Assembly (NCBI GenBank): GCA_018819405.1
Contig: JAHJQF010000001.1
Span: forward strand, 973,377-1,035,212
Length of the DNA: 61,836 bases
Direction of reading: 5' to 3'
DNA from: Patescibacteria group bacterium
GTDB lineage: Bacteria; Patescibacteriota; Patescibacteriia; UBA1558; GWA2-36-10
The position numbers and the translations under genes are program-made. Under the pieces are notes generated by a model. That model worked only from the letters and a program-made list of their open reading frames with translations. It had not been told where the DNA came from and ran no database searches. Shown here one piece after another: positions 1 to 61,836 of this stretch (positions are counted from its first letter, which is position 1; each line of letters begins with the position of its first letter).

Positions 1-294
1 AGCCACTGCCACCACACCCCGACTAGCAATAGTCTTGATGTGAGCGCCACTCATACCGACCACCATTTTGTCTATTCTTAATCCGGTCATCCTCTCGCAT
101 TTTTCAATTGTTTCGGAAATAACCGAAACAGCCTCTTCAACCGAATTGATAGAGCCTCGTATCACACCCTGAGATGGAGTTTCAGCCGCGCCAATTATCT
201 TGAGACGACCATCGGCCAAACGTTGACCCATGACAATCCTGACGGCATTTGTACCGACATCCAGGCTAGTAATAATATCTCGATTAGTGGCCAT
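1..294 (-). CDS. ftsA: Cell division protein FtsA, N-terminal fragment (gene runs off the window edge)
   Basis: Own translation of the minus strand from ATG at 294: MATNRDIITSLDVGTNAVRIVMGQRLADGRLKIIGAAETPSQGVIRGSINSVEEAV... It has the DVGT phosphate-1 motif of actin-like ATPases and a typical FtsA N-terminus. Absent from the ORF track because it is truncated. Confidence 0.75.
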   Translation of the reverse strand, partial: MATNRDIITSLDVGTNAVRIVMGQRLADGRLKIIGAAETPSQGVIRGSINSVEEAVSVISETIEKCERMTGLRIDKMVVGMSGAHIKTIASRGVVAVA

Positions 295-362
295 TTATAG
301 ATTAAAAATTAAGACTTATAATGATTAATTATAACTAAATAATGTCTTTTTGCCAAATATTT

Positions 363-713
363 TTACCATAAAAATACTATCAAACCAATAGCAGCCGCAA
401 AAAGACTAGCTAAAAGCACCATAGCGGCCAAAAGATCTTTTATTTCCTTGGCAAAATTATGTGTCCTAGGAGCCAGCATATCCACAAGTCTTTCAATCGC
501 CGAATTGAATATCTCTAAGGACATAATAAGAGCTATTATCATCAAAACTACTACCCAATATACTTTGTCCAAATCTTTATACCAACTATAGGCAATAACA
601 ATGATAGCTATCAAAATATGTAACCTAAAAGTTTTTTCTGTTCTAAAAACTGTCTTTAAGCCACGCCAAGCGAATTTAAAATTTCTATAAAACTGCCAAT
701 CCAACTTATTCAT
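363..713 (-). CDS. dgkA: Diacylglycerol/undecaprenol kinase (prokaryotic DAGK family)
   Basis: 116 aa with three hydrophobic helices and the family motif SLEIFNSAIERLVD. It sits next to ybeY, which is the common arrangement. Confidence 0.85.
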   Translation of the reverse strand: MNKLDWQFYRNFKFAWRGLKTVFRTEKTFRLHILIAIIVIAYSWYKDLDKVYWVVVLMIIALIMSLEIFNSAIERLVDMLAPRTHNFAKEIKDLLAAMVLLASLFAAAIGLIVFLW

Positions 714-718
714 AAATT

Positions 719-1141
719 CTACTTATTTAACAAAGTCAATATTTCTTCTTGTTCCTTATTTTGTTTTTTTTCTTCAGCTAGATTTTTTTCATGATCATAA
801 CCCAAAAGGTGTAATATGCCGTGGACTGTCAAAAGCTGTAGTTCTGATTTGATGGTTTTTTTGGCTTGCTTTTTGGCCTGGTCTAGACAAATCAAAACTT
901 CACCCAAAATATCTTTACTATTTATTTGAAAAGATAAAACATCAGTTACTTTATTTTTGTTTCTATAAACATGATTAAGCTGTTTTATTTCTAAGGGCGA
1001 CAATAAAGCAATGGAAATTTCTTTTTTTAAATAAAATCTTTTTTTAAATATCTTTTCCAGATTTGCTAGCCATGAGAAATCAGCTGACAATCCTCTCTTA
1101 TCAATAACTATTAAATTAGTTTTCATCTTCCAACCAGACAA
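719..1141 (-). CDS. ybeY: rRNA maturation endoribonuclease YbeY
   Basis: Zinc motif HGILHLLGYDH near the C-terminus. The true start may be the internal MKTNLIV at 1126. Confidence 0.9.
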   Translation of the reverse strand: MSGWKMKTNLIVIDKRGLSADFSWLANLEKIFKKRFYLKKEISIALLSPLEIKQLNHVYRNKNKVTDVLSFQINSKDILGEVLICLDQAKKQAKKTIKSELQLLTVHGILHLLGYDHEKNLAEEKKQNKEQEEILTLLNK

Positions 1142-2222
1142 AACTATTTAACATCATTTCAAAACTACTATCAAAATAATTTGATTCTTCATCAAGACCC
1201 AAATCATAAGATATCAAATATATAAAATCCGAACTAACTGATAAAACCATAGTTCCGTCCAAAAGCCTATAAGCCGGGCGCCCGCCCAAACTATAATTTT
1301 CAAAATTCAAATTTCCACCTATAGTCGGTACCAGCTCCTGATAGGCCTGCTCCAAAGTTAAATTAGTGTCATTTGCCGTAGCTGATATCAAAAATGATTC
1401 CCCGCTTTCTGAATCCGGTATTACGGTCACCTGGTCAAGAGAGCCAGCCAAACCTTCGGCTAACCATTTACTTGGTCTAAAAAAAGTATAATCATAAGGA
1501 TTATTTATAAATTTAGTAACCAAGCTCGAGTCTACTAATTTCTGATTTGGTAGCAATGGATTGTACAAATTCATTATTTCTTGTCCATCACTGAAACCAT
1601 CACGATCAGTGTCTTTTAGGTTGATGTTAGTGTTGTAAGTCAATTCTTCTTCATAACTTAATCCATCATCATCAGCATCTATATTTTCTGGGATAATAAC
1701 CGTTGTATTGGTGTTTTGGTTGATATTGACGTTGGTATTTGTATTGACGTTGGTATTGACGTTGGTGTTTTGGTTTTGATTGACGTTGGTGTTTTGGTTT
1801 TGATTGACGTTGGTGTTAACGTTGGTGTTTTGGTTTTGATTGACGTTGGTGTTAACGTTGGTATTTGTATTGACGTTGGTGTTGACGTTGGTGTTTGCTC
1901 TATTTTGACTAATAAACCACAAACCTCCGGCTACCACTGCTATCACAAACATAAGAATAATAATAGAAATCAAAGCTATTTTCTGGCCACTACCCATGCC
2001 TTTTTTTCTGGGTTGACCTCCAGGGTTGGTATGGTTCTGAGCAACAAATTTACCCGGCATAGCATGGACAGTAATAATCTCTTTTTTTGCCCCCACTTCT
2101 CTTTTTATATCATCAATAGTGGCTTTTTCATTGTCTAAATTACCAGTTGTCATTGGCTTTACATCATCTTTATTGGCCAAGTGGCTAAATACCCGACCCT
2201 TTGACTCTCTTTGATCATTCAT
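1116..2222 (-). CDS. Single-pass membrane/surface protein with an (N-T-N-V)n spacer and thrombospondin-type-3-like Ca-binding repeats
   Basis: 368 aa. A cytoplasmic N-terminal region is followed by one TM helix (IALISIIILMFVIAVVAGGLWFI). Then comes a long NTNVNTNVNQNQ low-complexity run, then DADDDGLSYEEE and DTDRDGFSDGQE motifs, then a C-terminal globular region. Confidence 0.7.
   Translation of the reverse strand: MNDQRESKGRVFSHLANKDDVKPMTTGNLDNEKATIDDIKREVGAKKEIITVHAMPGKFVAQNHTNPGGQPRKKGMGSGQKIALISIIILMFVIAVVAGGLWFISQNRANTNVNTNVNTNTNVNTNVNQNQNTNVNTNVNQNQNTNVNQNQNTNVNTNVNTNTNVNINQNTNTTVIIPENIDADDDGLSYEEELTYNTNINLKDTDRDGFSDGQEIMNLYNPLLPNQKLVDSSLVTKFINNPYDYTFFRPSKWLAEGLAGSLDQVTVIPDSESGESFLISATANDTNLTLEQAYQELVPTIGGNLNFENYSLGGRPAYRLLDGTMVLSVSSDFIYLISYDLGLDEESNYFDSSFEMMLNSFVWLEDEN
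1706..1894. repeat. Coding tandem repeat (12-nt units ttgacgttggtg/a in higher-order units of about 36 nt) encoding the NTNV/NQNQ spacer
   Basis: Units such as gttttggttttgattgacgttggtgtt recur back to back. The region lies inside CDS 1116-2222. Confidence 0.85.
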
Positions 2223-2235
2223 AATTTTTTTTAAT

Positions 2236-3183
2236 TTAGCTTTGGTTAGTGTTTGTGTTTGTATTATTATTTATATTACTATTTTCATTAGTGCTGGTGG
2301 CATTCTCATTTAAACGGCCTTCTCCATTAGGATTATAACCATTTAAAACTTCCGAACCATCTGCAAAACCATCACCATCAGTATCAATATTGTTTGGGTC
2401 GGTCTTCCAAATACGAACCTCCTCATAATCTGTCAGGCCATCCATATCTGAATCATCTGATAGTGGATCGGTAAAATAAATTTCTACTTCATCCTGGTCA
2501 AATACTCCGTCATTGTCAGTATCTGGATCAAACGGGTTGGTACCCAATTCTTCTTCTTCCTTATTAGTCAGGCCATCTGAGTCATCGTCCAAATTTTTTT
2601 CATCAACCACCGCCTCATTGGTGTTGATGTTTTCATTGTTATTGATATTTTCATTGACCATCACCTCATTGGTGTTGACGTTTTCATTGTTATTGATATT
2701 TTCATTGCTTACAATAACAGACTGATTTAATCTAGGCATAATCACAAAATAATACACCGCCCCTCCAATAATTGCCAAAAGCAAAACAACTGAAACTATC
2801 ACTATTATTTTTCTCATTGGTCCCGAATTATAATCGGCATTTATGGATTGTGGTGGCCCAGCTAGTGGTGAAGGAGCTTCGGCCGATTTTGAAGGCTCTT
2901 GAGTAGTTGGCATTGTACTGCTAGAAGGCAGTCTGGTCTGTGAAAGAGGTTTTATTTTGCCAGATGCTACAGCACTTGGTTTTTCCACTGCCGGACTTGG
3001 TCTTTCGGGTGTAGGATCAACATCGCCAAACATGTCATCAATTTTTCCTGCCATAGATGGTGCAACTGGGGTATTATTTTTGGCTGTTTGGGAAACAATT
3101 GGTGTCTCAGGCATGACTGGTTGACTAGGAGATGAAACAGGTGTCTGCCCAGTTTGACTACTGTCTTTTAAATCATCAAACAT
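2236..3183 (-). CDS. Single-pass membrane/surface protein with a Pro-rich N-terminus, an Asn-rich repeat spacer and several thrombospondin-type-3-like repeats
   Basis: 315 aa with TM helix IIVIVSVVLLLAIIGGAVYYFVI. A duplicated 17-aa unit NENINNNENVNTNEVMV / NENINNNENINTNEAVV follows. TSP3-like motifs are DDDSDGLTNKEEEELGTNPFDPDTDNDGVFDQDE, DDSDMDGLTDYEE and DTDGDGFADGSE. Confidence 0.7.
   Translation of the reverse strand: MFDDLKDSSQTGQTPVSSPSQPVMPETPIVSQTAKNNTPVAPSMAGKIDDMFGDVDPTPERPSPAVEKPSAVASGKIKPLSQTRLPSSSTMPTTQEPSKSAEAPSPLAGPPQSINADYNSGPMRKIIVIVSVVLLLAIIGGAVYYFVIMPRLNQSVIVSNENINNNENVNTNEVMVNENINNNENINTNEAVVDEKNLDDDSDGLTNKEEEELGTNPFDPDTDNDGVFDQDEVEIYFTDPLSDDSDMDGLTDYEEVRIWKTDPNNIDTDGDGFADGSEVLNGYNPNGEGRLNENATSTNENSNINNNTNTNTNQS
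2613..2707. repeat. Two tandem 51-nt coding repeats (cctcattggtgttgaYgttttcattgttattgatattttcattg)
   Basis: The copies at 2613-2656 and 2664-2707 differ at one position. The region lies inside CDS 2236-3183. Confidence 0.85.
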
Positions 3184-3211
3184 AATTTAAAATATTATAA
3201 TTATTTATTAA

Positions 3212-6200
3212 TTATGGTTCTAAAGTACAATCCATATGTGCATCACCATTTCCGTCACAGAAACTAGAGTTGATAACCTTGATAGTCTGAGCAGCCCAAC
3301 CTGTAACCTCATTGGTAAATAAACCACCAGTGTCATCGGCTAATCTTTGTCCAATATCATAAATAGGAGTAAATCTTCTCAGAACTGGACTAATATGTAC
3401 AGCCGGATCAGATAATCTGGCCGCTTGTGAGGCTGAATAGAGAACATCAGGTAAACTTGCATCATAATCTTCGTTTTCATGAATAATTGAATTTCCTCCG
3501 CAATAAGCGGCTTCATCAGATACTGGAAGTACCACTCTCTGGTATCCAGGTTTCCAATTATACCCCTCTATAATTTTACTAATAGCATAACCCCAGTTTT
3601 CCAAACGTCCGGCAAACTGATCAGAATTATTGCTATGGCATGCTTCATCAAAATCTGGTATATCACCATTTATAGTGACTGGCACATTTATATCATTACT
3701 TGTATTGTCATAAAAGCTCAAATACCTAACCTTTGGATAATTTACATTATCATTTAATGCACAGTCTGTATAAAGAGCTCTAAATACCTGCAAAGCTTCG
3801 TCCAGCCAGCCACCGTTATTAGGGAATATAGATTCAATATCATCAGCATCATCATCCGTCAGATACACAGGTGTATATGGACGATCTGGTGTGTCGGTAC
3901 CATCACTATCGTCATAAGCCACTCCTCCATCATTGTCACCCAGTACATATATAGTAATACGATAGTCAATCTCCTGATGATCCTCCTCTAAATTTGCAAC
4001 CACTCCCTGAGTAGCAGTACACAATGCTTGCGCATCACCTCTCATACTGCCAGACATATCAAAAACATAAACTAAATCAATATTTTTTTCTATTTCATAA
4101 GCTGGATCAAATCCAGTGTCGCAGTCTTCATAGCTCTGGACTACACCATCTCCGCAGTATCCCCCGGTATTTAGACAGTCACTACACTCATATTGGAAGC
4201 TGGGGTCTGAAAATATAGTAATATTATCTCTCTGACGTGGCCATGGATAAGAAAATTCTGGATCAGCCACATTCCAATCACAGCCTTCACCAAATAGAGT
4301 TTGTTGGATATTATCTCCACAATAGCCACCACCTGAAGCACTCTGTTGACATCTATTATTACTCGTCATATCACAAGTATAAGTACGGGTGAAATCAGAT
4401 TCTGCCGGAGTCGGCCTGTCGGGATAATCAAGGCCATCACAAATTTCATTGTAATCACTCTGTACTTCGCCGTCTCCACAGTAGCCACCAACACGGCCGT
4501 CACAATCATAATCATCACAGACATACTGATTTATTAGAGAAGTCTCATTTGGAGAATAGAGGTCGCCAGCTATAGCAGGATCGCAGGTTTCTTCATAAAT
4601 ATCTTGAATAAAACCATCACCACACCAACCCGCTTCAGTGGCAGTACAGCGACCATAATCATTGCCAGTGTCAAAATCCCAAAAAATACCAGACATACGG
4701 CACTCATATTGATTAAATTTTGAAGAATATTCTGGCAGAGGCGTTTCATAGTTGGTATCACATATTTCCTGAAAAGCATATTCTAATATTCCATTACCAC
4801 AATAATCACCCGTAAATTGGCACTGATTGCTGCAAGTGTATGTATTGGCCGGACCAGAAGTATCTGGACCGGGCGCCACATAACCAGCATAATCACACTG
4901 CTCTTCTGGAAAATTTACTTCACCATCGCCACAGGCTCCAGTATAAGGATCACCGACAGTACATTCTACCACACAACTATTACTACAACGCACAGCCCCG
5001 CCCTCTGTACAATCCCAAGTGTCCAAGCCATTAGGATTGGCACTATTATCACACTCTTCTACGCCGGGTGTCCAAATTCCATCTCCGCATAAAGCCGCCG
5101 GATATGAGCCCCCATCACCCGTACACATCACTTGACAACCACTACAACTGATAGAATCTCCATCATCACAAGAATACCCAGACGGCAGATTGCCATCACA
5201 ATTTTCATAAAAAGTTTGTACTGCGCCATCGCCACAATAACCTCCACACTGGCTAGCAGTAAATGGTGCTTGGGATCTATCTATAGGATACCACTGACAA
5301 CCAATAGAGTTGCCGACTGAGTCAAGTGAACCAGGAGGATAGCAACCAATAGTCTGCTCATTCCACCAAGGATGATTGCCATTGGTAAGAATATCCGGAT
5401 TAGAGTTGGGAGCATCTTGAGAGCAAGCATAAGACCAAAAGTTACCATCACACTCCTCTTGAACCCAACGTCCGCCAGAATTGACACAATCAACAGAATT
5501 ATCACAATTAGGGCAAGAAATTGTACAATATGGTTCTGTATCAACAATGCCATTACCACAGTTTGGCCAAGCAGCTGCTCCTGGAGAATTTTGTACTGCA
5601 TCATCACAATATATACCCAAATCGGACGCTAAACCATAAAGAGTAGACCAGCCTGACGGTACAAGACTACTGGCAAAAGTAACACCGCCAGTATCATACA
5701 TATCATATTCAAAATTAGCTCGTAGAGTAAAACCTCTACCAAAATCAAGCGAGTTATAATAATAGATTAAAGAATTTGTCGGACAGAAAAATTCTAAAGT
5801 TGATTCAGACCAACAGGTATCTGTATTATACGGATCACTACAACCATCTATATTAAAACGATTTATAGGGTCACTTGGGATAGACATACCCAAAGCACTT
5901 CCTAATGTAGCTGTCCAGGACGGCCAGCGACTATTTGTCAACCCTTGTAAATATGAACCAGCGTTCAATGGTGGGTATTGTTTTATACATTCTCCCCCTG
6001 GACAATCCGTAGAGTCATTACAGGATATACTACTATCATAGCTACAGCTGGCATGCGCCTCACCGTATGACATAATAGATCTTTGTATAGCTATCAAATC
6101 TGAAAGCCTCTTGGTGTCACGTCGTAATTTTAATTTCCTAGCCTCACAATAATCATTTTCTCCTGGACAATCATAATCTGTAGAGCAGGATAAACCGGAA

Positions 6201-9200
6201 ATATTACATATATTAGCTGTATTTTCTGTAATGTTTATATTTAGTTTAAAATTAGAAACCATTTGATTAAAAATATTTATAGTACTTGGCCTAGCCCCTA
6301 TATTGTGAGCTATTATATAAATATTTGTGTATATATTTGTAGTTACGTTACTAGCAGCAATATATAAAGTGTTGCCCACTTTCAGTGCCTCATAACCATC
6401 AATTGATACTAGAGAGCCTGTATCAGATGGATTTGGGGCGTTTTTCAAATACCAATCCATTACTGATAAGTGCTCTGAATTTTGTATCACTCTAATACCA
6501 ATAATATCCACCAAGGAATGACTGGCATTAGTATATAAGGTGATTGGCCCAGCCCAATTCGACGATGGAAAATCATCACAAGTGTTGCTTGTGGCCGCTA
6601 TCCTATAGCGGTATTCTCTATCCAGTTCCAAATCTTCAGGATCAGTCCAAGAGTTAGCACCAGCTGGTGCTGTAGCATAATTTTGCCAATCAACATCATC
6701 ACCAATCAACATTCTTTGAACTAAAAACCCGCTGGTCGGTCCATTAAGATCTGGATCATAGTTTGGTTGATTCCAAGATAAATGCGCATTTATACCATCA
6801 AATGTGATGGCAAAATTACGTGGCGTAACTGGACCGCATAAAAGCACACCATCTTCAAAAGCAAAGGCTGGTTTATTAAACAATTTAGTAATTTTTTGCC
6901 AGACAGACTCTTTTGTCTCTGTCTGATAATCATCATAATAAGCCAAACTACCAAAAGCATTAGTACCAGACTTAACTGTAAGATAATTTATTGTAGAAAT
7001 AAATTCACGATATACGTCAGGATCATCTGGATTATTTAATGAAGGAATAGCTAAATAAGGTAATATATTATCACCTGGTAAGCCTGAGTACTGGCAATAA
7101 TAAGTGGAAAAATTGGTACTAGGCATCTCCGGATCAGTCCAAGGATAAGAAGATAAGTTTGGCCATGGCTCTTCACAAAGCATCACTTCTACCAAAGCAG
7201 TGTCTCGGACTATATGCCCTGGATCATCTGTAGAATTTTCTACATCAACAGACAATACAGCTTGGCCATTTGTAGGTTGGGCAGTACCGTCTGTCTCTTG
7301 GTCACTGTCTAGCACAGAAAATACTACATCATCACTAAGTTGGGTAGAATCCCAAGTATAATCCAAAAATGTACCCGACAATATCGCACCACTAATATCA
7401 TAAACAGTAGCTATATAAGTATGTTGATTTCCGCCAATAGCCGGACGGCTATCTCCCGGACAATTATTAATTCCCGCACAATTAAACAAATCACTATCAA
7501 TATATAAATCATTGCGACTTATATCTGCACTGTGTACCTGACAAATACGGTCCCCAGCTGTAAACATCCATCCCAGTCCTCCCATTGGGGTGGTAAATAA
7601 TCCAGTCGGGTCAAGTGATACGCCATTGACACTAACAATAGCATCAGTATTAGCAAAAGAAATCCAATAATTCAAGTTTGGATTAAGATTTATATCCGGA
7701 TTAAACATAGCCTGAGTACCATTGGTAGTTTCCCTAAATGTCCAAGTACCAGTTACTTCACAAGTGCCGGCACATTCTTCATAAAAACGACCTTGCGAGA
7801 TAATACTAGCTCTATTCATAGTCTCGCTAAATTCTATATTTGGAGCAATATTGAGACAAATATTGGTCTCAAGATGATCAGGATTGATATCCACCACCTC
7901 TGGCGTCGGATATACAACAGGACCGGAGATTATAATATTAATATCTCCTGGGTCAGTGGATACTGGAGGACTTGTCCCCTCAGCTACTGTAACATTTACC
8001 TCCGTATGTTCACCGCCTACTAATGGTGGTGAGGAATTAGTGGTAACATCAGTTGTTTGAGTCAACGGACTACTAAACACAGCTATGTTTGGCGTGTCAA
8101 AAAACCAATTGTAGTTACAAGTAGGACAATTTATGGGCTCTTCACCACAAACCACGCTGTCATGGATAGTCTGTGCTATATAGTTACCCAAAGGCTGACT
8201 AGCTCCAGCTGTGACATTTTGTGGTTCTACTCTAGCCCTATCAACTCCGCAATCAGCGGCACCAATACCAAAAGTATAGGTATAACCAGCGCCATTGTAT
8301 AAGAAGCTTAAATCTGTATTTTGGATAGTACCATCTAAAACCACTCTGTAGTCATGTCCGAGCACAAACGGAGTATGATCTATCAACACTTGTCTATTTC
8401 CAATTGTAGTCAACAAACCGGTAATTTCTGTGCCTAATGTGTCATCATAGATATGGTAATTACCAGGCAGTGAGACGGTTCTTAAATCTGAATTAAAATA
8501 TATAGTAACATCAGCATTGCTACATGATCCATCACAATCTGGATAATGATTGGTCACAAATAAAGGATCCACAGTGCCGGCTGTATCTATTTCAAACACT
8601 CCACTATCAGGCTCCACAGTGTCTCCATGTTCATTTATCAAATTAACCATTACCTCAACTGTACCAGCATCTGTAGTCTGATTGTCCTGTACCTCTACAG
8701 ATTGCAAAATATTGGAACCAACGATAGAAGCAAACCCGTTGGAAAGGCTCCAATCATAAGTACAAGCAGTACAATCAAAAGTTACGTTACTACATTCTTC
8801 ACTGCTCCAGGTACCATAAGCTTGATATACCCAAGATTCGCCTGGCGTAGTAATGCGCCTGTAATCAGGACTTACCAGTGCTCCCGTAGCAAAACACTCA
8901 CTGTCGCCTGTACCAAAATTCCAATTTATGTCACTCCTTAATACACTTCCGTCAATTCCCTCAATGCCAGCTGGGACCGTGACCGTAAAATTATCATTTC
9001 GGCCAATGCCAGTATAATTAAGTTTTATACATTGAGGATTTGATGGCCCCATCCAGTCCGCACCATTAAAATGTTCACCTGTAGCGGCGCTAAGTATAGA
9101 AAATCCAGTGGCTGGTATACTGGTTGACTCTACATCTTTATCAAAACAGACTCTGACCAAGGAAGTAGTACAAACCGCTCCGCAAGTTGGCTCAACCAAT

Positions 9201-12200
9201 GTATGATGTAAGTCAAGATCCAGTGCGTTGCCTCCACTTACATTGATGGTCAAATTAGTGCTAGCGCTAGCCGGACCATAGTCACCGCTTATATCCAAAT
9301 CTATAGGCGCCGTACCATTTGGGCCAAGAGGACGCGCCCAAACCTGCCTAGCACCTGTATCAAGTGTAAAATAAGTAGCTGGTTCATCAGTGCTCCAAGT
9401 ATAATTACAAGGACCATCATCACACTGTATAAAATCTGCTCCGCAAATTCCAACTTCTCCATAAGTATAAGCAGTATACAATATGTCATTTAAATTGGTG
9501 ACCGTCAGTCCATCCGGACGTATATAAGCACCGGCCAGCTCACAATTTTCATCGCCGACTGAAAAATTCCAAGATTTCTCAGCTCCCAAAGAATAACTAT
9601 ATGTATTTATCAAATCTGCTGACAATATTACTTTATAATTTTCTTGGGGTATAAAATCAATATGATTTATAGTCAATAATTCATCAGATATTGTATAGCC
9701 ATTTACATAATTTAAACTATTGTCATAAGTGTTGCAATTTGTATCTGTACACCTATAAATTGCTATTTGATCAGGATATGTGCCGTCAATATCAATAATA
9801 CTGTCAAGCTGAGTTGAAAATATGGCCCAAACTCCGGCATTAAGACAAGAATCATTACATCTTGGTCCATAATCAAGTAAACTGAGTGTTGGAGCCAAAA
9901 TCATAGACTGCGATGTACCACTTATTGCAAAATCTAGATTTTGGGCATTGATGCTTGCATAGTTTGGATCAGGCAAAAACTGAGTAGCATTTGGACCACC
10001 CTGCATTATATTGTAACCTCTATTTATATTTTCATTATCTACATCATTAAGAAGCAGTGTGGCATAACTGGCAATCGGAGCCGGATCAGGATCCAAAGAC
10101 CAAGCCCAATCATAATTACCACCACAAACATTACAATTATCAGCTACTGGCGTAGAATAAAATTCTCTCTCAGACCCTACATATATATCTGAAACATTTC
10201 TTTGCGGGCTGACTACTACATTAGACACCTCACAGATATTAGTATCATTTCTGACTCTAAAATACCAATCAAAATCTGGATCTTCCATGGTAGGATCCCA
10301 AACATCACCGCCCCAAGATGACTTAAATGATCCCAACACTACTCTGTACCATCTTCCGGCATCTAGCCTAAAAGCTTCGTCTAGACCTGGATTAAATTCT
10401 ACACCCTCTCTACTACTATTATGATTTATAATACTTAAATTCCCATCTAAAGAAGTAACCTCACACGATCCTGGAGCAAAACCAGTTAAGTCAGGATCAT
10501 GGTTACAGGCATAAACTCTAAAATTGTCAGAGTCCAACAAATCGGCATCTACAACATTTCTGGTAAACAAAATTGAAATATTAGCATCAGTAAATGCATC
10601 TACAGATGACGGATAAGAAATAAATCCCGTAACAGCGTCTTCCCACTCATGACCATCAGGCCAGGGTGATGGGGACTGTACATCAGTATCACAATTATAA
10701 TTATAATGAATACCAAAAGGATCATCTTCAGTATAAAAATTCCAAGAATAATAACAAGCATTTATATCCACACCACAACTGTCAGTACAATAATCTCCGG
10801 TTGCCTCCGGACAACAGACATAAGACTCTCCATAAGCTGCCTGGCAAGATTCAGTGTTTTGACACTCACCAACTGCAAAATTTACTTCATTACTTGTATC
10901 TCCGCCCGAATCTTGGACATAGACTGGTCCTGTGACAGCTCCAGCTGGCACAGTGAGATTTAATACCTGATTGTCATTCCAACTGGCTGGCGGTATTACT
11001 CCGACAGATTGTTCGTTGTAAAAATATACACTGCCAGGAATAGCTCCAAAATTTTCACCAAAAATATCTACATCATCATAACCGGCCGGACCGTTGTTTG
11101 GATCAATCAAACAAATCCCAGGTGCCGGATCACCAGACTGTATTTCAAACGAATATGACTCACTGATAGCCGAGTCTGACCCCCTGACAACCACCACTTC
11201 ATAATTTGTATCCAAAGTCCAGGCAGCCTCCGGTACCTTGACTAGTATCTGACTGTCTGACCAAAAACTATCACCACACATTACCGGGAAGGAGTCATCT
11301 CCTCGGACATTCAAACCCGACGGGTCAAATCTGACCTCACCTGAACTGCCAAAGCCAGAGCCCATGATAGTAATATATTGCCCGACCGGGCCGCCGGCTG
11401 GTGATATCTCATTTATAATAGGTAGCCCACCCGAAGAAATAATAGCAGTAAAAGGATATGGGTTACTAATTTCTCCAGCGTCAGTATGCATAGTTACCCC
11501 AAAATAACCGGCTACATTTGGCACCTCAGCAATAGCATAAGTACCAGGTGGTGTAACATCTGTGACACTGGTGTCATAGCTGACGACCGTATCAAAATAA
11601 GCTTGGTCAGTAGTTTGAAAACCAATACCATCTATAGTTATATCCTGGCTATAATATCCTTCGCTGTCGCTTAGAGCACAGATACTTGGTCGGATAATCG
11701 TATCATTTCTTTCAAAGGGATAAGGATCTGATTCCAATCCACCAACTGCAGCACTCTGGACCACTGTCAGATCTCCGACACCAACTACAGCATCAGCCGG
11801 TACCCCAATTATTATATAGTTATTTGTCCAAATATTTACACATGACCCATTGCTAAGATAAGAAGGTAAATCACCTTCAACCCAACCTGGACCTGCTAGT
11901 GATTCAAAACGAACCACACCCATATCATCACCAAAATTATAACCAAAAATAGTTATCAAATTACCCACTGCCCCATCTTCTGGCGTAATATTTTCAATAA
12001 CAGGCGCATCATCTCCTCCTGTGCCACTACCAGCTGTACAGACATCTTCTTCTAGACACGAGTAGTCTGCATAACAACAACCAGAGGCACAATTACTGTC
12101 TGTATCACAAAGTACAACAAAAGGAAGTGAATCCCACTCTGTGCCAACTGTCACTGTCACCTCGCTGGAAATGGCATTTGGCAAATTGGCCAAATCAAGA

Positions 12201-13168
12201 GGCACATTCATATTAATTTGAGTATCTGTCCAATCTCCTATTCCTAGTCCTAAAGTAGTATTATCCAATGTCACTACCGCTGCACCATCCCAACCTTCCA
12301 TAGAAATATTTTCCTCAAAATCAGTAAAACCGGTGCCCGTTGCCTGGACATCAATACTGGTCCCACTAAATGCTTCTTCAGGAGATAAACAATTTAAATT
12401 TAAAGTAGCCAGTCCTGGAGTAACTACAAATGAAATAGCGTCATCGGTAATATTTCCCAAATCATTGGTCAAAAATACATCATAGACCCCCTCAGCCAGA
12501 GTATCTGGCACCCTAACTCTGACCCAAGTATCTTTCCACTGTGGATCAGCACATACCACTAACTCGACAGTAAATCTTGTACCGCTTGAACGCTCCTCCA
12601 ATTGCACCATACCAAGACTATCCGGACTGCTATTTCCACTTACTGGCAACCTATCAAAGTGATAACCATAAATTGTCAGGTTACTTCCGGCTGGTCCGTT
12701 TTCACGATTGAGTTTACAAATACGCGGATCAGTAGTATCTGCCGGTGCATCACAGCCGATCGTACCACCCGGTGGTATTGTAGTACCACCACCTGGACCA
12801 CCAGCCCCCGTTTCATTATATAGTGATTGCAACACAAATCTAGAAATTGCATAAGCTGAGACAATAATTACCAGTCCTATCACGGCGCTGATTATAAGTA
12901 GCTTGGCACGTTGTACTTTGTCGGAATTTCCCTGAGAGGTCATCCACAAGAACCCTCCGTAGAGTATAATCAGTACTGCCAAGATACCCAAAAATCCCAA
13001 AAAGATATTGATTATCCCAGCCACCGTATCTTCTATAGAGCGGCTACCCAAAGCTATATTTGTACTGGCCAAATCATTTATACCAAAAACATCTGAAGCC
13101 AATGCCTTGTGCACAGACACAAACCCTAGAGAAAATATGCTAATTAATACAGAAAATAATTGTCTCAT
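3212..13168 (-). CDS. Giant (3,318 aa) secreted protein: a TrbC/VirB2-like pilin membrane hairpin followed by IPT/TIG, Ig-like modules, FN3, CGDG Cys-rich repeats and a C-terminal vWA domain
   Basis: Uninterrupted 9,957-nt ORF. Signal-like N-terminus ...VHKALA/SDVFG. Two TM helices flank TSQGNSDKVQRAK. Six GPxGxxxxIxGxxFG-type IPT motifs. Modules ending W-x-F followed by CxxCxYxW. An FN3-like segment LSWNQP...YRYRIAA. Nine CGDG/CGNG...CD repeats. MIDAS-like motif DLVYVFDMSGSM. Confidence 0.9.
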   Translation of the reverse strand: MRQLFSVLISIFSLGFVSVHKALASDVFGINDLASTNIALGSRSIEDTVAGIINIFLGFLGILAVLIILYGGFLWMTSQGNSDKVQRAKLLIISAVIGLVIIVSAYAISRFVLQSLYNETGAGGPGGGTTIPPGGTIGCDAPADTTDPRICKLNRENGPAGSNLTIYGYHFDRLPVSGNSSPDSLGMVQLEERSSGTRFTVELVVCADPQWKDTWVRVRVPDTLAEGVYDVFLTNDLGNITDDAISFVVTPGLATLNLNCLSPEEAFSGTSIDVQATGTGFTDFEENISMEGWDGAAVVTLDNTTLGLGIGDWTDTQINMNVPLDLANLPNAISSEVTVTVGTEWDSLPFVVLCDTDSNCASGCCYADYSCLEEDVCTAGSGTGGDDAPVIENITPEDGAVGNLITIFGYNFGDDMGVVRFESLAGPGWVEGDLPSYLSNGSCVNIWTNNYIIIGVPADAVVGVGDLTVVQSAAVGGLESDPYPFERNDTIIRPSICALSDSEGYYSQDITIDGIGFQTTDQAYFDTVVSYDTSVTDVTPPGTYAIAEVPNVAGYFGVTMHTDAGEISNPYPFTAIISSGGLPIINEISPAGGPVGQYITIMGSGFGSSGEVRFDPSGLNVRGDDSFPVMCGDSFWSDSQILVKVPEAAWTLDTNYEVVVVRGSDSAISESYSFEIQSGDPAPGICLIDPNNGPAGYDDVDIFGENFGAIPGSVYFYNEQSVGVIPPASWNDNQVLNLTVPAGAVTGPVYVQDSGGDTSNEVNFAVGECQNTESCQAAYGESYVCCPEATGDYCTDSCGVDINACYYSWNFYTEDDPFGIHYNYNCDTDVQSPSPWPDGHEWEDAVTGFISYPSSVDAFTDANISILFTRNVVDADLLDSDNFRVYACNHDPDLTGFAPGSCEVTSLDGNLSIINHNSSREGVEFNPGLDEAFRLDAGRWYRVVLGSFKSSWGGDVWDPTMEDPDFDWYFRVRNDTNICEVSNVVVSPQRNVSDIYVGSEREFYSTPVADNCNVCGGNYDWAWSLDPDPAPIASYATLLLNDVDNENINRGYNIMQGGPNATQFLPDPNYASINAQNLDFAISGTSQSMILAPTLSLLDYGPRCNDSCLNAGVWAIFSTQLDSIIDIDGTYPDQIAIYRCTDTNCNTYDNSLNYVNGYTISDELLTINHIDFIPQENYKVILSADLINTYSYSLGAEKSWNFSVGDENCELAGAYIRPDGLTVTNLNDILYTAYTYGEVGICGADFIQCDDGPCNYTWSTDEPATYFTLDTGARQVWARPLGPNGTAPIDLDISGDYGPASASTNLTINVSGGNALDLDLHHTLVEPTCGAVCTTSLVRVCFDKDVESTSIPATGFSILSAATGEHFNGADWMGPSNPQCIKLNYTGIGRNDNFTVTVPAGIEGIDGSVLRSDINWNFGTGDSECFATGALVSPDYRRITTPGESWVYQAYGTWSSEECSNVTFDCTACTYDWSLSNGFASIVGSNILQSVEVQDNQTTDAGTVEVMVNLINEHGDTVEPDSGVFEIDTAGTVDPLFVTNHYPDCDGSCSNADVTIYFNSDLRTVSLPGNYHIYDDTLGTEITGLLTTIGNRQVLIDHTPFVLGHDYRVVLDGTIQNTDLSFLYNGAGYTYTFGIGAADCGVDRARVEPQNVTAGASQPLGNYIAQTIHDSVVCGEEPINCPTCNYNWFFDTPNIAVFSSPLTQTTDVTTNSSPPLVGGEHTEVNVTVAEGTSPPVSTDPGDINIIISGPVVYPTPEVVDINPDHLETNICLNIAPNIEFSETMNRASIISQGRFYEECAGTCEVTGTWTFRETTNGTQAMFNPDINLNPNLNYWISFANTDAIVSVNGVSLDPTGLFTTPMGGLGWMFTAGDRICQVHSADISRNDLYIDSDLFNCAGINNCPGDSRPAIGGNQHTYIATVYDISGAILSGTFLDYTWDSTQLSDDVVFSVLDSDQETDGTAQPTNGQAVLSVDVENSTDDPGHIVRDTALVEVMLCEEPWPNLSSYPWTDPEMPSTNFSTYYCQYSGLPGDNILPYLAIPSLNNPDDPDVYREFISTINYLTVKSGTNAFGSLAYYDDYQTETKESVWQKITKLFNKPAFAFEDGVLLCGPVTPRNFAITFDGINAHLSWNQPNYDPDLNGPTSGFLVQRMLIGDDVDWQNYATAPAGANSWTDPEDLELDREYRYRIAATSNTCDDFPSSNWAGPITLYTNASHSLVDIIGIRVIQNSEHLSVMDWYLKNAPNPSDTGSLVSIDGYEALKVGNTLYIAASNVTTNIYTNIYIIAHNIGARPSTINIFNQMVSNFKLNINITENTANICNISGLSCSTDYDCPGENDYCEARKLKLRRDTKRLSDLIAIQRSIMSYGEAHASCSYDSSISCNDSTDCPGGECIKQYPPLNAGSYLQGLTNSRWPSWTATLGSALGMSIPSDPINRFNIDGCSDPYNTDTCWSESTLEFFCPTNSLIYYYNSLDFGRGFTLRANFEYDMYDTGGVTFASSLVPSGWSTLYGLASDLGIYCDDAVQNSPGAAAWPNCGNGIVDTEPYCTISCPNCDNSVDCVNSGGRWVQEECDGNFWSYACSQDAPNSNPDILTNGNHPWWNEQTIGCYPPGSLDSVGNSIGCQWYPIDRSQAPFTASQCGGYCGDGAVQTFYENCDGNLPSGYSCDDGDSISCSGCQVMCTGDGGSYPAALCGDGIWTPGVEECDNSANPNGLDTWDCTEGGAVRCSNSCVVECTVGDPYTGACGDGEVNFPEEQCDYAGYVAPGPDTSGPANTYTCSNQCQFTGDYCGNGILEYAFQEICDTNYETPLPEYSSKFNQYECRMSGIFWDFDTGNDYGRCTATEAGWCGDGFIQDIYEETCDPAIAGDLYSPNETSLINQYVCDDYDCDGRVGGYCGDGEVQSDYNEICDGLDYPDRPTPAESDFTRTYTCDMTSNNRCQQSASGGGYCGDNIQQTLFGEGCDWNVADPEFSYPWPRQRDNITIFSDPSFQYECSDCLNTGGYCGDGVVQSYEDCDTGFDPAYEIEKNIDLVYVFDMSGSMRGDAQALCTATQGVVANLEEDHQEIDYRITIYVLGDNDGGVAYDDSDGTDTPDRPYTPVYLTDDDADDIESIFPNNGGWLDEALQVFRALYTDCALNDNVNYPKVRYLSFYDNTSNDINVPVTINGDIPDFDEACHSNNSDQFAGRLENWGYAISKIIEGYNWKPGYQRVVLPVSDEAAYCGGNSIIHENEDYDASLPDVLYSASQAARLSDPAVHISPVLRRFTPIYDIGQRLADDTGGLFTNEVTGWAAQTIKVINSSFCDGNGDAHMDCTLEP

Positions 13169-13272
13169 TTTTATATTTACCCCACACCTTTTATAAAGCG
13201 CAGGAAACTTACTAATTATACCCCTAACTTTTTATTTAAAAGGTGCGGGGTGAATTTTTATAAAATTTAAAA

Positions 13273-14928
13273 TTATGGCGTACCAATTGCCCCAGTGCAT
13301 GGTCCTCCCGAACAATCTGGTGTGGTACAAGTGCAAGAATTATCTCCTGCCTGACAAAGACAAGGATACCAACAATTTTGTCTGGAATCTTTAATACCAG
13401 AGCTAAGAGTTGGTGTATATATAGTAGTAGGAGAAAATTTGTCATGATAAATATTTATAACATTTCCCCCACTCAAACCAGTCCAATAATTTAAAGCCCC
13501 GACCGAGCTGTCCAAAGAAATATTACTAGAATTTACTGAACTAGAAAGTAACTCTTCACTAAACTCTACGCTAATTGGTGCGTTGAGGTCGACGTCTGTT
13601 ATTTCTTCCATTTGAGTGATAAAAGGTGGTGTTAAATCCAAAACATTATTGGTGGTAAAAGACCAAACATAATCACTACCAGAGCAACTGGTTCCACAAT
13701 CTAAGACATTACCGGCCATATCAACTATTGCCTCTTCTCTATCCGCCACCAAATCATCAGTAGCTGTGCCTGATACCAGACCATTTATAGTTTCGTCACC
13801 TGGTAAACAAAATACAGAACCGCCGCAAGAATTTTCTCCACAAAATTGATCAGTAATAAACTCTACCGTACGATATTGATTGGATATTGTATAGCGTCCG
13901 CCTAAATTTCCAGAGATAGAACCGCTGACAATGACATTGTCAAAACCATCTGCGGTAAAACCAGCTGCTGAAATAGAATCCACAGCTTCGGAAAAATTGA
14001 TCTGCACAGCACTATTTTTTGGATTATTTGTTGATCCATTAGGAGGCACAATATAAGTCACTGTCGGTGGAGTCAAATCAAGCTCAGTTCCTACTGTAAA
14101 ACGCCAACTATAAGCCCCGCTGACAAAAGCACCTGTGCCGGCTAATGTCTGGATATTACCTAATTGCATAGTATGTCTGACATCAGCACTAGGACTACCC
14201 AGATAAGTAGTACTATCGCCATATGGATTTATCAAAAATTCATCCTGACCCTCTCTGGTGGTCGCATTGTAAGGAATAAAAATAATCGGCAAATCAACTC
14301 CTGTAATTGCGTCAGGATTACCTTGAGCCAAAAGACTTATATAATCTGAATTAACTACACAATCAACACCTGGTGTGCAAGCTGTATCTTCTACCATGTA
14401 GGCAATATCAATCGGCTCCTCAAAAGTCAGATAAATATTGGTATTTCTTGGCACACCTACTGCATCTCTAGGAGGATAGTGGCTCTCCAGTGCCCCAGCT
14501 CCCAAACCCACACCACCAATAGCTCCCCCGCCACCTGAGCCACCACCTGTACCAAAGGTATTATCATAGCCTTCACGCAGGACAAATCTGGCTATGGCAT
14601 AAGAAGACAATACTATAACAAGACCAATCACACCATTTATAATTATCTTCTTAGCTCTATCAATTTTTTCGGTGTTACCTTGGGATGTCATCCATATAAA
14701 TCCACCGTATAGAATTATCAAAGTTGTCAAAATCCCCAAAAATCCCAAAAAGATATTGACAATGCCGGCAATAGTTTCTTTTAGGTCTTTTGTACCCAAA
14801 TTTACACCGGACGAAGCAAAATCATTGACACCAAATACATCGGCCTGAGCAGGGGCGCTCAAAGACAACAAAAAAATAACTGCAAAAAAGAAAATAAATA
14901 ATACAGTTATTTTTTTAGATTTTAGCAT
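13273..14928 (-). CDS. TrbC/VirB2-like pilin-domain protein followed by bacterial Ig-like (SbsA/Big_5-type) domains and a Cys-rich C-terminus
   Basis: 551 aa. The N-terminus (signal, DVFGVNDFAS, IAGIVNIFLGFLGILTTLIILYGGFIWMTSQGNTEKIDRAKKIIINGVIGLVIVLSSYAIARFVL) is closely paralogous to the N-terminus of the giant protein. Later segments LDLTPPTVTYIVPPNGS...INFSEAVD and LDLTPPFITQ...VEFSEEL. Tail CWYPCLCQAGDNSCTCTTPDCSGGPC. Confidence 0.85.
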   Translation of the reverse strand: MLKSKKITVLFIFFFAVIFLLSLSAPAQADVFGVNDFASSGVNLGTKDLKETIAGIVNIFLGFLGILTTLIILYGGFIWMTSQGNTEKIDRAKKIIINGVIGLVIVLSSYAIARFVLREGYDNTFGTGGGSGGGGAIGGVGLGAGALESHYPPRDAVGVPRNTNIYLTFEEPIDIAYMVEDTACTPGVDCVVNSDYISLLAQGNPDAITGVDLPIIFIPYNATTREGQDEFLINPYGDSTTYLGSPSADVRHTMQLGNIQTLAGTGAFVSGAYSWRFTVGTELDLTPPTVTYIVPPNGSTNNPKNSAVQINFSEAVDSISAAGFTADGFDNVIVSGSISGNLGGRYTISNQYRTVEFITDQFCGENSCGGSVFCLPGDETINGLVSGTATDDLVADREEAIVDMAGNVLDCGTSCSGSDYVWSFTTNNVLDLTPPFITQMEEITDVDLNAPISVEFSEELLSSSVNSSNISLDSSVGALNYWTGLSGGNVINIYHDKFSPTTIYTPTLSSGIKDSRQNCWYPCLCQAGDNSCTCTTPDCSGGPCTGAIGTP

Positions 14929-14950
14929 GGGTTCTTTATTTAATTATAAA

Positions 14951-15388
14951 CTATGTTTGTATTTTTTGTTTTACCAATTGACTGACCAACTTTCCGTCAG
15001 CCTGCCCATTGGTCTTGGCCATTGTTTCTTTCATTACTTGTCCAAAATCACTCAATCCGCTAGCCAAGACCTCATCTATAATTTTTGAAATTTCAACTTC
15101 GGAAAGCATCTGAGGCATATAAGCCAATAAAACTTCAGCCTCAGCCTGCTCACGAGCCAACAAATCATCACGCCCGGCTGACTTAAAAGACTCAATAGCA
15201 TCCTGACGCTTTTTGAGTTCTTTTTTGACTACCACTATCACATCTTCATCATCAAGTTTTTCAATCCTTTTTTCAATAGCCAAATTTTTCATGGCACTTT
15301 TAAGCATCCTTAAAGTAGAGACTTTAAGCTCCTCTCTATTCTTGAAAGCTGCTTTGAAATTTTGATCAATAGTTTGCTCTAAAGACAT
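14951..15388 (-). CDS. yqeY: GatB/YqeY domain protein
   Basis: 145 aa with a typical YqeY sequence (LKVSTLRMLKSAMKNLAIEK ... EVLLAYMPQ). Confidence 0.85.
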   Translation of the reverse strand: MSLEQTIDQNFKAAFKNREELKVSTLRMLKSAMKNLAIEKRIEKLDDEDVIVVVKKELKKRQDAIESFKSAGRDDLLAREQAEAEVLLAYMPQMLSEVEISKIIDEVLASGLSDFGQVMKETMAKTNGQADGKLVSQLVKQKIQT

Positions 15389-15409
15389 TTTTATAGTATA
15401 GACCTGATT

Positions 15410-15655
15410 TTATCGCTTTTTTCCGCGCTTGGCATCAAATTCATCTATTTTTCCAATCCTTTTTAGATGTTCAAAACGAGAACTAATATTTTTGCGACGA
15501 AGCGCACTGTCTTTTTGTTCTCTTTTTGATTTATCTTTAGTAAAAAATCTGACTTTTTTTGCTTGTAAAATTTTTCCACTCTGGATTGTTTTTTTAGTGA
15601 ATCGGCGGATCAAGCTTTCGAAAGATTCTCCATCTTTACGCTTGACTTCCAACAC
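15410..15655 (-). CDS. rpsU: 30S ribosomal protein bS21
   Basis: LEVKRKDGESFESLIRRFTKK... is a typical S21 sequence. I place the start at GTG 15655 because GGAGGTGA (15661-15668) lies 8 nt upstream. The ORF-track start at 15664 lies inside that SD. Confidence 0.85.
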   Translation of the reverse strand: MLEVKRKDGESFESLIRRFTKKTIQSGKILQAKKVRFFTKDKSKREQKDSALRRKNISSRFEHLKRIGKIDEFDAKRGKKR

Positions 15656-15773
15656 TATAATCACCTCCGTTTCTAATAATTTTTTATCAACTTATCTGTG
15701 AAAAGAATAACGCTAAAAAGCGATTATTCACATCATTATAATGACAAATTTTTAATTAAAAGTCAATAGAAAA

Positions 15774-17111
15774 TTAATTATCTTGTTTTTCAGTCTTTTT
15801 GAGTTTTAGACTTTTAGTGGTATTGGTAGAAATTCTCTTCCTAACTTCATTGGCAACCTTTCTAAAATCCACTATTTCCTGAATACCGCTTTCCATATCG
15901 CGGATAAGAATAGTATCATCAGATATTTCTTTCTGTCCTAAAATCAAAGTATATTTAGCTCCTTTTTTATTGGCTATCTCCAGCTGGTCTTTGAGATTTT
16001 TCTTGGACATATTGGCTATGACTTCAAAACCTTGGCTTCTCAAACTCTCCAAAAGACCCAGAGCCTTCTTGCGCGCTTCAATTCCTAACTGAGCAATATA
16101 AATATCAAAACCTTTATCCTTGTCAAATTCTACTTTATTCTCTTGTAATTTCATAATCACTCTTTCTATACCAACTGCAAAACCAACTGCCGGAGTAGGA
16201 CGACCACCCAATAATTCTACTAAATCATCATAACGACCGCCACCGCCCAGAGCATTGAGCTTGCCGTCACGACTATCAACTTCAAATATTTCCCAGGCCG
16301 TTCTTGTATAATAATCCAAACCCCTGACTATCTTGGAGTCAAGATTATATTTGATATCCAATTCATCCAAGTATTCCAAAACAGACATAAAGTGCTCTTT
16401 GCCAGCTTCAGACAAATAATCCACCATCTGTGGGGCTTCTTCTGATATTTCCTGACACTTTTTATTTTTGCAATCAAGTAAACGTAGAGTGTTTTTGTTT
16501 AATCGGACCTTGCAATCCTTGCATAAATCTTTACTTTTTTCCTGATAAAACTTTTTCAAAACTTTGATATATTCTACTCGACTGTCAGTGTCCCCTACGC
16601 TATTTAGGTGTATTTCTATATCTAACCCCAATTCTTTTAAAATAAAATAAGAGACAGCAATCATCTCAGCATCTACCACTGGATCATCATCGCCTATTGC
16701 TTCAAAACCAAACTGCCAAAACTGTCGATAACGTCCAGCTTGAGGATTATCGTGTCTAAATTGAGGACCAATATAAAAAAGTTTTACTGGCTGAGGCAGG
16801 TTGAGCATACCGTGCTCAATATAAGACCTGACGACACTGGCTGTGTTTTCCGGACGCAAAGAAATTTTGTCACCACCCTGAGTAACAAAAGAATACATTT
16901 CTTTATTTACTACATCTGTTGATTCGCCTACTGTTCTTTTAAAAAGATTGGTAAATTCTACAATCGGTGTATCAATTCTAGAAAATCCATAATTTTTAGC
17001 AAAATTATCTACCACCTTACGTACAAAATTCCAATACACCTGTTCATCCGGCAAAATATCTTTCATACCCTTTATCAATTGCACACTAGCCTTTTTTCTT
17101 TTAGTTGCCAT
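15774..17111 (-). CDS. hisS: Histidine--tRNA ligase
   Basis: 445 aa class II aaRS with HisRS motifs (RPENTASVVR, GGGGRYD). Confidence 0.95.
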   Translation of the reverse strand: MATKRKKASVQLIKGMKDILPDEQVYWNFVRKVVDNFAKNYGFSRIDTPIVEFTNLFKRTVGESTDVVNKEMYSFVTQGGDKISLRPENTASVVRSYIEHGMLNLPQPVKLFYIGPQFRHDNPQAGRYRQFWQFGFEAIGDDDPVVDAEMIAVSYFILKELGLDIEIHLNSVGDTDSRVEYIKVLKKFYQEKSKDLCKDCKVRLNKNTLRLLDCKNKKCQEISEEAPQMVDYLSEAGKEHFMSVLEYLDELDIKYNLDSKIVRGLDYYTRTAWEIFEVDSRDGKLNALGGGGRYDDLVELLGGRPTPAVGFAVGIERVIMKLQENKVEFDKDKGFDIYIAQLGIEARKKALGLLESLRSQGFEVIANMSKKNLKDQLEIANKKGAKYTLILGQKEISDDTILIRDMESGIQEIVDFRKVANEVRKRISTNTTKSLKLKKTEKQDN

Positions 17112-17123
17112 AATAATATTATT

Positions 17124-17768
17124 TTAATAACTTGGTAAATTAAAAGTATTCAGTCTGTCTAATGGCCAACCTCTAAACCATACTCGGCCGACTATACCGC
17201 TTTTTTGTATAGGACCAAGCTGCCTGGAATCAAGACTATTGACCCTGTTATCTCCCATGGCAAAATACTCATCCAAGCCCAAAGTAATTTTGGGATGATC
17301 ATCAGAAGAAAAATTAGCAATATAAGATTCTTCTAATATTTTATCATTAATATAAACACGGCCAGCTTTTAATTCTACTTCTTCTCCGGGCAGGCCTATG
17401 ACTCTTTTTATAAAATAAGCCCTAGTATTTCTAGGATCTTTTAAAATAATAACCTCACCTCTTTGAGGACTATTAAAACGATATGATATCTCATCAATAA
17501 CCAAATATTCGTTTTGATAAAAATTTGGCTCCATAGATGCACCTTCTACATAAAAAGGCTGAACTAAAAATAATCTTATTGGCAATATAATAGCCAAAGA
17601 AATCAAAACCACTTTGACCACTTCAAAGATTAAAATAGCAAATTTTTTGGCCCAACTAATGCTTGGTTCTTCGTCATTTTCAGAAAAATGGCTAAGATCA
17701 AAGTCTTGACCCTCTAAAGAGTTCTCTTCTAAAGAGCCCTCTTTTTCTAAATGTTCTTCTTGTGACAT
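17124..17768 (-). CDS. lepB: Signal peptidase I
   Basis: N-terminal TM helix, the catalytic Ser box GASMEPNF, and the GDNRVNSLDSR box. Confidence 0.9.
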   Translation of the reverse strand: MSQEEHLEKEGSLEENSLEGQDFDLSHFSENDEEPSISWAKKFAILIFEVVKVVLISLAIILPIRLFLVQPFYVEGASMEPNFYQNEYLVIDEISYRFNSPQRGEVIILKDPRNTRAYFIKRVIGLPGEEVELKAGRVYINDKILEESYIANFSSDDHPKITLGLDEYFAMGDNRVNSLDSRQLGPIQKSGIVGRVWFRGWPLDRLNTFNLPSY

Positions 17769-17878
17769 AAATATATCTTTTATTTTAGACGATTAATAGG
17801 CTTATTATACACAAAGTATCTACTAAAATCAACAGCAAAAAAGCTTAAAAATAAAAGGGAAAAGCTAACTTTTATAAG

Positions 17879-17907
17879 TTGACTTTAATGTCTTTTATTA
17901 GTATAAT
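17879..17907 (+). promoter_or_regulatory. Sigma-70-like promoter for the LCP-der-pth unit
   Basis: TTGACT (17879-17884), a 17-nt spacer, then TATAAT (17902-17907). It lies 27 nt upstream of the ATG at 17934. Confidence 0.6.
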
Positions 17908-17933
17908 TCATATACTCTACGGGTGCAAAATTC

Positions 17934-19517
17934 ATGGATTTTAAAAAACGGAAAATTAATCTTTTGGACGAGGCCAGTCAACATGGTATATACAATCAAG
18001 ACAGCTACCATGAACCTAGTAAAAATACTGGTCCGGCCATAAAAAAAGAAAAGAAAAAATCTTCAGGAAAAAGAAAATGTCTTTCCTGCTTTTTTATATT
18101 CCTGATTATTACATTCTTTACTATGGCCAGTATTGTTTCGGCTGATAACGATAGTTTCTTAGCCGGAGTAAAAAATAGTTATTTAGTTAGGCAAATCACT
18201 CATATAATATCTAGCAAAGAAAAATACCTAGAAGGAGAAAAAGAAGATAGAATAAATTTTGTTTTGATGGGTATGGGTGGCGAAGGCCACAATGGGCCGT
18301 ATCTGACAGACACGCTAATGATAGCTAGCTTCCAGCCAAGCACCAAAGAAGCCGCTATATTTTCATTGCCCCGCGATATGATAGTGCCTATTACTCCAGG
18401 CAATTACAAAAAAGTAAACTCTGTTTATACAATTGGCCAAAATAATGGTATTGGTGGCGGCCAATTTGTAAAACAAATTATCTCAGATACTTTTGACATT
18501 GATATTCATTATTTTGCGGCCGTAGATTTCCAAGGCTTTATAGAAATGATTGATGAAATCGGTGGTATAGATATCAATGTTGAGACATCTTTCGTAGACA
18601 ATCAATTCCCTACTTATGATGAAAAATGGCAATCCGTATCCTTTCAGGCAGGCTGGCAAAAAATGGATGGTATCACGGCTCTACACTATGCTCGTAGTCG
18701 GCATGGCAACCATGGAGAAGGTTCTGATTTTGCCCGTATCAAAAGGCAACAAAAAATTATCATCGCCGCCAAAGATAAGATGACTTCCTTTAATACTCTG
18801 ATAAACCCCAAAAAAATTACCAATTTGTTTTCTATGTTTAGTAAATATACCACTACTGACCTAGAGCCTTGGGAAGCTGTCAAATTAGTGCATCTAGCCA
18901 AAGACTTGAACACCCAAAAAATAGTAACCCAATCAATTGATGATCGCCCAGGTGGATATCTAAAATCTGGGATAGCTTTGGATGGCGCTTATATACTCCA
19001 GCCTACTACCGGAAACTTCTCTCAGATATCAATGCTTATAAAAAACATCTTTGATTTACAAAAAGTATCTGATGAAAATGCCAAGATAGTCATACAAAAT
19101 GGCACTACTGTACCTGGCCTAGCTTTGAAGGCTGTTAATTATTTGGATCAAATGGGGTATAATATAATAAGATATGGTAATTCTGAAGACCAAAGTAAAG
19201 TTTCTACTGTTATTTATGATTATACTGGCCAAAAAAATCAGACCAAAGAGTCTCTAGAAGCTATTTTCCAAAGCAAAACAAAAGACAAACCTCCTTTGGA
19301 ATTTTCTAGTTCTGTCATTGCTTCCAACTGGGGAATATATGATGATAATGGTGACCTAGACCAAATAGACTTTTTGGTTATATTGGGTCAAGATCAGATA
19401 GTAAATGAAGATATTGAAATAGTCACCACTATTGATCCCCTTCTCCTCAATACTTCTACTGCCAGCTCTACTGATGACACGACAAGTGAAGAAACTACTA
19501 ATCAAGAAGAGGAATAA
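17934..19517 (+). CDS. LytR/CpsA/Psr (LCP) family cell-envelope phosphotransferase
   Basis: 527 aa with an N-terminal TM helix and an LCP core (INFVLMGMGGEGHNGPYLTDTLMIASF, ALHYARSRHG). It has a LytR_C-like C-terminal part and an acidic/Thr-rich tail. Confidence 0.85.
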   Translation: MDFKKRKINLLDEASQHGIYNQDSYHEPSKNTGPAIKKEKKKSSGKRKCLSCFFIFLIITFFTMASIVSADNDSFLAGVKNSYLVRQITHIISSKEKYLEGEKEDRINFVLMGMGGEGHNGPYLTDTLMIASFQPSTKEAAIFSLPRDMIVPITPGNYKKVNSVYTIGQNNGIGGGQFVKQIISDTFDIDIHYFAAVDFQGFIEMIDEIGGIDINVETSFVDNQFPTYDEKWQSVSFQAGWQKMDGITALHYARSRHGNHGEGSDFARIKRQQKIIIAAKDKMTSFNTLINPKKITNLFSMFSKYTTTDLEPWEAVKLVHLAKDLNTQKIVTQSIDDRPGGYLKSGIALDGAYILQPTTGNFSQISMLIKNIFDLQKVSDENAKIVIQNGTTVPGLALKAVNYLDQMGYNIIRYGNSEDQSKVSTVIYDYTGQKNQTKESLEAIFQSKTKDKPPLEFSSSVIASNWGIYDDNGDLDQIDFLVILGQDQIVNEDIEIVTTIDPLLLNTSTASSTDDTTSEETTNQEEE

Positions 19518-19525
19518 TAATATTT

Positions 19526-20887
19526 ATGTCTAATTTATATAATGTAGCTATAGTTGGAAGAGTCAATGTCGGTAAATCTAGTTTATTCAACAAGCTAATC
19601 TCCAATCGTAAGGCTATCACATCATCAGTAGCTGGTACTACCAGGGATCGTAATTATGCTGTCTGCTCTTGGAGAGATATTGATTTTAGTTTGGTAGATA
19701 CAGGCGGACTAGAAAGACAATCTGATGATGACATAGATCAGCAAATAATAGAGCAGGCTAAAGTGGCTATAGATGAAGCTGATCTTGTTTTATTTGTAGT
19801 AGATACAAAAACAGGTATTATGCCAGCTGATAATGAATTGGCCAAGAGCCTAAGAAAATCCAACAAACCAATACTCTTGGTGGCAAACAAAGCAGACAAC
19901 CAAAGAACCAGACAGTCAGTCGCTGAATTTTACAAATTAAACCTTGGTGAGCCCTGGCCAGTGTCTGCTCTCAACGGTACTGGTACTGGTGACATGTTGG
20001 ATGAATTGGTCATAAAACTCAAAAAAATAAAGAAAAATAAAGTAAAGAAAACTTTTGATACAGATGAAAAAAAGATAAATGTTTCTATCGTTGGAAAACC
20101 AAATGTTGGAAAATCTTCCTTGGTAAATGCTATACTAGGAGAAAAAAGAGTGATAGTATCAGCTATTCCACATACCACTCGTGATGCCCAAGACATAGCA
20201 TTTAAATACAAAAATAATAAAATTGTTTTTGTCGATACTGCTGGTATGAGAAGAAGAAGTCGGAAGTCTACGGATCCTTTTGAAAAACAATCTGTTGATC
20301 AAAGCTTGGAAACCATCAAAAAATCAGATATTGCTATACTGGTTACTGATGTTTCCAAAAAACTAACTTGGCAAGAAAAACACCTTATTGATGAAGTATC
20401 AAGCTCCGGATTAGGTCTTATCATAATTGCCAACAAATGGGATTTGATCCCAGACAAAGACACCACCACTGTGCAAGAGTACAATAAGTACTACAAAGGT
20501 TTTTTTCCTTTCATTACTTGGGCACCAATTGTTTATATTTCAGCCAAAGACAATATCCGCATAAGCAAAGTCTTGGATTTGATTTTGGAAATACATGAGC
20601 AAAGAAATAAAGTAATTTCTGATACTATCTTGGATAAATTTTTGAGAAATATCATTAGAAAACATAAACCTTCTCGAGGCAAAGGCACTATGCACCCTTA
20701 TATTTATAGTCTTGTCCAGACTGGCAGTAATCCGCCTCGCTTTGCTATCAAAACAAACTTCAAATCTGATTTACATAGTTCATATTTGAGATTTATAGAA
20801 AACAATCTAAGATATAAATTTGGCTTTTCAGGCACTCCTGTCAAAATAAATGTAGTAAAAAGCCAAAATACTAAAGACAAAAAATAA
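19526..20887 (+). CDS. der: Ribosome-associated GTPase Der/EngA (two GTPase domains plus a KH-like domain)
   Basis: Two P-loops (GRVNVGKSS and GKPNVGKSS) and the DTGG/DTAG motifs. Confidence 0.95.
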   Translation: MSNLYNVAIVGRVNVGKSSLFNKLISNRKAITSSVAGTTRDRNYAVCSWRDIDFSLVDTGGLERQSDDDIDQQIIEQAKVAIDEADLVLFVVDTKTGIMPADNELAKSLRKSNKPILLVANKADNQRTRQSVAEFYKLNLGEPWPVSALNGTGTGDMLDELVIKLKKIKKNKVKKTFDTDEKKINVSIVGKPNVGKSSLVNAILGEKRVIVSAIPHTTRDAQDIAFKYKNNKIVFVDTAGMRRRSRKSTDPFEKQSVDQSLETIKKSDIAILVTDVSKKLTWQEKHLIDEVSSSGLGLIIIANKWDLIPDKDTTTVQEYNKYYKGFFPFITWAPIVYISAKDNIRISKVLDLILEIHEQRNKVISDTILDKFLRNIIRKHKPSRGKGTMHPYIYSLVQTGSNPPRFAIKTNFKSDLHSSYLRFIENNLRYKFGFSGTPVKINVVKSQNTKDKK

Positions 20888-20915
20888 CCTCTCGCTTGAC
20901 TCGAGACGAAAAACT

Positions 20916-21470
20916 ATGAGACTTTTTATTGCCCTGGGCAATCCAGACAAAGAATATGAGCACACCCGCCACAATTTTGGCTGGTTAGCTATTGATTCTT
21001 TGGCTACAAAAAAAGAATTAAATTGGACCAAAGATAAAGCTAGTAATAGTCTGGTAACCAGCTTCTTAAACGGCCGAGAAAAAATAATATTAGCTAAACC
21101 GCTGACTTACATGAATGATTCTGGTAAAGCTGTAAAAGCTCTAAAAAAATATTATAAACTCCCCACCAATAAAATAATAATTCTCCATGATGATGTGGAT
21201 CTGCTATTTGGCAAGATAAGACTTTCCAAATCACGAGGCGCTGGTGGTCATCGTGGGATAGAATCAGTAATCAAATATCTCAAATCCAAAGATTTTAAAA
21301 GAATCAGGCTGGGTATCGGCCCTCAAAAAGGTAAATCAGAAGAATTTGTCTTAAAAAAATTTAACTCTGAAGAAAAGAAAATGCTAACAGAAATAATTGA
21401 TACCAACTACCTGATAATAGAGACTCTTCTAGAAAAAAACTTTGACAAAGCGGCCAATAAATACAACTAA
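20916..21470 (+). CDS. pth: Peptidyl-tRNA hydrolase
   Basis: MRLFIALGNPDKEYEHTRHNFGW is the canonical Pth N-terminus. Confidence 0.95.
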   Translation: MRLFIALGNPDKEYEHTRHNFGWLAIDSLATKKELNWTKDKASNSLVTSFLNGREKIILAKPLTYMNDSGKAVKALKKYYKLPTNKIIILHDDVDLLFGKIRLSKSRGAGGHRGIESVIKYLKSKDFKRIRLGIGPQKGKSEEFVLKKFNSEEKKMLTEIIDTNYLIIETLLEKNFDKAANKYN

Positions 21471-21471
21471 T

Positions 21472-21519
21472 AAAAAAACAACCTTCGAGGTTGAATTAAC
21501 CTCGAAGGTTGTTTTTTTT
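21472..21519. terminator. Bidirectional intrinsic terminator between the convergent pth and pepA genes
   Basis: A-run, then a 14-bp perfect stem caaccttcgaggtt / aacctcgaaggttg (21479-21492 and 21498-21511), then a T-run. Confidence 0.85.
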
Positions 21520-23008
21520 ATATATAATTCAACCACTCTAGAAATGTCCTGACGCCAAATCCGACACCACCAGTAGGAACATAACTATTAAATGGTTTTT
21601 CTGCATAAGCTGGTGCGGCAATATCAATATGCGCCCAGGCTACATCGTCTTCCACAAAATATTTCAAAAACCAAGCAGCCAATATAGAGCCCCCCAAACG
21701 AGTGGTGCCTATATTTTTTATATCGGCAATTTTGCTTTCATTAAAATCCTTATACTCTGGTGCCAATGGCATTTGCCACAGGCTCTCTCCGGCCAAATTA
21801 GCCGATCTAAGCAAATCTTTACTTAACTTGTCATCTGAACTAAACAATCCCCCATACTGTGGCCCCAGAGCAAACATAATAGCTCCTGTCAAAGTAGCAA
21901 TGTCTACTATTTTTTTGATATCTTGTTTTTGGGCATAAGCCAAAGAATCTGCCAAAGTAACACGGCCTTCGGCATCGGTATGGCCTATCTCAATAGTTTT
22001 ACCTTGCATATTGGCCACCACATCCCCTGGTTTGATAGCACTGCCTGAGGACATATTTTCACAAGCAGCAATAATGCCGTGCACCTCTACCTTTGGTTGA
22101 AGCTTATCTATCACTGAAAATACTCCTAAGACAGCTGCCGCGCCACCCATGTCTATTTTCATCTGCTGCATACCTTCCCATGGTTTGACATTTAGTCCTC
22201 CGCTATCAAAAGTAAGCCCTTTGCCCACTAAGGCAATTTTGTCTTTTGCTCTTCCTTTTGGTTTATAAATTAAATGAATGAATTTTGGTGGCTGACTTGA
22301 GCCTTTACTAATACCTAAAAAAGCATCCATCTTCAGCTGAGATATTTTTTCCTTGTCAAAGACTTTGACTGTTATATTTTTATTGTTTTTGGCGATAGAC
22401 AAAGCCTCTTCAGCCAAAAAATTTGGCGTCATATGACCGGCCGGCTCGTTGACCAAATCACGGCCTTTGGCTGTGCCCTGGGCCATCAAACGACCAATCT
22501 CAAAACCAGCTCTAAATTTATAAGCCTGTTTCTCAGCCGAATAAATATATAACTCTTTAATGTCTACTTTTATTTTACTTTTATCGTTTTTTTTATATTT
22601 TACAAATTCATAATTAGCCAAATACAATCCCTCGGCTATAGATTGAGCCAAACGAGCTGCGTCGCCAGTCCCTTTTAGCCAATATTTTACATCCAGACCT
22701 ACTTTTTGAGCACTATATTGTCTTAAATAAATAATTATATTTCCGGCTAATTCACGCCATTCCAAAGGGCTTAGTTTTTTTTCTTGGCCAGTACCCAAAA
22801 TTACCACTGATTGATTGTCATCATGTATCACAAAACTCTGACCAAGCTCGGCCGTAAAATTTTCTCTTTTTAGCCTTTTTAAAATTGATTTTTCATCATC
22901 ATAAGCAAGACTGCTTATCAATTTTTCAGCTTGCCCCTTAGCGGTCAAAACAGGAAAAAACAATATTTCAGCCTGTTTATCCTCCAACTGGGAAAATACT
23001 AATTCCAT
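21518..23008 (-). CDS. pepA: Leucyl aminopeptidase (M17)
   Basis: 496 aa with the M17 signature HTDAEGRVTLAD and VGKGLTFDSGG. Confidence 0.93.
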   Translation of the reverse strand: MELVFSQLEDKQAEILFFPVLTAKGQAEKLISSLAYDDEKSILKRLKRENFTAELGQSFVIHDDNQSVVILGTGQEKKLSPLEWRELAGNIIIYLRQYSAQKVGLDVKYWLKGTGDAARLAQSIAEGLYLANYEFVKYKKNDKSKIKVDIKELYIYSAEKQAYKFRAGFEIGRLMAQGTAKGRDLVNEPAGHMTPNFLAEEALSIAKNNKNITVKVFDKEKISQLKMDAFLGISKGSSQPPKFIHLIYKPKGRAKDKIALVGKGLTFDSGGLNVKPWEGMQQMKIDMGGAAAVLGVFSVIDKLQPKVEVHGIIAACENMSSGSAIKPGDVVANMQGKTIEIGHTDAEGRVTLADSLAYAQKQDIKKIVDIATLTGAIMFALGPQYGGLFSSDDKLSKDLLRSANLAGESLWQMPLAPEYKDFNESKIADIKNIGTTRLGGSILAAWFLKYFVEDDVAWAHIDIAAPAYAEKPFNSYVPTGGVGFGVRTFLEWLNYI

Positions 23009-23082
23009 ATATAAATCTATTAACTAATAAGTTTTGTAATTTAACACGAAAAAACCCTATTTGTCCAGTTTTTTAGACTAAT

Positions 23083-23110
23083 TTGACAAAATTATAATCT
23101 ATGCTATACT
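23083..23110 (+). promoter_or_regulatory. Sigma-70-like promoter of the TrpR-like gene
   Basis: TTGACA (23083-23088), a 16-nt spacer, then TATACT (23105-23110). A small palindrome ctttagtcaactaaag follows. Confidence 0.5.
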
Positions 23111-23131
23111 TTAGTCAACTAAAGTAAACAT

Positions 23132-23446
23132 ATGGAAAAATACAACAAAAAAACCGAAAATCTTATAGATGCTATTTTGGCTCTAAAAAATTCAACCGAA
23201 GCCAAGCGCTTTTTACGGGATCTTTTGACTAGTGCAGAAATAGCTGAATTTTCCAATCGCTGGCAAGCTGCTCAAATGCTTAATAAAAAAATACCCTATA
23301 CTGAAATTATAAAAAAAACTGGCTTAAGCTCTACTACAGTAGCTAGGATATCAAAATGGTTAAATGGCAATGTTGGTGGCTATAGATTGATGATAAATAA
23401 ACTAAACCACCACAACAATCCTCTCCCTGGGAAAGGATTACGTTGA
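23132..23446 (+). CDS. TrpR-like YerC/YecD family DNA-binding protein
   Basis: 104 aa. LRDLLTSAEIAEFSNRWQAAQML...GLSSTTVARISKWL is characteristic of the YerC/YecD family. The gene ends in TGA. Confidence 0.85.
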   Translation: MEKYNKKTENLIDAILALKNSTEAKRFLRDLLTSAEIAEFSNRWQAAQMLNKKIPYTEIIKKTGLSSTTVARISKWLNGNVGGYRLMINKLNHHNNPLPGKGLR

Positions 23447-23473
23447 TATTTTATATTTGATTTATAAACGTAG

Positions 23474-23500
23474 CCCCTTCCCGAGTGGGAAGGGGTTTTT
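23474..23500 (+). terminator. Intrinsic terminator after the TrpR-like gene
   Basis: ccccttccc-gagt-gggaagggg followed by ttttt. Confidence 0.8.
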
Positions 23501-23547
23501 GATCTGCCCAAAAGGTCATAATACTATCCTTTGCAAAGGAGAACAAC

Positions 23548-23772
23548 ATGTGTCAGAGAGAAACGCTTAGATTTGAATCAATCGAACAGGTCAAACAACA
23601 CTACTGGTCTGGGGAGATTGATCTGGAAACAGCACAAATTCTGGCTGGGATGCTTACTGTCCATAGCCCCTGCCAGATTATTTCTGACGGAAAGGAGTTC
23701 TTGATCTTCAAAAAAATTGAGGACTCAAATCCTCAATTTGACGATTACCCTGAAGTAGACCACGGTTATTAA
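23548..23772 (+). CDS. Orphan small protein (74 aa) in G+C-richer micro-island A
   Basis: SD AAAGGAG (23536-23542) lies 5 nt before the ATG. The gene has its own flanking terminators. No family recognised. Confidence 0.55.
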   Translation: MCQRETLRFESIEQVKQHYWSGEIDLETAQILAGMLTVHSPCQIISDGKEFLIFKKIEDSNPQFDDYPEVDHGY

Positions 23773-23776
23773 AAAT

Positions 23777-23821
23777 CTAGACTCAGAGTCTAGTCCCAGT
23801 TCTCATGAGCTGGGTTTTTTA
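23777..23821. terminator. Double-hairpin bidirectional terminator
   Basis: ctagact-cag-agtctag, then cccagttctcatgagctggg plus T6. It overlaps the stop of the minus-strand gene at 23819. Confidence 0.7.
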
Positions 23822-24274
23822 TATCCAACCAAAATCTATACCAAAAATTTTGAACAGCAAAAATACAAGAAAAGCCAAACGAATTGGCAATATCAGATGA
23901 ACTTTTGTTTTGGTGTTTATAAAAGTAAGAATTATATTTAAAATAAAAAAAGGTAGCCACAAAAGAGGTGAATAAATAGCTATTATCAACTCTCCTAATC
24001 TGTCACATACAATATCTACCCAATAGCCGTGCCTGGTCGCTCTGTTATATTTGCGGGCAATGACCCCATCAAACCAGTCAAGAAGTAGTGACAAAAACAC
24101 AAAAATAAAAATCCACCAATCCAGAGGATACAAAAAAGCAAAAGCCAAAACAAAAACCGATATAATGGATACTATGTCAGGATTGATATTTGGCAGTGGT
24201 ACTCCTTCCATCACAAAACTGTCCAGCCATTTACGAAATCTTATCATCCAATAATATTTTACAGGGGTATTCAT
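23819..24274 (-). CDS. CDP-alcohol phosphatidyltransferase family protein (short form)
   Basis: 151 aa membrane protein with the motif DWFDGVIARKYNRATRHGYWVDIVCDRLGE, which fits D-x2-DG-x2-AR...G-x3-D-x3-D. Confidence 0.8.
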   Translation of the reverse strand: MNTPVKYYWMIRFRKWLDSFVMEGVPLPNINPDIVSIISVFVLAFAFLYPLDWWIFIFVFLSLLLDWFDGVIARKYNRATRHGYWVDIVCDRLGELIIAIYSPLLWLPFFILNIILTFINTKTKVHLILPIRLAFLVFLLFKIFGIDFGWI

Positions 24275-24296
24275 AATATTATTAATTATAAATTAA

Positions 24297-24329
24297 ATCA
24301 GCCGGCGGCGCAAAGCGCCGCCGGCTGAT
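24297..24329 (-). terminator. Strong GC hairpin terminating the secE-nusG-rplKA operon
   Basis: atcagccggcggcgc-aaa-gcgccgccggctgat with T-rich sequence downstream on the minus strand. Confidence 0.8.
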
Positions 24330-24349
24330 TTTCTAAATAAAAAGTAAAA

Positions 24350-25036
24350 TTAATTCATTTGCAGTTTAATACTAGGCCCCATAGAAGAAGTCAAATATAG
24401 AGACTTCAAATAAGTGCCTTTCACGCTCTGTGGTTTTGACTTTCTCAAAGAATCAAAAAATACATTAAAGTTTTCTACCAACTGAGCATCATCAAATGAT
24501 ATTTTGCCAATACTCAGATGAACATTAGCATTATTATCATTTTTGTATGACACCTTACCTTTTTTCAGTTCGGAAACCATCTTAGTAACATCAGGGCCAA
24601 TAGTACCAGTTTTAGGATTTGGCATAAGGCCTTTTTGTCCCAAAATCTTGGCCACCACAGCCAACTTTGGCATCATTTCTGGAACTGTGACAGCAATGTC
24701 AAAGTCAGTTTTAGAAGTCTTTTTGATTTCTTCAATCAGCTCTTGGCCGCCAGCAATATCTGCACCAGCCGCTTTGGCTTCTTTGACTTTATCTTCTGGT
24801 ACAAAAGCCGCTACCTTAACTGTCTTGCCAGTACCGTGTGGAAGGACAACTGAGTTTCTGATAATCTGATCACCTTTTTTTGGGTCAATACCCAAATTGG
24901 CATGCACTTCAACTGAAGCGTCAAATTTTACTTGACTAGTTTCTTTGACCAATTTGACAGCTTCTTCAATGCCGTAGACTTTATCAGCTTCAATCTTGGC
25001 CCTAGCTTCTTTCAAACGTTTACTTATTTTTGCCAT
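24350..25036 (-). CDS. rplA: 50S ribosomal protein uL1
   Basis: 228 aa with a canonical L1 sequence. Confidence 0.97.
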   Translation of the reverse strand: MAKISKRLKEARAKIEADKVYGIEEAVKLVKETSQVKFDASVEVHANLGIDPKKGDQIIRNSVVLPHGTGKTVKVAAFVPEDKVKEAKAAGADIAGGQELIEEIKKTSKTDFDIAVTVPEMMPKLAVVAKILGQKGLMPNPKTGTIGPDVTKMVSELKKGKVSYKNDNNANVHLSIGKISFDDAQLVENFNVFFDSLRKSKPQSVKGTYLKSLYLTSSMGPSIKLQMN

Positions 25037-25051
25037 ATTATTTATTATTTG

Positions 25052-25090
25052 CGAGGTTCAAACGCTCAGCCGACAAGATGAGCTCCCTTC
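25052..25090 (-). promoter_or_regulatory. Structured leader hairpin upstream of rplA (candidate L1 autoregulatory site)
   Basis: mRNA sense: AGGgaGCTCAtcttgtcggcTGAGCgtttgaaCCT. It has the same architecture as the hairpin at 25541-25577, with compensatory changes in the inner stem. Confidence 0.45.
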
Positions 25091-25096
25091 TAAAAA

Positions 25097-25522
25097 TTAT
25101 TCCTCTATCTTTACGCCCATCTGACGGGCAGTACCAGCAATTATCTTTTTAGCAGCTTCAATATCATTGGTGTTTAGGTCTGGCATTTTGGCCTGAGCTA
25201 TCTCTGTCAACTGTGTCTGAGTAAGCACACCAACTTTTTGCTGCAAAGGTCTGCCTGATCCGCTTTTGAGGTTTATCTTTTTCTTTATCATCTCAGAAGC
25301 TGGAGCAGTCTTTAATACAAAATTAAAAGTCCTGTCCTCATAAATTGTCATCTCTACCGGGACAACTTCTCCCATCCTGTCTTTGGTAGCTTCGTTGAAC
25401 TGAGTACAAAAAGCTTGGATATCCAAACCATGTGGACCGAGCGCTGTTCCAACCGGAGGAGCTGGTGTAGCTTTACCTCCTTGAATTTGTAATTTGACAA
25501 TTTGTTTGATTTCTTTTGCCAT
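25097..25522 (-). CDS. rplK: 50S ribosomal protein uL11
   Basis: 141 aa with a canonical L11 sequence (PPVGTALGPHG). Confidence 0.97.
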   Translation of the reverse strand: MAKEIKQIVKLQIQGGKATPAPPVGTALGPHGLDIQAFCTQFNEATKDRMGEVVPVEMTIYEDRTFNFVLKTAPASEMIKKKINLKSGSGRPLQQKVGVLTQTQLTEIAQAKMPDLNTNDIEAAKKIIAGTARQMGVKIEE

Positions 25523-25540
25523 AAAATTTTATTATTTTGT

Positions 25541-25577
25541 GAGGTACAAACGCCAGTTCAACTATCTGGCTCCCTCA
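25541..25577 (-). promoter_or_regulatory. Structured leader hairpin upstream of rplK (candidate L1 autoregulatory site)
   Basis: mRNA sense: GAGGgaGCCAGatagttgaaCTGGCgtttgtaCCTC. Confidence 0.45.
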
Positions 25578-25585
25578 GGATTATT

Positions 25586-26131
25586 TTATAATTTCTTAAT
25601 TTGTAAAAAGTCTAACTCAACTGGAGTTTCACGACCAAACATGGAAACAAGCACTTTGGCTTTGCCTCTAGCTTGGTCAATATCGGAAATTTTACCTTCA
25701 TAATCTTTGAATGGTCCATCAGTAATCTTGACCACATCGTCAATATCAATATCAATCTTAAACTCTGGTTCTTCTTTGCCCATTCTCTGCATCAGTTGTT
25801 TTATCTCCGCCTCTGAAACAGGAGTAGGAGTAGTACCAGAACCCACAAAACCAGTAACATTTGGAGTGTTTCGGACGACATACCAAGAAGCATCAGTCAC
25901 CACCATATTTACCAAAACATAACCGGGAAAGATTTTTTCTTTGACGGTTTTTCTTTTACCATTTTTGATCTTTATCTTGGTTTCAGTTGGAATCAAAACA
26001 TCAAAAATTTTATCTTCCATATCCATAGATTCAATCCTCTGCTTGAGATTGCGAGAAACATTTTCTTCATATCCAGAATAGGTGTGTAGGACATACCAGC
26101 GTCGACCTTGTTGTGCTGTTTGCTTTGGCAT
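25586..26131 (-). CDS. nusG: Transcription termination/antitermination factor NusG
   Basis: RWYVLHTYSGYE N-terminus and a KOW domain. Confidence 0.95.
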   Translation of the reverse strand: MPKQTAQQGRRWYVLHTYSGYEENVSRNLKQRIESMDMEDKIFDVLIPTETKIKIKNGKRKTVKEKIFPGYVLVNMVVTDASWYVVRNTPNVTGFVGSGTTPTPVSEAEIKQLMQRMGKEEPEFKIDIDIDDVVKITDGPFKDYEGKISDIDQARGKAKVLVSMFGRETPVELDFLQIKKL

Positions 26132-26152
26132 ATTTTTATTATATAAAAATTA

Positions 26153-26332
26153 TTAAATCAGACCTTCTAATGCTTTACTCAAACCTAAGTCAACTAACCC
26201 CAAAAATAAAGCGACCACCAAAGATACACCAATCACCATCAAAGTGTGATTAATAGTAGTTTGTCTACTTGGCCAAACTACTTTTGATAATTCTTCTTTA
26301 GCGCCTATTAGATAGTTTGCGAATTTATTCAT
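26153..26332 (-). CDS. secE: Preprotein translocase subunit SecE
   Basis: MNKFANYLIGAKEELSKVVWPSRQTT... followed by one TM helix. I trim the ORF-track start (26374) because the extra 14 codons read through the inverted-repeat element. Confidence 0.85.
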   Translation of the reverse strand: MNKFANYLIGAKEELSKVVWPSRQTTINHTLMVIGVSLVVALFLGLVDLGLSKALEGLI

Positions 26333-26412
26333 CCCGTTAGAAATTATAGTTAAATTAATTCTCCAATATTTCACTTTATGTATCCCGCCAGCAAACGTGA
26401 ATTTCTAACGGG
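26333..26412. repeat. CCCGTTAGAAAT...ATTTCTAACGGG inverted-repeat element, copy A, abutting the secE start
   Basis: 12-nt perfect arms at 26333-26344 and 26401-26412. The first 18 nt are identical to copy B at 37819. Confidence 0.8.
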
Positions 26413-26474
26413 ATTCATATTTTTAGAAATAAAGGTTTTTTAAAACAGCTCGTTTGGCTGTTTATTGCGCGCTA

Positions 26475-26504
26475 ACTATAGCATATAAAAACTACTTGTG
26501 TCAA
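26475..26504 (-). promoter_or_regulatory. Sigma-70-like promoter of the secE-nusG-rplK-rplA operon
   Basis: Minus strand: TTGACA (26504-26499), an 18-nt spacer, then TATAGT (26480-26475). Confidence 0.55.
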
Positions 26505-26514
26505 GACTACAGGC

Positions 26515-26541
26515 AAAAAGCCCTGAATTTCAGGGCCTTTT
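26515..26541. terminator. Bidirectional intrinsic terminator
   Basis: A5, then gccctga-att-tcagggc, then cttttg. Confidence 0.7.
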
Positions 26542-26573
26542 GACTAAAACTAAATAATTTTATACAAAATATT

Positions 26574-27662
26574 CTATTTTAATTTAAAACTACTATAAAA
26601 AGTATCAAACTTTTCATCTTTAATTGCACCATTACTTATACTATAAATTTGATTGTCTTTTTCAAAAATTATATTTTTACTATACCAGTCAGGATATTTT
26701 GAAGTTGTAACAATTATTTCTAGAGCATCTATACCGTTGAAAAAAATACTTTTTCTACTCTCCTCTCTATCTGGCAAAAATTGATCCCCAATATCCGCTA
26801 TAATGTTTTCAACTGATATTCCGCTATCTTTATTATAAACATTTATACCCCATTGAAAATCTTCATGCATTGTTTTGGGAGCAAAACCTACAATATAAGG
26901 ATCAGTTTCTCTTACCTTCCCTCCTTGCCAATCATCAGGATAACTAACTGTAAAACTTGAGTCACTATAAGTCTGCCAATCAGAAGTATCTACTAGAAAA
27001 TTAAAAGAATAAACAATATTATCATTCATAGAATGATCATAAACACCCAACATTGAATCATATATCATATATACCAAACCATCTTTGACTAAAAAATACT
27101 CCTTCACTGTATCCATGCCACTAGCAACATCGAAACTAACAAAATTATTATTATTTATATTTACATCTTGCCGATTATAATAAGCATCATCACCAACAAA
27201 GCCACCTTTGACCCAATTATATAATTTATTATAGCTTTCCAAATCATCATTACCATCCAGCACACGTACTTGCACTTCCTGCCTACCGCCCAACATATTA
27301 TTTTCAGTTGCCGGATATTTTCTGGTCAAAACAATGGCTCTGTCAGAATTTTCCATAGTATAAATATTTGGATACTTTATAGAAAAACCATATTTTTCAT
27401 CACTATAAGTCTGCCAACCCGACATATCATCAAACAACTCTATAGTCCAGACATCTGGCTGATTTTGTGTATTTTTTTCCAGTTCATCTACTCTATCCTG
27501 CAATTTATTAATTTCATCTGTAGCTTTGGCTGATACTTCTTGGACTTTTTTATCTACCTCAGCTTGTTTTTTTGTCTCCTGATAATAATAAACTCCGCCG
27601 CCAACTAATAAAGCCGTAACAATAATAGTCACTAGGATGCTAATAAAACCTCTTTGATTCAT
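26574..27662 (-). CDS. Membrane-anchored secreted protein with an N-terminal coiled coil and duplicated W-Q-T-Y...Y-P domains
   Basis: 362 aa with N-terminal TM helix FISILVTIIVTALLVGGGVYYY. The C-terminal 140 aa or so are paralogous to the C-terminus of CDS 55949-56992 (DFQWGINVYNK...ISNGAI). Confidence 0.7.
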   Translation of the reverse strand: MNQRGFISILVTIIVTALLVGGGVYYYQETKKQAEVDKKVQEVSAKATDEINKLQDRVDELEKNTQNQPDVWTIELFDDMSGWQTYSDEKYGFSIKYPNIYTMENSDRAIVLTRKYPATENNMLGGRQEVQVRVLDGNDDLESYNKLYNWVKGGFVGDDAYYNRQDVNINNNNFVSFDVASGMDTVKEYFLVKDGLVYMIYDSMLGVYDHSMNDNIVYSFNFLVDTSDWQTYSDSSFTVSYPDDWQGGKVRETDPYIVGFAPKTMHEDFQWGINVYNKDSGISVENIIADIGDQFLPDREESRKSIFFNGIDALEIIVTTSKYPDWYSKNIIFEKDNQIYSISNGAIKDEKFDTFYSSFKLK

Positions 27663-27686
27663 AATTTTTATTTTAAAATATTTAAC

Positions 27687-27717
27687 AAAGCCATTATAAC
27701 ATATTTATAATGGCTTT
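27687..27717 (-). terminator. Hairpin downstream of gyrB
   Basis: 13-bp stem aaagccattataa / ttataatggcttt with a 5-nt loop. Confidence 0.6.
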
Positions 27718-27723
27718 TGTATA

Positions 27724-29778
<2,055 letters not shown>

Positions 29779-29987
29779 TTAAATTGAAAATTATGCCTTA
29801 ATTTTAGCATAAAAATAGCAAAAAAACAACCAGAAATAATGGCTGTTTTTTTAAATAAAATTTGGCTAATTTTAGCCCAGTTTAGAAATTTACAAAACAA
29901 TATTTTTTGCCTTAAAACTATAAACTATAGAGTGATTATTTTACTTGAAAATTAAGTAAAAAAATCTAAAGAGAATTTCTAACTGGG

Positions 29988-32414
29988 TTAGCGTAAACTT
30001 GCGTTGAATTTTTTGGCCAAAATGTCCTGGATTTGTTTCATAATTTTGTCTATATCTTCCGAAAGTAAAGTCCTATCGCTACTTCTAAATTCAATGTGGA
30101 AAGCCAAAGACTTTGTGCCAGTTTTCATATTGTCTGAGTACTCATCAAATGGCTCTAGATTTTTTATCAAGGCCGATACTTTAGACACCTCTCGGCTAAT
30201 ATCTTGCCATCTAAGATCTTTTTCTACCACTATAGCCATATCACGATAAATAGCCGGAAATTTTGGCAAAGGCTGATATTTTTTGACCTTATTTATATAT
30301 TTTACCAAGAGACTAAAATTGATTTGGAAAAAAGCAATATTTACTTTAGCTCCACCGCTATCAAACAAATCCGAAGATAATATCCCAAAATTTCCCAAGA
30401 CTATATCCTGATGTTTGATGTTATATGCCAAATACGCATAATCAAAATTAACTTCTTCAAAATTTACATTAAGATTAATATATTCCATGAGAGACTCTAG
30501 CATACCTTTGATGGATAAAAACAAATCTCTTTGATTGGCTTTGCTAACCTCTACTCCAGATAAATATTTATCTTGTTTTGGCAAAAATCTAACTTGTGAA
30601 TTATCTGTCTGATAAACGCCCTTGCTTCTTTTATCAAATATCCTTTCTAGCTCATAAATCTTAAACTCATCAAACCAGCGCAAATTTTCTTCAGCTCTGG
30701 CCAACAAATTTGGCAAAAGAGACATATTGAGGTAACTCTGCTCCGGACTCAAAGTATTTTTTACTTTGATATGCTCATTTAGTTCCAGACCGATTTTTTT
30801 GGCCCAAGCCTGATCAGTAAATGGGTAGTTATACACCTCATTATATGCCTGAGTAAAGCTAAACCATCTTTTGATATTTTTTTGTGCTTGATGAGCCAAG
30901 TCCAGCTTCGGCTCTACAATCTCTACCGCCGGCAAACTAGCCTGAATGTTGTCATAACCATAAATTCTAGCTACCTCTTCTACTATGTCCTCAGGAATAG
31001 AAATATCCTTGGTTGCCCTAAAAGAAGGCACTGTAATATAAAAAATTTTGGCTTTATATTTTACCTCAAATTGAAGTCTCTTTAAAATATCTTTTATTTC
31101 TATAGTAGGTATAACTACTCCAAAACGTTTATTTATCAATTCTTCTGAAACTTCCAGATTTATTTCTTTAAAAGGATTATTATTTATATCTACCAGTGAA
31201 CTAGCTGTATAAGCCTCTGGGCAAAACGACAATATCATCTGAACAGCTTTTTTGATAGCTAGCTCAGCCAAAAGTGGATCTAGGGACTTCTCAAAACGAG
31301 CGGAGCTCTCTGACCTAAGACCCATAGCAACCGAAGTATGCCTGATACTACTAGCTTTGAAATTGGCTGATTCTAAAATAATATCTGTGGTGTCTGCACT
31401 TATCTCACTATTTTGACCTCCCATAATACCAGCCAAAGCCACATATTTGTGGCTATCAGCAATCATCAAGGCTCCTTCTGGTAATTTGCGACTTTCACCA
31501 TCTAAAGTCACAAATTTTTCGCCTTTGGCCGCTTGCTTGATTACAATATGATGATCCTCTATATGACTACTATCAAAAGCGTGCATTGGCTGACCCAACT
31601 CATACATAACATAATTGGTCACATCTACTATATTATTTATTGGTCTAATACCAACACTCTCTAATCTTTTTTTGAGCCACCATGGTGAGTCAGCTACGGT
31701 AATATTTTTGATGATCAGACCCATGTAGCGAAAACAATTTTCCTTGTCTTTGACATCAACTTTGAGTTTTACTTCTGATTTTGTTTTTAAGTCACCCAAC
31801 GCATAAGCTTTGAGCTTGAGCTTGTATATAGCCGCCAACTCTCTGGCCAAACCATACTGCCCCCAGAGATCAGGACGATGATTGATAGATTTATTGTCTA
31901 TATCAATGACCAAATCATTAAGCTTTAATGCCTGAGCCAAATCTTGGCCAACTTTTAATTTTAAATTTGTCAGATCAATAATCTCTTTTTCAGATTTTTG
32001 CGGAAAAAGATCCCCTAAACCAAGCTCTTCAGCAGCGGCAATCATGCCGTTTGACTCAACACCTCTTATCTTGGTTTTTTCCAAACTTACAAGCTCTCCC
32101 TGACCGTGCCATTTGACCTTTGATCCAGGTTTGGCTACTGCCACTAGCATTCCTTTGCTTAGATTTTCACCACCACAAACTATCTGTTCGGTTGTTTCTG
32201 CCAGATTTACTTGGCAAACATGCAGTCTGTCAGCATCAGGATGTTTGGTGATTTCTTCAATCTTACCAACTACTACATTTTCCAAATTCTGAGCCTTGTC
32301 TATAATTTCCTCTACTTCAACGGTAGACATAGTAAAATCAAGAGCCAGTTTTTCTGGTTTTATATCTTTGGGCAGCTTTACCCACTCTTTTATCCAATCA
32401 AGTGACAAATACAT
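29988..32414 (-). CDS. pheT: Phenylalanine--tRNA ligase beta subunit
   Basis: 808 aa with an N-terminal tRNA-binding domain plus B3/4, B5 and FDX-ACB regions. It sits directly downstream of pheS. Confidence 0.95.
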   Translation of the reverse strand: MYLSLDWIKEWVKLPKDIKPEKLALDFTMSTVEVEEIIDKAQNLENVVVGKIEEITKHPDADRLHVCQVNLAETTEQIVCGGENLSKGMLVAVAKPGSKVKWHGQGELVSLEKTKIRGVESNGMIAAAEELGLGDLFPQKSEKEIIDLTNLKLKVGQDLAQALKLNDLVIDIDNKSINHRPDLWGQYGLARELAAIYKLKLKAYALGDLKTKSEVKLKVDVKDKENCFRYMGLIIKNITVADSPWWLKKRLESVGIRPINNIVDVTNYVMYELGQPMHAFDSSHIEDHHIVIKQAAKGEKFVTLDGESRKLPEGALMIADSHKYVALAGIMGGQNSEISADTTDIILESANFKASSIRHTSVAMGLRSESSARFEKSLDPLLAELAIKKAVQMILSFCPEAYTASSLVDINNNPFKEINLEVSEELINKRFGVVIPTIEIKDILKRLQFEVKYKAKIFYITVPSFRATKDISIPEDIVEEVARIYGYDNIQASLPAVEIVEPKLDLAHQAQKNIKRWFSFTQAYNEVYNYPFTDQAWAKKIGLELNEHIKVKNTLSPEQSYLNMSLLPNLLARAEENLRWFDEFKIYELERIFDKRSKGVYQTDNSQVRFLPKQDKYLSGVEVSKANQRDLFLSIKGMLESLMEYINLNVNFEEVNFDYAYLAYNIKHQDIVLGNFGILSSDLFDSGGAKVNIAFFQINFSLLVKYINKVKKYQPLPKFPAIYRDMAIVVEKDLRWQDISREVSKVSALIKNLEPFDEYSDNMKTGTKSLAFHIEFRSSDRTLLSEDIDKIMKQIQDILAKKFNASLR

Positions 32415-32522
32415 AATTTTAGTTAAAAGTTTAAAGTTAAAAAGTCTGAAAGTCCTTGCTTACACAAATAATAATTTTATATTCACGTTACAACTTTGGA
32501 ATTTTCTGACTTTTAAACTAAT

Positions 32523-33530
32523 TTAAAATTGTTTTAAAAACCTAAGATCGCCTGACTCTAGGAGTCTAATATCATCAATCTTGTAACGCATCATAACCAA
32601 CCTTGTGAAACCAAGCCCAAAAGCAAAACCCGAATATTTTTCAGTATCAACTCCTCCAAACTTAAGCACCTGAGGATGAACCAAGCCGCAAGGCATCAAT
32701 TCTACCCAACCAGACTGTTTGCAAACACTGCAGCCAACACCATCACAAATCAAACATTTAAGATCCAACTCAAAACCAGGCTCAACAAAAGGAAAAAATC
32801 CGGGACGCAGCCTGACATCTACTTCTGTTTGAAAAAAAGCTGACAAAAATGATTTCATTACAGCTATCAGATTTCCTATATTTATATCCTTATCCACCAT
32901 CAGTCCTTCCAGCTGATAAAAAGTATGATCATGACTGGCATCAGTGGCTTCATTTCTAAACACGCGACCAGGAAATATACCCCGAAAAGGCACGCCATGC
33001 TTTTCTAGCATTCTGACCTGCAAATTGGAAGTCTGACTGCGTAGCAACATATTATCCTCCAGCCAAAAAGTATCCTGACTATCACGAGACGGATGATCAT
33101 CAGGGGTATTTAGAGCCGTAAAATTATAATAGTCTGACTCTACCTGAGGCCCGTCATAAACTCCAAAACCCATAGAAGCAAAAATATCTTCTATTTCATA
33201 TTGAACCAAGGTAGAAGGATGCAAATGACCAGCCTCACGCCTGATACCAGGCATAGTTGGATCAAAATCTATATTTTGCCCTGTTTGATTTTTAAAAATA
33301 TTTTCAGTTTTAGAAAAAATCATAGACAATTCTTCTTTTACCTGATTGGCCAACTTGCCTAGTCGTGGTCTTTCCTCTTGAGCCAAATCTTTGACGTCTT
33401 TAAGAACTATAGTCAGCTTACCTTTTCTGCCAAGATATTTGGTCTTCAAATCAGCCAAAAGTTCGCTATCTTTGACATTTTTTATTTCTTCTTCAAATTG
33501 TTTTTTTAAATCTTGTAATCTTTTTTCCAT
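32523..33530 (-). CDS. pheS: Phenylalanine--tRNA ligase alpha subunit
   Basis: 335 aa with class II motifs (FRNEATDASHDHTFYQLEG, GFAFGLGFTRL). Confidence 0.96.
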   Translation of the reverse strand: MEKRLQDLKKQFEEEIKNVKDSELLADLKTKYLGRKGKLTIVLKDVKDLAQEERPRLGKLANQVKEELSMIFSKTENIFKNQTGQNIDFDPTMPGIRREAGHLHPSTLVQYEIEDIFASMGFGVYDGPQVESDYYNFTALNTPDDHPSRDSQDTFWLEDNMLLRSQTSNLQVRMLEKHGVPFRGIFPGRVFRNEATDASHDHTFYQLEGLMVDKDINIGNLIAVMKSFLSAFFQTEVDVRLRPGFFPFVEPGFELDLKCLICDGVGCSVCKQSGWVELMPCGLVHPQVLKFGGVDTEKYSGFAFGLGFTRLVMMRYKIDDIRLLESGDLRFLKQF

Positions 33531-33536
33531 ATAAAA

Positions 33537-33971
33537 TTATATTTCTTTTTTATCATTGGCTCTAAATACTAAAAACACAAATTCTATCGTGGTGGCTAAA
33601 ACTACCAAGAGCAAAGTATTCCACCAGGTCAGCAACCTCAAAGATTGTAAAAAAAGTGCCACCAGCAAAACTGAAGAAAATATAACTGCCTGACGAAATG
33701 ATTCCATAACCATTACTCTGGCTATACCTCTTTTTCTGTTCCAGACACTGCGTAGTAAAAAGCCCAAAAGTGACAAAGTCCCCAATATGCTCAAGAAAAG
33801 AGTAAAATAAAACATCAAAAAAATAGATAGGCCTCCCTGATAAGGGTCAAAACTATTAATTATTATAAAAAAACCGAGCCACGCTAAGACGGTGGCCAAT
33901 AACATAGCAATATTGTAGCTTCTAATAGTCATATACTCATAAATAATACAAGAAAAAGCTATAAAAATCAA
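33537..33971 (-). CDS. Hypothetical integral membrane protein (four predicted TM helices)
   Basis: 144 aa and hydrophobic throughout. The start is possibly at the internal MTIRSY. Confidence 0.55.
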   Translation of the reverse strand: MIFIAFSCIIYEYMTIRSYNIAMLLATVLAWLGFFIIINSFDPYQGGLSIFLMFYFTLFLSILGTLSLLGFLLRSVWNRKRGIARVMVMESFRQAVIFSSVLLVALFLQSLRLLTWWNTLLLVVLATTIEFVFLVFRANDKKEI

Positions 33972-34113
33972 CTTCAGCCATTCCTAGTTTGGCTACTTGT
34001 AGCCTTAGGCAAAACACTTTTAGAAGGAGGCGAGGTATATAACCCGTGGGGTTTTTACCTCGCCTACTAGTGTCAATGAACTTTTAAGCCCAGAAATATA
34101 TATCTGGGCTTGG

Positions 34114-34395
34114 TCATGCCTCGATTGTCTGGCTAGAACCAGAAATTATCCGGCAGCAGTCAGCCGGAATCATGACGTGGGTACAGCTCTCCTTCTGGAG
34201 TTTGTGCTTCAATATTGAAGCCGCCTGTGGACATCTGACTGCCACAATCGCCTCCCACAGATCGTCAACGCGAACATGGTAGTTGCCGTCAGGGGAAAAA
34301 GAAATGTCAACCTCCAAAACAAGACCAAATAGAAAAGGAATCAAGCGAGCAGGAACTTCACAAACATTGGGGTTGCCGGAAACTACGATCTTCAT
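34114..34395 (-). CDS. Orphan small protein (93 aa) in G+C-richer micro-island B
   Basis: Perfect SD CAAGGAGGTG (34401-34410) lies 5 nt before the ATG at 34395. A hairpin aagcccag...ctgggctt lies downstream. No family recognised. Confidence 0.55.
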   Translation of the reverse strand: MKIVVSGNPNVCEVPARLIPFLFGLVLEVDISFSPDGNYHVRVDDLWEAIVAVRCPQAASILKHKLQKESCTHVMIPADCCRIISGSSQTIEA

Positions 34396-34482
34396 TACTG
34401 CACCTCCTTGCTAGAGTAAGAATGACCATTCTCCTTCTAAAAATATTTTGTCATAAATATTATAAATTATATCAAAGTACTA

Positions 34483-34779
34483 TTAATTTAAAAATTGGCA
34501 ATCATCTACTATATTTTTTCCAAAATAACTATTAATTTTTTTTATCAATTGTTCTTTTGAAGTTTCCATTTTGTACAAAAGACCGTCATCTAAAACAGCA
34601 ATAGTCAATGTACTGCCCCGAAAATACATAGCCCGAAATTTATCCTGCGACTCTTGACCCAAAATATCTAATAATATTTTATTGGCTTGTTCCAAAAGTA
34701 AAGTTTTCTCAATTTGATTGTTCATCCCCTTTTGGCCGAGCGCTTTATCGGCTGCATCTTTAAAGCTAGTCCAGGACAT
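34483..34779 (-). CDS. DUF721/DciA-like small protein
   Basis: 98 aa. Its size and pattern (LGQ...A...W..IVG / STLTIAV..) resemble DUF721 proteins that accompany replication and repair genes. Confidence 0.5.
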   Translation of the reverse strand: MSWTSFKDAADKALGQKGMNNQIEKTLLLEQANKILLDILGQESQDKFRAMYFRGSTLTIAVLDDGLLYKMETSKEQLIKKINSYFGKNIVDDCQFLN

Positions 34780-34840
34780 ATTTCAGTTTGAATGTTAGAA
34801 AGTCAAAAAGTTTAAAAACAACTTTTTAACTTTACACTTT

Positions 34841-37816
34841 TTAACTTTTAACTTGCTTAGCATAAGGACAAATTGATTTAAAATCACAACTAGAGCACAC
34901 CTGTCCCGGTGTAGCCGAAAAATTATGACTGAGTATTTTTTCAATAGTAGTCAACATCCAGTCTTTGACCTTGGTGATATCTTTGTCAGTGCCTTTGAAA
35001 GACATTGGTGTGTTATTTGTCAAATAAAAGAAGGTGAGATCTTTTACTTCTTGTTTAAATATCTCCTCAGCTGCTATCTGATAAATAAGCAATTGTTTCT
35101 TGTCATCAAAGGTTAATTTTTCTTTAGGCCGGCCAGTCTTGTAATCAATCAGCTGCCAACCCGACTTATCAGCATCCACTCTATCAAAAACACCCCGCAC
35201 ACTATAATCTCCTACTTTGATAGTAAAGCCTTTTTCCAAAAACAAAGGCACTGGAAATTTTCCTTTGAATTTTTTGTGATAATCTTTGAGTATCTTTATG
35301 CCATCTTGATAATATTTCTTTTTTTGGTCTTCGCTTTCATACCAATCATCAATCCAAGACTCTTCGTAAAATTTTAATAGTTCTTTTTCACTTGGCTCTA
35401 TTACTTTTTTGGCTTTAGAAAAAAGATCAGCTTGGCCTTTTTCATTTCTTTCAATGATTAGCTGATAAAACTTTTGCAATGTTGAGTGCATGGTTTTTCC
35501 AAAGCTAAAATAGGCATTTCCTCTGGTTGGTACTTTAGCTATAAAATTATAAAAATATTGCCAAGGACAATTGTCATAAGCTGTCAGCTGAGAAAATGAA
35601 AATACCTTCGGCAGTGGATATTTAGGCTTTTGTGTTTTACTGTCTACATTTTCTGGCTGTTTGGCTGACAAAACTGTTTGAGAAACAATATCTATCTCCT
35701 CCAAAAATCTAGAAGGTTTTTTCTGGCTGGCTCCACCATAATTTTTGGCCCAAGTCAGATAAACAGCCTGTTTGGCTCTGGTCAAAGCTACATAAAACAA
35801 ACGTCTTTCTTCCTGTAAATGAGCGTCACCTGTCGGCAAATCTTCTTTTATAAAATCATCAGGCACTTCTATAGGATCCCTACGCTCTATAGAAGGAAAA
35901 CGCAGATGAACCAAATTAGTCACAAAAACATACTTAAATTCTAAACCCTTGGCTCCATGAACTGTCATTACTTTTACTACATCCGGTCCAGCTTCACTAT
36001 CATACTGCATTGCTCCCATTTCGCCTGATTCAATCTCCATATTGAACTGTTCCAAAAAATTGTGAACCGAAGTGTCTTCTATAGACTCTTCTTCCCAGCT
36101 ACGTATCTTTTTGTAAAATTGATTCAAAAAATGAAGTTGTTCCTGATTGTATTGGTTTTGCTCAATAGTCAACATCTGTAAATAACCGCTATCTTCTAAC
36201 CACTCATAAACCACACGGGACACTGGATGCTCCTTGGCTAGCTTAGTATGCTTATCAATATTATTAATCAATTCATCTATAATCCTAGTTTCACCTAAGG
36301 GTAAATTGATGTGCTGACGATAATTTTTGGCAGTATAATAAAGACTCCAACTTTTTCTAGTGGCTAAATGACTGAGATTTATAATTGTCTCAATTTTCAA
36401 ACCCACGGCCGGCAAAGACAAAATTCTAAACATAGCTGTCGACTCATGATAGTTGTCCAAAAGTTTGATATAAGCCAAGATATCCTGGACAATGTCCTGA
36501 GCGTAAAGACCCCGAGATGCCATAAACTGATGAGGCATACCAAGCTTTCTCATCATAGATACAAAGCCCTGAGCCTGATCATTTGCACGGACTAATATGG
36601 CAAAATCCCCCCAATTGATTTCTTTATCTCCCGCTTTCGCGAGAGTATGCTTTTTCTTTATTTCTACTATTTTATTTAAAATTCCATCAATCTCCGAATT
36701 TTTATCTTCAAAAGACAGTACATCAATTGATCCTTTATAATCAGTATGGCTAGTCAATTTTTTGTTTAGCGGATTTTTGAGTTTTTTATACTGATATTCC
36801 AGTCTGTCTGGATCATTTTGTTGGATGAACTTATAAGCAATATCCAATATCTCTTGTCCACTACGATAGTTGTCTGTCAAAAATATCTCCGCCAAATCAA
36901 CCTTCGAGGTTGATTTCTTCAACCTCGAAGGTTGAAAATCTTTTTTGAAATTTAAAATATTGGATATAGCAGCGCCGCGGAATTTGTAAATCGCCTGATC
37001 ATCATCACCAACCACCATAATATTATTTTTTGGAGCTGCCAAAATTTTTATCAATTCATATTGAGCCCAGTTGGTATCTTGAAACTCATCAACCAAAATA
37101 TATTTGAATTGAGCGCGAAATTTTTTGAGCACCTGAGGACGTTTTTGAAAAAGTTTTAATGTATAATTTATCAAATCACCAAAATCTAAAGCATTATTTT
37201 CCAAAAGAAGTTGTTGATAAATATGATAAGCGCTAGCCACCTCTCTAGTACGAGATATCTCCATTTCAGCTTCCTCACGGTCAGCCGCCTGGTCAGTGTC
37301 CAAATGCAAATCTTCGGCATATTTTAGATACTGGTCAGGATATACCACTTCATCCTTGAGACGAGAAAAATGAGAAAGCAGCGCATGAATAAAACGAGTG
37401 GGATTTCCCAAAGGTGCATAATAATCCAAATCAAATTTTTCTAGGTTTTTTCTGACTAGCATCCAGGCCGAAGTCTGATCAAGTAGCTTAAAGTCACTAG
37501 ACAATCCAATATCCAGAGCGTAGTCTTTGAGCACCCTTTCACAAAAGCCGTGAAAAGTATGAATCCACAAATCAGCATAGCCTAAAGGAAGTAGTTTATC
37601 CACTCTTTCGGCCATTTCAGTAGCAGCTTTTTCCGTAAAAGTAACCGCCAATATTTCATCAGGATTAGCTTTTTTTTGTTCTATCAAATAGGCAATTCTT
37701 TGGGTAATTACTGTGGTTTTGCCAGTGCCCGCTCCAGCAATTAAAATAGCCGGCCCCTGATCATGGGTAACGGCTTGTTTTTGGCTTTTATTCAAATAAT
37801 TCAAATCAATTGCCAT
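34841..37816 (-). CDS. UvrD/PcrA-type superfamily-1 helicase followed by a C-terminal PD-(D/E)XK (Cas4/AddB-like, 4-Cys) nuclease domain
   Basis: 991 aa. Walker A AGAGTGKTT, motif II VDEFQDTN, motif IV DNYRS, VHGAKGLEF. C-terminal features: CPWQYFY, DRVD...IDYKTG, QLLIYQ, and CSSCDFKSICPY. Confidence 0.92.
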   Translation of the reverse strand: MAIDLNYLNKSQKQAVTHDQGPAILIAGAGTGKTTVITQRIAYLIEQKKANPDEILAVTFTEKAATEMAERVDKLLPLGYADLWIHTFHGFCERVLKDYALDIGLSSDFKLLDQTSAWMLVRKNLEKFDLDYYAPLGNPTRFIHALLSHFSRLKDEVVYPDQYLKYAEDLHLDTDQAADREEAEMEISRTREVASAYHIYQQLLLENNALDFGDLINYTLKLFQKRPQVLKKFRAQFKYILVDEFQDTNWAQYELIKILAAPKNNIMVVGDDDQAIYKFRGAAISNILNFKKDFQPSRLKKSTSKVDLAEIFLTDNYRSGQEILDIAYKFIQQNDPDRLEYQYKKLKNPLNKKLTSHTDYKGSIDVLSFEDKNSEIDGILNKIVEIKKKHTLAKAGDKEINWGDFAILVRANDQAQGFVSMMRKLGMPHQFMASRGLYAQDIVQDILAYIKLLDNYHESTAMFRILSLPAVGLKIETIINLSHLATRKSWSLYYTAKNYRQHINLPLGETRIIDELINNIDKHTKLAKEHPVSRVVYEWLEDSGYLQMLTIEQNQYNQEQLHFLNQFYKKIRSWEEESIEDTSVHNFLEQFNMEIESGEMGAMQYDSEAGPDVVKVMTVHGAKGLEFKYVFVTNLVHLRFPSIERRDPIEVPDDFIKEDLPTGDAHLQEERRLFYVALTRAKQAVYLTWAKNYGGASQKKPSRFLEEIDIVSQTVLSAKQPENVDSKTQKPKYPLPKVFSFSQLTAYDNCPWQYFYNFIAKVPTRGNAYFSFGKTMHSTLQKFYQLIIERNEKGQADLFSKAKKVIEPSEKELLKFYEESWIDDWYESEDQKKKYYQDGIKILKDYHKKFKGKFPVPLFLEKGFTIKVGDYSVRGVFDRVDADKSGWQLIDYKTGRPKEKLTFDDKKQLLIYQIAAEEIFKQEVKDLTFFYLTNNTPMSFKGTDKDITKVKDWMLTTIEKILSHNFSATPGQVCSSCDFKSICPYAKQVKS
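36897..36935. repeat. 39-nt perfect palindrome embedded in frame in the helicase gene, same arm sequence as the terminator at 21479-21511
   Basis: tcaaccttcgaggttga (36897-36913), a 5-nt loop, then tcaacctcgaaggttga (36919-36935). 39 nt equals 13 codons. Confidence 0.85.
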
Positions 37817-37818
37817 AG

Positions 37819-37896
37819 CCCGTTAGAAATTATAGTAAAAATAGATAATAAAGCATTAAATCTTTAGCCTGCTAGAAATAAATCATTTCTAACGGG
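37819..37896. repeat. CCCGTTAGAAAT...ATTTCTAACGGG inverted-repeat element, copy B, 2 nt from the helicase start codon
   Basis: Arms at 37819-37830 and 37885-37896. The proximal 18 nt cccgttagaaattatagt are identical to copy A. Confidence 0.8.
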
Positions 37897-37937
37897 TCAT
37901 AGTATAATTTTAGCGCATAACAATAGAAAAATCAAAG

Positions 37938-37960
37938 CCGCACGGGATGTCCCATGCGGC
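37938..37960 (-). terminator. Intrinsic terminator of the 52-aa ORF
   Basis: Minus strand: gccgcatggga-cat-cccgtgcggc followed by tttgattttt. Confidence 0.75.
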
Positions 37961-37983
37961 TCAAGCTTGCAAGCTGAAGTTGC

Positions 37984-38142
37984 TTAAGATTTCTCCTTTT
38001 GGGTTTTAGCCTCCTTTGAAATAGTACTATCATTGGTTCGAGGACTAGGCACAATACCTAGTATCACAGCTACTCTTTGTAGCCAATCCAAATCGCCTCG
38101 ATTAGACGGCTCAAACAAACCATGCCACTTTTTACTACTCAT
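37984..38142 (-). CDS. Orphan small protein (52 aa) in micro-island C
   Basis: MSSKKWHGLFEPSNRGDLDWLQRVAVILGIVPSPRTNDSTISKEAKTQKEKS. SD CAGGAGGAG (38149-38157) lies upstream. The longer ORF-track form (to 38232) would run through its own promoter. Confidence 0.5.
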   Translation of the reverse strand: MSSKKWHGLFEPSNRGDLDWLQRVAVILGIVPSPRTNDSTISKEAKTQKEKS

Positions 38143-38187
38143 ATTCACTCCTCCTGTTGGTAGACAATGACACAGATTACATAAAAT

Positions 38188-38216
38188 ATGATACCTAAAA
38201 TTATCAATTTTGGCAA
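38188..38216 (-). promoter_or_regulatory. Sigma-70-like promoter of the 52-aa ORF
   Basis: Minus strand: TTGCCA (38216-38211), a 17-nt spacer, then TATCAT (38193-38188). Confidence 0.5.
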
Positions 38217-38256
38217 AACCTATAATAGACAAATCTCTAACTGGTCAAAAAGAAAA

Positions 38257-38277
38257 GGGTCCCGCCTGGCGAGACCC
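38257..38277 (-). terminator. Intrinsic terminator of the ncRNA
   Basis: Minus strand: GGGTCTCGCC-A-GGCGGGACCC followed by TTTTCTTTTT (38247-38256). Confidence 0.8.
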
Positions 38278-38284
38278 TAGTTTG

Positions 38285-38500
38285 GGTGGAGGTTGCCAAA
38301 GAGCACAGTGGTCGACAGTTAGTTAAGCCAGACTATTATTTCTCCCGCCCATTGGATAACCGTATCTGACTATGAACGCCAGACGGCTGAAATTCATGAC
38401 TTAACAGACGATCTAACTTGGCCAGAGTTATTTGTCGGACACTTCTTATGAGCATCCGGAACGCTTGTCCTCTAGACCAACAACTACTTTGACAACCCCC
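38285..38500 (-). ncRNA. Unclassified structured RNA of about 216 nt (6S-like, 4.5S-like or tRNA-acceptor-mimic ends)
   Basis: No ORF. G+C-richer than its surroundings. The 5' end GGGGGUUGUCAAAG pairs with the 3' end CUUUGGCAACCUCC (12 Watson-Crick plus 2 G-U pairs), followed by ACC. It has its own consensus promoter upstream and its own terminator downstream. Confidence 0.55.
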
Positions 38501-38542
38501 ATCTATCTGCAATATTACAAATGATTATTAAATCAACTAAAT

Positions 38543-38571
38543 ATAATACCATATATATAAAAGATTGTCAA
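38543..38571 (-). promoter_or_regulatory. Consensus sigma-70-like promoter upstream of the ncRNA
   Basis: Minus strand: TTGACA (38571-38566), a 17-nt spacer, then TATTAT (38548-38543). This implies a 5' leader of about 35-40 nt before the GGGGG at 38500. Confidence 0.6.
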
Positions 38572-38597
38572 CTACTCACTTAAAAAAAGCGAAGTAA

Positions 38598-38622
38598 GAG
38601 CCCCACATACTTGTGGGGCTCT
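38598..38622 (-). terminator. Intrinsic terminator of the 50-aa acidic ORF
   Basis: Minus strand: agagccccaca-agta-tgtggggctct, with a T7 run a few nt downstream. Confidence 0.75.
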
Positions 38623-38634
38623 ACAGGTACGAGC

Positions 38635-38787
38635 TCAATCCTTGTGGAGCTCTGGTGGCACAAAGTCCTGATCTGGCGGTTCTGTCAAATCATCAGCCTT
38701 ATCGTCATCGCGGCTAACTCCTGAATCAGACGCCGCCAAGCTTCCAGACTGAGTATCAGTCTCGTCATCACGTACGTACTTACTCAT
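38635..38787 (-). CDS. Orphan acidic small protein (50 aa) in micro-island C
   Basis: Own translation: MSKYVRDDETDTQSGSLAASDSGVSRDDDKADDLTEPPDQDFVPPELHKD, with a TGA stop. Perfect SD AAGGAGGTGAGG (38789-38800) lies upstream. It is below the ORF-track size cutoff. Confidence 0.5.
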   Translation of the reverse strand: MSKYVRDDETDTQSGSLAASDSGVSRDDDKADDLTEPPDQDFVPPELHKD

Positions 38788-38944
38788 GCCTCACCTCCTT
38801 GGAATGAACAAAAAATCCTGGACTTTAGACCAGGAGCACTTGGGTGATGTTTTAAGAAACCCAAACTAAGCTTCTGACCTAAAACCTAATTTTGACTTCT
38901 TAATCTTCTTTATTATATTTATATAATTCATATTATTGTTAGTA

Positions 38945-39013
38945 CAAAAAAACTGCCCGGCTCGGACAGATCTTTATATTTGTTTAAAAAAACTGCCCAA
39001 AGCCTATGCTTTG
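38945..39013 (-). terminator. Two tandem terminators after the 149-aa gene
   Basis: Minus strand: caaagc-atag-gctttg ggcag T7, then ctgtccgagccgggcag T8. The unit aaaaaaactgccc is repeated at 38945 and 38985. Confidence 0.65.
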
Positions 39014-39102
39014 TTCTTCTTGGCAATTTTCTTGTTTACTAAAATTATCATAATATATTATATATTATATAAAAATAAAAAATATGTCAAATAAATTTTT
39101 AA

Positions 39103-39552
39103 CTATTCAATCAAAATATATTCCAGCCCATGAGGGACTACTTTACTATAAGCAGTCATAATCTCTATATCATCAGGCAGCTCAGCTATTAGCATTTCTC
39201 TGACAGTATTTAAGTCTTTTTTGTATTGCTCCTCTTCTTCCTCAGGTGACTTAAAATTTTTGCTACCACCATAGGCCTCACAATCCCAATGCCACAAAAG
39301 TAAAAGTTTTTTCACGTTGTGCATATTTTTGGAAACAGACACCATCTTTTCTATAAAAGAAACTTTGAAACCGTTATTTTTCAAAACATCTTTGGCACTA
39401 CCTGGCCAAGCATAGAGATCAAAGTCTTCAAATCCCAAGCCACGCTCTACAAACTCCTGATCAGATTGGCGGAATCTAAAATTCACACATTTTATAACCG
39501 CTAGCGGACATTCATGCTTACTTAACTTATCATTTGGCACTACAAAATTCAT
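39103..39552 (-). CDS. Hypothetical protein with a beta-carbonic-anhydrase-like Cys/His/Cys motif pattern
   Basis: 149 aa. KCVNFRF fits C-x-N-x-R, against C-x-D-x-R in beta-CA. WHWDC fits H-x-x-C and lies about 66 residues later. Confidence 0.6.
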   Translation of the reverse strand: MNFVVPNDKLSKHECPLAVIKCVNFRFRQSDQEFVERGLGFEDFDLYAWPGSAKDVLKNNGFKVSFIEKMVSVSKNMHNVKKLLLLWHWDCEAYGGSKNFKSPEEEEEQYKKDLNTVREMLIAELPDDIEIMTAYSKVVPHGLEYILIE

Positions 39553-39561
39553 AAATATTTC

Positions 39562-40029
39562 TTACTGATTATCTCCTGTTCTGATACCTCTTTTTTTGTA
39601 TTTGCGAGCCACCTTGAGTCTAGCCATTTCTTTTTCCATCTGAGCAGTAAATAAAGCAAAACTCTCAGCATCTGATATTTTTGCTTTCATAGCTTTTTCC
39701 GCCCTTTCACGAGCTTCTTCGGCACGAGCCTCATCTATCTCATGAGCCCGTTCGGCAGTGTCAGCTAATATAACTACTTGATCAGGCAATATTTCTATCA
39801 AACCTCCCGAGACAGCCATCAAATCTTCATCCTGACTAGCCCCTCGGATACGCTCGGAGTCTACAATTCTTTTGACTACAATCTCACCAGGAACCAACTG
39901 AGCTACCAATGGTAAATGATTTGGCAAAACTGTAATTTGTCCCATAGCTGTAGAAACTGAAACTTGAGATACTTCTTCTTCTAGTAGTATTTTTTCGGGA
40001 GTAACTATTTTTAGTTTGATTTGTTTCAT
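39562..40029 (-). CDS. atpC: F1 ATP synthase epsilon subunit
   Basis: MKQIKLKIVTPEKILLEEEVSQVSV... is a typical epsilon N-terminus. I trimmed the start because the ORF-track extension MSFRLVGQNDRQNN reads through repeat element E1. It has a charged C-terminal extension. Confidence 0.9.
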   Translation of the reverse strand: MKQIKLKIVTPEKILLEEEVSQVSVSTAMGQITVLPNHLPLVAQLVPGEIVVKRIVDSERIRGASQDEDLMAVSGGLIEILPDQVVILADTAERAHEIDEARAEEARERAEKAMKAKISDAESFALFTAQMEKEMARLKVARKYKKRGIRTGDNQ

Positions 40030-40040
40030 ATTGTTTTGTC

Positions 40041-40100
40041 TGTCATTCTGGCCTACGAGCCGGAAGCTCAATTAGATCCTGAAACAAGTTCAGGATGACA
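40041..40100. repeat. TGTCATTCTG...CAGGATGACA palindromic intergenic element, copy E1
   Basis: The terminal inverted repeat is tgtcattctg / caggatgaca. The inner hairpin is atcctgaa-acaag-ttcaggat. The 26 nt at 40075-40100 are identical to 47669-47694. Confidence 0.85.
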
Positions 40101-40102
40101 AG

Positions 40103-41553
<1,451 letters not shown>

Positions 41554-42474
41554 TTAAACTTGTTCAACAGCCGCACTACCACTGGCAATCTCCGCAATTT
41601 CTGAGGTGATACCAGCTTGTCTGGCCTGATTATATACTAAGGTCAATTCATCTATCATATCAGAGGCAGCGTCAGAGGCATTTCTCATAGCAAACATGCG
41701 AGCACTATGTTCAGACGCTTCCGATTCCAATACTGCCTGGTAGATTTGCACTTCTATAAGACGGGGCAAAAAAGCATCAAGCACTTTTCTGGTATTTGGC
41801 TCAAATAAAAAGTCTGCAAAACTGTCTACATTGATTTCTTCTACTTTACCTTTTTCGTGGATTATATGACCAAGTCTGGCATCAATCTCCGGTACAATAG
41901 GCAGCAGCTGTTTAACATGAGGCATTTGAGTAAGTGATGATTGAAAATCAGTAAAGGCCACAAAAATTTTATCATATTTACCGGCCAAAAAATCCTCAGT
42001 AATTAAATGGCTAATTGGTCTGATAGCTGACGCGTCCACTGTAATATCATCTTTGGGAAAATCAGCCACCAAATTCAGTTTGTGTCGTCTGGCTTCGTCT
42101 CTGCCCTTGGTGCCACAACTGACAATGTCCGTCACTTTGGAATTTGGATTGTGGATTTTGATAGAGTCTACTACTTTTTTTACCAAATTGGTATTGAAGC
42201 TACCACATAGTCCTCGATTGGAACTAATAAGTATAATAGCTACATTTTTGGCATCCTTATCAGACCTAAAAAATGGGTGACGGCTAGTATCCAATTTTTT
42301 GCAAAGATGAAGAACAGTGGCCCAGGTAAGATCAGAGTAAGCGCGGGATGACAAAACACGAGCCACGGCTTTTCTCATTTTAGAAGCTGCGACCAGCTCC
42401 ATAGCCTTGGTAATTTTTTTGGTATTTTTGACAGATTTTATTCTGCGTTGTATGTCTCGTGTTGCTTGAGGCAT
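41554..42474 (-). CDS. atpG: F1 ATP synthase gamma subunit
   Basis: 306 aa with conserved N- and C-terminal helices (ITKAMELVAASKMRKA ... ITSEIAEIASGSAA). Confidence 0.95.
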   Translation of the reverse strand: MPQATRDIQRRIKSVKNTKKITKAMELVAASKMRKAVARVLSSRAYSDLTWATVLHLCKKLDTSRHPFFRSDKDAKNVAIILISSNRGLCGSFNTNLVKKVVDSIKIHNPNSKVTDIVSCGTKGRDEARRHKLNLVADFPKDDITVDASAIRPISHLITEDFLAGKYDKIFVAFTDFQSSLTQMPHVKQLLPIVPEIDARLGHIIHEKGKVEEINVDSFADFLFEPNTRKVLDAFLPRLIEVQIYQAVLESEASEHSARMFAMRNASDAASDMIDELTLVYNQARQAGITSEIAEIASGSAAVEQV

Positions 42475-42510
42475 CAGACTAATAGGTTAATTGTATAATA
42501 GTTTAATTGA

Positions 42511-44040
42511 TTAATTACTTTCCGCTATTTTCTGCTCCATTTCTACCAGTTCGTCAATCAAAGACTTGAGTTTGTTTTCAATATTTTCTTCTAACTGTCC
42601 GGTACTAGCAATAGATTCCATGATATCTTTACCTTCATTATCCAACTTAGCAAAAAGTTTATTTTCAAAATCCGCTATATTTTCTACTGGCACATTATCC
42701 AAATGACCATTAGCGGCGGCATAAATAATGGCAACTTGTTTTGGCTGTGGGATTGGATTATATTGACCTTGTTTGAGTATTTCAGTCACGCGAGCGCCGC
42801 GATCAAGTTGTTTTTTTGTAGCTTCATCCAAGTCAGACCCAAATTGAGCAAAAGCTTCTAGCTCTCTGAACTGAGCTAGATCAAGTTTTAACTTACCAGC
42901 TACTTTTTTCATAGCTTTTATCTGTGCGGCACTTCCGACACGAGATACTGATAATCCGGCATTTAAAGCTGGCCTGATACCTTTGTAAAACAAATCTGTT
43001 TCCAAAAAAATCTGACCGTCTGTAATAGAAATTACGTTGGTTGGAATATAGGCCGAAATATCACCAGCTTGAGTTTCAATAATTGGAAGTGCTGTCAGTG
43101 ATCCACCACCCATCTCGTCACTCATCTTGGCGGCACGCTCTAGTAGTCTGGAATGCAAATAAAATACATCACCAGGATAAGCTTCACGTCCAGGAGGACG
43201 TTTCAAAAGCAAAGATATTTGACGATAAGCTACGGCATGTTTACTCAAATCATCATAAATAACCAATACGTCCTTGCCTTTATCCATAAAATATTCTCCC
43301 ATCGCTACTCCAGCATATGGAGCAATATATGACAATGAAGCTGACTGAGATGCACCAGCTAATACTATAATAGTGTGGCCCATGGCTCCGGTTTCTTCCA
43401 ATTTACCCAAAATCTTGGCAATCTTTGATTCTTTTTGACCAATAGCTACATAGATACAAATCACATCCTTACCTTTTTGGTTGATGATAGTGTCTATTGC
43501 AATAGCGGTTTTACCAGTCTGACGATCTCCAATAATAAGCTCACGCTGTCCTTTACCAATCGGTATGATAGAATCAATTACTTTGATACCAGTCTCGAGT
43601 GGTTCTCTGACACCTTTACGAGTGATAACACCAGGAGCAATTTTTTCTACTGGATAAAATTCTTTGGCTTTTATTTCACCTTTGCCGTCAAGAGCTTCTC
43701 CTAAAGGATTGACCACTCGACCTATTAGATTTTCTCCGACTGGTACTTCCAAAATACGCTTAGTACGTCTGACTTTATCACCTTCTTTTAATTTGCCGTA
43801 TTCACCAAAAATAATGGCACCGACTGAATACTCTTCCAAGTTCAAAGCTACACCGTAGATTTTTTCACCCTTAGAAGTCTCAAATTCAAGCATCTCTGAA
43901 GACATAGCATCAGAAAGACCCGATACTTTGGCAATACCGTCTCCTACTTCAATAACTTCACCGACTGATTCTTCTTTGACATCAGACTGGAAGCTTTCTA
44001 ATTGCTTTTTCAAACTTTTGACTAAATAATCGTATGACAT
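42511..44040 (-). CDS. atpA: F1 ATP synthase alpha subunit
   Basis: Walker A GDRQTGKT. Highly conserved. Confidence 0.97.
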
Positions 44041-44068
44041 ATTAATAATTGGTTAATTGCATAATTAC

Positions 44069-44473
44069 TTAATTGGTTAATTGCTTAGCCAATTTATTTA
44101 AATTATTTTTTATAGATATATCGATCACCTTATCCTCATATTTTATCAAAACACCGCCGATAAGATTATTGTCAATTTCCTCCTGACTAACAACCTTTTT
44201 TTCGGTCTTATCTTCAATAATTTTACAGATTGCCTTGACCTGCTTCTCATCCAATTTTTCTTTGCTATAAATATTGGCGCTGACAATACCCTCTTCAGCA
44301 AAATATAAATTTTGTAATTCTTCTAAAATTGAAGGTATTATTTTTTCCAATCTGTACTGGGCAATATACTTAGAAAAATTTGAAATAATAAGATCGGACT
44401 GCTTTTTATCTTTATCTTTGATAGCAGTATATACTCCTTTGGCTAGTATTTTGGCTTGATCTTTGCCCTTCAT
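44069..44473 (-). CDS. atpH: F1 ATP synthase delta (OSCP) subunit, short form
   Basis: 134 aa. Assigned from its position between atpF and atpA and from a C-terminal OSCP-like LIGGVLIKYEDKVIDISI. Confidence 0.8.
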   Translation of the reverse strand: MKGKDQAKILAKGVYTAIKDKDKKQSDLIISNFSKYIAQYRLEKIIPSILEELQNLYFAEEGIVSANIYSKEKLDEKQVKAICKIIEDKTEKKVVSQEEIDNNLIGGVLIKYEDKVIDISIKNNLNKLAKQLTN

Positions 44474-44474
44474 C

Positions 44475-44969
44475 TTATTTTATTTCCTTTAAAACTTTTT
44501 CAATGTATTTTTTGTCCATTTCTCTGCTAAGTCCGCCAGACAATATTTTTTCTAAAGCTATCACTATCATATCAGCCACTTCTGATTTTATTTCTGAAAC
44601 CATATTGTCTTTTTCACCGGCAATCTGAGTTTTGGCTTTTTTAATAAGCTCCTCTATCTCCGACTTTGTCTTTACTATACCAGCTTTTCTGGATTCTTCA
44701 GCTTGCAATCTAGCGGCTTCCAAAATCTTGGCTGCTTCAGATTTTGCTTCCATTAGCTTGGCTTTGACATCTTCTTCTACCTTGGTCAATTTTTCGGCAG
44801 CTAATTCAGCGTCAGATAAACCTTTTTGGATTTCATCGCTTCTTTTTTGCATAGTACGGGTAAGAGGTTTGAGGGCAAAAAACCACAAAACCAATACAAC
44901 AACTGTAAAGTTTACCAGCTGAGCAACGAGTAATTTCCAATCAACTCCAAATAATTGTAAAATTTCCAT
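44475..44969 (-). CDS. atpF: Fo ATP synthase subunit b
   Basis: An N-terminal TM helix followed by a long charged helix. Its operon position supports the call. Confidence 0.88.
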   Translation of the reverse strand: MEILQLFGVDWKLLVAQLVNFTVVVLVLWFFALKPLTRTMQKRSDEIQKGLSDAELAAEKLTKVEEDVKAKLMEAKSEAAKILEAARLQAEESRKAGIVKTKSEIEELIKKAKTQIAGEKDNMVSEIKSEVADMIVIALEKILSGGLSREMDKKYIEKVLKEIK

Positions 44970-44989
44970 ATTTATAATTAATTACTTAT

Positions 44990-45029
44990 TCCTGACCTAA
45001 ATCCGCCAGTTGGCGGATCAAGGACAGGG
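44990..45029 (-). promoter_or_regulatory. Nested hairpin in the atpE-atpF spacer
   Basis: The inner perfect stem is atccgcc-agtt-ggcggat (45001-45018). It is flanked by the imperfect outer stem tcctgacc / ggacagga. Confidence 0.5.
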
Positions 45030-45043
45030 AAAGCAATCAAAAT

Positions 45044-45292
<249 letters not shown>

Positions 45293-45344
45293 TTATTTTT
45301 ATTATTTTTTACGTCGCCTAAAATTATCACTAATTAATTATATT

Positions 45345-45448
45345 TGTCATTCTGAATTTATTTCCCCCGGCCCGCCAAAGGCGGAGCCTCGCGAAGCGGG
45401 GCGAGCAGAATCTCAACTATTGAGATCCTCAATCAAATCCCGGATGAT
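45345..45448. repeat. TGTCATTCTG... family element, longer and degenerate copy E3, in the atpB-atpE spacer
   Basis: It starts tgtcattctgaa and ends gagatcctcaatcaaatcccggatgat. By my hand alignment about 20 of 27 positions match the right end of E1. The G+C-rich core carries the hairpin ccgcc-aaa-ggcgg. Confidence 0.6.
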
Positions 45449-45457
45449 TGGATTGGG

Positions 45458-46348
45458 TTAATGTTCATGTTCGGTAGAAGCAATAGTATAATATACCAAA
45501 GTAAGAATTGAGAAAATAAGGGCTTGAATAATTCCTACTATAACTTCCAAAAACATAAATGGAAGCGGCACACCATAAGCTACCAAAGCAGAGATAGAAG
45601 CAATCAACACTTCTCCAGCAAAAATATTACCAAACAACCTAAATGACAATGAAGCCACCTTGGCTATTTCTGATACTATCTCAATCAATCCTACAAAAAA
45701 TGTTATGGGATTGACCAAAATAATAGTTGGTTCATGTCTAATTTTGCCCGGTATTTCTATCAGGGCTTTTATATTTATAAATTTATTAAACCAATTCCAA
45801 CCGCCAACTACAATAATACCAAATATGTTGGCTGACACCACCGCAAATAAACCCAAAGCTAAAGTAGTATTTAAATCAGCGGTTCCACCTCGAAAAAGTG
45901 CTGTACCATTATAAGTAATAGAACCCAAGCCAGGCACCAAACCAAGCCAGTTGTTTATTAATATAAAAAGAAAAATTGAAAATACTACCGGGAAAACTCT
46001 TTTACTTTTTTCTCTATTATTGGTTACCAAATCCATCATGCCAAGCGCACCATCAATGATAGTCTCCATAAAGCTCTGAAATACAGAAGGTATGCGACTA
46101 TTTTTGGCGCGAATTATAAGAGACAAAATAATAATTAAAAAAACTGCTACCCACGATGTCAGCAGTGAATTGGTGACATTAAACTCGCCTACATTAAAAA
46201 CAGTCTCAGCAAACAAAGTGTGCTCATGTTCTTCATGAGCGCCCTCACCTTCGGCGTGTGTATCAGCTTCCTGATGACTTTCTTCGCCTAAAATTTCTTC
46301 AACAATATGGGAATTGTCTTCTATATTATTTTCTATTTCTAGACTCAT
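45458..46348 (-). CDS. atpB: Fo ATP synthase subunit a, with an acidic/His-rich N-terminal extension
   Basis: The conserved C-terminal half carries SLSFRLFGNIFAGE. The N-terminal 45 aa or so (EESHQEADTHAEGEGAHEEHEH) are unusual, so the start is uncertain. Confidence 0.9.
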   Translation of the reverse strand: MSLEIENNIEDNSHIVEEILGEESHQEADTHAEGEGAHEEHEHTLFAETVFNVGEFNVTNSLLTSWVAVFLIIILSLIIRAKNSRIPSVFQSFMETIIDGALGMMDLVTNNREKSKRVFPVVFSIFLFILINNWLGLVPGLGSITYNGTALFRGGTADLNTTLALGLFAVVSANIFGIIVVGGWNWFNKFINIKALIEIPGKIRHEPTIILVNPITFFVGLIEIVSEIAKVASLSFRLFGNIFAGEVLIASISALVAYGVPLPFMFLEVIVGIIQALIFSILTLVYYTIASTEHEH

Positions 46349-46628
46349 TGTTTTGCTTTTTCTTTAACTCTTCTTCCTTTTCAATTTTTTTCATGTATTT
46401 TACTCCAGTGATAGTAATACCTACCGAAGAAATAACAAAGGCCAGTCCGGTAATACCCAAAAAGTATAAAGGATATGTGCCTTGCTTTTCATCAAGCCAG
46501 CGACCCAAAAACAGAGCTCCGATAACTGGAAAAGCAATCCAGCCAGTAGTCTCGACAAAAATGGTAAGAGCTAATCGCATATACTCATTTTTGTCAGTAT
46601 TTTTGTTGTCTTTTTTATCTGACTCCAT
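46326..46628 (-). CDS. AtpZ/AtpI-like small membrane protein (ATPase_gene1 family)
   Basis: 100 aa and first gene of the atp operon. TGWIAFPVIGALFLGRWLDEKQGTYPLYFLGITGLAFV fits the family pattern. Confidence 0.65.
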   Translation of the reverse strand: MESDKKDNKNTDKNEYMRLALTIFVETTGWIAFPVIGALFLGRWLDEKQGTYPLYFLGITGLAFVISSVGITITGVKYMKKIEKEEELKKKQNNESRNRK

Positions 46629-46656
46629 AAATTTCTAATAAACAAAAAGCGGCTAC

Positions 46657-46685
46657 ATTATAACCGCTAAACCTGAAAAAGTCAA
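46657..46685 (-). promoter_or_regulatory. Consensus sigma-70-like promoter of the atp operon
   Basis: Minus strand: TTGACT (46685-46680), a 17-nt spacer, then TATAAT (46662-46657). Confidence 0.65.
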
Positions 46686-46727
46686 CACTTTTTCAAAAAC
46701 CGCTAAATTACAAAAAATACAATAATA

Positions 46728-46756
46728 TTGACAAAAAGCTAAAAATATGTTAATAT
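46728..46756 (+). promoter_or_regulatory. Divergent sigma-70-like promoter of micro-island D
   Basis: TTGACA (46728-46733), a 17-nt spacer, then TAATAT (46751-46756). Confidence 0.6.
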
Positions 46757-46800
46757 AATAGGATTTTCTGTACACTTTTTCTCCAGCGAAAGGAACGCTA

Positions 46801-47331
46801 ATGCTTAAGGAAGAGCTGCATACCAAATGTGGAAATATCATCCACGTCAGCCAGAAAGCCCAGCGACATCTTGCTGCACACCCTGATGTGGAAAATCTCT
46901 TGGAAGAAGCTGTTTCTAAGCTTGCCTTGCCCACTGACAACAGTGGATTCTGCCGGCAAGAAATCTGCCTGGGAAGAATTATTGGCACAAATAACTGTGT
47001 CAAAACTCCTCCCATCAACGGTCTCATGAACGCGACCTTTGCTATTCGTAGTGGTCGCAATGTTGCGAGCCGAGTCGTGGTTGGCGTCAAAAAACCCAAG
47101 TGCGACATTGTGTCGATAATGGCCTACAAGTGCCAAGGCAAATGGCATCTTGTCACCGCCTACATCGGTCCTTTGGCTCCTCGTGAGCCTCATGACCCTA
47201 GCCTGAGAAATGATCCGCGGGCTTTGGCAGAGTCCATGAACTTTTGGTGCTGTCATGCCCTGGTCTATGACAACACTTGGAGCACTCCTTTCACTGCCAC
47301 TTGGCAGCAGATTGTGTGCAATGCACCTTGA
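46801..47331 (+). CDS. Orphan 176-aa protein in G+C-rich micro-island D (possible BECR-fold nuclease/toxin-like protein; weak call)
   Basis: It lies on the opposite strand to all its neighbours. SD GAAAGGAA (46788-46795) lies upstream. The N-terminal IIHVSQKAQRHLAAHPDV and C-terminal KWHLVTAYIG resemble what I remember of phage/polymorphic-toxin PBECR domains. The overlapping minus-strand ORFs look like G+C shadows. Confidence 0.65.
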   Translation: MLKEELHTKCGNIIHVSQKAQRHLAAHPDVENLLEEAVSKLALPTDNSGFCRQEICLGRIIGTNNCVKTPPINGLMNATFAIRSGRNVASRVVVGVKKPKCDIVSIMAYKCQGKWHLVTAYIGPLAPREPHDPSLRNDPRALAESMNFWCCHALVYDNTWSTPFTATWQQIVCNAP

Positions 47332-47396
47332 AGATCACGACCAAACCCTCATCAAGCTCATCATCAACTGGATGAGCCAGACGAAAGAGAGTTGAA

Positions 47397-47540
47397 ATGC
47401 GCCGTGCTCCGATTAAGTCCAAGACTTCCCTGGAAGTCGGCGGCGACTTCGGCAATGTTATGACGATCGCTACTATCGGCACAGCAGTGATCGTTGGCAT
47501 GCTCTGCCTCTGCCAGTACTTCCACTTCTTCGGGATGTAA
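47397..47540 (+). CDS. Small membrane protein (47 aa) co-transcribed with the 176-aa ORF
   Basis: Own translation: MRRAPIKSKTSLEVGGDFGNVMTIATIGTAVIVGMLCLCQYFHFFGM. It has one TM helix and is followed by a plus-strand terminator. It is below the ORF-track cutoff. Confidence 0.4.
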   Translation: MRRAPIKSKTSLEVGGDFGNVMTIATIGTAVIVGMLCLCQYFHFFGM

Positions 47541-47579
47541 AAAATCCCACCCGGTCATAAAACCCATCACAATGGGAAA

Positions 47580-47607
47580 GAGAGTCTGACCAACTCTCAT
47601 TTTTTTT
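47580..47607 (+). terminator. Intrinsic terminator closing micro-island D
   Basis: gagagt-ctgacca-actctc followed by a-T8. Confidence 0.7.
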
Positions 47608-47635
47608 ATTTAAAAAACCGCCCTTGCGGACGGCC

Positions 47636-47694
47636 TGTCATTCCGGATTTAATCCGAAATCTCCAAGAGATCCTGAAACAAGTTCAGGATGACA
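47636..47694. repeat. TGTCATTCCGG...CAGGATGACA palindromic element, copy E2
   Basis: The 26 nt at the right end are identical to E1. It lies between the rmuC stop and micro-island D. Confidence 0.85.
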
Positions 47695-47702
47695 AATTAA
47701 AT

Positions 47703-48755
47703 TTATTCTAATCTTGGTTTTTCCACATCTTCCAGCTCAAAATTGCCGGTCTTACCGCTGATTTTGAGAATATCCTTATCTATTTTATTGAATTCCTTAT
47801 TGGAAATATTATAAGTATTGGCCACTGTGGAAAGCTGATTACCCAATTTTTTGTGATAATCGCCATAGACCAATAAATGTTTTTGAAGCAGTTCTACATT
47901 TTTTCTGATTTCTTTGGCTGACTCTTCAATCTGCAAAGCTTTGAGGCCCTGCAGTACAGTTTGCAGATACGCAGCAAAAGTAGTTGGTGAAACTATGATG
48001 ACTTTTTTTTCATTAAAAGCATAATCAATCAGCGAGCGGGTATTTACTTTGACCGCACCCACTTCATTGATGAGCAAATCATAATATATACCTTCGGCCG
48101 GAATAAACATAAAAGCAAAGTCAAGCGTATCTTCATTTGGCCTGATATATTTGCTAGTTTCATCAATTCTTTTTTTCAAATCATTTTTAAATTCTTTTTC
48201 CAGGACTTCTTTTTTGCTTTTGTCTGTTTCATCAATTATGCGACGGTAATTTTCCAAAGAAAATTTGGCATCAACCGGTAATACTTTGTCTTTAATTTTT
48301 ACTACCGCATCCACTGCTTCGCCATTTTTGAAATGATACTGCATCTCATATGATTGTGGTGGCAATATATTTGATAATATAAGTTCCAAACTGGCTTCGC
48401 CAAGATTGCCACGAGTTTTGGCATTGGTCAAAACTTTTTCCAGATTTTGCAACTGATCGGTAAAGCCGACTACTTGCTTGTTGGTTTCTTCAAGTTTCAA
48501 AAGTTTTTCGGTCATCTCCTTGGAAATACGACTGGTTTCCATGAATTGATCTTGGAGCATCTTGGAAGAATGACGTGTGGTATTATCAATTTTTTCTCCT
48601 AGTTGATTTTTTAAGTCTGCCATCTGCTGTTGGAGCATGAGTATTGCTTTGTCTTCTTTGACTTCTTGTGGCTTATTATTTTTTATCATTAGCCAAATCA
48701 CTACCCCTACCAAAGCTAGAATTAAAATTGAAGTAATAAGTGAAAATGTTTCCAT
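47703..48755 (-). CDS. rmuC: DNA recombination protein RmuC
   Basis: N-terminal TM helix, a long coiled coil and a C-terminal RmuC nuclease-like core (VDAKFSLENY, FMFIPAEGIYYD). I chose the start at METFS (48755) to avoid overlap with the upstream toxin gene. The maximal ORF reaches 48782. Confidence 0.88.
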   Translation of the reverse strand: METFSLITSILILALVGVVIWLMIKNNKPQEVKEDKAILMLQQQMADLKNQLGEKIDNTTRHSSKMLQDQFMETSRISKEMTEKLLKLEETNKQVVGFTDQLQNLEKVLTNAKTRGNLGEASLELILSNILPPQSYEMQYHFKNGEAVDAVVKIKDKVLPVDAKFSLENYRRIIDETDKSKKEVLEKEFKNDLKKRIDETSKYIRPNEDTLDFAFMFIPAEGIYYDLLINEVGAVKVNTRSLIDYAFNEKKVIIVSPTTFAAYLQTVLQGLKALQIEESAKEIRKNVELLQKHLLVYGDYHKKLGNQLSTVANTYNISNKEFNKIDKDILKISGKTGNFELEDVEKPRLE

Positions 48756-48759
48756 ATAT

Positions 48760-48999
48760 TTATAATTTATAAGTAGTATCACTGCGTTTCTCTATAGTAA
48801 TGATTTTTATATTATCATCTTTGATTTGAAATATAATTCTTATTTGTCCTTTTCTTACTCTAAAAATATTATCATAACCTTTTAGTTTTTTTATATCCAA
48901 ATCACTATAATTTCTACTCTCAATCTGTAATAATATTTTTTTAATAATTTTTTTTTGAGAGCCCGTAAACCTTTCCAACGCTTTTCTTATTTTATCCAT
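48760..48999 (-). CDS. RelE/ParE-family type II toxin
   Basis: 79 aa. LKGYDNIFRVRKGQIRIIFQIKDDNIKIITIEKRSDTTYK is a typical RelE/ParE C-terminal pattern. It lies directly downstream of a Phd-like gene. Confidence 0.8.
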   Translation of the reverse strand: MDKIRKALERFTGSQKKIIKKILLQIESRNYSDLDIKKLKGYDNIFRVRKGQIRIIFQIKDDNIKIITIEKRSDTTYKL

Positions 49000-49004
49000 A
49001 TATT

Positions 49005-49217
49005 TTACAAACGAGACAAAATTTCTTTGATATCAACGCCACCCTTTTTTATTTTTGTAAAATCAACCACTGTCTCCCAATTTTCTTCGTTTTCTAAAGG
49101 ACTAATTTTAAAAACTGGCTGTGATTTACGTAAAACGATAAAAGAATGACCTTGTTTTACTTTATTAATATAATCATCCATATTTTCCCTCAATTCTTTT
49201 AAACCTACGATACTCAT
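49005..49217 (-). CDS. Phd/YefM-like antitoxin
   Basis: 70 aa. The N-terminus is VGLKELRENMDDYINKVKQGHSFIVLRKSQPVFKISP. Confidence 0.75.
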   Translation of the reverse strand: MSIVGLKELRENMDDYINKVKQGHSFIVLRKSQPVFKISPLENEENWETVVDFTKIKKGGVDIKEILSRL

Positions 49218-49248
49218 ATCTTTTACTTTAATTATTAGTTTAATTAAA

Positions 49249-49277
49249 GATTAACATAAGATTAACTTAAAGTCAAC
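49249..49277 (-). promoter_or_regulatory. Toxin-antitoxin promoter with direct-repeat operator
   Basis: Minus strand: TTGACT (49277-49272), a 17-nt spacer, then TAATCT. The 8-mer GTTAATCT occurs twice, 11 nt apart (plus-strand agattaac at 49249-49256 and 49260-49267), across the spacer and -10 box. Confidence 0.5.
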
Positions 49278-49280
49278 CAC

Positions 49281-50099
49281 CTATCGCAAATGAAATAACT
49301 CAATCGCGTTGTTGCCGCTTATCTCAATGATTTCCTTTGTTGATAAATTTTTTATCTGCGCTATTTTTTCCGCTACCTGTCGGACATAAGCTGGCTCATT
49401 ACGCTGGCCTCTATATGGAATTGGTGTCAAATACGGCGCGTCAGTTTCAATAAGCATTTTGTCGCTTGGTATCCACTTAACAATTTCCTCCAAAACACCC
49501 GTTTTGTCAAAGGTAACAATACCGGTAAAACCCAAATAAATCCCAAGCTCCACAAATTTTTTAGCTTCTTTTAAATCACCACCATAACAATGTACTACCG
49601 CCCTCTTAATTCCTTCATCTTTTAATACTCGATAAATATCAGCATAGGCAGTTTTGTCTTCTTTGCCATTTCTACCATGGATTATCAATGCCAAATCATT
49701 ATCTTTGGCCAATCTAATATGAGCTCTAAATACTTCTTCTTGTTTGGCTTTTATTTCTTCAATAGATTTTGCTCCTTTTTCAAGACATTGCCAAAGATGA
49801 AAATAATCAAAACCAGTCTCACCCATAGCTACTACTTTTGCTTTGCCACTAGTTATCAAATCCTGATAATCATCTGGTTTGAATTCTTCATCATAGACGT
49901 GAATCGGATGAAGACCAATAGAACTAAAAAAATTTGACTCCGCCAAAGCCAAGTTGACCGCCTTGCGGCTAGTATCATAGGCCGCACCGACATTGATAAC
50001 TTGCATACCAGCCTGACGACAACGACCTATCACATCTGACAGGTCGTCTTTGTATGCCTCAAAGTTTAGATGAGCGTGACTATCAATTAACATTTTCAA
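49281..50099 (-). CDS. tatD: TatD-family metal-dependent DNase/hydrolase
   Basis: LIDSHAHL at the N-terminus, plus the ETDAPYL motif. Confidence 0.93.
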   Translation of the reverse strand: MKMLIDSHAHLNFEAYKDDLSDVIGRCRQAGMQVINVGAAYDTSRKAVNLALAESNFFSSIGLHPIHVYDEEFKPDDYQDLITSGKAKVVAMGETGFDYFHLWQCLEKGAKSIEEIKAKQEEVFRAHIRLAKDNDLALIIHGRNGKEDKTAYADIYRVLKDEGIKRAVVHCYGGDLKEAKKFVELGIYLGFTGIVTFDKTGVLEEIVKWIPSDKMLIETDAPYLTPIPYRGQRNEPAYVRQVAEKIAQIKNLSTKEIIEISGNNAIELFHLR

Positions 50100-50601
50100 A
50101 TATAGATTTTAATTGTTTTATTGCCTCTGGTATAAAAGGCTTGATTATTATGGCCACATCAATGGCAATTGTAGCTAATTTTGAATTTAAGACCAGATTG
50201 GAGATTGTATCACTAATAGGCAACAGCGACATTAGATACACCAAAGCAGATACCGCCAGACAGCCTCCCAAAAACCCAACTATTGCTCCGGACAATTTGT
50301 TTATCAAATCAATAAAAGGAATAATATGAAATATTCTATTGATGACTGAGACAATGATGCCGACTGCAATATTGACCGCCATAAATACTCCTACAAAAGC
50401 CAATATCAAAGCCAAGGCTTCGTTGTCAAAATTGGCTACTTCCATAATCCAGGCACCCACTTGCTGCATATAGTGACTGCCGGCCCATATACCAAAGATA
50501 ATTCCAAAAAATCCGCCAATGGCTCCAACTAGTCCGGTCCTAAAACCTTTCCAGGTAAAAAAGAATAAAATTACTATTAATGCAATGTCATACCAATTCA
50601 T
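50083..50601 (-). CDS. cvpA: CvpA-family membrane protein
   Basis: 172 aa. NWYDIALIVILFFFTWKGFRTGLV is a typical CvpA N-terminus. Four TM helices. Confidence 0.85.
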   Translation of the reverse strand: MNWYDIALIVILFFFTWKGFRTGLVGAIGGFFGIIFGIWAGSHYMQQVGAWIMEVANFDNEALALILAFVGVFMAVNIAVGIIVSVINRIFHIIPFIDLINKLSGAIVGFLGGCLAVSALVYLMSLLPISDTISNLVLNSKLATIAIDVAIIIKPFIPEAIKQLKSIFENVN

Positions 50602-50607
50602 TTGTTC

Positions 50608-50736
50608 CCCCGTTAAATAAAATTTAAGTTATACTTAAATTTTAAATTCAATTAATTAACTTTATTTAATTATTTATTATTAAATATATTACACACCCCT
50701 TAGTATTGCGTACAAAATTGAATTTATTTAACGGGG
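50608..50736. repeat. CCCCGTTAAATAAA...TTTATTTAACGGGG inverted repeat spanning the metG-cvpA spacer
   Basis: 14-nt perfect arms at 50608-50621 and 50723-50736. The arm begins CCCGTTA like the elements at 26333 and 37819. Confidence 0.75.
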
Positions 50737-50744
50737 TAAATATT

Positions 50745-52196
50745 TTATTTATTATTAATACGTGGAAAAAGAGGTTCTTCTGGTTTTTTTATTTTATCTG
50801 CTGTTATTATACCAATAATTTTCTCTGCTGTCTTGGGCATAAAAGGCGTTAATCCGTTAGCAATGCTATACATATCTTTAGCTAAAGATTTTAATATCCC
50901 AGGCAAAGCCTCTTTATTTTTTGAATCATTAGATTTTGCAAGTTCCCACGGCTTCTCATTTTCAATTAAAGAATTTAAATTACCTATCAACAACCATATT
51001 GTCTGTAAAGCTTCTTTAAATCTGAATTTTCTTATTTCTTCATTAGCCAATGGTGTAGGAGTAACTTTACTCCAATCAATTTTAACATCTCCATCTATAT
51101 AATTTTCTATCATATTGGTCACACGGTTGACCAGATTACCCAAGCCATTTACCAAGTCTGAATTATATATTTGCTCAAATCTTTCAATATCAAAATCACT
51201 ATCTTCAAAAGAATGCACATGCCCCAAAAGAAAATATCTGACAGTATCAGTACCATATTTAGTTGATAATTCTATTGGATCAATTACGTTGCCAAGTGAC
51301 TTACTCATCTTCTGGCCACCTACATTGATAAAGCCGTGGACAAAAAGATTTTTTGGTAATGCTAATCCAGCAGACATCAAAATCGCCGGCCAATATATAG
51401 CATGAAAACGAGTGATATCTTTACCAATCACATGGACATCTGCTGGCCAATATTTCTGATACAATTGTCCATCATTTAAATAATCTAAAGCATTAATATA
51501 ATTACTCAAAGCATCAATCCAAACATACATTATTTGTTTGTCATCATCGGGCACAGGCACTCCCCAACCGTGAGCCCGCTCAACAGAACGAGAAATAGAA
51601 AAGTCTTCTAGCCCCATTTTGATGAAACTAATTATTTCATTTTTTCTTGACTCTGGGATTATTTTGTATTCTTCTGATTCAATCAACTTGAGAAGCTTGT
51701 CCTGATAATTAGAAAGTTTAAAAAAATAATTTTCCTCTTCTACTATATCTGGCTCTTTTTGATGAGTCAGACATTTACCATCTACTAAGTCTTTTTCCAG
51801 AAGAAAAGACTCACAACCAACACAATAATAGCCTTTGTATTGTTTTTTATAAATATCTTCCGACTTACAGGCTTTCCACAATTTTTGAGCACCTTTGAAA
51901 TGTCTGCCTTCAGTAGTTCTAATAAAATCATCAAAAGATAAATTTAGATAGCCTTTTAAACTTTTAAAAACCTCGGCGTTTCTATCACATAGCGCTTTAG
52001 TCTCCAGGCCTTCTTTTTGGGCAGCTTGGACATTTTTCAAACTATTTTCATCAGTGCCAGTCACAAAATAAACATCATCACCCAACTGACGATGCCAACG
52101 CGCCAACATATCAGCTTGGACTGCTTCCAAAGCAAAACCAATATGCGGATGAGCATTTACATAAGGAATTGATGTTGTTATATAAAATTTATCCAT
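50745..52196 (-). CDS. metG: Methionine--tRNA ligase (short form)
   Basis: Class I motifs PYVNAHPHIGF (HIGH) and KMSKS, plus a zinc knuckle CVGCESF...C. Confidence 0.96.
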   Translation of the reverse strand: MDKFYITTSIPYVNAHPHIGFALEAVQADMLARWHRQLGDDVYFVTGTDENSLKNVQAAQKEGLETKALCDRNAEVFKSLKGYLNLSFDDFIRTTEGRHFKGAQKLWKACKSEDIYKKQYKGYYCVGCESFLLEKDLVDGKCLTHQKEPDIVEEENYFFKLSNYQDKLLKLIESEEYKIIPESRKNEIISFIKMGLEDFSISRSVERAHGWGVPVPDDDKQIMYVWIDALSNYINALDYLNDGQLYQKYWPADVHVIGKDITRFHAIYWPAILMSAGLALPKNLFVHGFINVGGQKMSKSLGNVIDPIELSTKYGTDTVRYFLLGHVHSFEDSDFDIERFEQIYNSDLVNGLGNLVNRVTNMIENYIDGDVKIDWSKVTPTPLANEEIRKFRFKEALQTIWLLIGNLNSLIENEKPWELAKSNDSKNKEALPGILKSLAKDMYSIANGLTPFMPKTAEKIIGIITADKIKKPEEPLFPRINNK

Positions 52197-52197
52197 A

Positions 52198-52638
52198 CTA
52201 TTTTTTAAAATCTAAGCGCATACAAATATCGTGTTCTTTGAAACCTGATTTTTCATAAAAAGGAACCAGCTCTTTTTTGCAATCCAATATTACCTTGTAG
52301 CAATTTTCTTTTTCAGCAGTCCTGATAGCCTCCAAAAGCAGTGCCTTGGACAGACCACGACCTTCATAACCGGAACGTGTCACTACATCCTCTATGTGAG
52401 CGGCGGCTTTGCCGCCGTGAAAAAATTTTGGTTCAATCAACAATTTTACAGTAGAGACAATCTGACCCTCCATTTCCGCTACAAAAAAATAGATGTTTTG
52501 TTTTTTGGCGGCAAGCCAAATATCTTTGAGTTTATCAATATCCAATATACTGATGTCGCTCATATTGGCCATAGTTTCTACAAAGCCGCTACCAGTGACA
52601 AAATCTTTTTCTTCTAGTTGCCTAACAACGAAATCCAT
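52198..52638 (-). CDS. GNAT-family N-acetyltransferase
   Basis: 146 aa with the acetyl-CoA motif VVTRSGYEGRGLSKALL. Confidence 0.85.
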   Translation of the reverse strand: MDFVVRQLEEKDFVTGSGFVETMANMSDISILDIDKLKDIWLAAKKQNIYFFVAEMEGQIVSTVKLLIEPKFFHGGKAAAHIEDVVTRSGYEGRGLSKALLLEAIRTAEKENCYKVILDCKKELVPFYEKSGFKEHDICMRLDFKK

Positions 52639-52904
52639 TAGTCTGTAATAATTATTTTCTTAGCTACTACACCATAGAGCTTATTTAGCTTTTTGGTCAA
52701 ATCACTTATTTCTGTGACTGTACCTTCTACAAGTAAAACTATCAAGCCGGTACAATTTTTGACACAAGTCCTAGACGGATTGACTCCGGTTCTAGCTAGT
52801 ATCATCTTGCCGTGCTCTGTAAAAATCTTTTGGGTATCAATCGCATAATTGTGTCTATCTTTGAGTAAAATGGTAATAGTGCCTAAATGTTTTTTACTTG
52901 GCAT
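52638..52904 (-). CDS. TM1266-family ACT-like small regulatory protein
   Basis: 88 aa. The pattern GTITILLKDRHN...IFTEHGKMILARTGV...GLIVLLVEG...LTKKLNKLYGV resembles the family annotated as putative iron-only hydrogenase system regulator. Confidence 0.5.
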   Translation of the reverse strand: MPSKKHLGTITILLKDRHNYAIDTQKIFTEHGKMILARTGVNPSRTCVKNCTGLIVLLVEGTVTEISDLTKKLNKLYGVVAKKIIITD

Positions 52905-52905
52905 A

Positions 52906-53562
52906 TTATTTATTTACAATAATTACAAATTCCCCTTTTACTTTATCGGCTTTGATCTGCTCTAAGACATCTTTGGCTTTGCCGCGATAAATAGTTTCAA
53001 ATTGTTTGGTCAGCTCACGACCGACTATCAAATCTTTGTCGCAATCTGACAAGGCAGTCAGAGCCTTGTCTATACGATGGACTGACTCAAAAAATACCAC
53101 TGGAATCTTTGATGCTTTAATCTCCTCTATCAAAGTTTGTCTGCCTTTTTTGTGAGGCAAAAATCCCAAAAACAAAAATTTGTCCATAGCAATCCCGGCT
53201 ACTGAAACCAAAGCCGTCAGAGCTGAAGCGCCTGGGATAGGGACAATCTTTGTGTCAGGAAAATTTTCTAATACTAGTTCTATAAGCTTGCCTCCTGGAT
53301 CTGATATTCCTGGCGTACCAGCATCAGTAATCAGAGCAATGTCTTTGTTATCTTCAAAATATTTTTTGAGCTTGGAAAAATCAGCCAACTGACTGTGCTG
53401 ATGCCAAGAAACTAGCCTTGTCTTGATATCATAGCGATCAAAAAGCTTTTTGCTGACCCGAGTATCTTCGGCCAAGACCAAATCTACTTTTTTTAAAATA
53501 TCAAGAGCTCTGATAGTGATATCATCTAGATTGCCAATCGGTGTAGAAACAATATAAAGCAT
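52906..53562 (-). CDS. rsmI: 16S rRNA (cytidine1402-2'-O)-methyltransferase RsmI
   Basis: MLYIVSTPIGNLDDITIRALDILKKVDLVLAEDTR is the canonical RsmI N-terminus. Confidence 0.93.
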   Translation of the reverse strand: MLYIVSTPIGNLDDITIRALDILKKVDLVLAEDTRVSKKLFDRYDIKTRLVSWHQHSQLADFSKLKKYFEDNKDIALITDAGTPGISDPGGKLIELVLENFPDTKIVPIPGASALTALVSVAGIAMDKFLFLGFLPHKKGRQTLIEEIKASKIPVVFFESVHRIDKALTALSDCDKDLIVGRELTKQFETIYRGKAKDVLEQIKADKVKGEFVIIVNK

Positions 53563-54581
53563 TATTTTTTTCTTTTATCTAATATACTTTCAACATAAAC
53601 TGTCAAAGCCAAGGTAACTGGTACAGCCAAAAGGGCACCTACTACTCCGCCCAGACGAGCACCAGTCAAAATTGCCAAAATAACCACCAGTGGATTCAAA
53701 CCCGTCGTCTTACCCATCACTTTTGGCACAATCAGATTGTTTTCTACCTGCTGAACCAGGAAATACAAAATAGCTACAGCAATTGCTTTGCCAGGGGATT
53801 GAGAAAAGGCAAAAAATACACCTGGAATGGCTGATATCCATGGACCCAAAAATGGTACTATCTCAAATATTCCAGCTACCAAAGCCAAAATTAAAGCATA
53901 TTTTATACCCATTAGTGACAATCCAATATAAACCATGGCAAATACTATAATAGACAAAAATAACTGCCCCCTCAACCAATAACCCATCCGATGTTGCATA
54001 TCAGTAATCAGCTTATCTATATAAGCCTGATTATTGGACGGTGTGATAGTTTTGATAAAACGCTTCATGGCATTTTCTTCTACTGTCAGATAAAAAGTAA
54101 CTACCAAGACCATCAAAAAACTAAAAACACCTCCAAAAATAGAAGTAACAGTTCTAAATATTCCCGAAGTTGCTGAAGTCAGACTTTTGGTAATATCAGC
54201 AAAACTGGTGCTGACTGTTTCTCTAGCTACACTTTGATCGACGCTCCTCAAATAATTTATAGTGTCTGCCAACTTGGAATAGAAATCCGGAAAAGCCTTA
54301 CCAATTTCTTTGACCTGCTCTACTATCGGTCCAGCTAATAGATAAAGTGACCAACCGACTAGAGTCAAAAACACCATATATACTCCGATGATACTGACGG
54401 TTCTAGGAATTTTTTTAGTTTGCAGCCAATCAATAAGTGGATCAAAAGCCGAGGCCAAAATTACAGCCACAAAAAATAAAATTATTACGTCTTTGACCAG
54501 AAACAAGAAACCAACTATCAAAAGTATAAATATCGTCCTGACAATAGTACCTGTGGAAATTGATATAGTTTGTTTGGACAT
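53562..54581 (-). CDS. AI-2E (PerM/YhhT) family transporter
   Basis: 339 aa polytopic membrane protein with the conserved C-terminal motif IVPKVMGKTTGLNPLVVILA. Confidence 0.88.
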   Translation of the reverse strand: MSKQTISISTGTIVRTIFILLIVGFLFLVKDVIILFFVAVILASAFDPLIDWLQTKKIPRTVSIIGVYMVFLTLVGWSLYLLAGPIVEQVKEIGKAFPDFYSKLADTINYLRSVDQSVARETVSTSFADITKSLTSATSGIFRTVTSIFGGVFSFLMVLVVTFYLTVEENAMKRFIKTITPSNNQAYIDKLITDMQHRMGYWLRGQLFLSIIVFAMVYIGLSLMGIKYALILALVAGIFEIVPFLGPWISAIPGVFFAFSQSPGKAIAVAILYFLVQQVENNLIVPKVMGKTTGLNPLVVILAILTGARLGGVVGALLAVPVTLALTVYVESILDKRKK

Positions 54582-54661
54582 ATTTTTATTTTCTTACCCC
54601 GCGCCTTTATAGCCGCAGGTCTTATTAATTATCTTCACCTCATACCTCAAAGGTGTGAGGC

Positions 54662-55930
54662 TTATTTTGTTAGTATATTTAAAAATTTACTTGTATTTTC
54701 AAACGGGCCCATGATGGCCAGATTTGATTGTGACCAGCTAATAATTATTTTAGCCATGTCGTTGACCTGCTTTAAAGTGACTTTATCCAATTCTTTTAGC
54801 TTGGCTTCCAAATCCTTGATTGGTTGGTTGATAATTTCCTGACCTAAAAGGAAATTTAGATAAGTCGGAGCACTTTCCATCTTGAGAATCATACGACCCC
54901 TCATATTATCTTTAGCTTTTTTGAGCTCTTCCTGACTGACACCATCTTTTACCAAAATATTCAATTCTTCTTTGATAGCTGTTAACGCTTCATAAATTTT
55001 ATCTTTGTTTAGACCGGCCTGCACTACAAAAGCACTAGAATCCTGATAGCCTGATAGTGAAGATTTAATAGAATAACAAAGTCCTCGTCTTTCTCTGATG
55101 TTTAAAAATAGTCTAGAGCTCATATTTCCGCCCAAAATATTGGCCAGAACCTGTGAGGCCAAGAATCTTTTATCACTACTGGCTACTGACCTAAAGCCCA
55201 ACATAAGCTGAACCTGCTCAAGTGAACGCTTGACTAGTTTTACTCGCGGTTTTTTCTGAACGGGGAATTTGACCCTGACAAACTTATTTCTCGGTTTTTT
55301 CTTTTGCAAAGGAAATAGTCTGTCTACCAACTTCAAAGCCCGTTTTTCATTGAACTTGCCGGCAATAGCAATCACGCCGTTACCAGAAAAATAATGTTTT
55401 TTATAATAATCGTACAAAGCATCTCTAGAAACAGTTTGGATATTTATTCGCGGCCCGGCAATAGATGGACCCAAATCACTATTTTCAAAAAGCAATTCTT
55501 CAAAAGCATCTTCGATATACAAAAGCGGATTATCTTCGTACATGTTTATTTCCTCCACTATCACACCACGCTCTCTATCCACTTCTATTTTTTCAAATTT
55601 GGAATTATGGAGCATATCCGAGAGCATATCAACTGCCAAAGGAAGATGAGAACTGTCTACGGTAATATAGTACCCTGTATATTCCTTACCAGTAAAAGCA
55701 TTATACTCAGCTCCAACATTATCCAACTCCTTGGAAATATCAGCGGTATTTGGACGACGATTAGTTCCCTTAAACATCAAATGCTCCACAAAGTGCGAAG
55801 CTCCATTTAAAGCCTTATTTTCCAGACGGCTACCTACTTTATATAAAACCTCAAAAGTAACCGCTTTTGTTTCTTTTTGCGGAAAAAATATAATAACTGA
55901 TCCATCACGACGGACTATTCTTTTAAACAT
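54662..55930 (-). CDS. M16-family (pitrilysin-like) zinc peptidase
   Basis: Inverted zinc motif HFVEHLMFKGT (HxxEH). Confidence 0.9.
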   Translation of the reverse strand: MFKRIVRRDGSVIIFFPQKETKAVTFEVLYKVGSRLENKALNGASHFVEHLMFKGTNRRPNTADISKELDNVGAEYNAFTGKEYTGYYITVDSSHLPLAVDMLSDMLHNSKFEKIEVDRERGVIVEEINMYEDNPLLYIEDAFEELLFENSDLGPSIAGPRINIQTVSRDALYDYYKKHYFSGNGVIAIAGKFNEKRALKLVDRLFPLQKKKPRNKFVRVKFPVQKKPRVKLVKRSLEQVQLMLGFRSVASSDKRFLASQVLANILGGNMSSRLFLNIRERRGLCYSIKSSLSGYQDSSAFVVQAGLNKDKIYEALTAIKEELNILVKDGVSQEELKKAKDNMRGRMILKMESAPTYLNFLLGQEIINQPIKDLEAKLKELDKVTLKQVNDMAKIIISWSQSNLAIMGPFENTSKFLNILTK

Positions 55931-55948
55931 ATATTAAAAAACTTTTTA

Positions 55949-56992
55949 TTAATCTAAAAACACTAAACTATTATAAAACTGTTCATAATTGTCATCTGGT
56001 ATTGCACCGTTACTAATAGTAAATATATAAGCGCCATTTTCAAATACAATATATTCTGCATTCCAATTATCATATTGATCAGTGGTAATTGTGGCTTTTA
56101 TAGCATTAATACCTCCAATAACTATATTCTGTCTGCTTTCTTGCCTATCTAAAAATTGATCTCCCACATCAGCAATAAGCTCTTCGACTGTCTTTTCATT
56201 TTTATTATAAATATTAATACCCCACTGAAAATCTCCCGTCAAATCTTTTGGACTAAAACCCACAGTCAGACTAGGCCCTATGCTATCAACATCTGCAACT
56301 GTCCAATCATCTGGATATTCGATAGAAAAATTATATTGATTATTGGTATATGTTTGCCAATAATTTTGCTCCTCGCCTTGAACACTAATACTATTTAAAT
56401 CAGCATTGGTAATACCCAAAGACAAAAATCTCATAATCTGATAAGCTGCGTCACCACTATTCATATAATAACGTTTTCCATCACTTGGATTTACATACCA
56501 AGCTTGGCCCTTATCCTCAACCTGCAACAAAATCCTGCCTTTTAATCTATTGGCTAAAGAATAATCATAATTTAAGGTACCCATACCCATAGGGTCATAA
56601 CCATTTTTTATTTCCTCACCATCTAAATACCCATCATCATCACTATCTGCATCATTCATATCAGTTCCTAAAGATTCTTCAGTTTTATTGGACAAACCAT
56701 CATTATCATTATCACCATCATAGGGTAAGGCGATAGAATCTATACCTACTGGTACTTTGACCAAATTAATATTGCTAATACCTAAGCCCGTATCCCTCAT
56801 TAGCCCAAAGGCTACCTCACCATTTTTCATATAGACTCTTTCTCCACTGTCAGGCAAAACATACCAGGCCTCACCATGACTCTGGACTTGGAGTAAAATA
56901 TAGCCTCTCAATCTATCTGCTAATGAAGCAGCTTGGGTGGTATTGGCTAAAAATACTAACCCTAAAATTGCTAAAAAATAAATTTTTTTCAT
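55949..56992 (-). CDS. Secreted protein with two LLQV...AWYV repeats, TSP3-like repeats and a C-terminal domain paralogous to that of CDS 26574-27662
   Basis: It has a signal peptide. RLRGYILLQVQSHGEAWYVLPDSGERVYM is duplicated as RLKGRILLQVEDKGQAWYVNPSDGKRYYM. TSP3-like motif DGDNDNDGLSNKTEE...DADSDDDGYLDGEE. C-terminal DFQWGINIYNK...ISNGAI. Confidence 0.75.
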   Translation of the reverse strand: MKKIYFLAILGLVFLANTTQAASLADRLRGYILLQVQSHGEAWYVLPDSGERVYMKNGEVAFGLMRDTGLGISNINLVKVPVGIDSIALPYDGDNDNDGLSNKTEESLGTDMNDADSDDDGYLDGEEIKNGYDPMGMGTLNYDYSLANRLKGRILLQVEDKGQAWYVNPSDGKRYYMNSGDAAYQIMRFLSLGITNADLNSISVQGEEQNYWQTYTNNQYNFSIEYPDDWTVADVDSIGPSLTVGFSPKDLTGDFQWGINIYNKNEKTVEELIADVGDQFLDRQESRQNIVIGGINAIKATITTDQYDNWNAEYIVFENGAYIFTISNGAIPDDNYEQFYNSLVFLD

Positions 56993-56994
56993 AC

Positions 56995-58377
56995 TTATAT
57001 AATTAATTTATCTTTGAAATAATTCTTGAGTTCCGAGATAGCCACTCTATCTTGTTTCATACTATCTCTATCTCGGACAGTCACCATATTGTCTTCCAGA
57101 CTGTCAAAATCTACGGTCAGACAATATGGCGTGCCTATCTCATCCTGGCGACGATAACGGCGACCAATCGCCTGAGTCTCATCATAGCTACAGACAAAAT
57201 CTTTTTTGAGATCAAGCAAAATCTCTCTAGCTAGCTTAGTTAAGGGTTCTTTTTTGGAAAGCGGCAAGACTGCTATCTTGATAGGCGCCAAGTAGTACGG
57301 TAATTTCAAAACTACCTCCATGTCCTTTTTAGACTCGGTGGTGGTCGTCCTACCGCCCTCTATCTCAGTATAAGCCGCCAAAAGAACTGCCAAGACGCTA
57401 CGGTCTACTCCGAGCGATGGCTCTATCACATGAGGGATAAATTTTTCTCCAGATATTGGATCAGTATAATTAAGATCCTGGCCGGAAAATTTTTGATGTT
57501 GAGTCAAATCATAATCAGTCCTATAAGCCAAGCCGTAGAGCTCTTTTTGACCAAAAGGAAATTTGTATTCAAAATCAACTGTTCGTTTGGAATAAAAAGC
57601 TCTATCTTTTTCTGATATTTCTACCTCCACCAAGTTCTCTTTTTTTAGCCCCAAAAACTGACACCACTCTCTCATGACACTCAACCAATCTTCAAAAGAT
57701 TTTTTCCAGTTTTTTGGATTGACAAAATATTCTACTTCCATTTGTTCAAATTCACGAGTACGGAAAATAAAATTTTCGGTGGTTATTTCATTTCTAAAGG
57801 CCTTACCAATTTGGGCAATACCATATGGCAGTCTCATTCTTTGAGTCTCAGTGACATTTTTGAAATTTACAAAAATACCACCCGCAGTTTCCGGCCTCAG
57901 ATAAACTGCTGAAGCACTGTCTTCTACCGGACCCATAAAAGTCTTAAACATCATATTAAACTGCCTGACTTCTGTCAGCTCGCCACCGCAATCTGGACAG
58001 ACTATTTCTGACGGATTGATTGGTTTAGCCTTATCATAAAGAGGCTCTATAGAATTGTTTTCCAAGAGATGGTCATAACGGAATCTTTTGTGACATTTTT
58101 TGCAATCCACTAGTGGATCCGAAAAATTATCCACGTGACCAGATGCCTCCCAAACTTTCGGATGCATGATGATAGAAGCATCAAGCCCTACCATATCAGC
58201 CCGAGAAGTGACAAACATCTTCCACCAAAATTTTTTAATATTATTTTTTAACTCAACGCCTAAAGGACCGTAGTCATAGGCTGCACTCAAACCTCCGTAT
58301 ATTTCTGAAGATGGAAATAAAAAACCTCTACGCTTGGCCAGATTTACCACCTTATCAATAATTCTGATTTCTTCCAT
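56995..58377 (-). CDS. glyQS: Glycine--tRNA ligase (homodimeric GlyQS type)
   Basis: 460 aa class II aaRS (FRNEITTENFIFRTREFEQMEVEYF) with a C-terminal anticodon-binding domain. Confidence 0.95.
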   Translation of the reverse strand: MEEIRIIDKVVNLAKRRGFLFPSSEIYGGLSAAYDYGPLGVELKNNIKKFWWKMFVTSRADMVGLDASIIMHPKVWEASGHVDNFSDPLVDCKKCHKRFRYDHLLENNSIEPLYDKAKPINPSEIVCPDCGGELTEVRQFNMMFKTFMGPVEDSASAVYLRPETAGGIFVNFKNVTETQRMRLPYGIAQIGKAFRNEITTENFIFRTREFEQMEVEYFVNPKNWKKSFEDWLSVMREWCQFLGLKKENLVEVEISEKDRAFYSKRTVDFEYKFPFGQKELYGLAYRTDYDLTQHQKFSGQDLNYTDPISGEKFIPHVIEPSLGVDRSVLAVLLAAYTEIEGGRTTTTESKKDMEVVLKLPYYLAPIKIAVLPLSKKEPLTKLAREILLDLKKDFVCSYDETQAIGRRYRRQDEIGTPYCLTVDFDSLEDNMVTVRDRDSMKQDRVAISELKNYFKDKLII

Positions 58378-58446
58378 AAAAATTACTGGAATTTAATATT
58401 TTAATAAACAAATTATACCTGAAATAAGCTCAAAATTCAAGTTATC

Positions 58447-58476
58447 AAAAAAACCCGCCGTGTCAAACACGACGGG
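58447..58476 (-). terminator. Intrinsic terminator after the Clp-like gene
   Basis: Minus strand: cccgtcgtg-tttga-cacggcggg followed by T7. Confidence 0.75.
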
Positions 58477-58484
58477 CCAAAATC

Positions 58485-61172
58485 TTAGTAACCAGTTGGT
58501 TTTTTGACACTTATTTTTCCGCCCACATCATAGACTACTATATCACGTCTATCTAGTTTACCGTTGAGTAAAAAATTAGCCAAAGAATTGTCCACCTGCT
58601 CCTGTATCACACGCCTCAGAGGCCTAGCACCAAACACCGGATCAAAACCAGCTTCAGCCAATTCACGTTGAGCGGCAACAGTAATTTCAAAAAATATGCC
58701 TTTTTCTTCCAGACGTTTTTGAACTTTTTTGAGCATAAATCCGGCAATCTGAAATATTTCATCTCTAGTCAAAGGCTTAAATACTACAGTCCCGTCAAAA
58801 CGGTTGATAAACTCTGGTCTAAAGATATTTCTAATTTCTTCTTTGATAAGATAATCTTTGAAATCTTCTATATTTTTACCTTGATTTATCTGATCTTGTA
58901 TATACGACGTGCCAGCATTAGATGTAGCTACAATTATCAGATTAGTAAAATCAACCGTCCTGCCAAGAGCATCCGTCAGTCTTCCATCTTCCATAACCTG
59001 CAAAAAGATATTTAAGATATCTGGATGAGCCTTTTCTATTTCATCCAAAAGTAGTAGTGCAAATGGCTTGTGCCTGACCGCCTCTGTCAATAAGCCCGGT
59101 GTGCCATTTTCCGGTGAGCCAATAAGTCTTGGTAAAGAATTTTGGGCTTGATATTCACTCATATCCAGACGAATCATATCGTTTTCATTGCCAAAATAAA
59201 CCTCAGCGACTGTCTTGGCCAGTTCTGTTTTACCAACACCAGTTGGGCCTAAGAAAAGTAAATTTACAATTGGTCTTTTTTGATCGCGTAGTTCGGCTCT
59301 GGCTCGACGCAAAGCTGCTGCCACCAGATTGACTGCCTCATCCTGACCAACAATACGCTTATGTATTTCCTCTTCCAAATTAAGAAGCTTGGTAGATTCT
59401 TGAGCGCTGACATTTGTGAGTGGTATATCTGTCTTATCACTGACCAGCTCCTCTATATCTTCTGACCGTACCAAGTTGTCTTTTTTACCACGCTTGGATA
59501 CATAAATGCCAGCTTCATCCATAAGATCTATAGATTTTCTAGGCTGGGCAGTCTCAGTAATATATCGACTAGATAAATCATAAATTTTCTCTAGAGCATC
59601 GTAGGTAAAATAAACTCGGTGTTTGTTTTCTACACTACCTACATGAGCTTCCATCATTTGGATTGTCTGATTTTTATTTGGTTCTTCTATCTTTATCTTT
59701 TTGAGCTCTTGGCCAAGACTACTACTTTCTATATATTGGACATACTCTTTACTGTTTGACGTCGCAATAACTATCACATTTTTCTTTCTTATTTCTGACG
59801 ACAAAACCTCAGCTAATGATACTCCCTCTGTACCCTGAGATGATATACCGACTAATTGATGAATATCTTCAATATATAAAATAATATTTCCTGAAAGAGC
59901 CACTTCATTTAAAATAGACAAAAATCTTTCTTCCAAGCGTCCAGTACCCTCAGCCCCCGACACTATCATAGGAACTGATAGAGAAACTAATCTTTTGTCT
60001 TGGAAAAGCTCAGGAATCTCCTCAGCCATCATTCTGTTGGCAATCCCCTCGGCTATTTTGCCCTTGCCAATGCCCGGCTGACCAACCAATACCACACTGG
60101 AAATATTACTTTCAATAGTTGAGATAACTTCGTTGATTTCCTTGTCTCTGGCCACTGTCAAAGGCAAAGCACCTGATTTGGCCGCCATAGTCAGATCATA
60201 AGAAAAACTATTTAATACCGGCGTAGCAATTGCGGTGTATGATCTATTGATTCCAGATTTTGGCTTAAAAAATGAACGACTACGAAATCTCTTATATGTA
60301 TTTATAAGTTCTTTGTTTATATTTACCCAGGCAATGACGTTATCTATTTTTTCTTCATCAATATCAAAATCATAAAACATGTTTTTGACTGCCTGACTGG
60401 ATGTAATAATGCCAGCCAAAATATCAACTTCGGCTATCTTGGTGGCCTGCCTGTCGAGCATGTGAAAGTAAGCATTGAGTAAAACATTTTCTGCCTCTGG
60501 ATCAATTTTATTTTCTCTTGACTTGTTGGCTGTCAGGGCCTCCAAATTTTCGTCTATGCTTTGCTTGACACTATCTGCTCCCACTCCCAAACGAGCCAAA
60601 ACTAATTTAATATCCTTATCATTTAACAGAGAAAATAAAATATGCCACACCGTGAGCGGAAATATTTTTTTGTAGCTGGCATAAAGCCAAGCTTTATCTA
60701 TTATATTTGAAGTTTCCTGTCCCAGATTGTCGGCAATATTATGCGTAGTATGCTGATCAACATCAGACAATATTTTTCTCTTGGCCTCTTCTCTAATACC
60801 CGGTATAGTCAAGCGATAATACAAAAACATATCAAATACTACCAGTATCCACAAAAATAAATTGTACTCATCTGAAGTATTGAGAAAACCCCAAAGATTT
60901 CTGGGATCAAACTGCACAACATTTAAAATATTATAAATAACTACCAAAGTTGTAATAACAGAGGCTATTAATATGGTATTAATTATCAAATTTAATATTT
61001 TTTTGAATTCCCTGACAAAAATATGAGAATGACTAATTACCCTTTCAAAATATAAAATATTATTATTTACAAAATAATAAGTGCCATGCCCAAGACAAGT
61101 GGTACAGGTATGCCCATCCACTTTGCCTTGACCGTCGCAAATCTGACAAGTTGTAAACTTCAAGCTTTCCAT
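58485..61172 (-). CDS. Membrane-anchored Clp/Hsp100-type AAA+ ATPase with an N-terminal DnaJ-type CxxCxGxG zinc finger and a degenerate first nucleotide-binding domain
   Basis: 895 aa. CQICDGQGKVDGHTCTTCLGHG, then two hydrophobic helices, then a Clp_N-like repeat. NBD1 has GQPGIGKGK (no Ser/Thr after the Lys) and LYIEDIH. NBD2 is canonical: GPTGVGKTELAK and LLLDEIEKAH. Confidence 0.88.
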   Translation of the reverse strand: MESLKFTTCQICDGQGKVDGHTCTTCLGHGTYYFVNNNILYFERVISHSHIFVREFKKILNLIINTILIASVITTLVVIYNILNVVQFDPRNLWGFLNTSDEYNLFLWILVVFDMFLYYRLTIPGIREEAKRKILSDVDQHTTHNIADNLGQETSNIIDKAWLYASYKKIFPLTVWHILFSLLNDKDIKLVLARLGVGADSVKQSIDENLEALTANKSRENKIDPEAENVLLNAYFHMLDRQATKIAEVDILAGIITSSQAVKNMFYDFDIDEEKIDNVIAWVNINKELINTYKRFRSRSFFKPKSGINRSYTAIATPVLNSFSYDLTMAAKSGALPLTVARDKEINEVISTIESNISSVVLVGQPGIGKGKIAEGIANRMMAEEIPELFQDKRLVSLSVPMIVSGAEGTGRLEERFLSILNEVALSGNIILYIEDIHQLVGISSQGTEGVSLAEVLSSEIRKKNVIVIATSNSKEYVQYIESSSLGQELKKIKIEEPNKNQTIQMMEAHVGSVENKHRVYFTYDALEKIYDLSSRYITETAQPRKSIDLMDEAGIYVSKRGKKDNLVRSEDIEELVSDKTDIPLTNVSAQESTKLLNLEEEIHKRIVGQDEAVNLVAAALRRARAELRDQKRPIVNLLFLGPTGVGKTELAKTVAEVYFGNENDMIRLDMSEYQAQNSLPRLIGSPENGTPGLLTEAVRHKPFALLLLDEIEKAHPDILNIFLQVMEDGRLTDALGRTVDFTNLIIVATSNAGTSYIQDQINQGKNIEDFKDYLIKEEIRNIFRPEFINRFDGTVVFKPLTRDEIFQIAGFMLKKVQKRLEEKGIFFEITVAAQRELAEAGFDPVFGARPLRRVIQEQVDNSLANFLLNGKLDRRDIVVYDVGGKISVKKPTGY

Positions 61173-61540
61173 AGACTAGAAAAGTTGCTTAATATCCCCC
61201 AGACAGCCACTATTGGTAAAAATATCCAGAAAATAATAATTGATAAATATAAAATTGAAAGTAAAATAAAGAAAATTAAACGGACTATAATTAAAATAAG
61301 CCTCATAAAAAAGCTTATAATCCTACCTTCTCTATCATACTGACCAAACATTGGCTTGAACATGCTCTTGAGCATCAGAGTCAAGGCCAAATTACGATTA
61401 GTATTTTGTATAGAATTAATAACGTACAAAACCATCTTTTTTAACCCTTGGGTATACCACCAAATAGGAAAATACAAAATTTCCCCGATTAAATCGATGA
61501 CAAGAGATTTGGTAGCCTGAACTATAATGTTTTGCGTCAT
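61160..61540 (-). CDS. Hypothetical membrane protein, translationally coupled upstream of the Clp-like gene
   Basis: 126 aa with several hydrophobic helices. Its 3' end overlaps the Clp-like start by 13 nt. Confidence 0.55.
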   Translation of the reverse strand: MTQNIIVQATKSLVIDLIGEILYFPIWWYTQGLKKMVLYVINSIQNTNRNLALTLMLKSMFKPMFGQYDREGRIISFFMRLILIIVRLIFFILLSILYLSIIIFWIFLPIVAVWGILSNFSSLWKA

Positions 61541-61655
61541 TGACTAAATTATAGCATTTTTTACTTATAAAAAAAAGAAAGAAGACAAAAAATACCGATT
61601 GGATAAAATCTTTACAATTTAATATTAAGCCAAACTAATTTCTGAAGCAGAAATA

Positions 61656-61836
61656 TTAAAAACATCCTGCTGAGCAATAATCGCAAGCGGCATTACAATG
61701 TGTCTTTGGTGCCTTGCAACCAGTACCTCCCACATAAGATCCGCTATACAAATTTTGACTAGAACTACTATCCCAACAAGAATCAATCAAAAGAGAATCA
61801 CAAACTTCACTCACACCAACTACTATCACAGCCGAA
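61656..61836 (-). CDS. C-terminal fragment of a Cys-rich protein (runs off the window edge)
   Basis: Own translation of the open frame: ...VCDSLLIDSCWDSSSSQNLYSGSYVGGTGCKAPKTHCNAACDYCSAGCF, with stop at 61656-61658. The other two frames contain stops. Confidence 0.3.
   Translation of the reverse strand, partial: SAVIVVGVSEVCDSLLIDSCWDSSSSQNLYSGSYVGGTGCKAPKTHCNAACDYCSAGCF

Follow-up and report, generated by a model that had tools for sequence, protein, structure and literature searches.

Four consecutive genes for surface proteins, two of which begin with a conjugation-pilin-like hairpin, raise the question of whether an ultrasmall bacterium (Patescibacteria) encodes here a single apparatus, and whether that apparatus is linked to a type IV secretion system (T4SS). 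The cluster is conserved across the relatives of this bacterium, and the fusion of such a hairpin to extracellular proteins of 551 and 3,318 aa is not described in published surveys of these pilins. Our tentative answer is that the cluster may constitute a membrane-rooted adhesion or contact fibre module of ABY1-class Patescibacteria (Komeilibacteria and allies), Sec-exported and anchored by the hairpin. The window, i.e., the whole 61,836-nt stretch of DNA analysed, contains the four genes, here called P1 to P4. A sequence-only reading had described them as minus-strand ORFs for surface proteins, and the ORF calls agree:

13273..14928, minus strand: P1 gene, 551 aa (ORF)
3212..13168, minus strand: P2 gene, 3,318 aa (ORF and translation)
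2236..3183, minus strand: P3 gene, 315 aa (ORF)
1116..2222, minus strand: P4 gene, 368 aa (ORF)

P1 and P2 do share the pilin-like N-terminus first noticed in that reading. Over ~118 aa they are 54% identical (81% positives, E 1e-37), each with a signal-peptide-like helix followed by two hydrophobic helices, and outside this common hairpin the ectodomains are unrelated. The pilin-type domains are located as follows:

14584..14793, minus strand: P1 pilin-type domain, aa 46-115; PF18895 match, two membrane helices with a basic loop between them
12833..13045, minus strand: P2 pilin-type domain, aa 42-112; PF18895 match, 54% identical to P1 over 118 aa

Based on the curated Pfam cut-offs (26.6 bits for PF18895, T4SS_pilin; 27.9 bits for PF04956, TrbC/VirB2), PF18895 is above threshold in P1 (37.9 bits) and in P2 (31.3 bits over the full length, 35.0 bits with the N-terminal chunk), whereas PF04956 is below threshold in both (20.5 bits in P1, 13.4-17.4 bits in P2). 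Thus, the pilin assignment holds at the level of PF18895, and the strict TrbC/VirB2 label originally proposed is too strong. Precomputed PF04956 matches are found in many P1 orthologs. The hairpins also align over 72 of the 80 positions of NF045849, the profile of a mycoplasma ICE pilin-like protein (Mbov_0395 family), at 36.5 bits (P1) and 33.8 bits (P2), under the cut-off of 40 bits. The mycoplasma host is likewise monoderm with a minimal genome, but that family is a small ICE-borne protein, unlike P1 and P2. The hairpin helices in the AF2 model of P1 span residues 49-80 and 86-124 with a pLDDT of ~90, and the hairpin is the most conserved region of the P1 family, with a mean identity of 61% versus 43-49% for the Ig domains.

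P1 and P2 have in common with the patescibacterial VirB2-like T4SS pilins the PF18895 domain, the signal peptide and two-helix hairpin, the basic loop and the phylum, and the adjacent paralogous P1 and P2 genes resemble the patescibacterial pilin arrays of 2-11 genes. The reported pilins have been treated as small proteins; of 1,948 assemblies, 1,135 contain one close to virB4, and Southlakia has them within its T4SS cluster (Quinonero-Coronel et al. 2025, PMC12102498; Wang et al. 2023, PMC10633639). Here, in contrast, the domain makes up the N-terminal ~120 aa of 551-aa and 3,318-aa proteins, encoded at a fixed position among housekeeping genes, and the ~80 kb around this locus contain no T4SS gene. 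Classical TrbC/VirB2/TraA pilins (PF04956) are similar in their long signal peptide, two hydrophobic helices and short charged loop, but P1 and P2 are 5-30 times longer and have no neighbouring virB3 or virB4.

An alternative, which we consider unlikely, is a VirB2-type pilus to which P1 and P2 contribute as modular subunits, either minor ones or those of the tip, and whose T4SS is encoded elsewhere in the genome. VirB4 and its partners would extract the hairpins and polymerise them with small VirB2-like pilins, and the Ig stalks and the giant adhesin would be displayed on the filament or at its tip. Such a pilus is suggested by the PF18895 match with its sub-threshold TrbC and NF045849 companions, by a hairpin that is common to P1 and P2 and conserved beyond the ectodomains, and by a T4CP gene that one relative (L006) has 8 kb away from the module. 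Patescibacterial T4SS clusters contain essential VirB2-like pilin arrays (PMC10633639; PMC12102498), and the Komeilibacteria genomes in Table S1 of the 2025 survey, including those behind our related loci L012 and L032, are all VirB4-positive (PMC12102498). Yet VirB4, VirB6 and VirD4 are absent from the window, as had been remarked from the sequence, and from the 10 kb past either end (~80 kb around the locus), and no T4SS gene adjoins the P1-P2 pair in related loci as far as these are annotated. The module occupies a fixed core-genome position amid housekeeping genes, and the hairpin profile search matched no solved VirB2 or TraA pilin by sequence. VirB2 pilins are also not known to continue for hundreds to thousands of residues at the C-terminus. 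The module may work independently of a T4SS; a hairpin this strongly conserved could just as well reflect reliance on a T4SS whose genes lie elsewhere.

In P1, the signal peptide and the VirB2-like hairpin are followed by a Gly-rich linker, then by three Big_5 Ig-like domains and finally by a Cys-rich tail. Big_5 matches three stretches (80 bits), and the AF2 model (pLDDT 84) has the helical hairpin followed by three beta-sandwich domains. P1 is a single-copy, full-length ortholog across many genera; its homologs number 383 in the protein index and at least 557 among GTDB species genomes. P2 is an acidic, Cys-rich giant with 121 Cys and about four times as many acidic as basic residues; collinear orthologs of 2,500-3,550 aa directly follow the P1 orthologs. 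The extracellular parts comprise:

13369..14508, minus strand: P1 ectodomain, aa ~141-520; three Big_5 Ig-like beta-sandwiches (Pfam, AF2)
10859..12727, minus strand: P2 IPT/TIG-type Ig-like region, aa ~148-770 (Pfam TIG)
7613..9175, minus strand: P2 Big_5 Ig-like region, aa ~1332-1852 (Pfam Big_5 at aa 1332-1420 and 1756-1852)
5684..6526, minus strand: P2 conserved middle domain "P2mid", aa ~2215-2495 (homologs and AF2)
4124..5560, minus strand: P2 Cys-rich repeat region, aa ~2537-3015; nine CG[DN]G...C repeats (regex), DUF4215-like
3215..4096, minus strand: P2 C-terminal domain, aa ~3025-3318; MIDAS-like DMSGS motif, candidate divergent VWA

The TIG matches cover aa 148-247 and two more stretches within the aa 331-730 chunk, the best at aa 583-675. 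P2mid is detected in most giant orthologs and has 29 homologs in separate proteins of 330-1,000 aa; its AF2 model has a pLDDT of 80-95 across 280 residues and matches no PDB fold (best E 0.053). The CG[DN]G...C repeats are spaced about 50 aa apart, with weak DUF4215 matches (E 2.7e-4 and 0.04), and homologs of this region carry PF13948 and PF11617. At the C-terminus, the DxSxS, SDE and TGG motifs are kept in five orthologs. VWA matches in the domain are sub-threshold only (TssR_VWA, E 0.076-0.081; PTMP1 VWA protein, E 0.54), and the VWA assignment for P2 itself, not being significant, is that of a candidate; the P2 ortholog at the related locus L005 ends in a canonical Pfam VWA domain. The domain content of the giants varies between relatives, with He_PIG, BACON, Laminin_G_3 and Calx-beta-type neighbours.

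Giant repetitive Ig-domain adhesins include RTX adhesins (LapA or MpIBP type) and SiiE, and VWA-tipped pilus adhesins include RrgA and PilY1. The present proteins resemble these in having a membrane-proximal anchor, a long Ig-like stalk, an acidic, Ca-dependent type of composition and a distal domain of ligand-binding type (VWA/MIDAS in some P2 orthologs). They differ in the anchor: in place of a T1SS retention module, a sortase LPXTG signal or a type IV pilin, they have an N-terminal VirB2-type hairpin behind a Sec signal peptide; Pfam gave no RTX or sortase signals in the proteins. The 2025 survey states that adhesins were not detected in its dataset (PMC12102498). The Pam pili described from CPR bacteria, for which a role in host contact has been proposed (Troman et al. 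2026, bioRxiv 10.64898/2026.03.03.709456), are similar as CPR-specific surface filament proteins with Ig-like folds, Sec signal peptides and a conserved operon. Their pilins use donor-strand exchange and membrane-anchored PapD-like chaperones and occur mainly in Saccharimonadia and Microgenomatia; the only TM helices in that paper are C-terminal, in PamC, PamD and PamR, and its text mentions neither T4SS nor Pfam (bioRxiv 10.64898/2026.03.03.709456). The present cluster, in contrast, has no chaperone-like gene and is found in ABY1-class genomes.

P3 and P4 each have basic residues preceding a single TM helix, and hydropathy and motif positions bear out the layout of TM helix and Asn-rich repeat spacer that had been noted for both. 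In P3, a Pro/Ser-rich N-terminal part precedes the TM helix (aa 126-144), after which come an Asn-rich spacer, the four TSP3 repeats and a tail that is again rich in Asn; in P4, an N-terminal part is followed by the TM helix (aa 82-100), a spacer of NTNVNT repeats, the TSP3-type motifs and, at the C-terminus, a domain of ~140 aa. The repeats are:

2344..2589, minus strand: P3 TSP3 (Dx[DN]xDG) repeats, aa 199-280; Pfam PF18884, calcium-binding type
1578..1679, minus strand: P4 TSP3-type motif pair, aa 182-215; DADDDG at aa 182 and DTDRDGFSDGQE at aa 204

The TSP3-type repeats ascribed to both proteins are secure in P3, where TSP3_bac matches four stretches (64.8 bits) with Dx[DN]xDG motifs at aa 199, 221, 244 and 267, and only partly so in P4, which has just two Dx[DN]xDG motifs, one of them fitting the full DxDxDGxxDxxE pattern. 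This pair is invariant in the family alignment, and a 46-aa TSP3 pair is common to P3 and P4 (52% identity). P4 alone has no significant Pfam match; weak TSP3_bac matches occur in 7 of 7 family members. P4 is the weak member of the cluster: its C-terminal half has only six detectable homologs, all located just before ybeY, and in relatives its position is occupied by a similar-sized protein of P4-like layout. Other TSP3 membrane proteins are encoded in the window at 55949..56992.

Taken as an adhesion or contact fibre module, the cluster would work as follows. Sec would export P1 and P2, and their signal peptides would be cleaved, leaving each held in the cytoplasmic membrane by its two-helix hairpin with both ends outside. 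Beyond the Gly-rich linker, P1 would extend as a short stalk of three Ig-like domains and P2 as a ~3,200-aa acidic fibre of TIG, Big_5 and fn3-like domains and the conserved middle domain, followed by the nine Cys-rich repeats and ending in a VWA-like head that bears the MIDAS motif. P3 and P4, as single-pass membrane proteins of N-in, C-out topology, would display putatively Ca-binding TSP3 repeats on their Asn-rich spacers. Both in its conservation and in being common to P1 and P2, the hairpin exceeds what a plain anchor would require, and so it probably lets the two proteins assemble together or with other pilin-type subunits.

Ig-like arrays also suit a structural, S-layer-like role. Foldseek matched the P1 ectodomain to tandem Ig arrays only, namely S-layer SbsC (E 8.7e-8), an archaeal (Nitrosopumilus) S-layer and the Ig spacer domains of an L,D-transpeptidase (LdtMt2), but these are generic arrays with TM-scores of 0.13-0.27. 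P1 might be a membrane-anchored S-layer-like or spacer protein and P2, P3 and P4 Ca-stabilised scaffolding, all of them structural envelope proteins and not a host-contact device, expressed constitutively with the neighbouring housekeeping and cell-division genes. A single-copy, full-length P1 in many genera, the fixed position between rpsU-yqeY and ybeY-dgkA-ftsA-ftsZ, and an acidic composition with TSP3 repeats suited to Ca-bridged lattices are in line with this role; the 3,300-aa fibre, the terminal MIDAS-type domain and the varying domain content look more like an adhesin under diversifying pressure and make a purely structural role improbable.

The spacers between the four genes are short (104, 28 and 13 nt from P1 to P4), none contains a terminator-like site, and the 3' end of P4 reaches into ybeY, by 26 nt if the TTG start is taken and by 11 nt with the ATG start of an independent gene call, much as the sequence-only reading had it; the module is probably co-transcribed. 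One spacer stands apart:

13169..13272, minus strand: P1-P2 spacer, 104 nt; possible long hairpin around the P2 Shine-Dalgarno region

Its RNA fold (-30.9 kcal/mol, z -4.4) was equalled by 0 of 200 shuffles; it has no U-tract after it and no terminator call, and it is not conserved in the relatives, where the median spacer is 3 nt. Co-orientation alone is weak evidence for a cluster, since 36 of the 42 long ORF segments of the window are on the minus strand, and the same packed string takes in lepB-hisS-rpsU-yqeY upstream and ybeY-dgkA downstream. The real evidence is synteny. Across 75 GTDB species-representative genomes (Komeilibacteria, Falkowbacteria, Uhrbacteria and Magasanikbacteria), a pilin-domain ORF, usually a giant (median complete size 2,880 aa), stands directly after the P1 homolog in 64 of 72 cases, and in at least 27 of 40 loci the giant is succeeded by a TSP3-motif protein of 190-420 aa, before ybeY-dgkA. 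Dozens of species-level genomes thus keep this gene order, with almost no space between P1 and P2, and the refuting case named with the sequence-only reading, synteny in no relative at all, is clearly not borne out. Synteny extends to the housekeeping flanks (ybeY-dgkA-ftsA-ftsZ downstream; lepB-hisS-rpsU-yqeY in half of the genomes), so part of this conservation may be plain vertical inheritance.

That the four genes form no functional unit but are mere neighbours in a slowly rearranging, strand-biased genome, with the common N-terminus of P1 and P2 a widely used membrane anchor, would fit the strand bias, the syntenic flanks, the TSP3 proteins elsewhere in the window and a pilin-type domain that heads thousands of protein clusters of many architectures, but it is very unlikely: P1-P2 adjacency outlasts the variable upstream flank (yqeY is the neighbour in no more than 38 of 74), even though relA/spoT, hflX and large surface genes have been inserted, the P1-P2 gaps are mostly 0-40 nt with frequent overlaps of 1-4 nt, and at least four candidate phyla-level names show the succession of P1, giant, TSP3 protein, ~330-430-aa protein and ybeY.

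P1 and P2, the first two proteins of the minus-strand cluster at 1116-14928, have only their first ~118 residues in common. These are 54% identical (81% positives, E = 1e-37) and comprise a signal-peptide-like helix followed by two hydrophobic helices with a short basic loop between them, which bears out the pilin-like N-terminus that the sequence-only reading had seen in both genes. The four consecutive genes of 551, 3,318, 315 and 368 aa described there were all found as open reading frames; they and the parts of P2 are as follows.

13273..14928, minus strand: P1, ORF of 551 aa
3212..13168, minus strand: P2, ORF of 3,318 aa
P2 aa ~148-770, minus strand: IPT/TIG domains (Pfam)
P2 aa 1332-1420 and 1756-1852, minus strand: Big_5 domains (Pfam)
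P2 aa ~2125-2199, minus strand: weak fn3 match (Pfam)
5684..6526 (P2 aa ~2215-2495), minus strand: conserved middle domain of ~280 aa (homologs, AF2)
P2 aa 2537-3015, minus strand: nine Cys-rich CG[DN]G repeats, ~50 aa apart, DUF4215-like
P2 C-terminus, minus strand: domain of ~290 aa with DMSGS at aa 3037
2236..3183, minus strand: P3, ORF of 315 aa
1116..2222, minus strand: P4, ORF of 368 aa

The shared hairpin scores above the gathering score of the T4SS_pilin family (PF18895, 26.6 bits) in both proteins: P1 reaches 37.9 bits at aa 46-115, and P2 31.3 bits as a whole protein or 35.0 bits as an N-terminal chunk, at aa 42-112. For the TrbC/VirB2 family (PF04956, gathering score 27.9 bits), P1 reaches 20.5 bits and P2 13.4-17.4 bits. 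The proposed TrbC/VirB2-like pilin domain therefore stands as a T4SS_pilin domain but falls below threshold for PF04956 in P1 and P2; a precomputed PF04956 match is present in many P1 orthologs. The mycoplasma ICE pilin-like family NF045849 lies just under its NCBIfam cut-off of 40 bits (36.5 bits for P1, 33.8 for P2). The layout is of the VirB2 type: signal peptide, two hydrophobic helices and short basic loop. In P1, hydropathy puts the TM helices at ~aa 55-73 and 95-113; in P2, they fall at 51-69 and 90-108. AF2 places the helices of the P1 hairpin at 49-80 and 86-124 (pLDDT ~90). Both the loop, TSQGNTEKIDRAKK, and an A-x-A site before the mature N-terminus, reading LAQ / AQA, are conserved. 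When a hairpin profile was searched against PDB sequences, none of the solved VirB2 or TraA pilins was matched.

The hairpin surpasses every other region of the P1 family in conservation, at a mean identity of 61% against 43-49% in the Ig domains. A simple lipid anchor would be expected neither to be the slowest-evolving part of a protein nor to remain 54% identical between two proteins with unrelated ectodomains, so this pattern points to hairpins that may interact specifically, be it among themselves, with further pilin-type subunits or with a machine. A HMMER scan of the 98-aa P1 hairpin against 1.84 billion representative proteins returned 31,401 clusters at E <= 1e-3, of which 6,018 reach E <= 1e-10. 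Among the best 150 of the 31,401, 40 are shorter than 200 aa (some of them evident fragments of P1-like proteins, e.g., P0157), 47 have a single N-terminal hairpin in a longer protein, 19 of these being 2,000-5,873 aa long, and 63 carry 2-16 tandem hairpins per polypeptide at ~85-140 aa per unit. Examples of the tandem type, all outside the window, are P0156 (seven units in 606 aa), P0165, P0184 and P0211; we found no mention of such 'poly-pilin' proteins in the T4SS literature searched. The findings also suggest that 'VirB2 pilin' counts based on PF18895 lump small pilins with tandem poly-pilins and giant fusions, which differ in architecture.

Behind the hairpin, the two ectodomains are unrelated. 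The AlphaFold2 model of P1 (61 homologs; pLDDT 84, pTM 0.70) runs from the helical hairpin through a disordered Gly-rich linker and three beta-sandwich Big_5 domains to a disordered Cys-rich tail. P2 contains 121 Cys and has an acidic:basic ratio of ~4:1. Its C-terminal domain was searched for VWA with phmmer and a profile against PDB sequences and with Pfam on five orthologous segments, and all signals were sub-threshold (TssR_VWA, E = 0.076-0.081; a PDB VWA protein, E = 0.54). The MIDAS-type DxSxS motif of this domain and its SDE and TGG motifs are kept in five orthologs, and the ortholog at the related locus L005 has a canonical Pfam VWA domain (PF00092, PF13519) at its C-terminus. For P2, a VWA-like head is a plausible candidate reading of the C-terminus.

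When aa 2100-2700 of P2 served as query, the matches were solely proteins of 330-1,000 aa, with the giant orthologs absent; the P2 orthologs considered here were taken from loci, not from homology search. The middle domain is common to 29 separate proteins of 330-1,000 aa and is modeled by AF2 with a pLDDT of 80-95 over 280 aa. Foldseek gave no PDB fold match (best E = 0.053), and the model may represent an undescribed fold. The motif RDTKRLSDL...YP...DP.N had raised the suspicion of a type IV (T4P/T2SS) pilin head, which the fold search did not support: no pilin was among the top Foldseek matches. A T2SSG match occurs in one of 30 homologs of the domain (E = 0.042).

P3 consists of a Pro/Ser-rich N-terminal part, a TM helix (aa 126-144), an Asn-rich spacer, four TSP3 repeats and an Asn-rich tail. 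The bacterial TSP3 family (PF18884, gathering score 25 bits) matches it at 64.8 bits in four stretches, with DxDxDG motifs at aa 199, 221, 244 and 267. In P4, a TM helix (aa 82-100) is followed by an NTNVNT repeat spacer, two TSP3-type motifs and a C-terminal domain of ~140 aa without known family. As to the common layout suggested for the two proteins, each has a TM helix, a spacer (Asn-rich in P3, of NTNVNT repeats in P4) and TSP3-type motifs, four in P3 and two in P4; their sequence likeness is confined to a 46-aa TSP3 pair (52% identity). Against PF18884, P4 itself reaches E = 0.21 (11.9 bits), weak matches occur in all seven family members (best E = 5.8e-5), and its two TSP3-type motifs are invariant in the family. 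P4 is the least secure member of the cluster. Its C-terminal domain is detectable in only six database proteins and five of the loci, and other loci have, at its position, a protein that matches it in size and layout.

The Asn-rich spacer of P4 (1698..1901, aa ~108-175) is encoded by a near-perfect tandem DNA repeat of AAT/ACN/GTN type, giving NTNVNT units. Its length differs greatly among six homologs, which suggests variation by slippage. Two more predicted single-pass membrane proteins in the window, at 26574..27662 and 55949..56992 (minus strand), have a PsbP_2-like C-terminal domain. The one at 55949..56992 is the third protein of the window bearing the TSP3 motif pair of P3 and P4, so surface proteins of the TM plus TSP3 kind are dispersed in the genome beyond the cluster. 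A PsbP-like identity for the P4 C-terminal domain was considered and rejected: Pfam gave no support across seven family members, and BLAST likeness to these two proteins is confined to the TSP3 pair.

The P1 family is orthologous over its full length, with 383 homologs in the protein index, nearly all of 480-650 aa and with PF18895 plus Big_5, and at least 557 relatives in GTDB species-representative genomes. The window itself is a stretch of a metagenomic contig of 1,035,872 bp (ENA ERZ27247117, k141_591135). The named homologs come from Candidatus Komeilibacteria, which Table S1 of PMC12102498 places in GTDB class ABY1, and from other Patescibacteria. In each of seven related contigs, whose P1 is 36-56% identical, yqeY is followed by P1 and then by a protein of 2,520-3,556 aa with TIG and Big_5 domains; T4SS_pilin is detected in most of these large proteins. 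Loci that extend far enough continue past the giant with a TSP3 protein, a 330-440-aa protein, ybeY and dgkA. Along almost their entire length, the P2 orthologs align collinearly with P2.

For a broader view, the best 80 of the at least 557 GTDB loci were annotated with phmmer using the window proteins, the hairpin HMM and a TSP3 regular expression, and P1 could be called in 75. The 80 loci are named as Komeilibacteria, Falkowbacteria, Uhrbacteria, Magasanikbacteria, Paceibacter and 'Parcubacteria group'. The next gene downstream of P1 is a same-strand ORF with a pilin domain in 64 of 72 loci, and such an ORF lies at most four genes away in 67 of 72; the second protein has a median length of 2,880 aa among complete ones, many more running past the locus end. 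The gap between the two genes has a median of 3 nt, with overlaps of 1-4 nt frequent, which is what one expects of genes that may be co-translated as a pair. A protein with the TSP3 motif is among the three genes after the giant in at least 27 of 40 loci (many of the next ORFs being partial), and ybeY-dgkA follows in every locus long enough. Upstream, yqeY is the neighbor of P1 in only 38 of 74 loci, the insertions being relA/spoT, hflX or other large surface proteins, and never T4SS genes. The gene order asked after in the earlier reading therefore recurs in relatives, from the P1-giant pair through the TSP3 protein to ybeY, and the pair is held more tightly than its upstream surroundings.

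In the window itself, the P1-P2, P2-P3 and P3-P4 spacers measure 104, 28 and 13 nt, and P4 overlaps ybeY, as had been noted, by 11-26 nt, according to which start of ybeY is taken. Likewise consistent with the sequence-only reading, which saw no convincing terminator, a consensus scan placed zero terminator-like sites in any spacer; its minus-strand matches all lie inside coding regions. The gene string extends beyond the four, with lepB, hisS, rpsU and yqeY upstream of P1 at equally short gaps and ybeY, then dgkA, downstream of P4. The remainder of the window is housekeeping, with gyrB, pheST, ATP synthase, metG and clpB among its genes. Neither the Rfam scan nor the tRNA scan of the window returned a match, and a PHROGs search gave nothing useful. 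Since the minus strand holds 36 of the 42 long ORF segments and GC skew is below zero nearly everywhere in the window, the co-orientation of the four genes is almost uninformative.

The account we rate highest, at a little short of an even chance, is that the module forms a membrane-rooted adhesion or contact fiber whose hairpins assemble with each other. Sec would export P1 and P2, and signal peptidase would process both at the A-x-A site. The account builds on observed domain content, topology signals, gene order and spacing; surface exposure, Ca binding, adhesion and assembly are its predicted parts. The two-helix hairpin would then be inserted with both ends outside, which would place the C-terminal ectodomain at the cell surface. 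P1 would be a short Ig stalk, and P2 a very long acidic, disulfide-rich, Ca-dependent fiber with a probable metal-ion-dependent binding head, to which P3 and P4 would add membrane-tethered, putatively Ca-binding TSP3 modules on flexible Asn-rich spacers. Such a module would work much like giant Ig-repeat adhesins and like modular pilins with extra domains. A bolder extension, which we consider somewhat unlikely, is that the VirB2-type hairpin is a general assembly and display module in ABY1 Patescibacteria. Proteins of 3,000-5,800 aa rooted in the single membrane would co-polymerize with small or tandem pilin units into a pilus-like stalk whose subunits carry whole adhesin fibers. This would be a surface organelle unlike any described T4SS or pilus, and it might serve these uncultivated cells as their means of host contact.

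A T4SS-dependent alternative, in which a VirB2-type pilus incorporates P1 and P2 as modular subunits, either minor ones or at the tip, draws on the pilin family itself. Quinonero-Coronel et al. 2025 used PF18895 and PF04956 for VirB2-like pilins in 1,948 VirB4-positive Patescibacteria assemblies, in 1,135 of which a pilin lies near virB4, with arrays of 2-11 pilin genes; the same study states that adhesins such as PrgB were not detected (PMC12102498). Predicted pilins also lie within the essential T4SS cluster of Southlakia (Wang et al. 2023, PMC10633639), and a 2025 review calls such pilins a unique trait of the monoderm T4SS (PMC12857230). P1 and P2 have their Pfam family in common with these patescibacterial pilins. 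The expected gene context of virB3/prgI, virB4, virB6 and T4CP is absent from the 61.8-kb window and from 10 kb beyond either end. The earlier statement that the window has no VirB4, VirB6 or VirD4 gene proved correct, and it has no type IV pilus assembly genes either; P1 and P2 are its sole pilin-HMM matches. Past the left end lie ftsA, ftsZ, nrdR, prfA and comEC, and past the right end ileS, recO and tgt, together with an M23/PKD protein and one that carries a faint prepilin N-methyl motif. No T4SS genes were seen beside the pair in the related loci as far as annotated. Classical VirB2/TrbC pilins are also small (mature ~70-130 aa), whereas P1 and P2 have 551 and 3,318 aa, so P1 and P2 differ from them on three of the points tested, namely PF04956 threshold, protein size and T4SS context. 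In the part of Table S1 consulted in PMC12102498, the Komeilibacteria genomes are all VirB4-positive, including those behind the related loci L012 and L032. On this evidence the genome probably encodes a T4SS somewhere; the P1-P4 module, with no T4SS gene in the window or in 10 kb on either side, is not part of its gene cluster. We regard incorporation into a T4SS pilus as unlikely.

Several observations concern the wider surroundings. In one close relative (locus L006), a TrwB/TraG-type T4CP gene (9735..11666) lies ~8 kb downstream of ybeY, after ftsAZ and nrd genes; the matching stretch of the window's own genome has no T4CP gene. At L061, radA (18264..19646) stands directly behind the P1-giant pair, and ABY1 T4SS loci commonly include radA, recG and comF (PMC12102498), so by analogy L061 might be near a T4SS. 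Beyond the right end of the window (L092), 7869..8654 encodes the 261-aa protein that, with its faint prepilin N-methylation motif, might be a type IV pilin, and 1..572 is part of a 1,114-aa Peptidase_M23 plus PKD surface protein.

Equally unlikely, in our estimate, is a structural, S-layer-like role of the module in the envelope. Foldseek with the full P1 model is Ig-dominated, returning L,D-transpeptidase Ig domains, S-layer SbsC and an archaeal S-layer; these are solely generic tandem Ig arrays. That the four genes form no functional unit would suit their uninformative co-orientation, but sits poorly with the 64 of 72 loci in which the pair is adjacent, and we consider it very improbable.

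The cluster is also set apart from the recently described Pam pili of CPR bacteria, which by the description in the Pam paper are a different system of Ig-like pilins with donor-strand exchange; Pam has PapD-like membrane-anchored chaperones, and no chaperone-type Pfam match was found among the cluster proteins. That Patescibacteria have this pilin family in abundance is already known, and VirB2-like pilins have been seen as a peculiarity of an otherwise Gram-positive-type patescibacterial T4SS. We found no mention of pilin-domain fusions to large ectodomains in the literature searched, and a giant-gene study of Omnitrophota does not cover the hairpin-giant architecture (bioRxiv 10.1101/2023.11.21.568195). 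As far as the searchable literature shows, two things are new: the hairpin as N-terminal module of a conserved large surface-protein pair with a core-genome location, and the broader occurrence of giant and tandem hairpin architectures. How Patescibacteria, which may hold a large share of bacterial diversity, recognize and hold their hosts is a central open question. Here, this pilin module forms the N-terminus of both members of a conserved pair of large predicted surface proteins, the longer having ~3,300 aa and an adhesin-like layout, at a fixed core-genome locus in many genera. The pair offers concrete candidate host-contact proteins for ABY1, a class without cultivated members, and makes a link between pilin-type anchors and T4SS, or its absence, testable. 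The fusion and its conservation should be of note to specialists.

Two further observations deserve mention. The 104-nt P1-P2 spacer (13169..13272, minus strand) contains a long predicted hairpin (-30.9 kcal/mol, z = -4.4) with no U-tract behind it, which on the folding model would sequester the Shine-Dalgarno region of P2. At the same place in L001 (11582..11731) there is a different, GC-rich hairpin of 150 nt (-40.8 kcal/mol); spacers in most relatives are 0-40 nt. Both hairpins could be inserted palindromic elements or serve local translational control. In addition, the title 'uncultured Gammaproteobacteria bacterium' stands on many GTDB-representative TPA assemblies that have this clearly patescibacterial locus, among them L015-L017, L022 and L026-L027; this looks like a systematic mislabel of the records.

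Follow-up and report, generated by a model that had tools for sequence, protein, structure and literature searches.

A predicted giant surface protein headed by a VirB2-like pilin hairpin, and its relatives among the Patescibacteria

We describe a protein of 3,318 residues, encoded in a genome of the Patescibacteria, in which a hairpin that groups by sequence with the VirB2-like pilins of CPR bacteria is continued into a long chain of repeated modules. It is probable, in our judgement, that the product is a surface-exposed, giant and adhesin-like protein held by its pilin-family hairpin. The pilin-headed architecture is not rare; as far as sequence comparison goes, it is that of a widespread and conserved family which does not yet have a name.

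Results

The gene is intact and the fusion is genuine

Positions given here refer to the window, that is, the whole stretch of 61,836 nucleotides that was analysed, and the features are collected in Table 1. Translation bore out the initial annotation of one uninterrupted reading frame for the whole protein. The natural worry about such a gene is that a chimera, or a missed frameshift or stop, has fused a pilin gene with an unrelated large gene. Short pilins usually have 100-150 residues, and one relative has an in-frame TAG farther downstream, both of which would suit an artefact. Against it stand the identical 3,318-aa protein on three contigs, namely an independent Logan assembly of the read set SRR6514730 and two records longer than 1 Mb; a homolog of 3,316 aa that is 68% identical; an alignment to the locus L013 that spans query residues 1-3115 in a single HSP; and the same junction of pilin and stalk in at least 30 further loci. 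With an identical independent assembly, collinear orthologs and a junction kept across loci, chimeric assembly was rejected and the fusion taken as genuine. The artefact explanation is effectively refuted, and the chance left to it is negligible.

Table 1. Features of the giant gene and of its neighbours, with positions in the window
Feature	Position	Strand	Basis
Whole gene: predicted pilin-headed giant surface protein, 3,318 aa	3212..13168	-	single ORF
Signal-like peptide, aa 1-24 (...HKALA/SD)	13097..13168	-	hydrophobicity scan; aligns with short-pilin signal peptides
VirB2-like pilin hairpin, aa 42-115, two TM helices and basic loop WMTSQGNSDKVQRAK	12824..13045	-	PF18895, NF045849
Junction and Gly-rich linker, aa 116-138 (SLYNET-GAGGPGGGTT...)	12755..12823	-	alignment with short pilins
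Six IPT/TIG-like modules, aa ~139-770	10859..12754	-	PF01833, NF058597, six motif starts
Ig-like stalk, aa ~771-2100, with Big_5 within a repeated unit	6869..10858	-	PF13205; jackhmmer self-repeat search
FN3-like segment, aa ~2114-2199, sub-threshold	6572..6829	-	PF00041
Domain X, aa 2216-2530, without known family or fold	5579..6523	-	ortholog conservation; AF2 model
Nine Cys-rich CGDG...E.CD repeats, aa 2537-3025	4094..5560	-	regex count
Divergent vWA-like distal domain (probable), aa 3026-3318	3215..4093	-	motifs, AF2/Foldseek, hhalign
Upstream partner, 551 aa: pilin hairpin, Gly linker, two Big_5, Cys-rich tail	13273..14928	-	PF18895, Big_5
Downstream gene, 315 aa: single-pass membrane protein, Asn-rich spacer, TSP3 Ca-binding repeats	2236..3183	-	PF18884 64.8 bits
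Second downstream gene, 368 aa: single-pass membrane, NTNVN-type spacer, TSP3-like motifs	1116..2222	-	weak DUF4330

The N-terminus belongs with the VirB2-like pilins

A hydrophobicity scan showed the N-terminal signal-like peptide, with its cleavage site ALA/SD, and two TM helices (aa ~47-78 and ~85-115) flanking the basic loop TSQGNSDKVQRAK, all as first read from the sequence; the one other hydrophobic segment, at 452-470, is weak. The initial annotation gave the T4SS_pilin family as PF18895, which is correct, and the N-terminus scores above its gathering cut-off of 26.6 (31.3 bits for the whole protein and 37.3 bits for aa 1-130, over profile positions 2-71 of 71). NF045849, a "pilin-like conjugal transfer protein" model, gives 40.5 bits with a cut-off of 40. 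The TrbC/VirB2 profile PF04956 stays below threshold (13.4-19.3 bits, GA 27.9), and a profile of the pilin family matched no solved VirB2, TraA or TrbC pilin in the PDB at E<=10. Judged by these profile matches, the N-terminus is a member of the CPR VirB2-like pilin family.

The alignments point the same way. The nearest relatives of the hairpin are pilins of 82-217 aa, at 42-68% identity, and identity with free-standing pilins of 110-140 aa is 60-68%. Every Gly/Ala position that is invariant in the family is retained in the hairpin, and the free-standing pilins stop at ...LYNETV/I, precisely where the Gly-rich linker of the giant begins. At 3,318 aa the protein is of course not a stand-alone PF18895 pilin of ~100-150 aa with a free C-terminus. 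Among orthologs the hairpin is 64-81% identical, the ectodomain 29-35% and the signal peptide 17-54%; the TM anchor encoded by the neighbouring TSP3 gene, taken as a control, is 7-50% identical. The same pattern is found with the relative P0052, at 90% identity in the hairpin and 68% over the full length. The linker varies among orthologs in length and in sequence, from Gly/Pro-rich to Cys-rich, and no conserved proteolytic motif was found in it among the orthologs compared.

Which way does the hairpin face? In 145 family members the loop has ~3 K/R between flanks of net negative charge, and by this positive-inside charge pattern the loop would lie inside and both ends outside. The giant is a strongly acidic chain with all of its 121 Cys beyond residue 138, two traits that fit an extracytoplasmic ectodomain. 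The proposal that the C-terminal region is extracellular, provided that the hairpin has VirB2 topology, is thus backed by charge pattern, Cys placement and acidity.

The ectodomain is a stalk of repeated modules

Six IPT/TIG-like domains had been proposed to follow the linker, and they were found again: PF01833 matches well above threshold (62.1-84.7 bits over four HMM stretches, GA 20.9), and six starts of the type PxxGPxGxxxxIxGxxF occur at aa ~150-770. One of these TIG modules also matches CoaZ_rpt_PGGG (NF058597, 50.8 bits). For the next region, read at first as about six Ig-like modules, the Ig-like character is upheld by Big_5 matches (PF13205, 62.7 bits over two stretches, GA 23.6), and the count is better replaced by a unit of ~215 aa repeated 4-5 times over aa ~1010-1836. 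Self-BLAST found no internal repeats at 1e-3, and a jackhmmer self-repeat search was needed to see the unit, each copy of which is probably two beta-sandwich domains. The FN3 domain of the initial annotation stays below threshold (PF00041 15.8 bits, E 0.017, under the GA of 25).

The region that had been left unassigned, here called Domain X, does lack a family match, and no other ectodomain module of the family is so well conserved: its identity is 44-53% for orthologs and 23-40% for distant family members. Pfam and PDB sequence searches returned nothing for it. An AF2 model (pLDDT 71, pTM 0.70) had no Foldseek match, the best E being 0.07. A KL+RRD..RL.DL helix and then ...LP.DP suggested that Domain X might be the head of a type IV pilin; no Pfam, PDB sequence or Foldseek match was obtained, and this reading is not supported. 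The nine CGDG...CD repeats were recovered by regular expression, with starts at aa 2537, 2645, 2694, 2746, 2790, 2849, 2897, 2950 and 3005; the profiles nearest to them are sub-threshold (DUF4215, PF13948, 16.8 against 27; TIGR02232, 13.5 against 20.8). Pfam and NCBIfam profiles detected no catalytic domain anywhere in the giant.

The distal end is probably a divergent vWA domain

The motif DMSGSM lies at aa 3037-3042 (4043-4060), as had been noted. The vWA domain itself is a more delicate matter. The DxSGS motif, the fold matches and the family context favour it, but every sequence profile fails. The C-terminal 289-309 aa found no vWA match in Pfam, NCBIfam or the PDB, either as a single query or as a six-sequence profile; the VWA families PF00092 and PF13519 gave no match at E<=1, and the sole profile match was TssR_VWA, at E 0.04-0.07. 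An index of 5.8 billion proteins yielded two short homologs of the domain and nothing more. In the six sequences, FDxSGS, PV(S/T)(D/N)E and A.DTGG are invariant, and, as in a MIDAS, DxSxS follows beta-1 and beta-4 is followed by an acidic residue; the MIDAS Thr was not located in the domain. The AF2 model, built from three sequences, is of low confidence (pLDDT 53, pTM 0.60), with a beta-alpha pattern. Nearly all of the top 50 Foldseek matches of this low-confidence model have a vWA fold (best E 7.8e-4, TM 0.32-0.35), with SpaC (6m3y) at rank 13. Comparison with the canonical VWA of orthologs by hhalign gave a probability of 68% over 47 columns.

In the comparison with P0052 the distal end is the most divergent region of the giant (48-56% identity), and the module is exchanged between orthologs, a canonical Pfam VWA standing in the same position in L007 and L011. 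That the vWA-like domain ends the chain is true of the giant; in L005 and L006 the reading frame continues beyond it, and other orthologs have other end modules, one distal type being marked by ...HMVPGA..IW. Taking the motifs together with the model, we regard the distal module as probably a divergent vWA domain of MIDAS type, fast-evolving and exchangeable.

In one relative (L001, L002), an in-frame TAG stands just ahead of the vWA-like domain in two samples, and the module may therefore be dispensable there.

A cassette set among housekeeping genes

The 551-aa partner matches PF18895 (37.9 bits) and Big_5 (80 bits), resembles the N-terminus of the giant (phmmer 2e-41), and is the gene directly upstream of the giant at all syntenic loci. 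Both downstream membrane-protein genes are likewise syntenic in orthologous loci, as is a signal peptidase I gene four genes upstream of the giant, which resembles housekeeping LepB (Peptidase_S26, 152 bits) and sits among HisRS and S21. No VirB4, VirB6, VirD4 or other T4SS gene was found within the 61.8-kb window, where the cassette lies amid housekeeping genes; in a related MAG of the Komeilibacteria, the closest short pilins were likewise without T4SS genes beside them. The giant, its 551-aa partner and the two TSP3-repeat membrane proteins are a vertically inherited cassette of many Komeilibacteria/Parcubacteria-type genomes.

A conserved family without a name

Collinear orthologs, 30-41% identical and with the same housekeeping synteny, occur in at least 24 Komeilibacteria/Parcubacteria-type MAGs. 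In 32 of 78 GTDB loci the hairpin is followed by more than 1,500 aa, and a survey of long pilin fusions showed that, among the 150 best pilin-domain relatives, 32 have at least 1,000 aa, each with one N-terminal hairpin. In the GTDB genomes the family was reached through the pilin alignment only, a peptide-pattern scan with the whole protein having returned nothing. Assemblies that carry a giant also hold short pilin loci (L006 with L024, for example, and L003 with L021 and L025), and tandem and paralogous pilin copies are present in the same genomes. Database labels for family members are "hypothetical" or "IPT/TIG domain-containing". The architecture had been thought uncharacterised, and our literature search found no published description of it. 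VirB2-like pilins as such are widespread in Patescibacteria, and essential in one case (PMC12102498, PMC10633639, PMC12857230); the literature yielded no visualised pilus or filament of PF18895 proteins.

Discussion

How might such a protein be held, and what might it do? In the arrangement that we favour, the Sec-type signal peptide would be cleaved and the hairpin would lie in the cytoplasmic membrane with both ends out, as VirB2 and TraA do, and the whole stalk would therefore be outside the cell. With ~17-18 beta-sandwich modules the stalk might measure ~70-100 nm and would hold the distal binding module out towards a host cell or a surface, so that the giant would be a fibrillar adhesin. 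That it serves in adhesion we infer from the types of its domains. Swaps of the distal module could retune the binding specificity.

Display on a pilus is a further inference. The hairpin is conserved far above what a passive anchor would show, and its similarity to the short pilins equals that among the orthologous hairpins; for both reasons it may still make pilin-type contacts and assemble together with the short pilins whose genes lie elsewhere in these genomes. The F pilus exposes the very C-terminus of TraA on its surface and turns the basic loop towards the lumen (PMC10939261). A cargo of ~350 kDa on an exposed C-terminus should leave the giant unable to form a shaft. It would then occur as a rare subunit, in the simplest case the one incorporated first, and, if the filament grows from its base, the first subunit would stand at the tip. 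We would put the likelihood of the whole chain of reasoning, a giant adhesin on a functional VirB2-like hairpin with the step of pilin contacts and tip subunit included, at a little under even.

Among known systems, the VirB2, TraA and TrbC pilins and the VirB2-like pilins of Patescibacteria share with the giant the signal peptide, the two hydrophobic helices and the short basic loop. The giant differs in having 3,318 aa instead of ~100-150 and in lying outside any T4SS cluster or pilin array; its C-terminus is not free, which rules out cyclisation and a shaft-forming homopolymer. In the FimH and PapG tip adhesins of chaperone-usher pili, and in minor pilins of the CofB/TcpB type, a pilin module carries an appended binding module, and one or a few copies are placed at the tip or priming end. 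The logic is similar, whereas the pilin fold and assembly machine of the giant are unrelated to theirs and its appended part is 10-30 times larger. The sortase-pilus tip adhesins SpaC (6m3y), RrgA and GBS104 resemble the giant in their Ig-like stalk, in their MIDAS-type vWA-like module and in belonging to monoderm cells. Unlike them, the giant ends (...GDAHMDCTLEP) with neither an LPXTG signal nor a hydrophobic segment; lacking the sorting signal it would not be linked by sortase. It is attached rather by an N-terminal membrane or pilin hairpin, and its probable vWA is far more divergent. PrgB and the adhesins of the LapA/SiiE/MpIBP type have a long acidic stalk of beta-sandwich repeats with a distal ligand-binding region; a long acidic repeat stalk, a putative distal binding region and Ca-binding partners nearby recall them in the giant, which has no T1SS signal, RTX repeats or LPXTG and whose anchor is the pilin hairpin. 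A PrgB-like adhesin was not found in Patescibacteria (PMC12102498). In the Omnitrophota, which are ultrasmall host-dependent bacteria, very large surface proteins have been proposed to act in cell-cell contact (bioRxiv 10.1101/2023.11.21.568195); these are far larger, have other domains and lie beside secretion genes of T2SS/T4P-like kind, and no pilin fusion has been described for them (bioRxiv 10.1101/2023.11.21.568195).

One might think that the hairpin is an evolutionary leftover that serves as a membrane anchor. The giant would then be a fibrillar adhesin, or an envelope fibre, tethered to the membrane and unconnected with any pilus or T4SS. The absence of T4SS genes nearby and the vertically inherited housekeeping synteny of the cassette fit this, as do the dispersed short pilins of the clade and the neighbouring cassette genes, which are ordinary single-pass surface proteins. 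A passive anchor would not explain why the hairpin has been held so much more constant than the ectodomain or the TM anchor of the same locus, nor why all the family-invariant Gly/Ala positions are retained, and a cleaved signal peptide with two helices is more than is needed to place a C-terminus outside. We regard such a leftover as possible, with a likelihood well short of even. A different possibility is that the hairpin is a leader for export and membrane insertion, and that cleavage within the Gly-rich linker releases a short pilin and a secreted or wall-bound protein of 3,190 aa. Propilins of the TrbC type are trimmed at the C-terminus, which is a precedent, and here the junction coincides exactly with the point where a short pilin naturally ends, before a flexible linker, with a signal peptidase I gene in conserved synteny. 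The linker, however, is variable in composition and length and has no conserved motif, the signal peptidase has the look of the housekeeping enzyme, and the cassette holds no dedicated TraF-like peptidase; cleavage of this kind strikes us as improbable.

A last doubt concerns adhesion, for the ectodomain could be a structural or enzymatic component of the envelope, for instance a spacer, a fibre associated with the S-layer or a scaffold that binds Ca. The bulk of the chain matches generic beta-sandwich modules only, its most conserved ectodomain module, Domain X, has no known fold or function, and the partner genes carry Ca-binding TSP3 repeats. Yet the distal module is the fastest-evolving one and is swapped among orthologs, in some for a canonical VWA, which is typical of ligand-binding tips and not of scaffolds, and a catalytic domain was not detected. 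We give the structural or enzymatic reading little credence.

If the surface adhesin that we favour is indeed built into a pilus, what would it mean for these bacteria? A bolder proposal, and a rather doubtful one, is that this family provides the adhesin still missing from the VirB2-type pilus system of Patescibacteria, priming or capping a conjugative-type pilus in a monoderm cell, with the exchangeable distal module setting which host cell is bound. Were this true, it would mark the first case of a tip adhesin constructed on a VirB2-class pilin itself. PF18895 proteins, moreover, are not uniformly small, and surveys that treat them as small pilins mis-describe a sizeable minority. For the CPR/Patescibacteria episymbionts, a pilin covalently joined to a giant stalk with a swappable tip would be a candidate molecule for attachment and host range.

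Domain organization of the giant protein

The uninterrupted minus-strand ORF encodes a protein that is strongly acidic (D 9.2%, E 4.6%, K 0.9%), with 121 Cys residues, every one beyond residue 138. The initial annotation had described a single ORF with a signal-like peptide and two hydrophobic helices, and these are seen in the translation and in a hydrophobicity scan, where the only hydrophobic segments are aa 1-24, ~47-78 and ~85-115. The N-terminus belongs to the T4SS_pilin family; the accession that the initial annotation gave for it was correct, and its gathering score is exceeded. NCBIfam NF045849, 'Mbov_0395 family pilin-like conjugal transfer protein', is matched at 40.5 bits (cut-off 40), and TrbC/VirB2 (PF04956) at a sub-threshold 13-19 bits. 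The six IPT/TIG-like domains first annotated were recovered, and the nine CGDG...CD repeats were counted where they had been placed. The Ig-like modules were recovered as Big_5, though within a larger repeated unit instead of as about six modules, and the FN3 match stayed below threshold.

Features of the giant protein, its cassette and related genes (nucleotide positions are those of the window)
Feature	Position	Strand	Evidence or content
Giant ORF	3212-13168	-	3,318 aa
Signal-like peptide	aa 1-24	-	...HKALA/SD
T4SS_pilin (PF18895)	aa 42-112	-	31.3 bits whole protein, 37.3 bits aa 1-130; gathering score 26.6
IPT/TIG	aa ~150-770	-	six motif starts; 84.7 bits, 4 HMM stretches
Big_5	aa 1010-1836	-	within ~215-aa unit, 4-5 copies; 62.7 bits
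FN3		-	15.8 bits, under GA 25
CGDG...CD repeats		-	nine; DUF4215/TIGR02232 matches sub-threshold only
Domain X	aa 2216-2530; 5579-6523	-	
DMSGSM	aa 3037-3042; 4043-4060	-	
Upstream partner gene	13273-14928	-	551 aa: PF18895 hairpin 37.9 bits, Gly linker, two Big_5, Cys-rich tail
Two downstream genes	1116-3183	-	315 and 368 aa; single-pass membrane, TSP3-type Ca-binding repeats
Two PsbP_2-like genes	26574-27662; 55949-56992	-	C-terminal PsbP_2-like domains; one also with TSP3 repeat

The hairpin as a pilin module

Is the hairpin a pilin? In a 5.8-billion-protein index, the 49 proteins most similar to aa 1-130 are all Patescibacteria pilins of 82-217 aa, at 42-68% identity. These short pilins terminate at ...SRFVLQSLYNETV/I, where in the alignment the giant reads ...SRFVLQSLYNET-GAGGPGGGTT.... 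Because they stop where its Gly-rich linker starts, the giant is, judging from this alignment, a pilin extended beyond its natural C-terminus via a flexible linker. Across nine syntenic orthologs identity is 64-81% in the hairpin, 29-35% in the ectodomain and 17-54% in the signal peptide; in the adjacent TSP3 protein, our control, the single TM anchor has 7-50% identity versus 52-63% for the globular part. The comparison marks the hairpin as a genuine pilin module, more than a mere anchor. Since in 145 family members the inter-helix loop has about three K/R and the net charge on either side of it is negative, we predict a loop-in, N-out/C-out topology. In F pili the far C-terminus of TraA is exposed at the surface and the basic loop faces the lumen (PMC10939261). 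In its topology, a C-terminal extension thus fits residence in the membrane as well as incorporation into a filament. The sequences of the solved pilins VirB2, TraA and TrbC do not match the family profile, so that the link to classical pilins rests on Pfam/NCBIfam membership and architecture.

Ectodomain and distal end

Module mapping across 30 or more family members finds the TIG, Ig-like and Cys-repeat regions to be common to the family. The most conserved ectodomain module is a segment that we call domain X, with no Pfam or PDB sequence match; its AF2 model (13 sequences; pLDDT 71, pTM 0.70) finds no Foldseek match (best E 0.07). Its motifs are an invariant RD..RL helix and S.W.SW / DP.N.

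The initial annotation ended the chain in a vWA domain. For the last ~290 aa, sequence-profile searches of Pfam, NCBIfam and the PDB gave no match, but the DMSGSM motif is present and FDxSGS, PV(S/T)(D/N)E and A.DTGG are invariant in the domain among six sequences. The AF2 model (3 sequences) is poor (pLDDT 53, pTM 0.60), with beta/alpha alternation. Almost all of its top 50 Foldseek matches are vWA folds, though weak (best E 7.8e-4, TM ~0.33): integrin beta I-like and alpha I, vWF A1/A3, Sec23/24, TFIIH p44, collagen VI, TRAP, NorD and the pilus tip adhesin SpaC. At the equivalent position Pfam VWA_2/VWA scores above threshold (39-45 bits) in the orthologous loci L007 and L011; seven more members have this canonical type, which hhalign relates to the giant's type with a probability of 68%, and solely in the beta1-MIDAS-alpha1-beta2 segment. 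Motifs, weak fold matches, canonical orthologs and hhalign together indicate that the distal end is probably a divergent vWA.

Conservation in the giant declines from the hairpin to an exchangeable distal end. Relative to the closest homolog (3,316 aa), identity is 90% in the hairpin, 68% overall and lowest (48-56%) at the distal end, and only about ten of the mapped members have a DMSGSM-type end. Some orthologs carry a canonical Pfam VWA/VWA_2 and then a '...NP.Y.FC.W.NC.WC' tail, and others terminate in an unrelated module of '...HMVPGA..IW....IYCRY' type; the distal module is swapped in L007, L011, L012, L008 and L010 (C-terminal ~500 aa) and in L003, L015, L032 and L050. In L005 and L006 the ORF continues for >190 aa beyond the vWA-like domain and contains additional Ig-like repeats there. 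A vWA-like domain is thus not terminal throughout the family. An in-frame TAG stands for a Leu codon directly before the VYVFDMSGSM strand at L001 879-881 and L002 202-204; this relative (54% identity) is present in two different metagenome samples. Gene callers consequently assign its vWA-like domain to a protein of its own (P0050, 290 aa). The TAG could be a pseudogene mutation, a polymorphism or a read-through codon.

The cassette and its neighborhood

At least 24 loci share the gene order of the window, namely Pth - EngA - LytR / signal peptidase I - HisRS - S21 - YqeY - pilin+Big_5 (~550 aa) - pilin-giant - TSP3-repeat membrane protein - second TSP3-like membrane protein - YbeY - DAGK. 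The 551-aa pilin fusion lies directly upstream of the giant in all syntenic loci, and the two hairpins match at E 2e-41. Downstream, the 315- and 368-aa proteins, syntenic with the giant, have long Asn/Thr/Val-rich spacers, and the repetitive NTNVN-coding DNA yields false terminator-like matches at 1719-1889. The PsbP_2-like genes are similar to the 368-aa gene of the cassette and may form with it one paralogous envelope-protein family. Loci with the cassette are titled Candidatus Komeilibacteria, Parcubacteria, Falkowbacteria and 'Patescibacteria group' MAGs. TPA_asm MAGs titled 'uncultured Gammaproteobacteria' (L012, L015, L017, L019, L020, L032 and others) also bear the Patescibacteria-type locus and pilins, so these taxonomic labels are probably wrong. 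The remaining window is housekeeping (GyrB, PheST, UvrD-like helicase, ATP synthase, MetRS, ClpB and others); no VirB4, VirB6, VirD4 or type IV pilus gene, and no tRNA, was found within its 61.8 kb.

A proposed role and its alternatives

How might such a protein work? After Sec export and signal-peptide cleavage, the hairpin would insert N-out/C-out, and an extracellular stalk of ~17-18 beta-sandwich modules, domain X and Cys repeats would present the predicted metal-dependent binding module, making the giant a fibrillar adhesin; it is the domain types that suggest adhesion. The hairpin would retain pilin-type contacts and join short pilins as a rare subunit, probably incorporated first and hence at the tip; a homopolymer of giant subunits is sterically implausible. 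Two observations support this view of the hairpin: its conservation is that of a functioning pilin, unlike an anchor, and close short pilins are encoded elsewhere in the same assemblies (e.g. L006 with L024; L003 with L021/L025; L013 with L030/L033). At L024 (a Komeilibacteria MAG) the closest short pilins form a three-gene array, 9463-10745, whose neighbors are polysaccharide-synthesis genes, a solute-binding protein and DUF2079.

One might think instead that the hairpin only tethers the giant to the membrane, as T4SS genes are absent beside the L024 pilins as well as from the window; nor does the literature on Patescibacteria pilins offer a demonstrated PF18895 pilus, a further weakness of the filament reading. 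We consider a mere tether rather unlikely, given how much better the hairpin is conserved than the TSP3 protein's anchor. Cutting of the pilin part from the remainder at the linker is improbable: orthologs differ in how long the linker is and in what residues make it up, and they share no conserved cleavage motif. There is an equally slim chance that the stalk is a non-adhesive envelope fiber. A chimeric joining of a pilin to a large gene, raised in the initial annotation, is extremely improbable and was rejected. Three contigs carry the identical protein with the same neighbors (two are records >1 Mb, and the third comes from the Logan assembly of SRR6514730, which was made independently); the 3,316-aa homolog, on an ENA contig, aligns end to end; and by BLASTP orthologs are collinear end to end at 30-41% identity, L013 in one HSP spanning residues 1-3115.

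As an incorporated pilin, the giant would be closest in its working to tip adhesins in which a pilin module is joined to a binding module, and to the vWA-tipped sortase-pilus adhesins, and similar to fibrillar adhesins in general. Without an LPXTG motif, it does not qualify as a sortase substrate. It is a PF18895 pilin by N-terminal score and architecture but not a small stand-alone one, and at the profile level it is not a VWA family member.

Spread of pilin fusions

How widespread are such fusions? A pilin-domain alignment searched against GTDB, one genome per species, gave 78 loci; in 32 of them an ORF begins with the hairpin and continues beyond it for >1,500 residues, and several such ORFs run off the 10-kb flank at >3,300 aa. 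When 1.84 billion cluster representatives were searched exhaustively with aa 1-130 by phmmer, 34,215 matched at E<=1e-3 (7,086 at E<=1e-10). The initial annotation had proposed surveying fusions of >1,000 aa: among the best 150 of the 34,215, a sample skewed toward relatives of the query and not a family-wide rate, 32 have a single N-terminal hairpin on chains that reach or exceed 1,000 aa, the longest being 4,223 aa, and nine more are of 500-999 aa. In a further subset each chain has 2-17 hairpins in tandem; in P0060 (1,775 aa), P0083, P0185 and ~50 other proteins these are continuous, with no signal peptides between. We know of no description of this 'poly-pilin' architecture.

Databases name the giants only 'hypothetical protein' or 'IPT/TIG domain-containing protein' (e.g. 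MDD5749252.1). The literature on PF18895 or Patescibacteria pilins treats small pilins and pilin arrays, with no mention of pilin fusions; no PrgB-like adhesin was detected in Patescibacteria (PMC12102498), and a giant-gene survey of Omnitrophota (bioRxiv 10.1101/2023.11.21.568195) does not cover the family. The giant represents a widespread family that this literature does not describe, in which the chain of a conjugative-type pilin continues covalently into a giant adhesin-like stalk.
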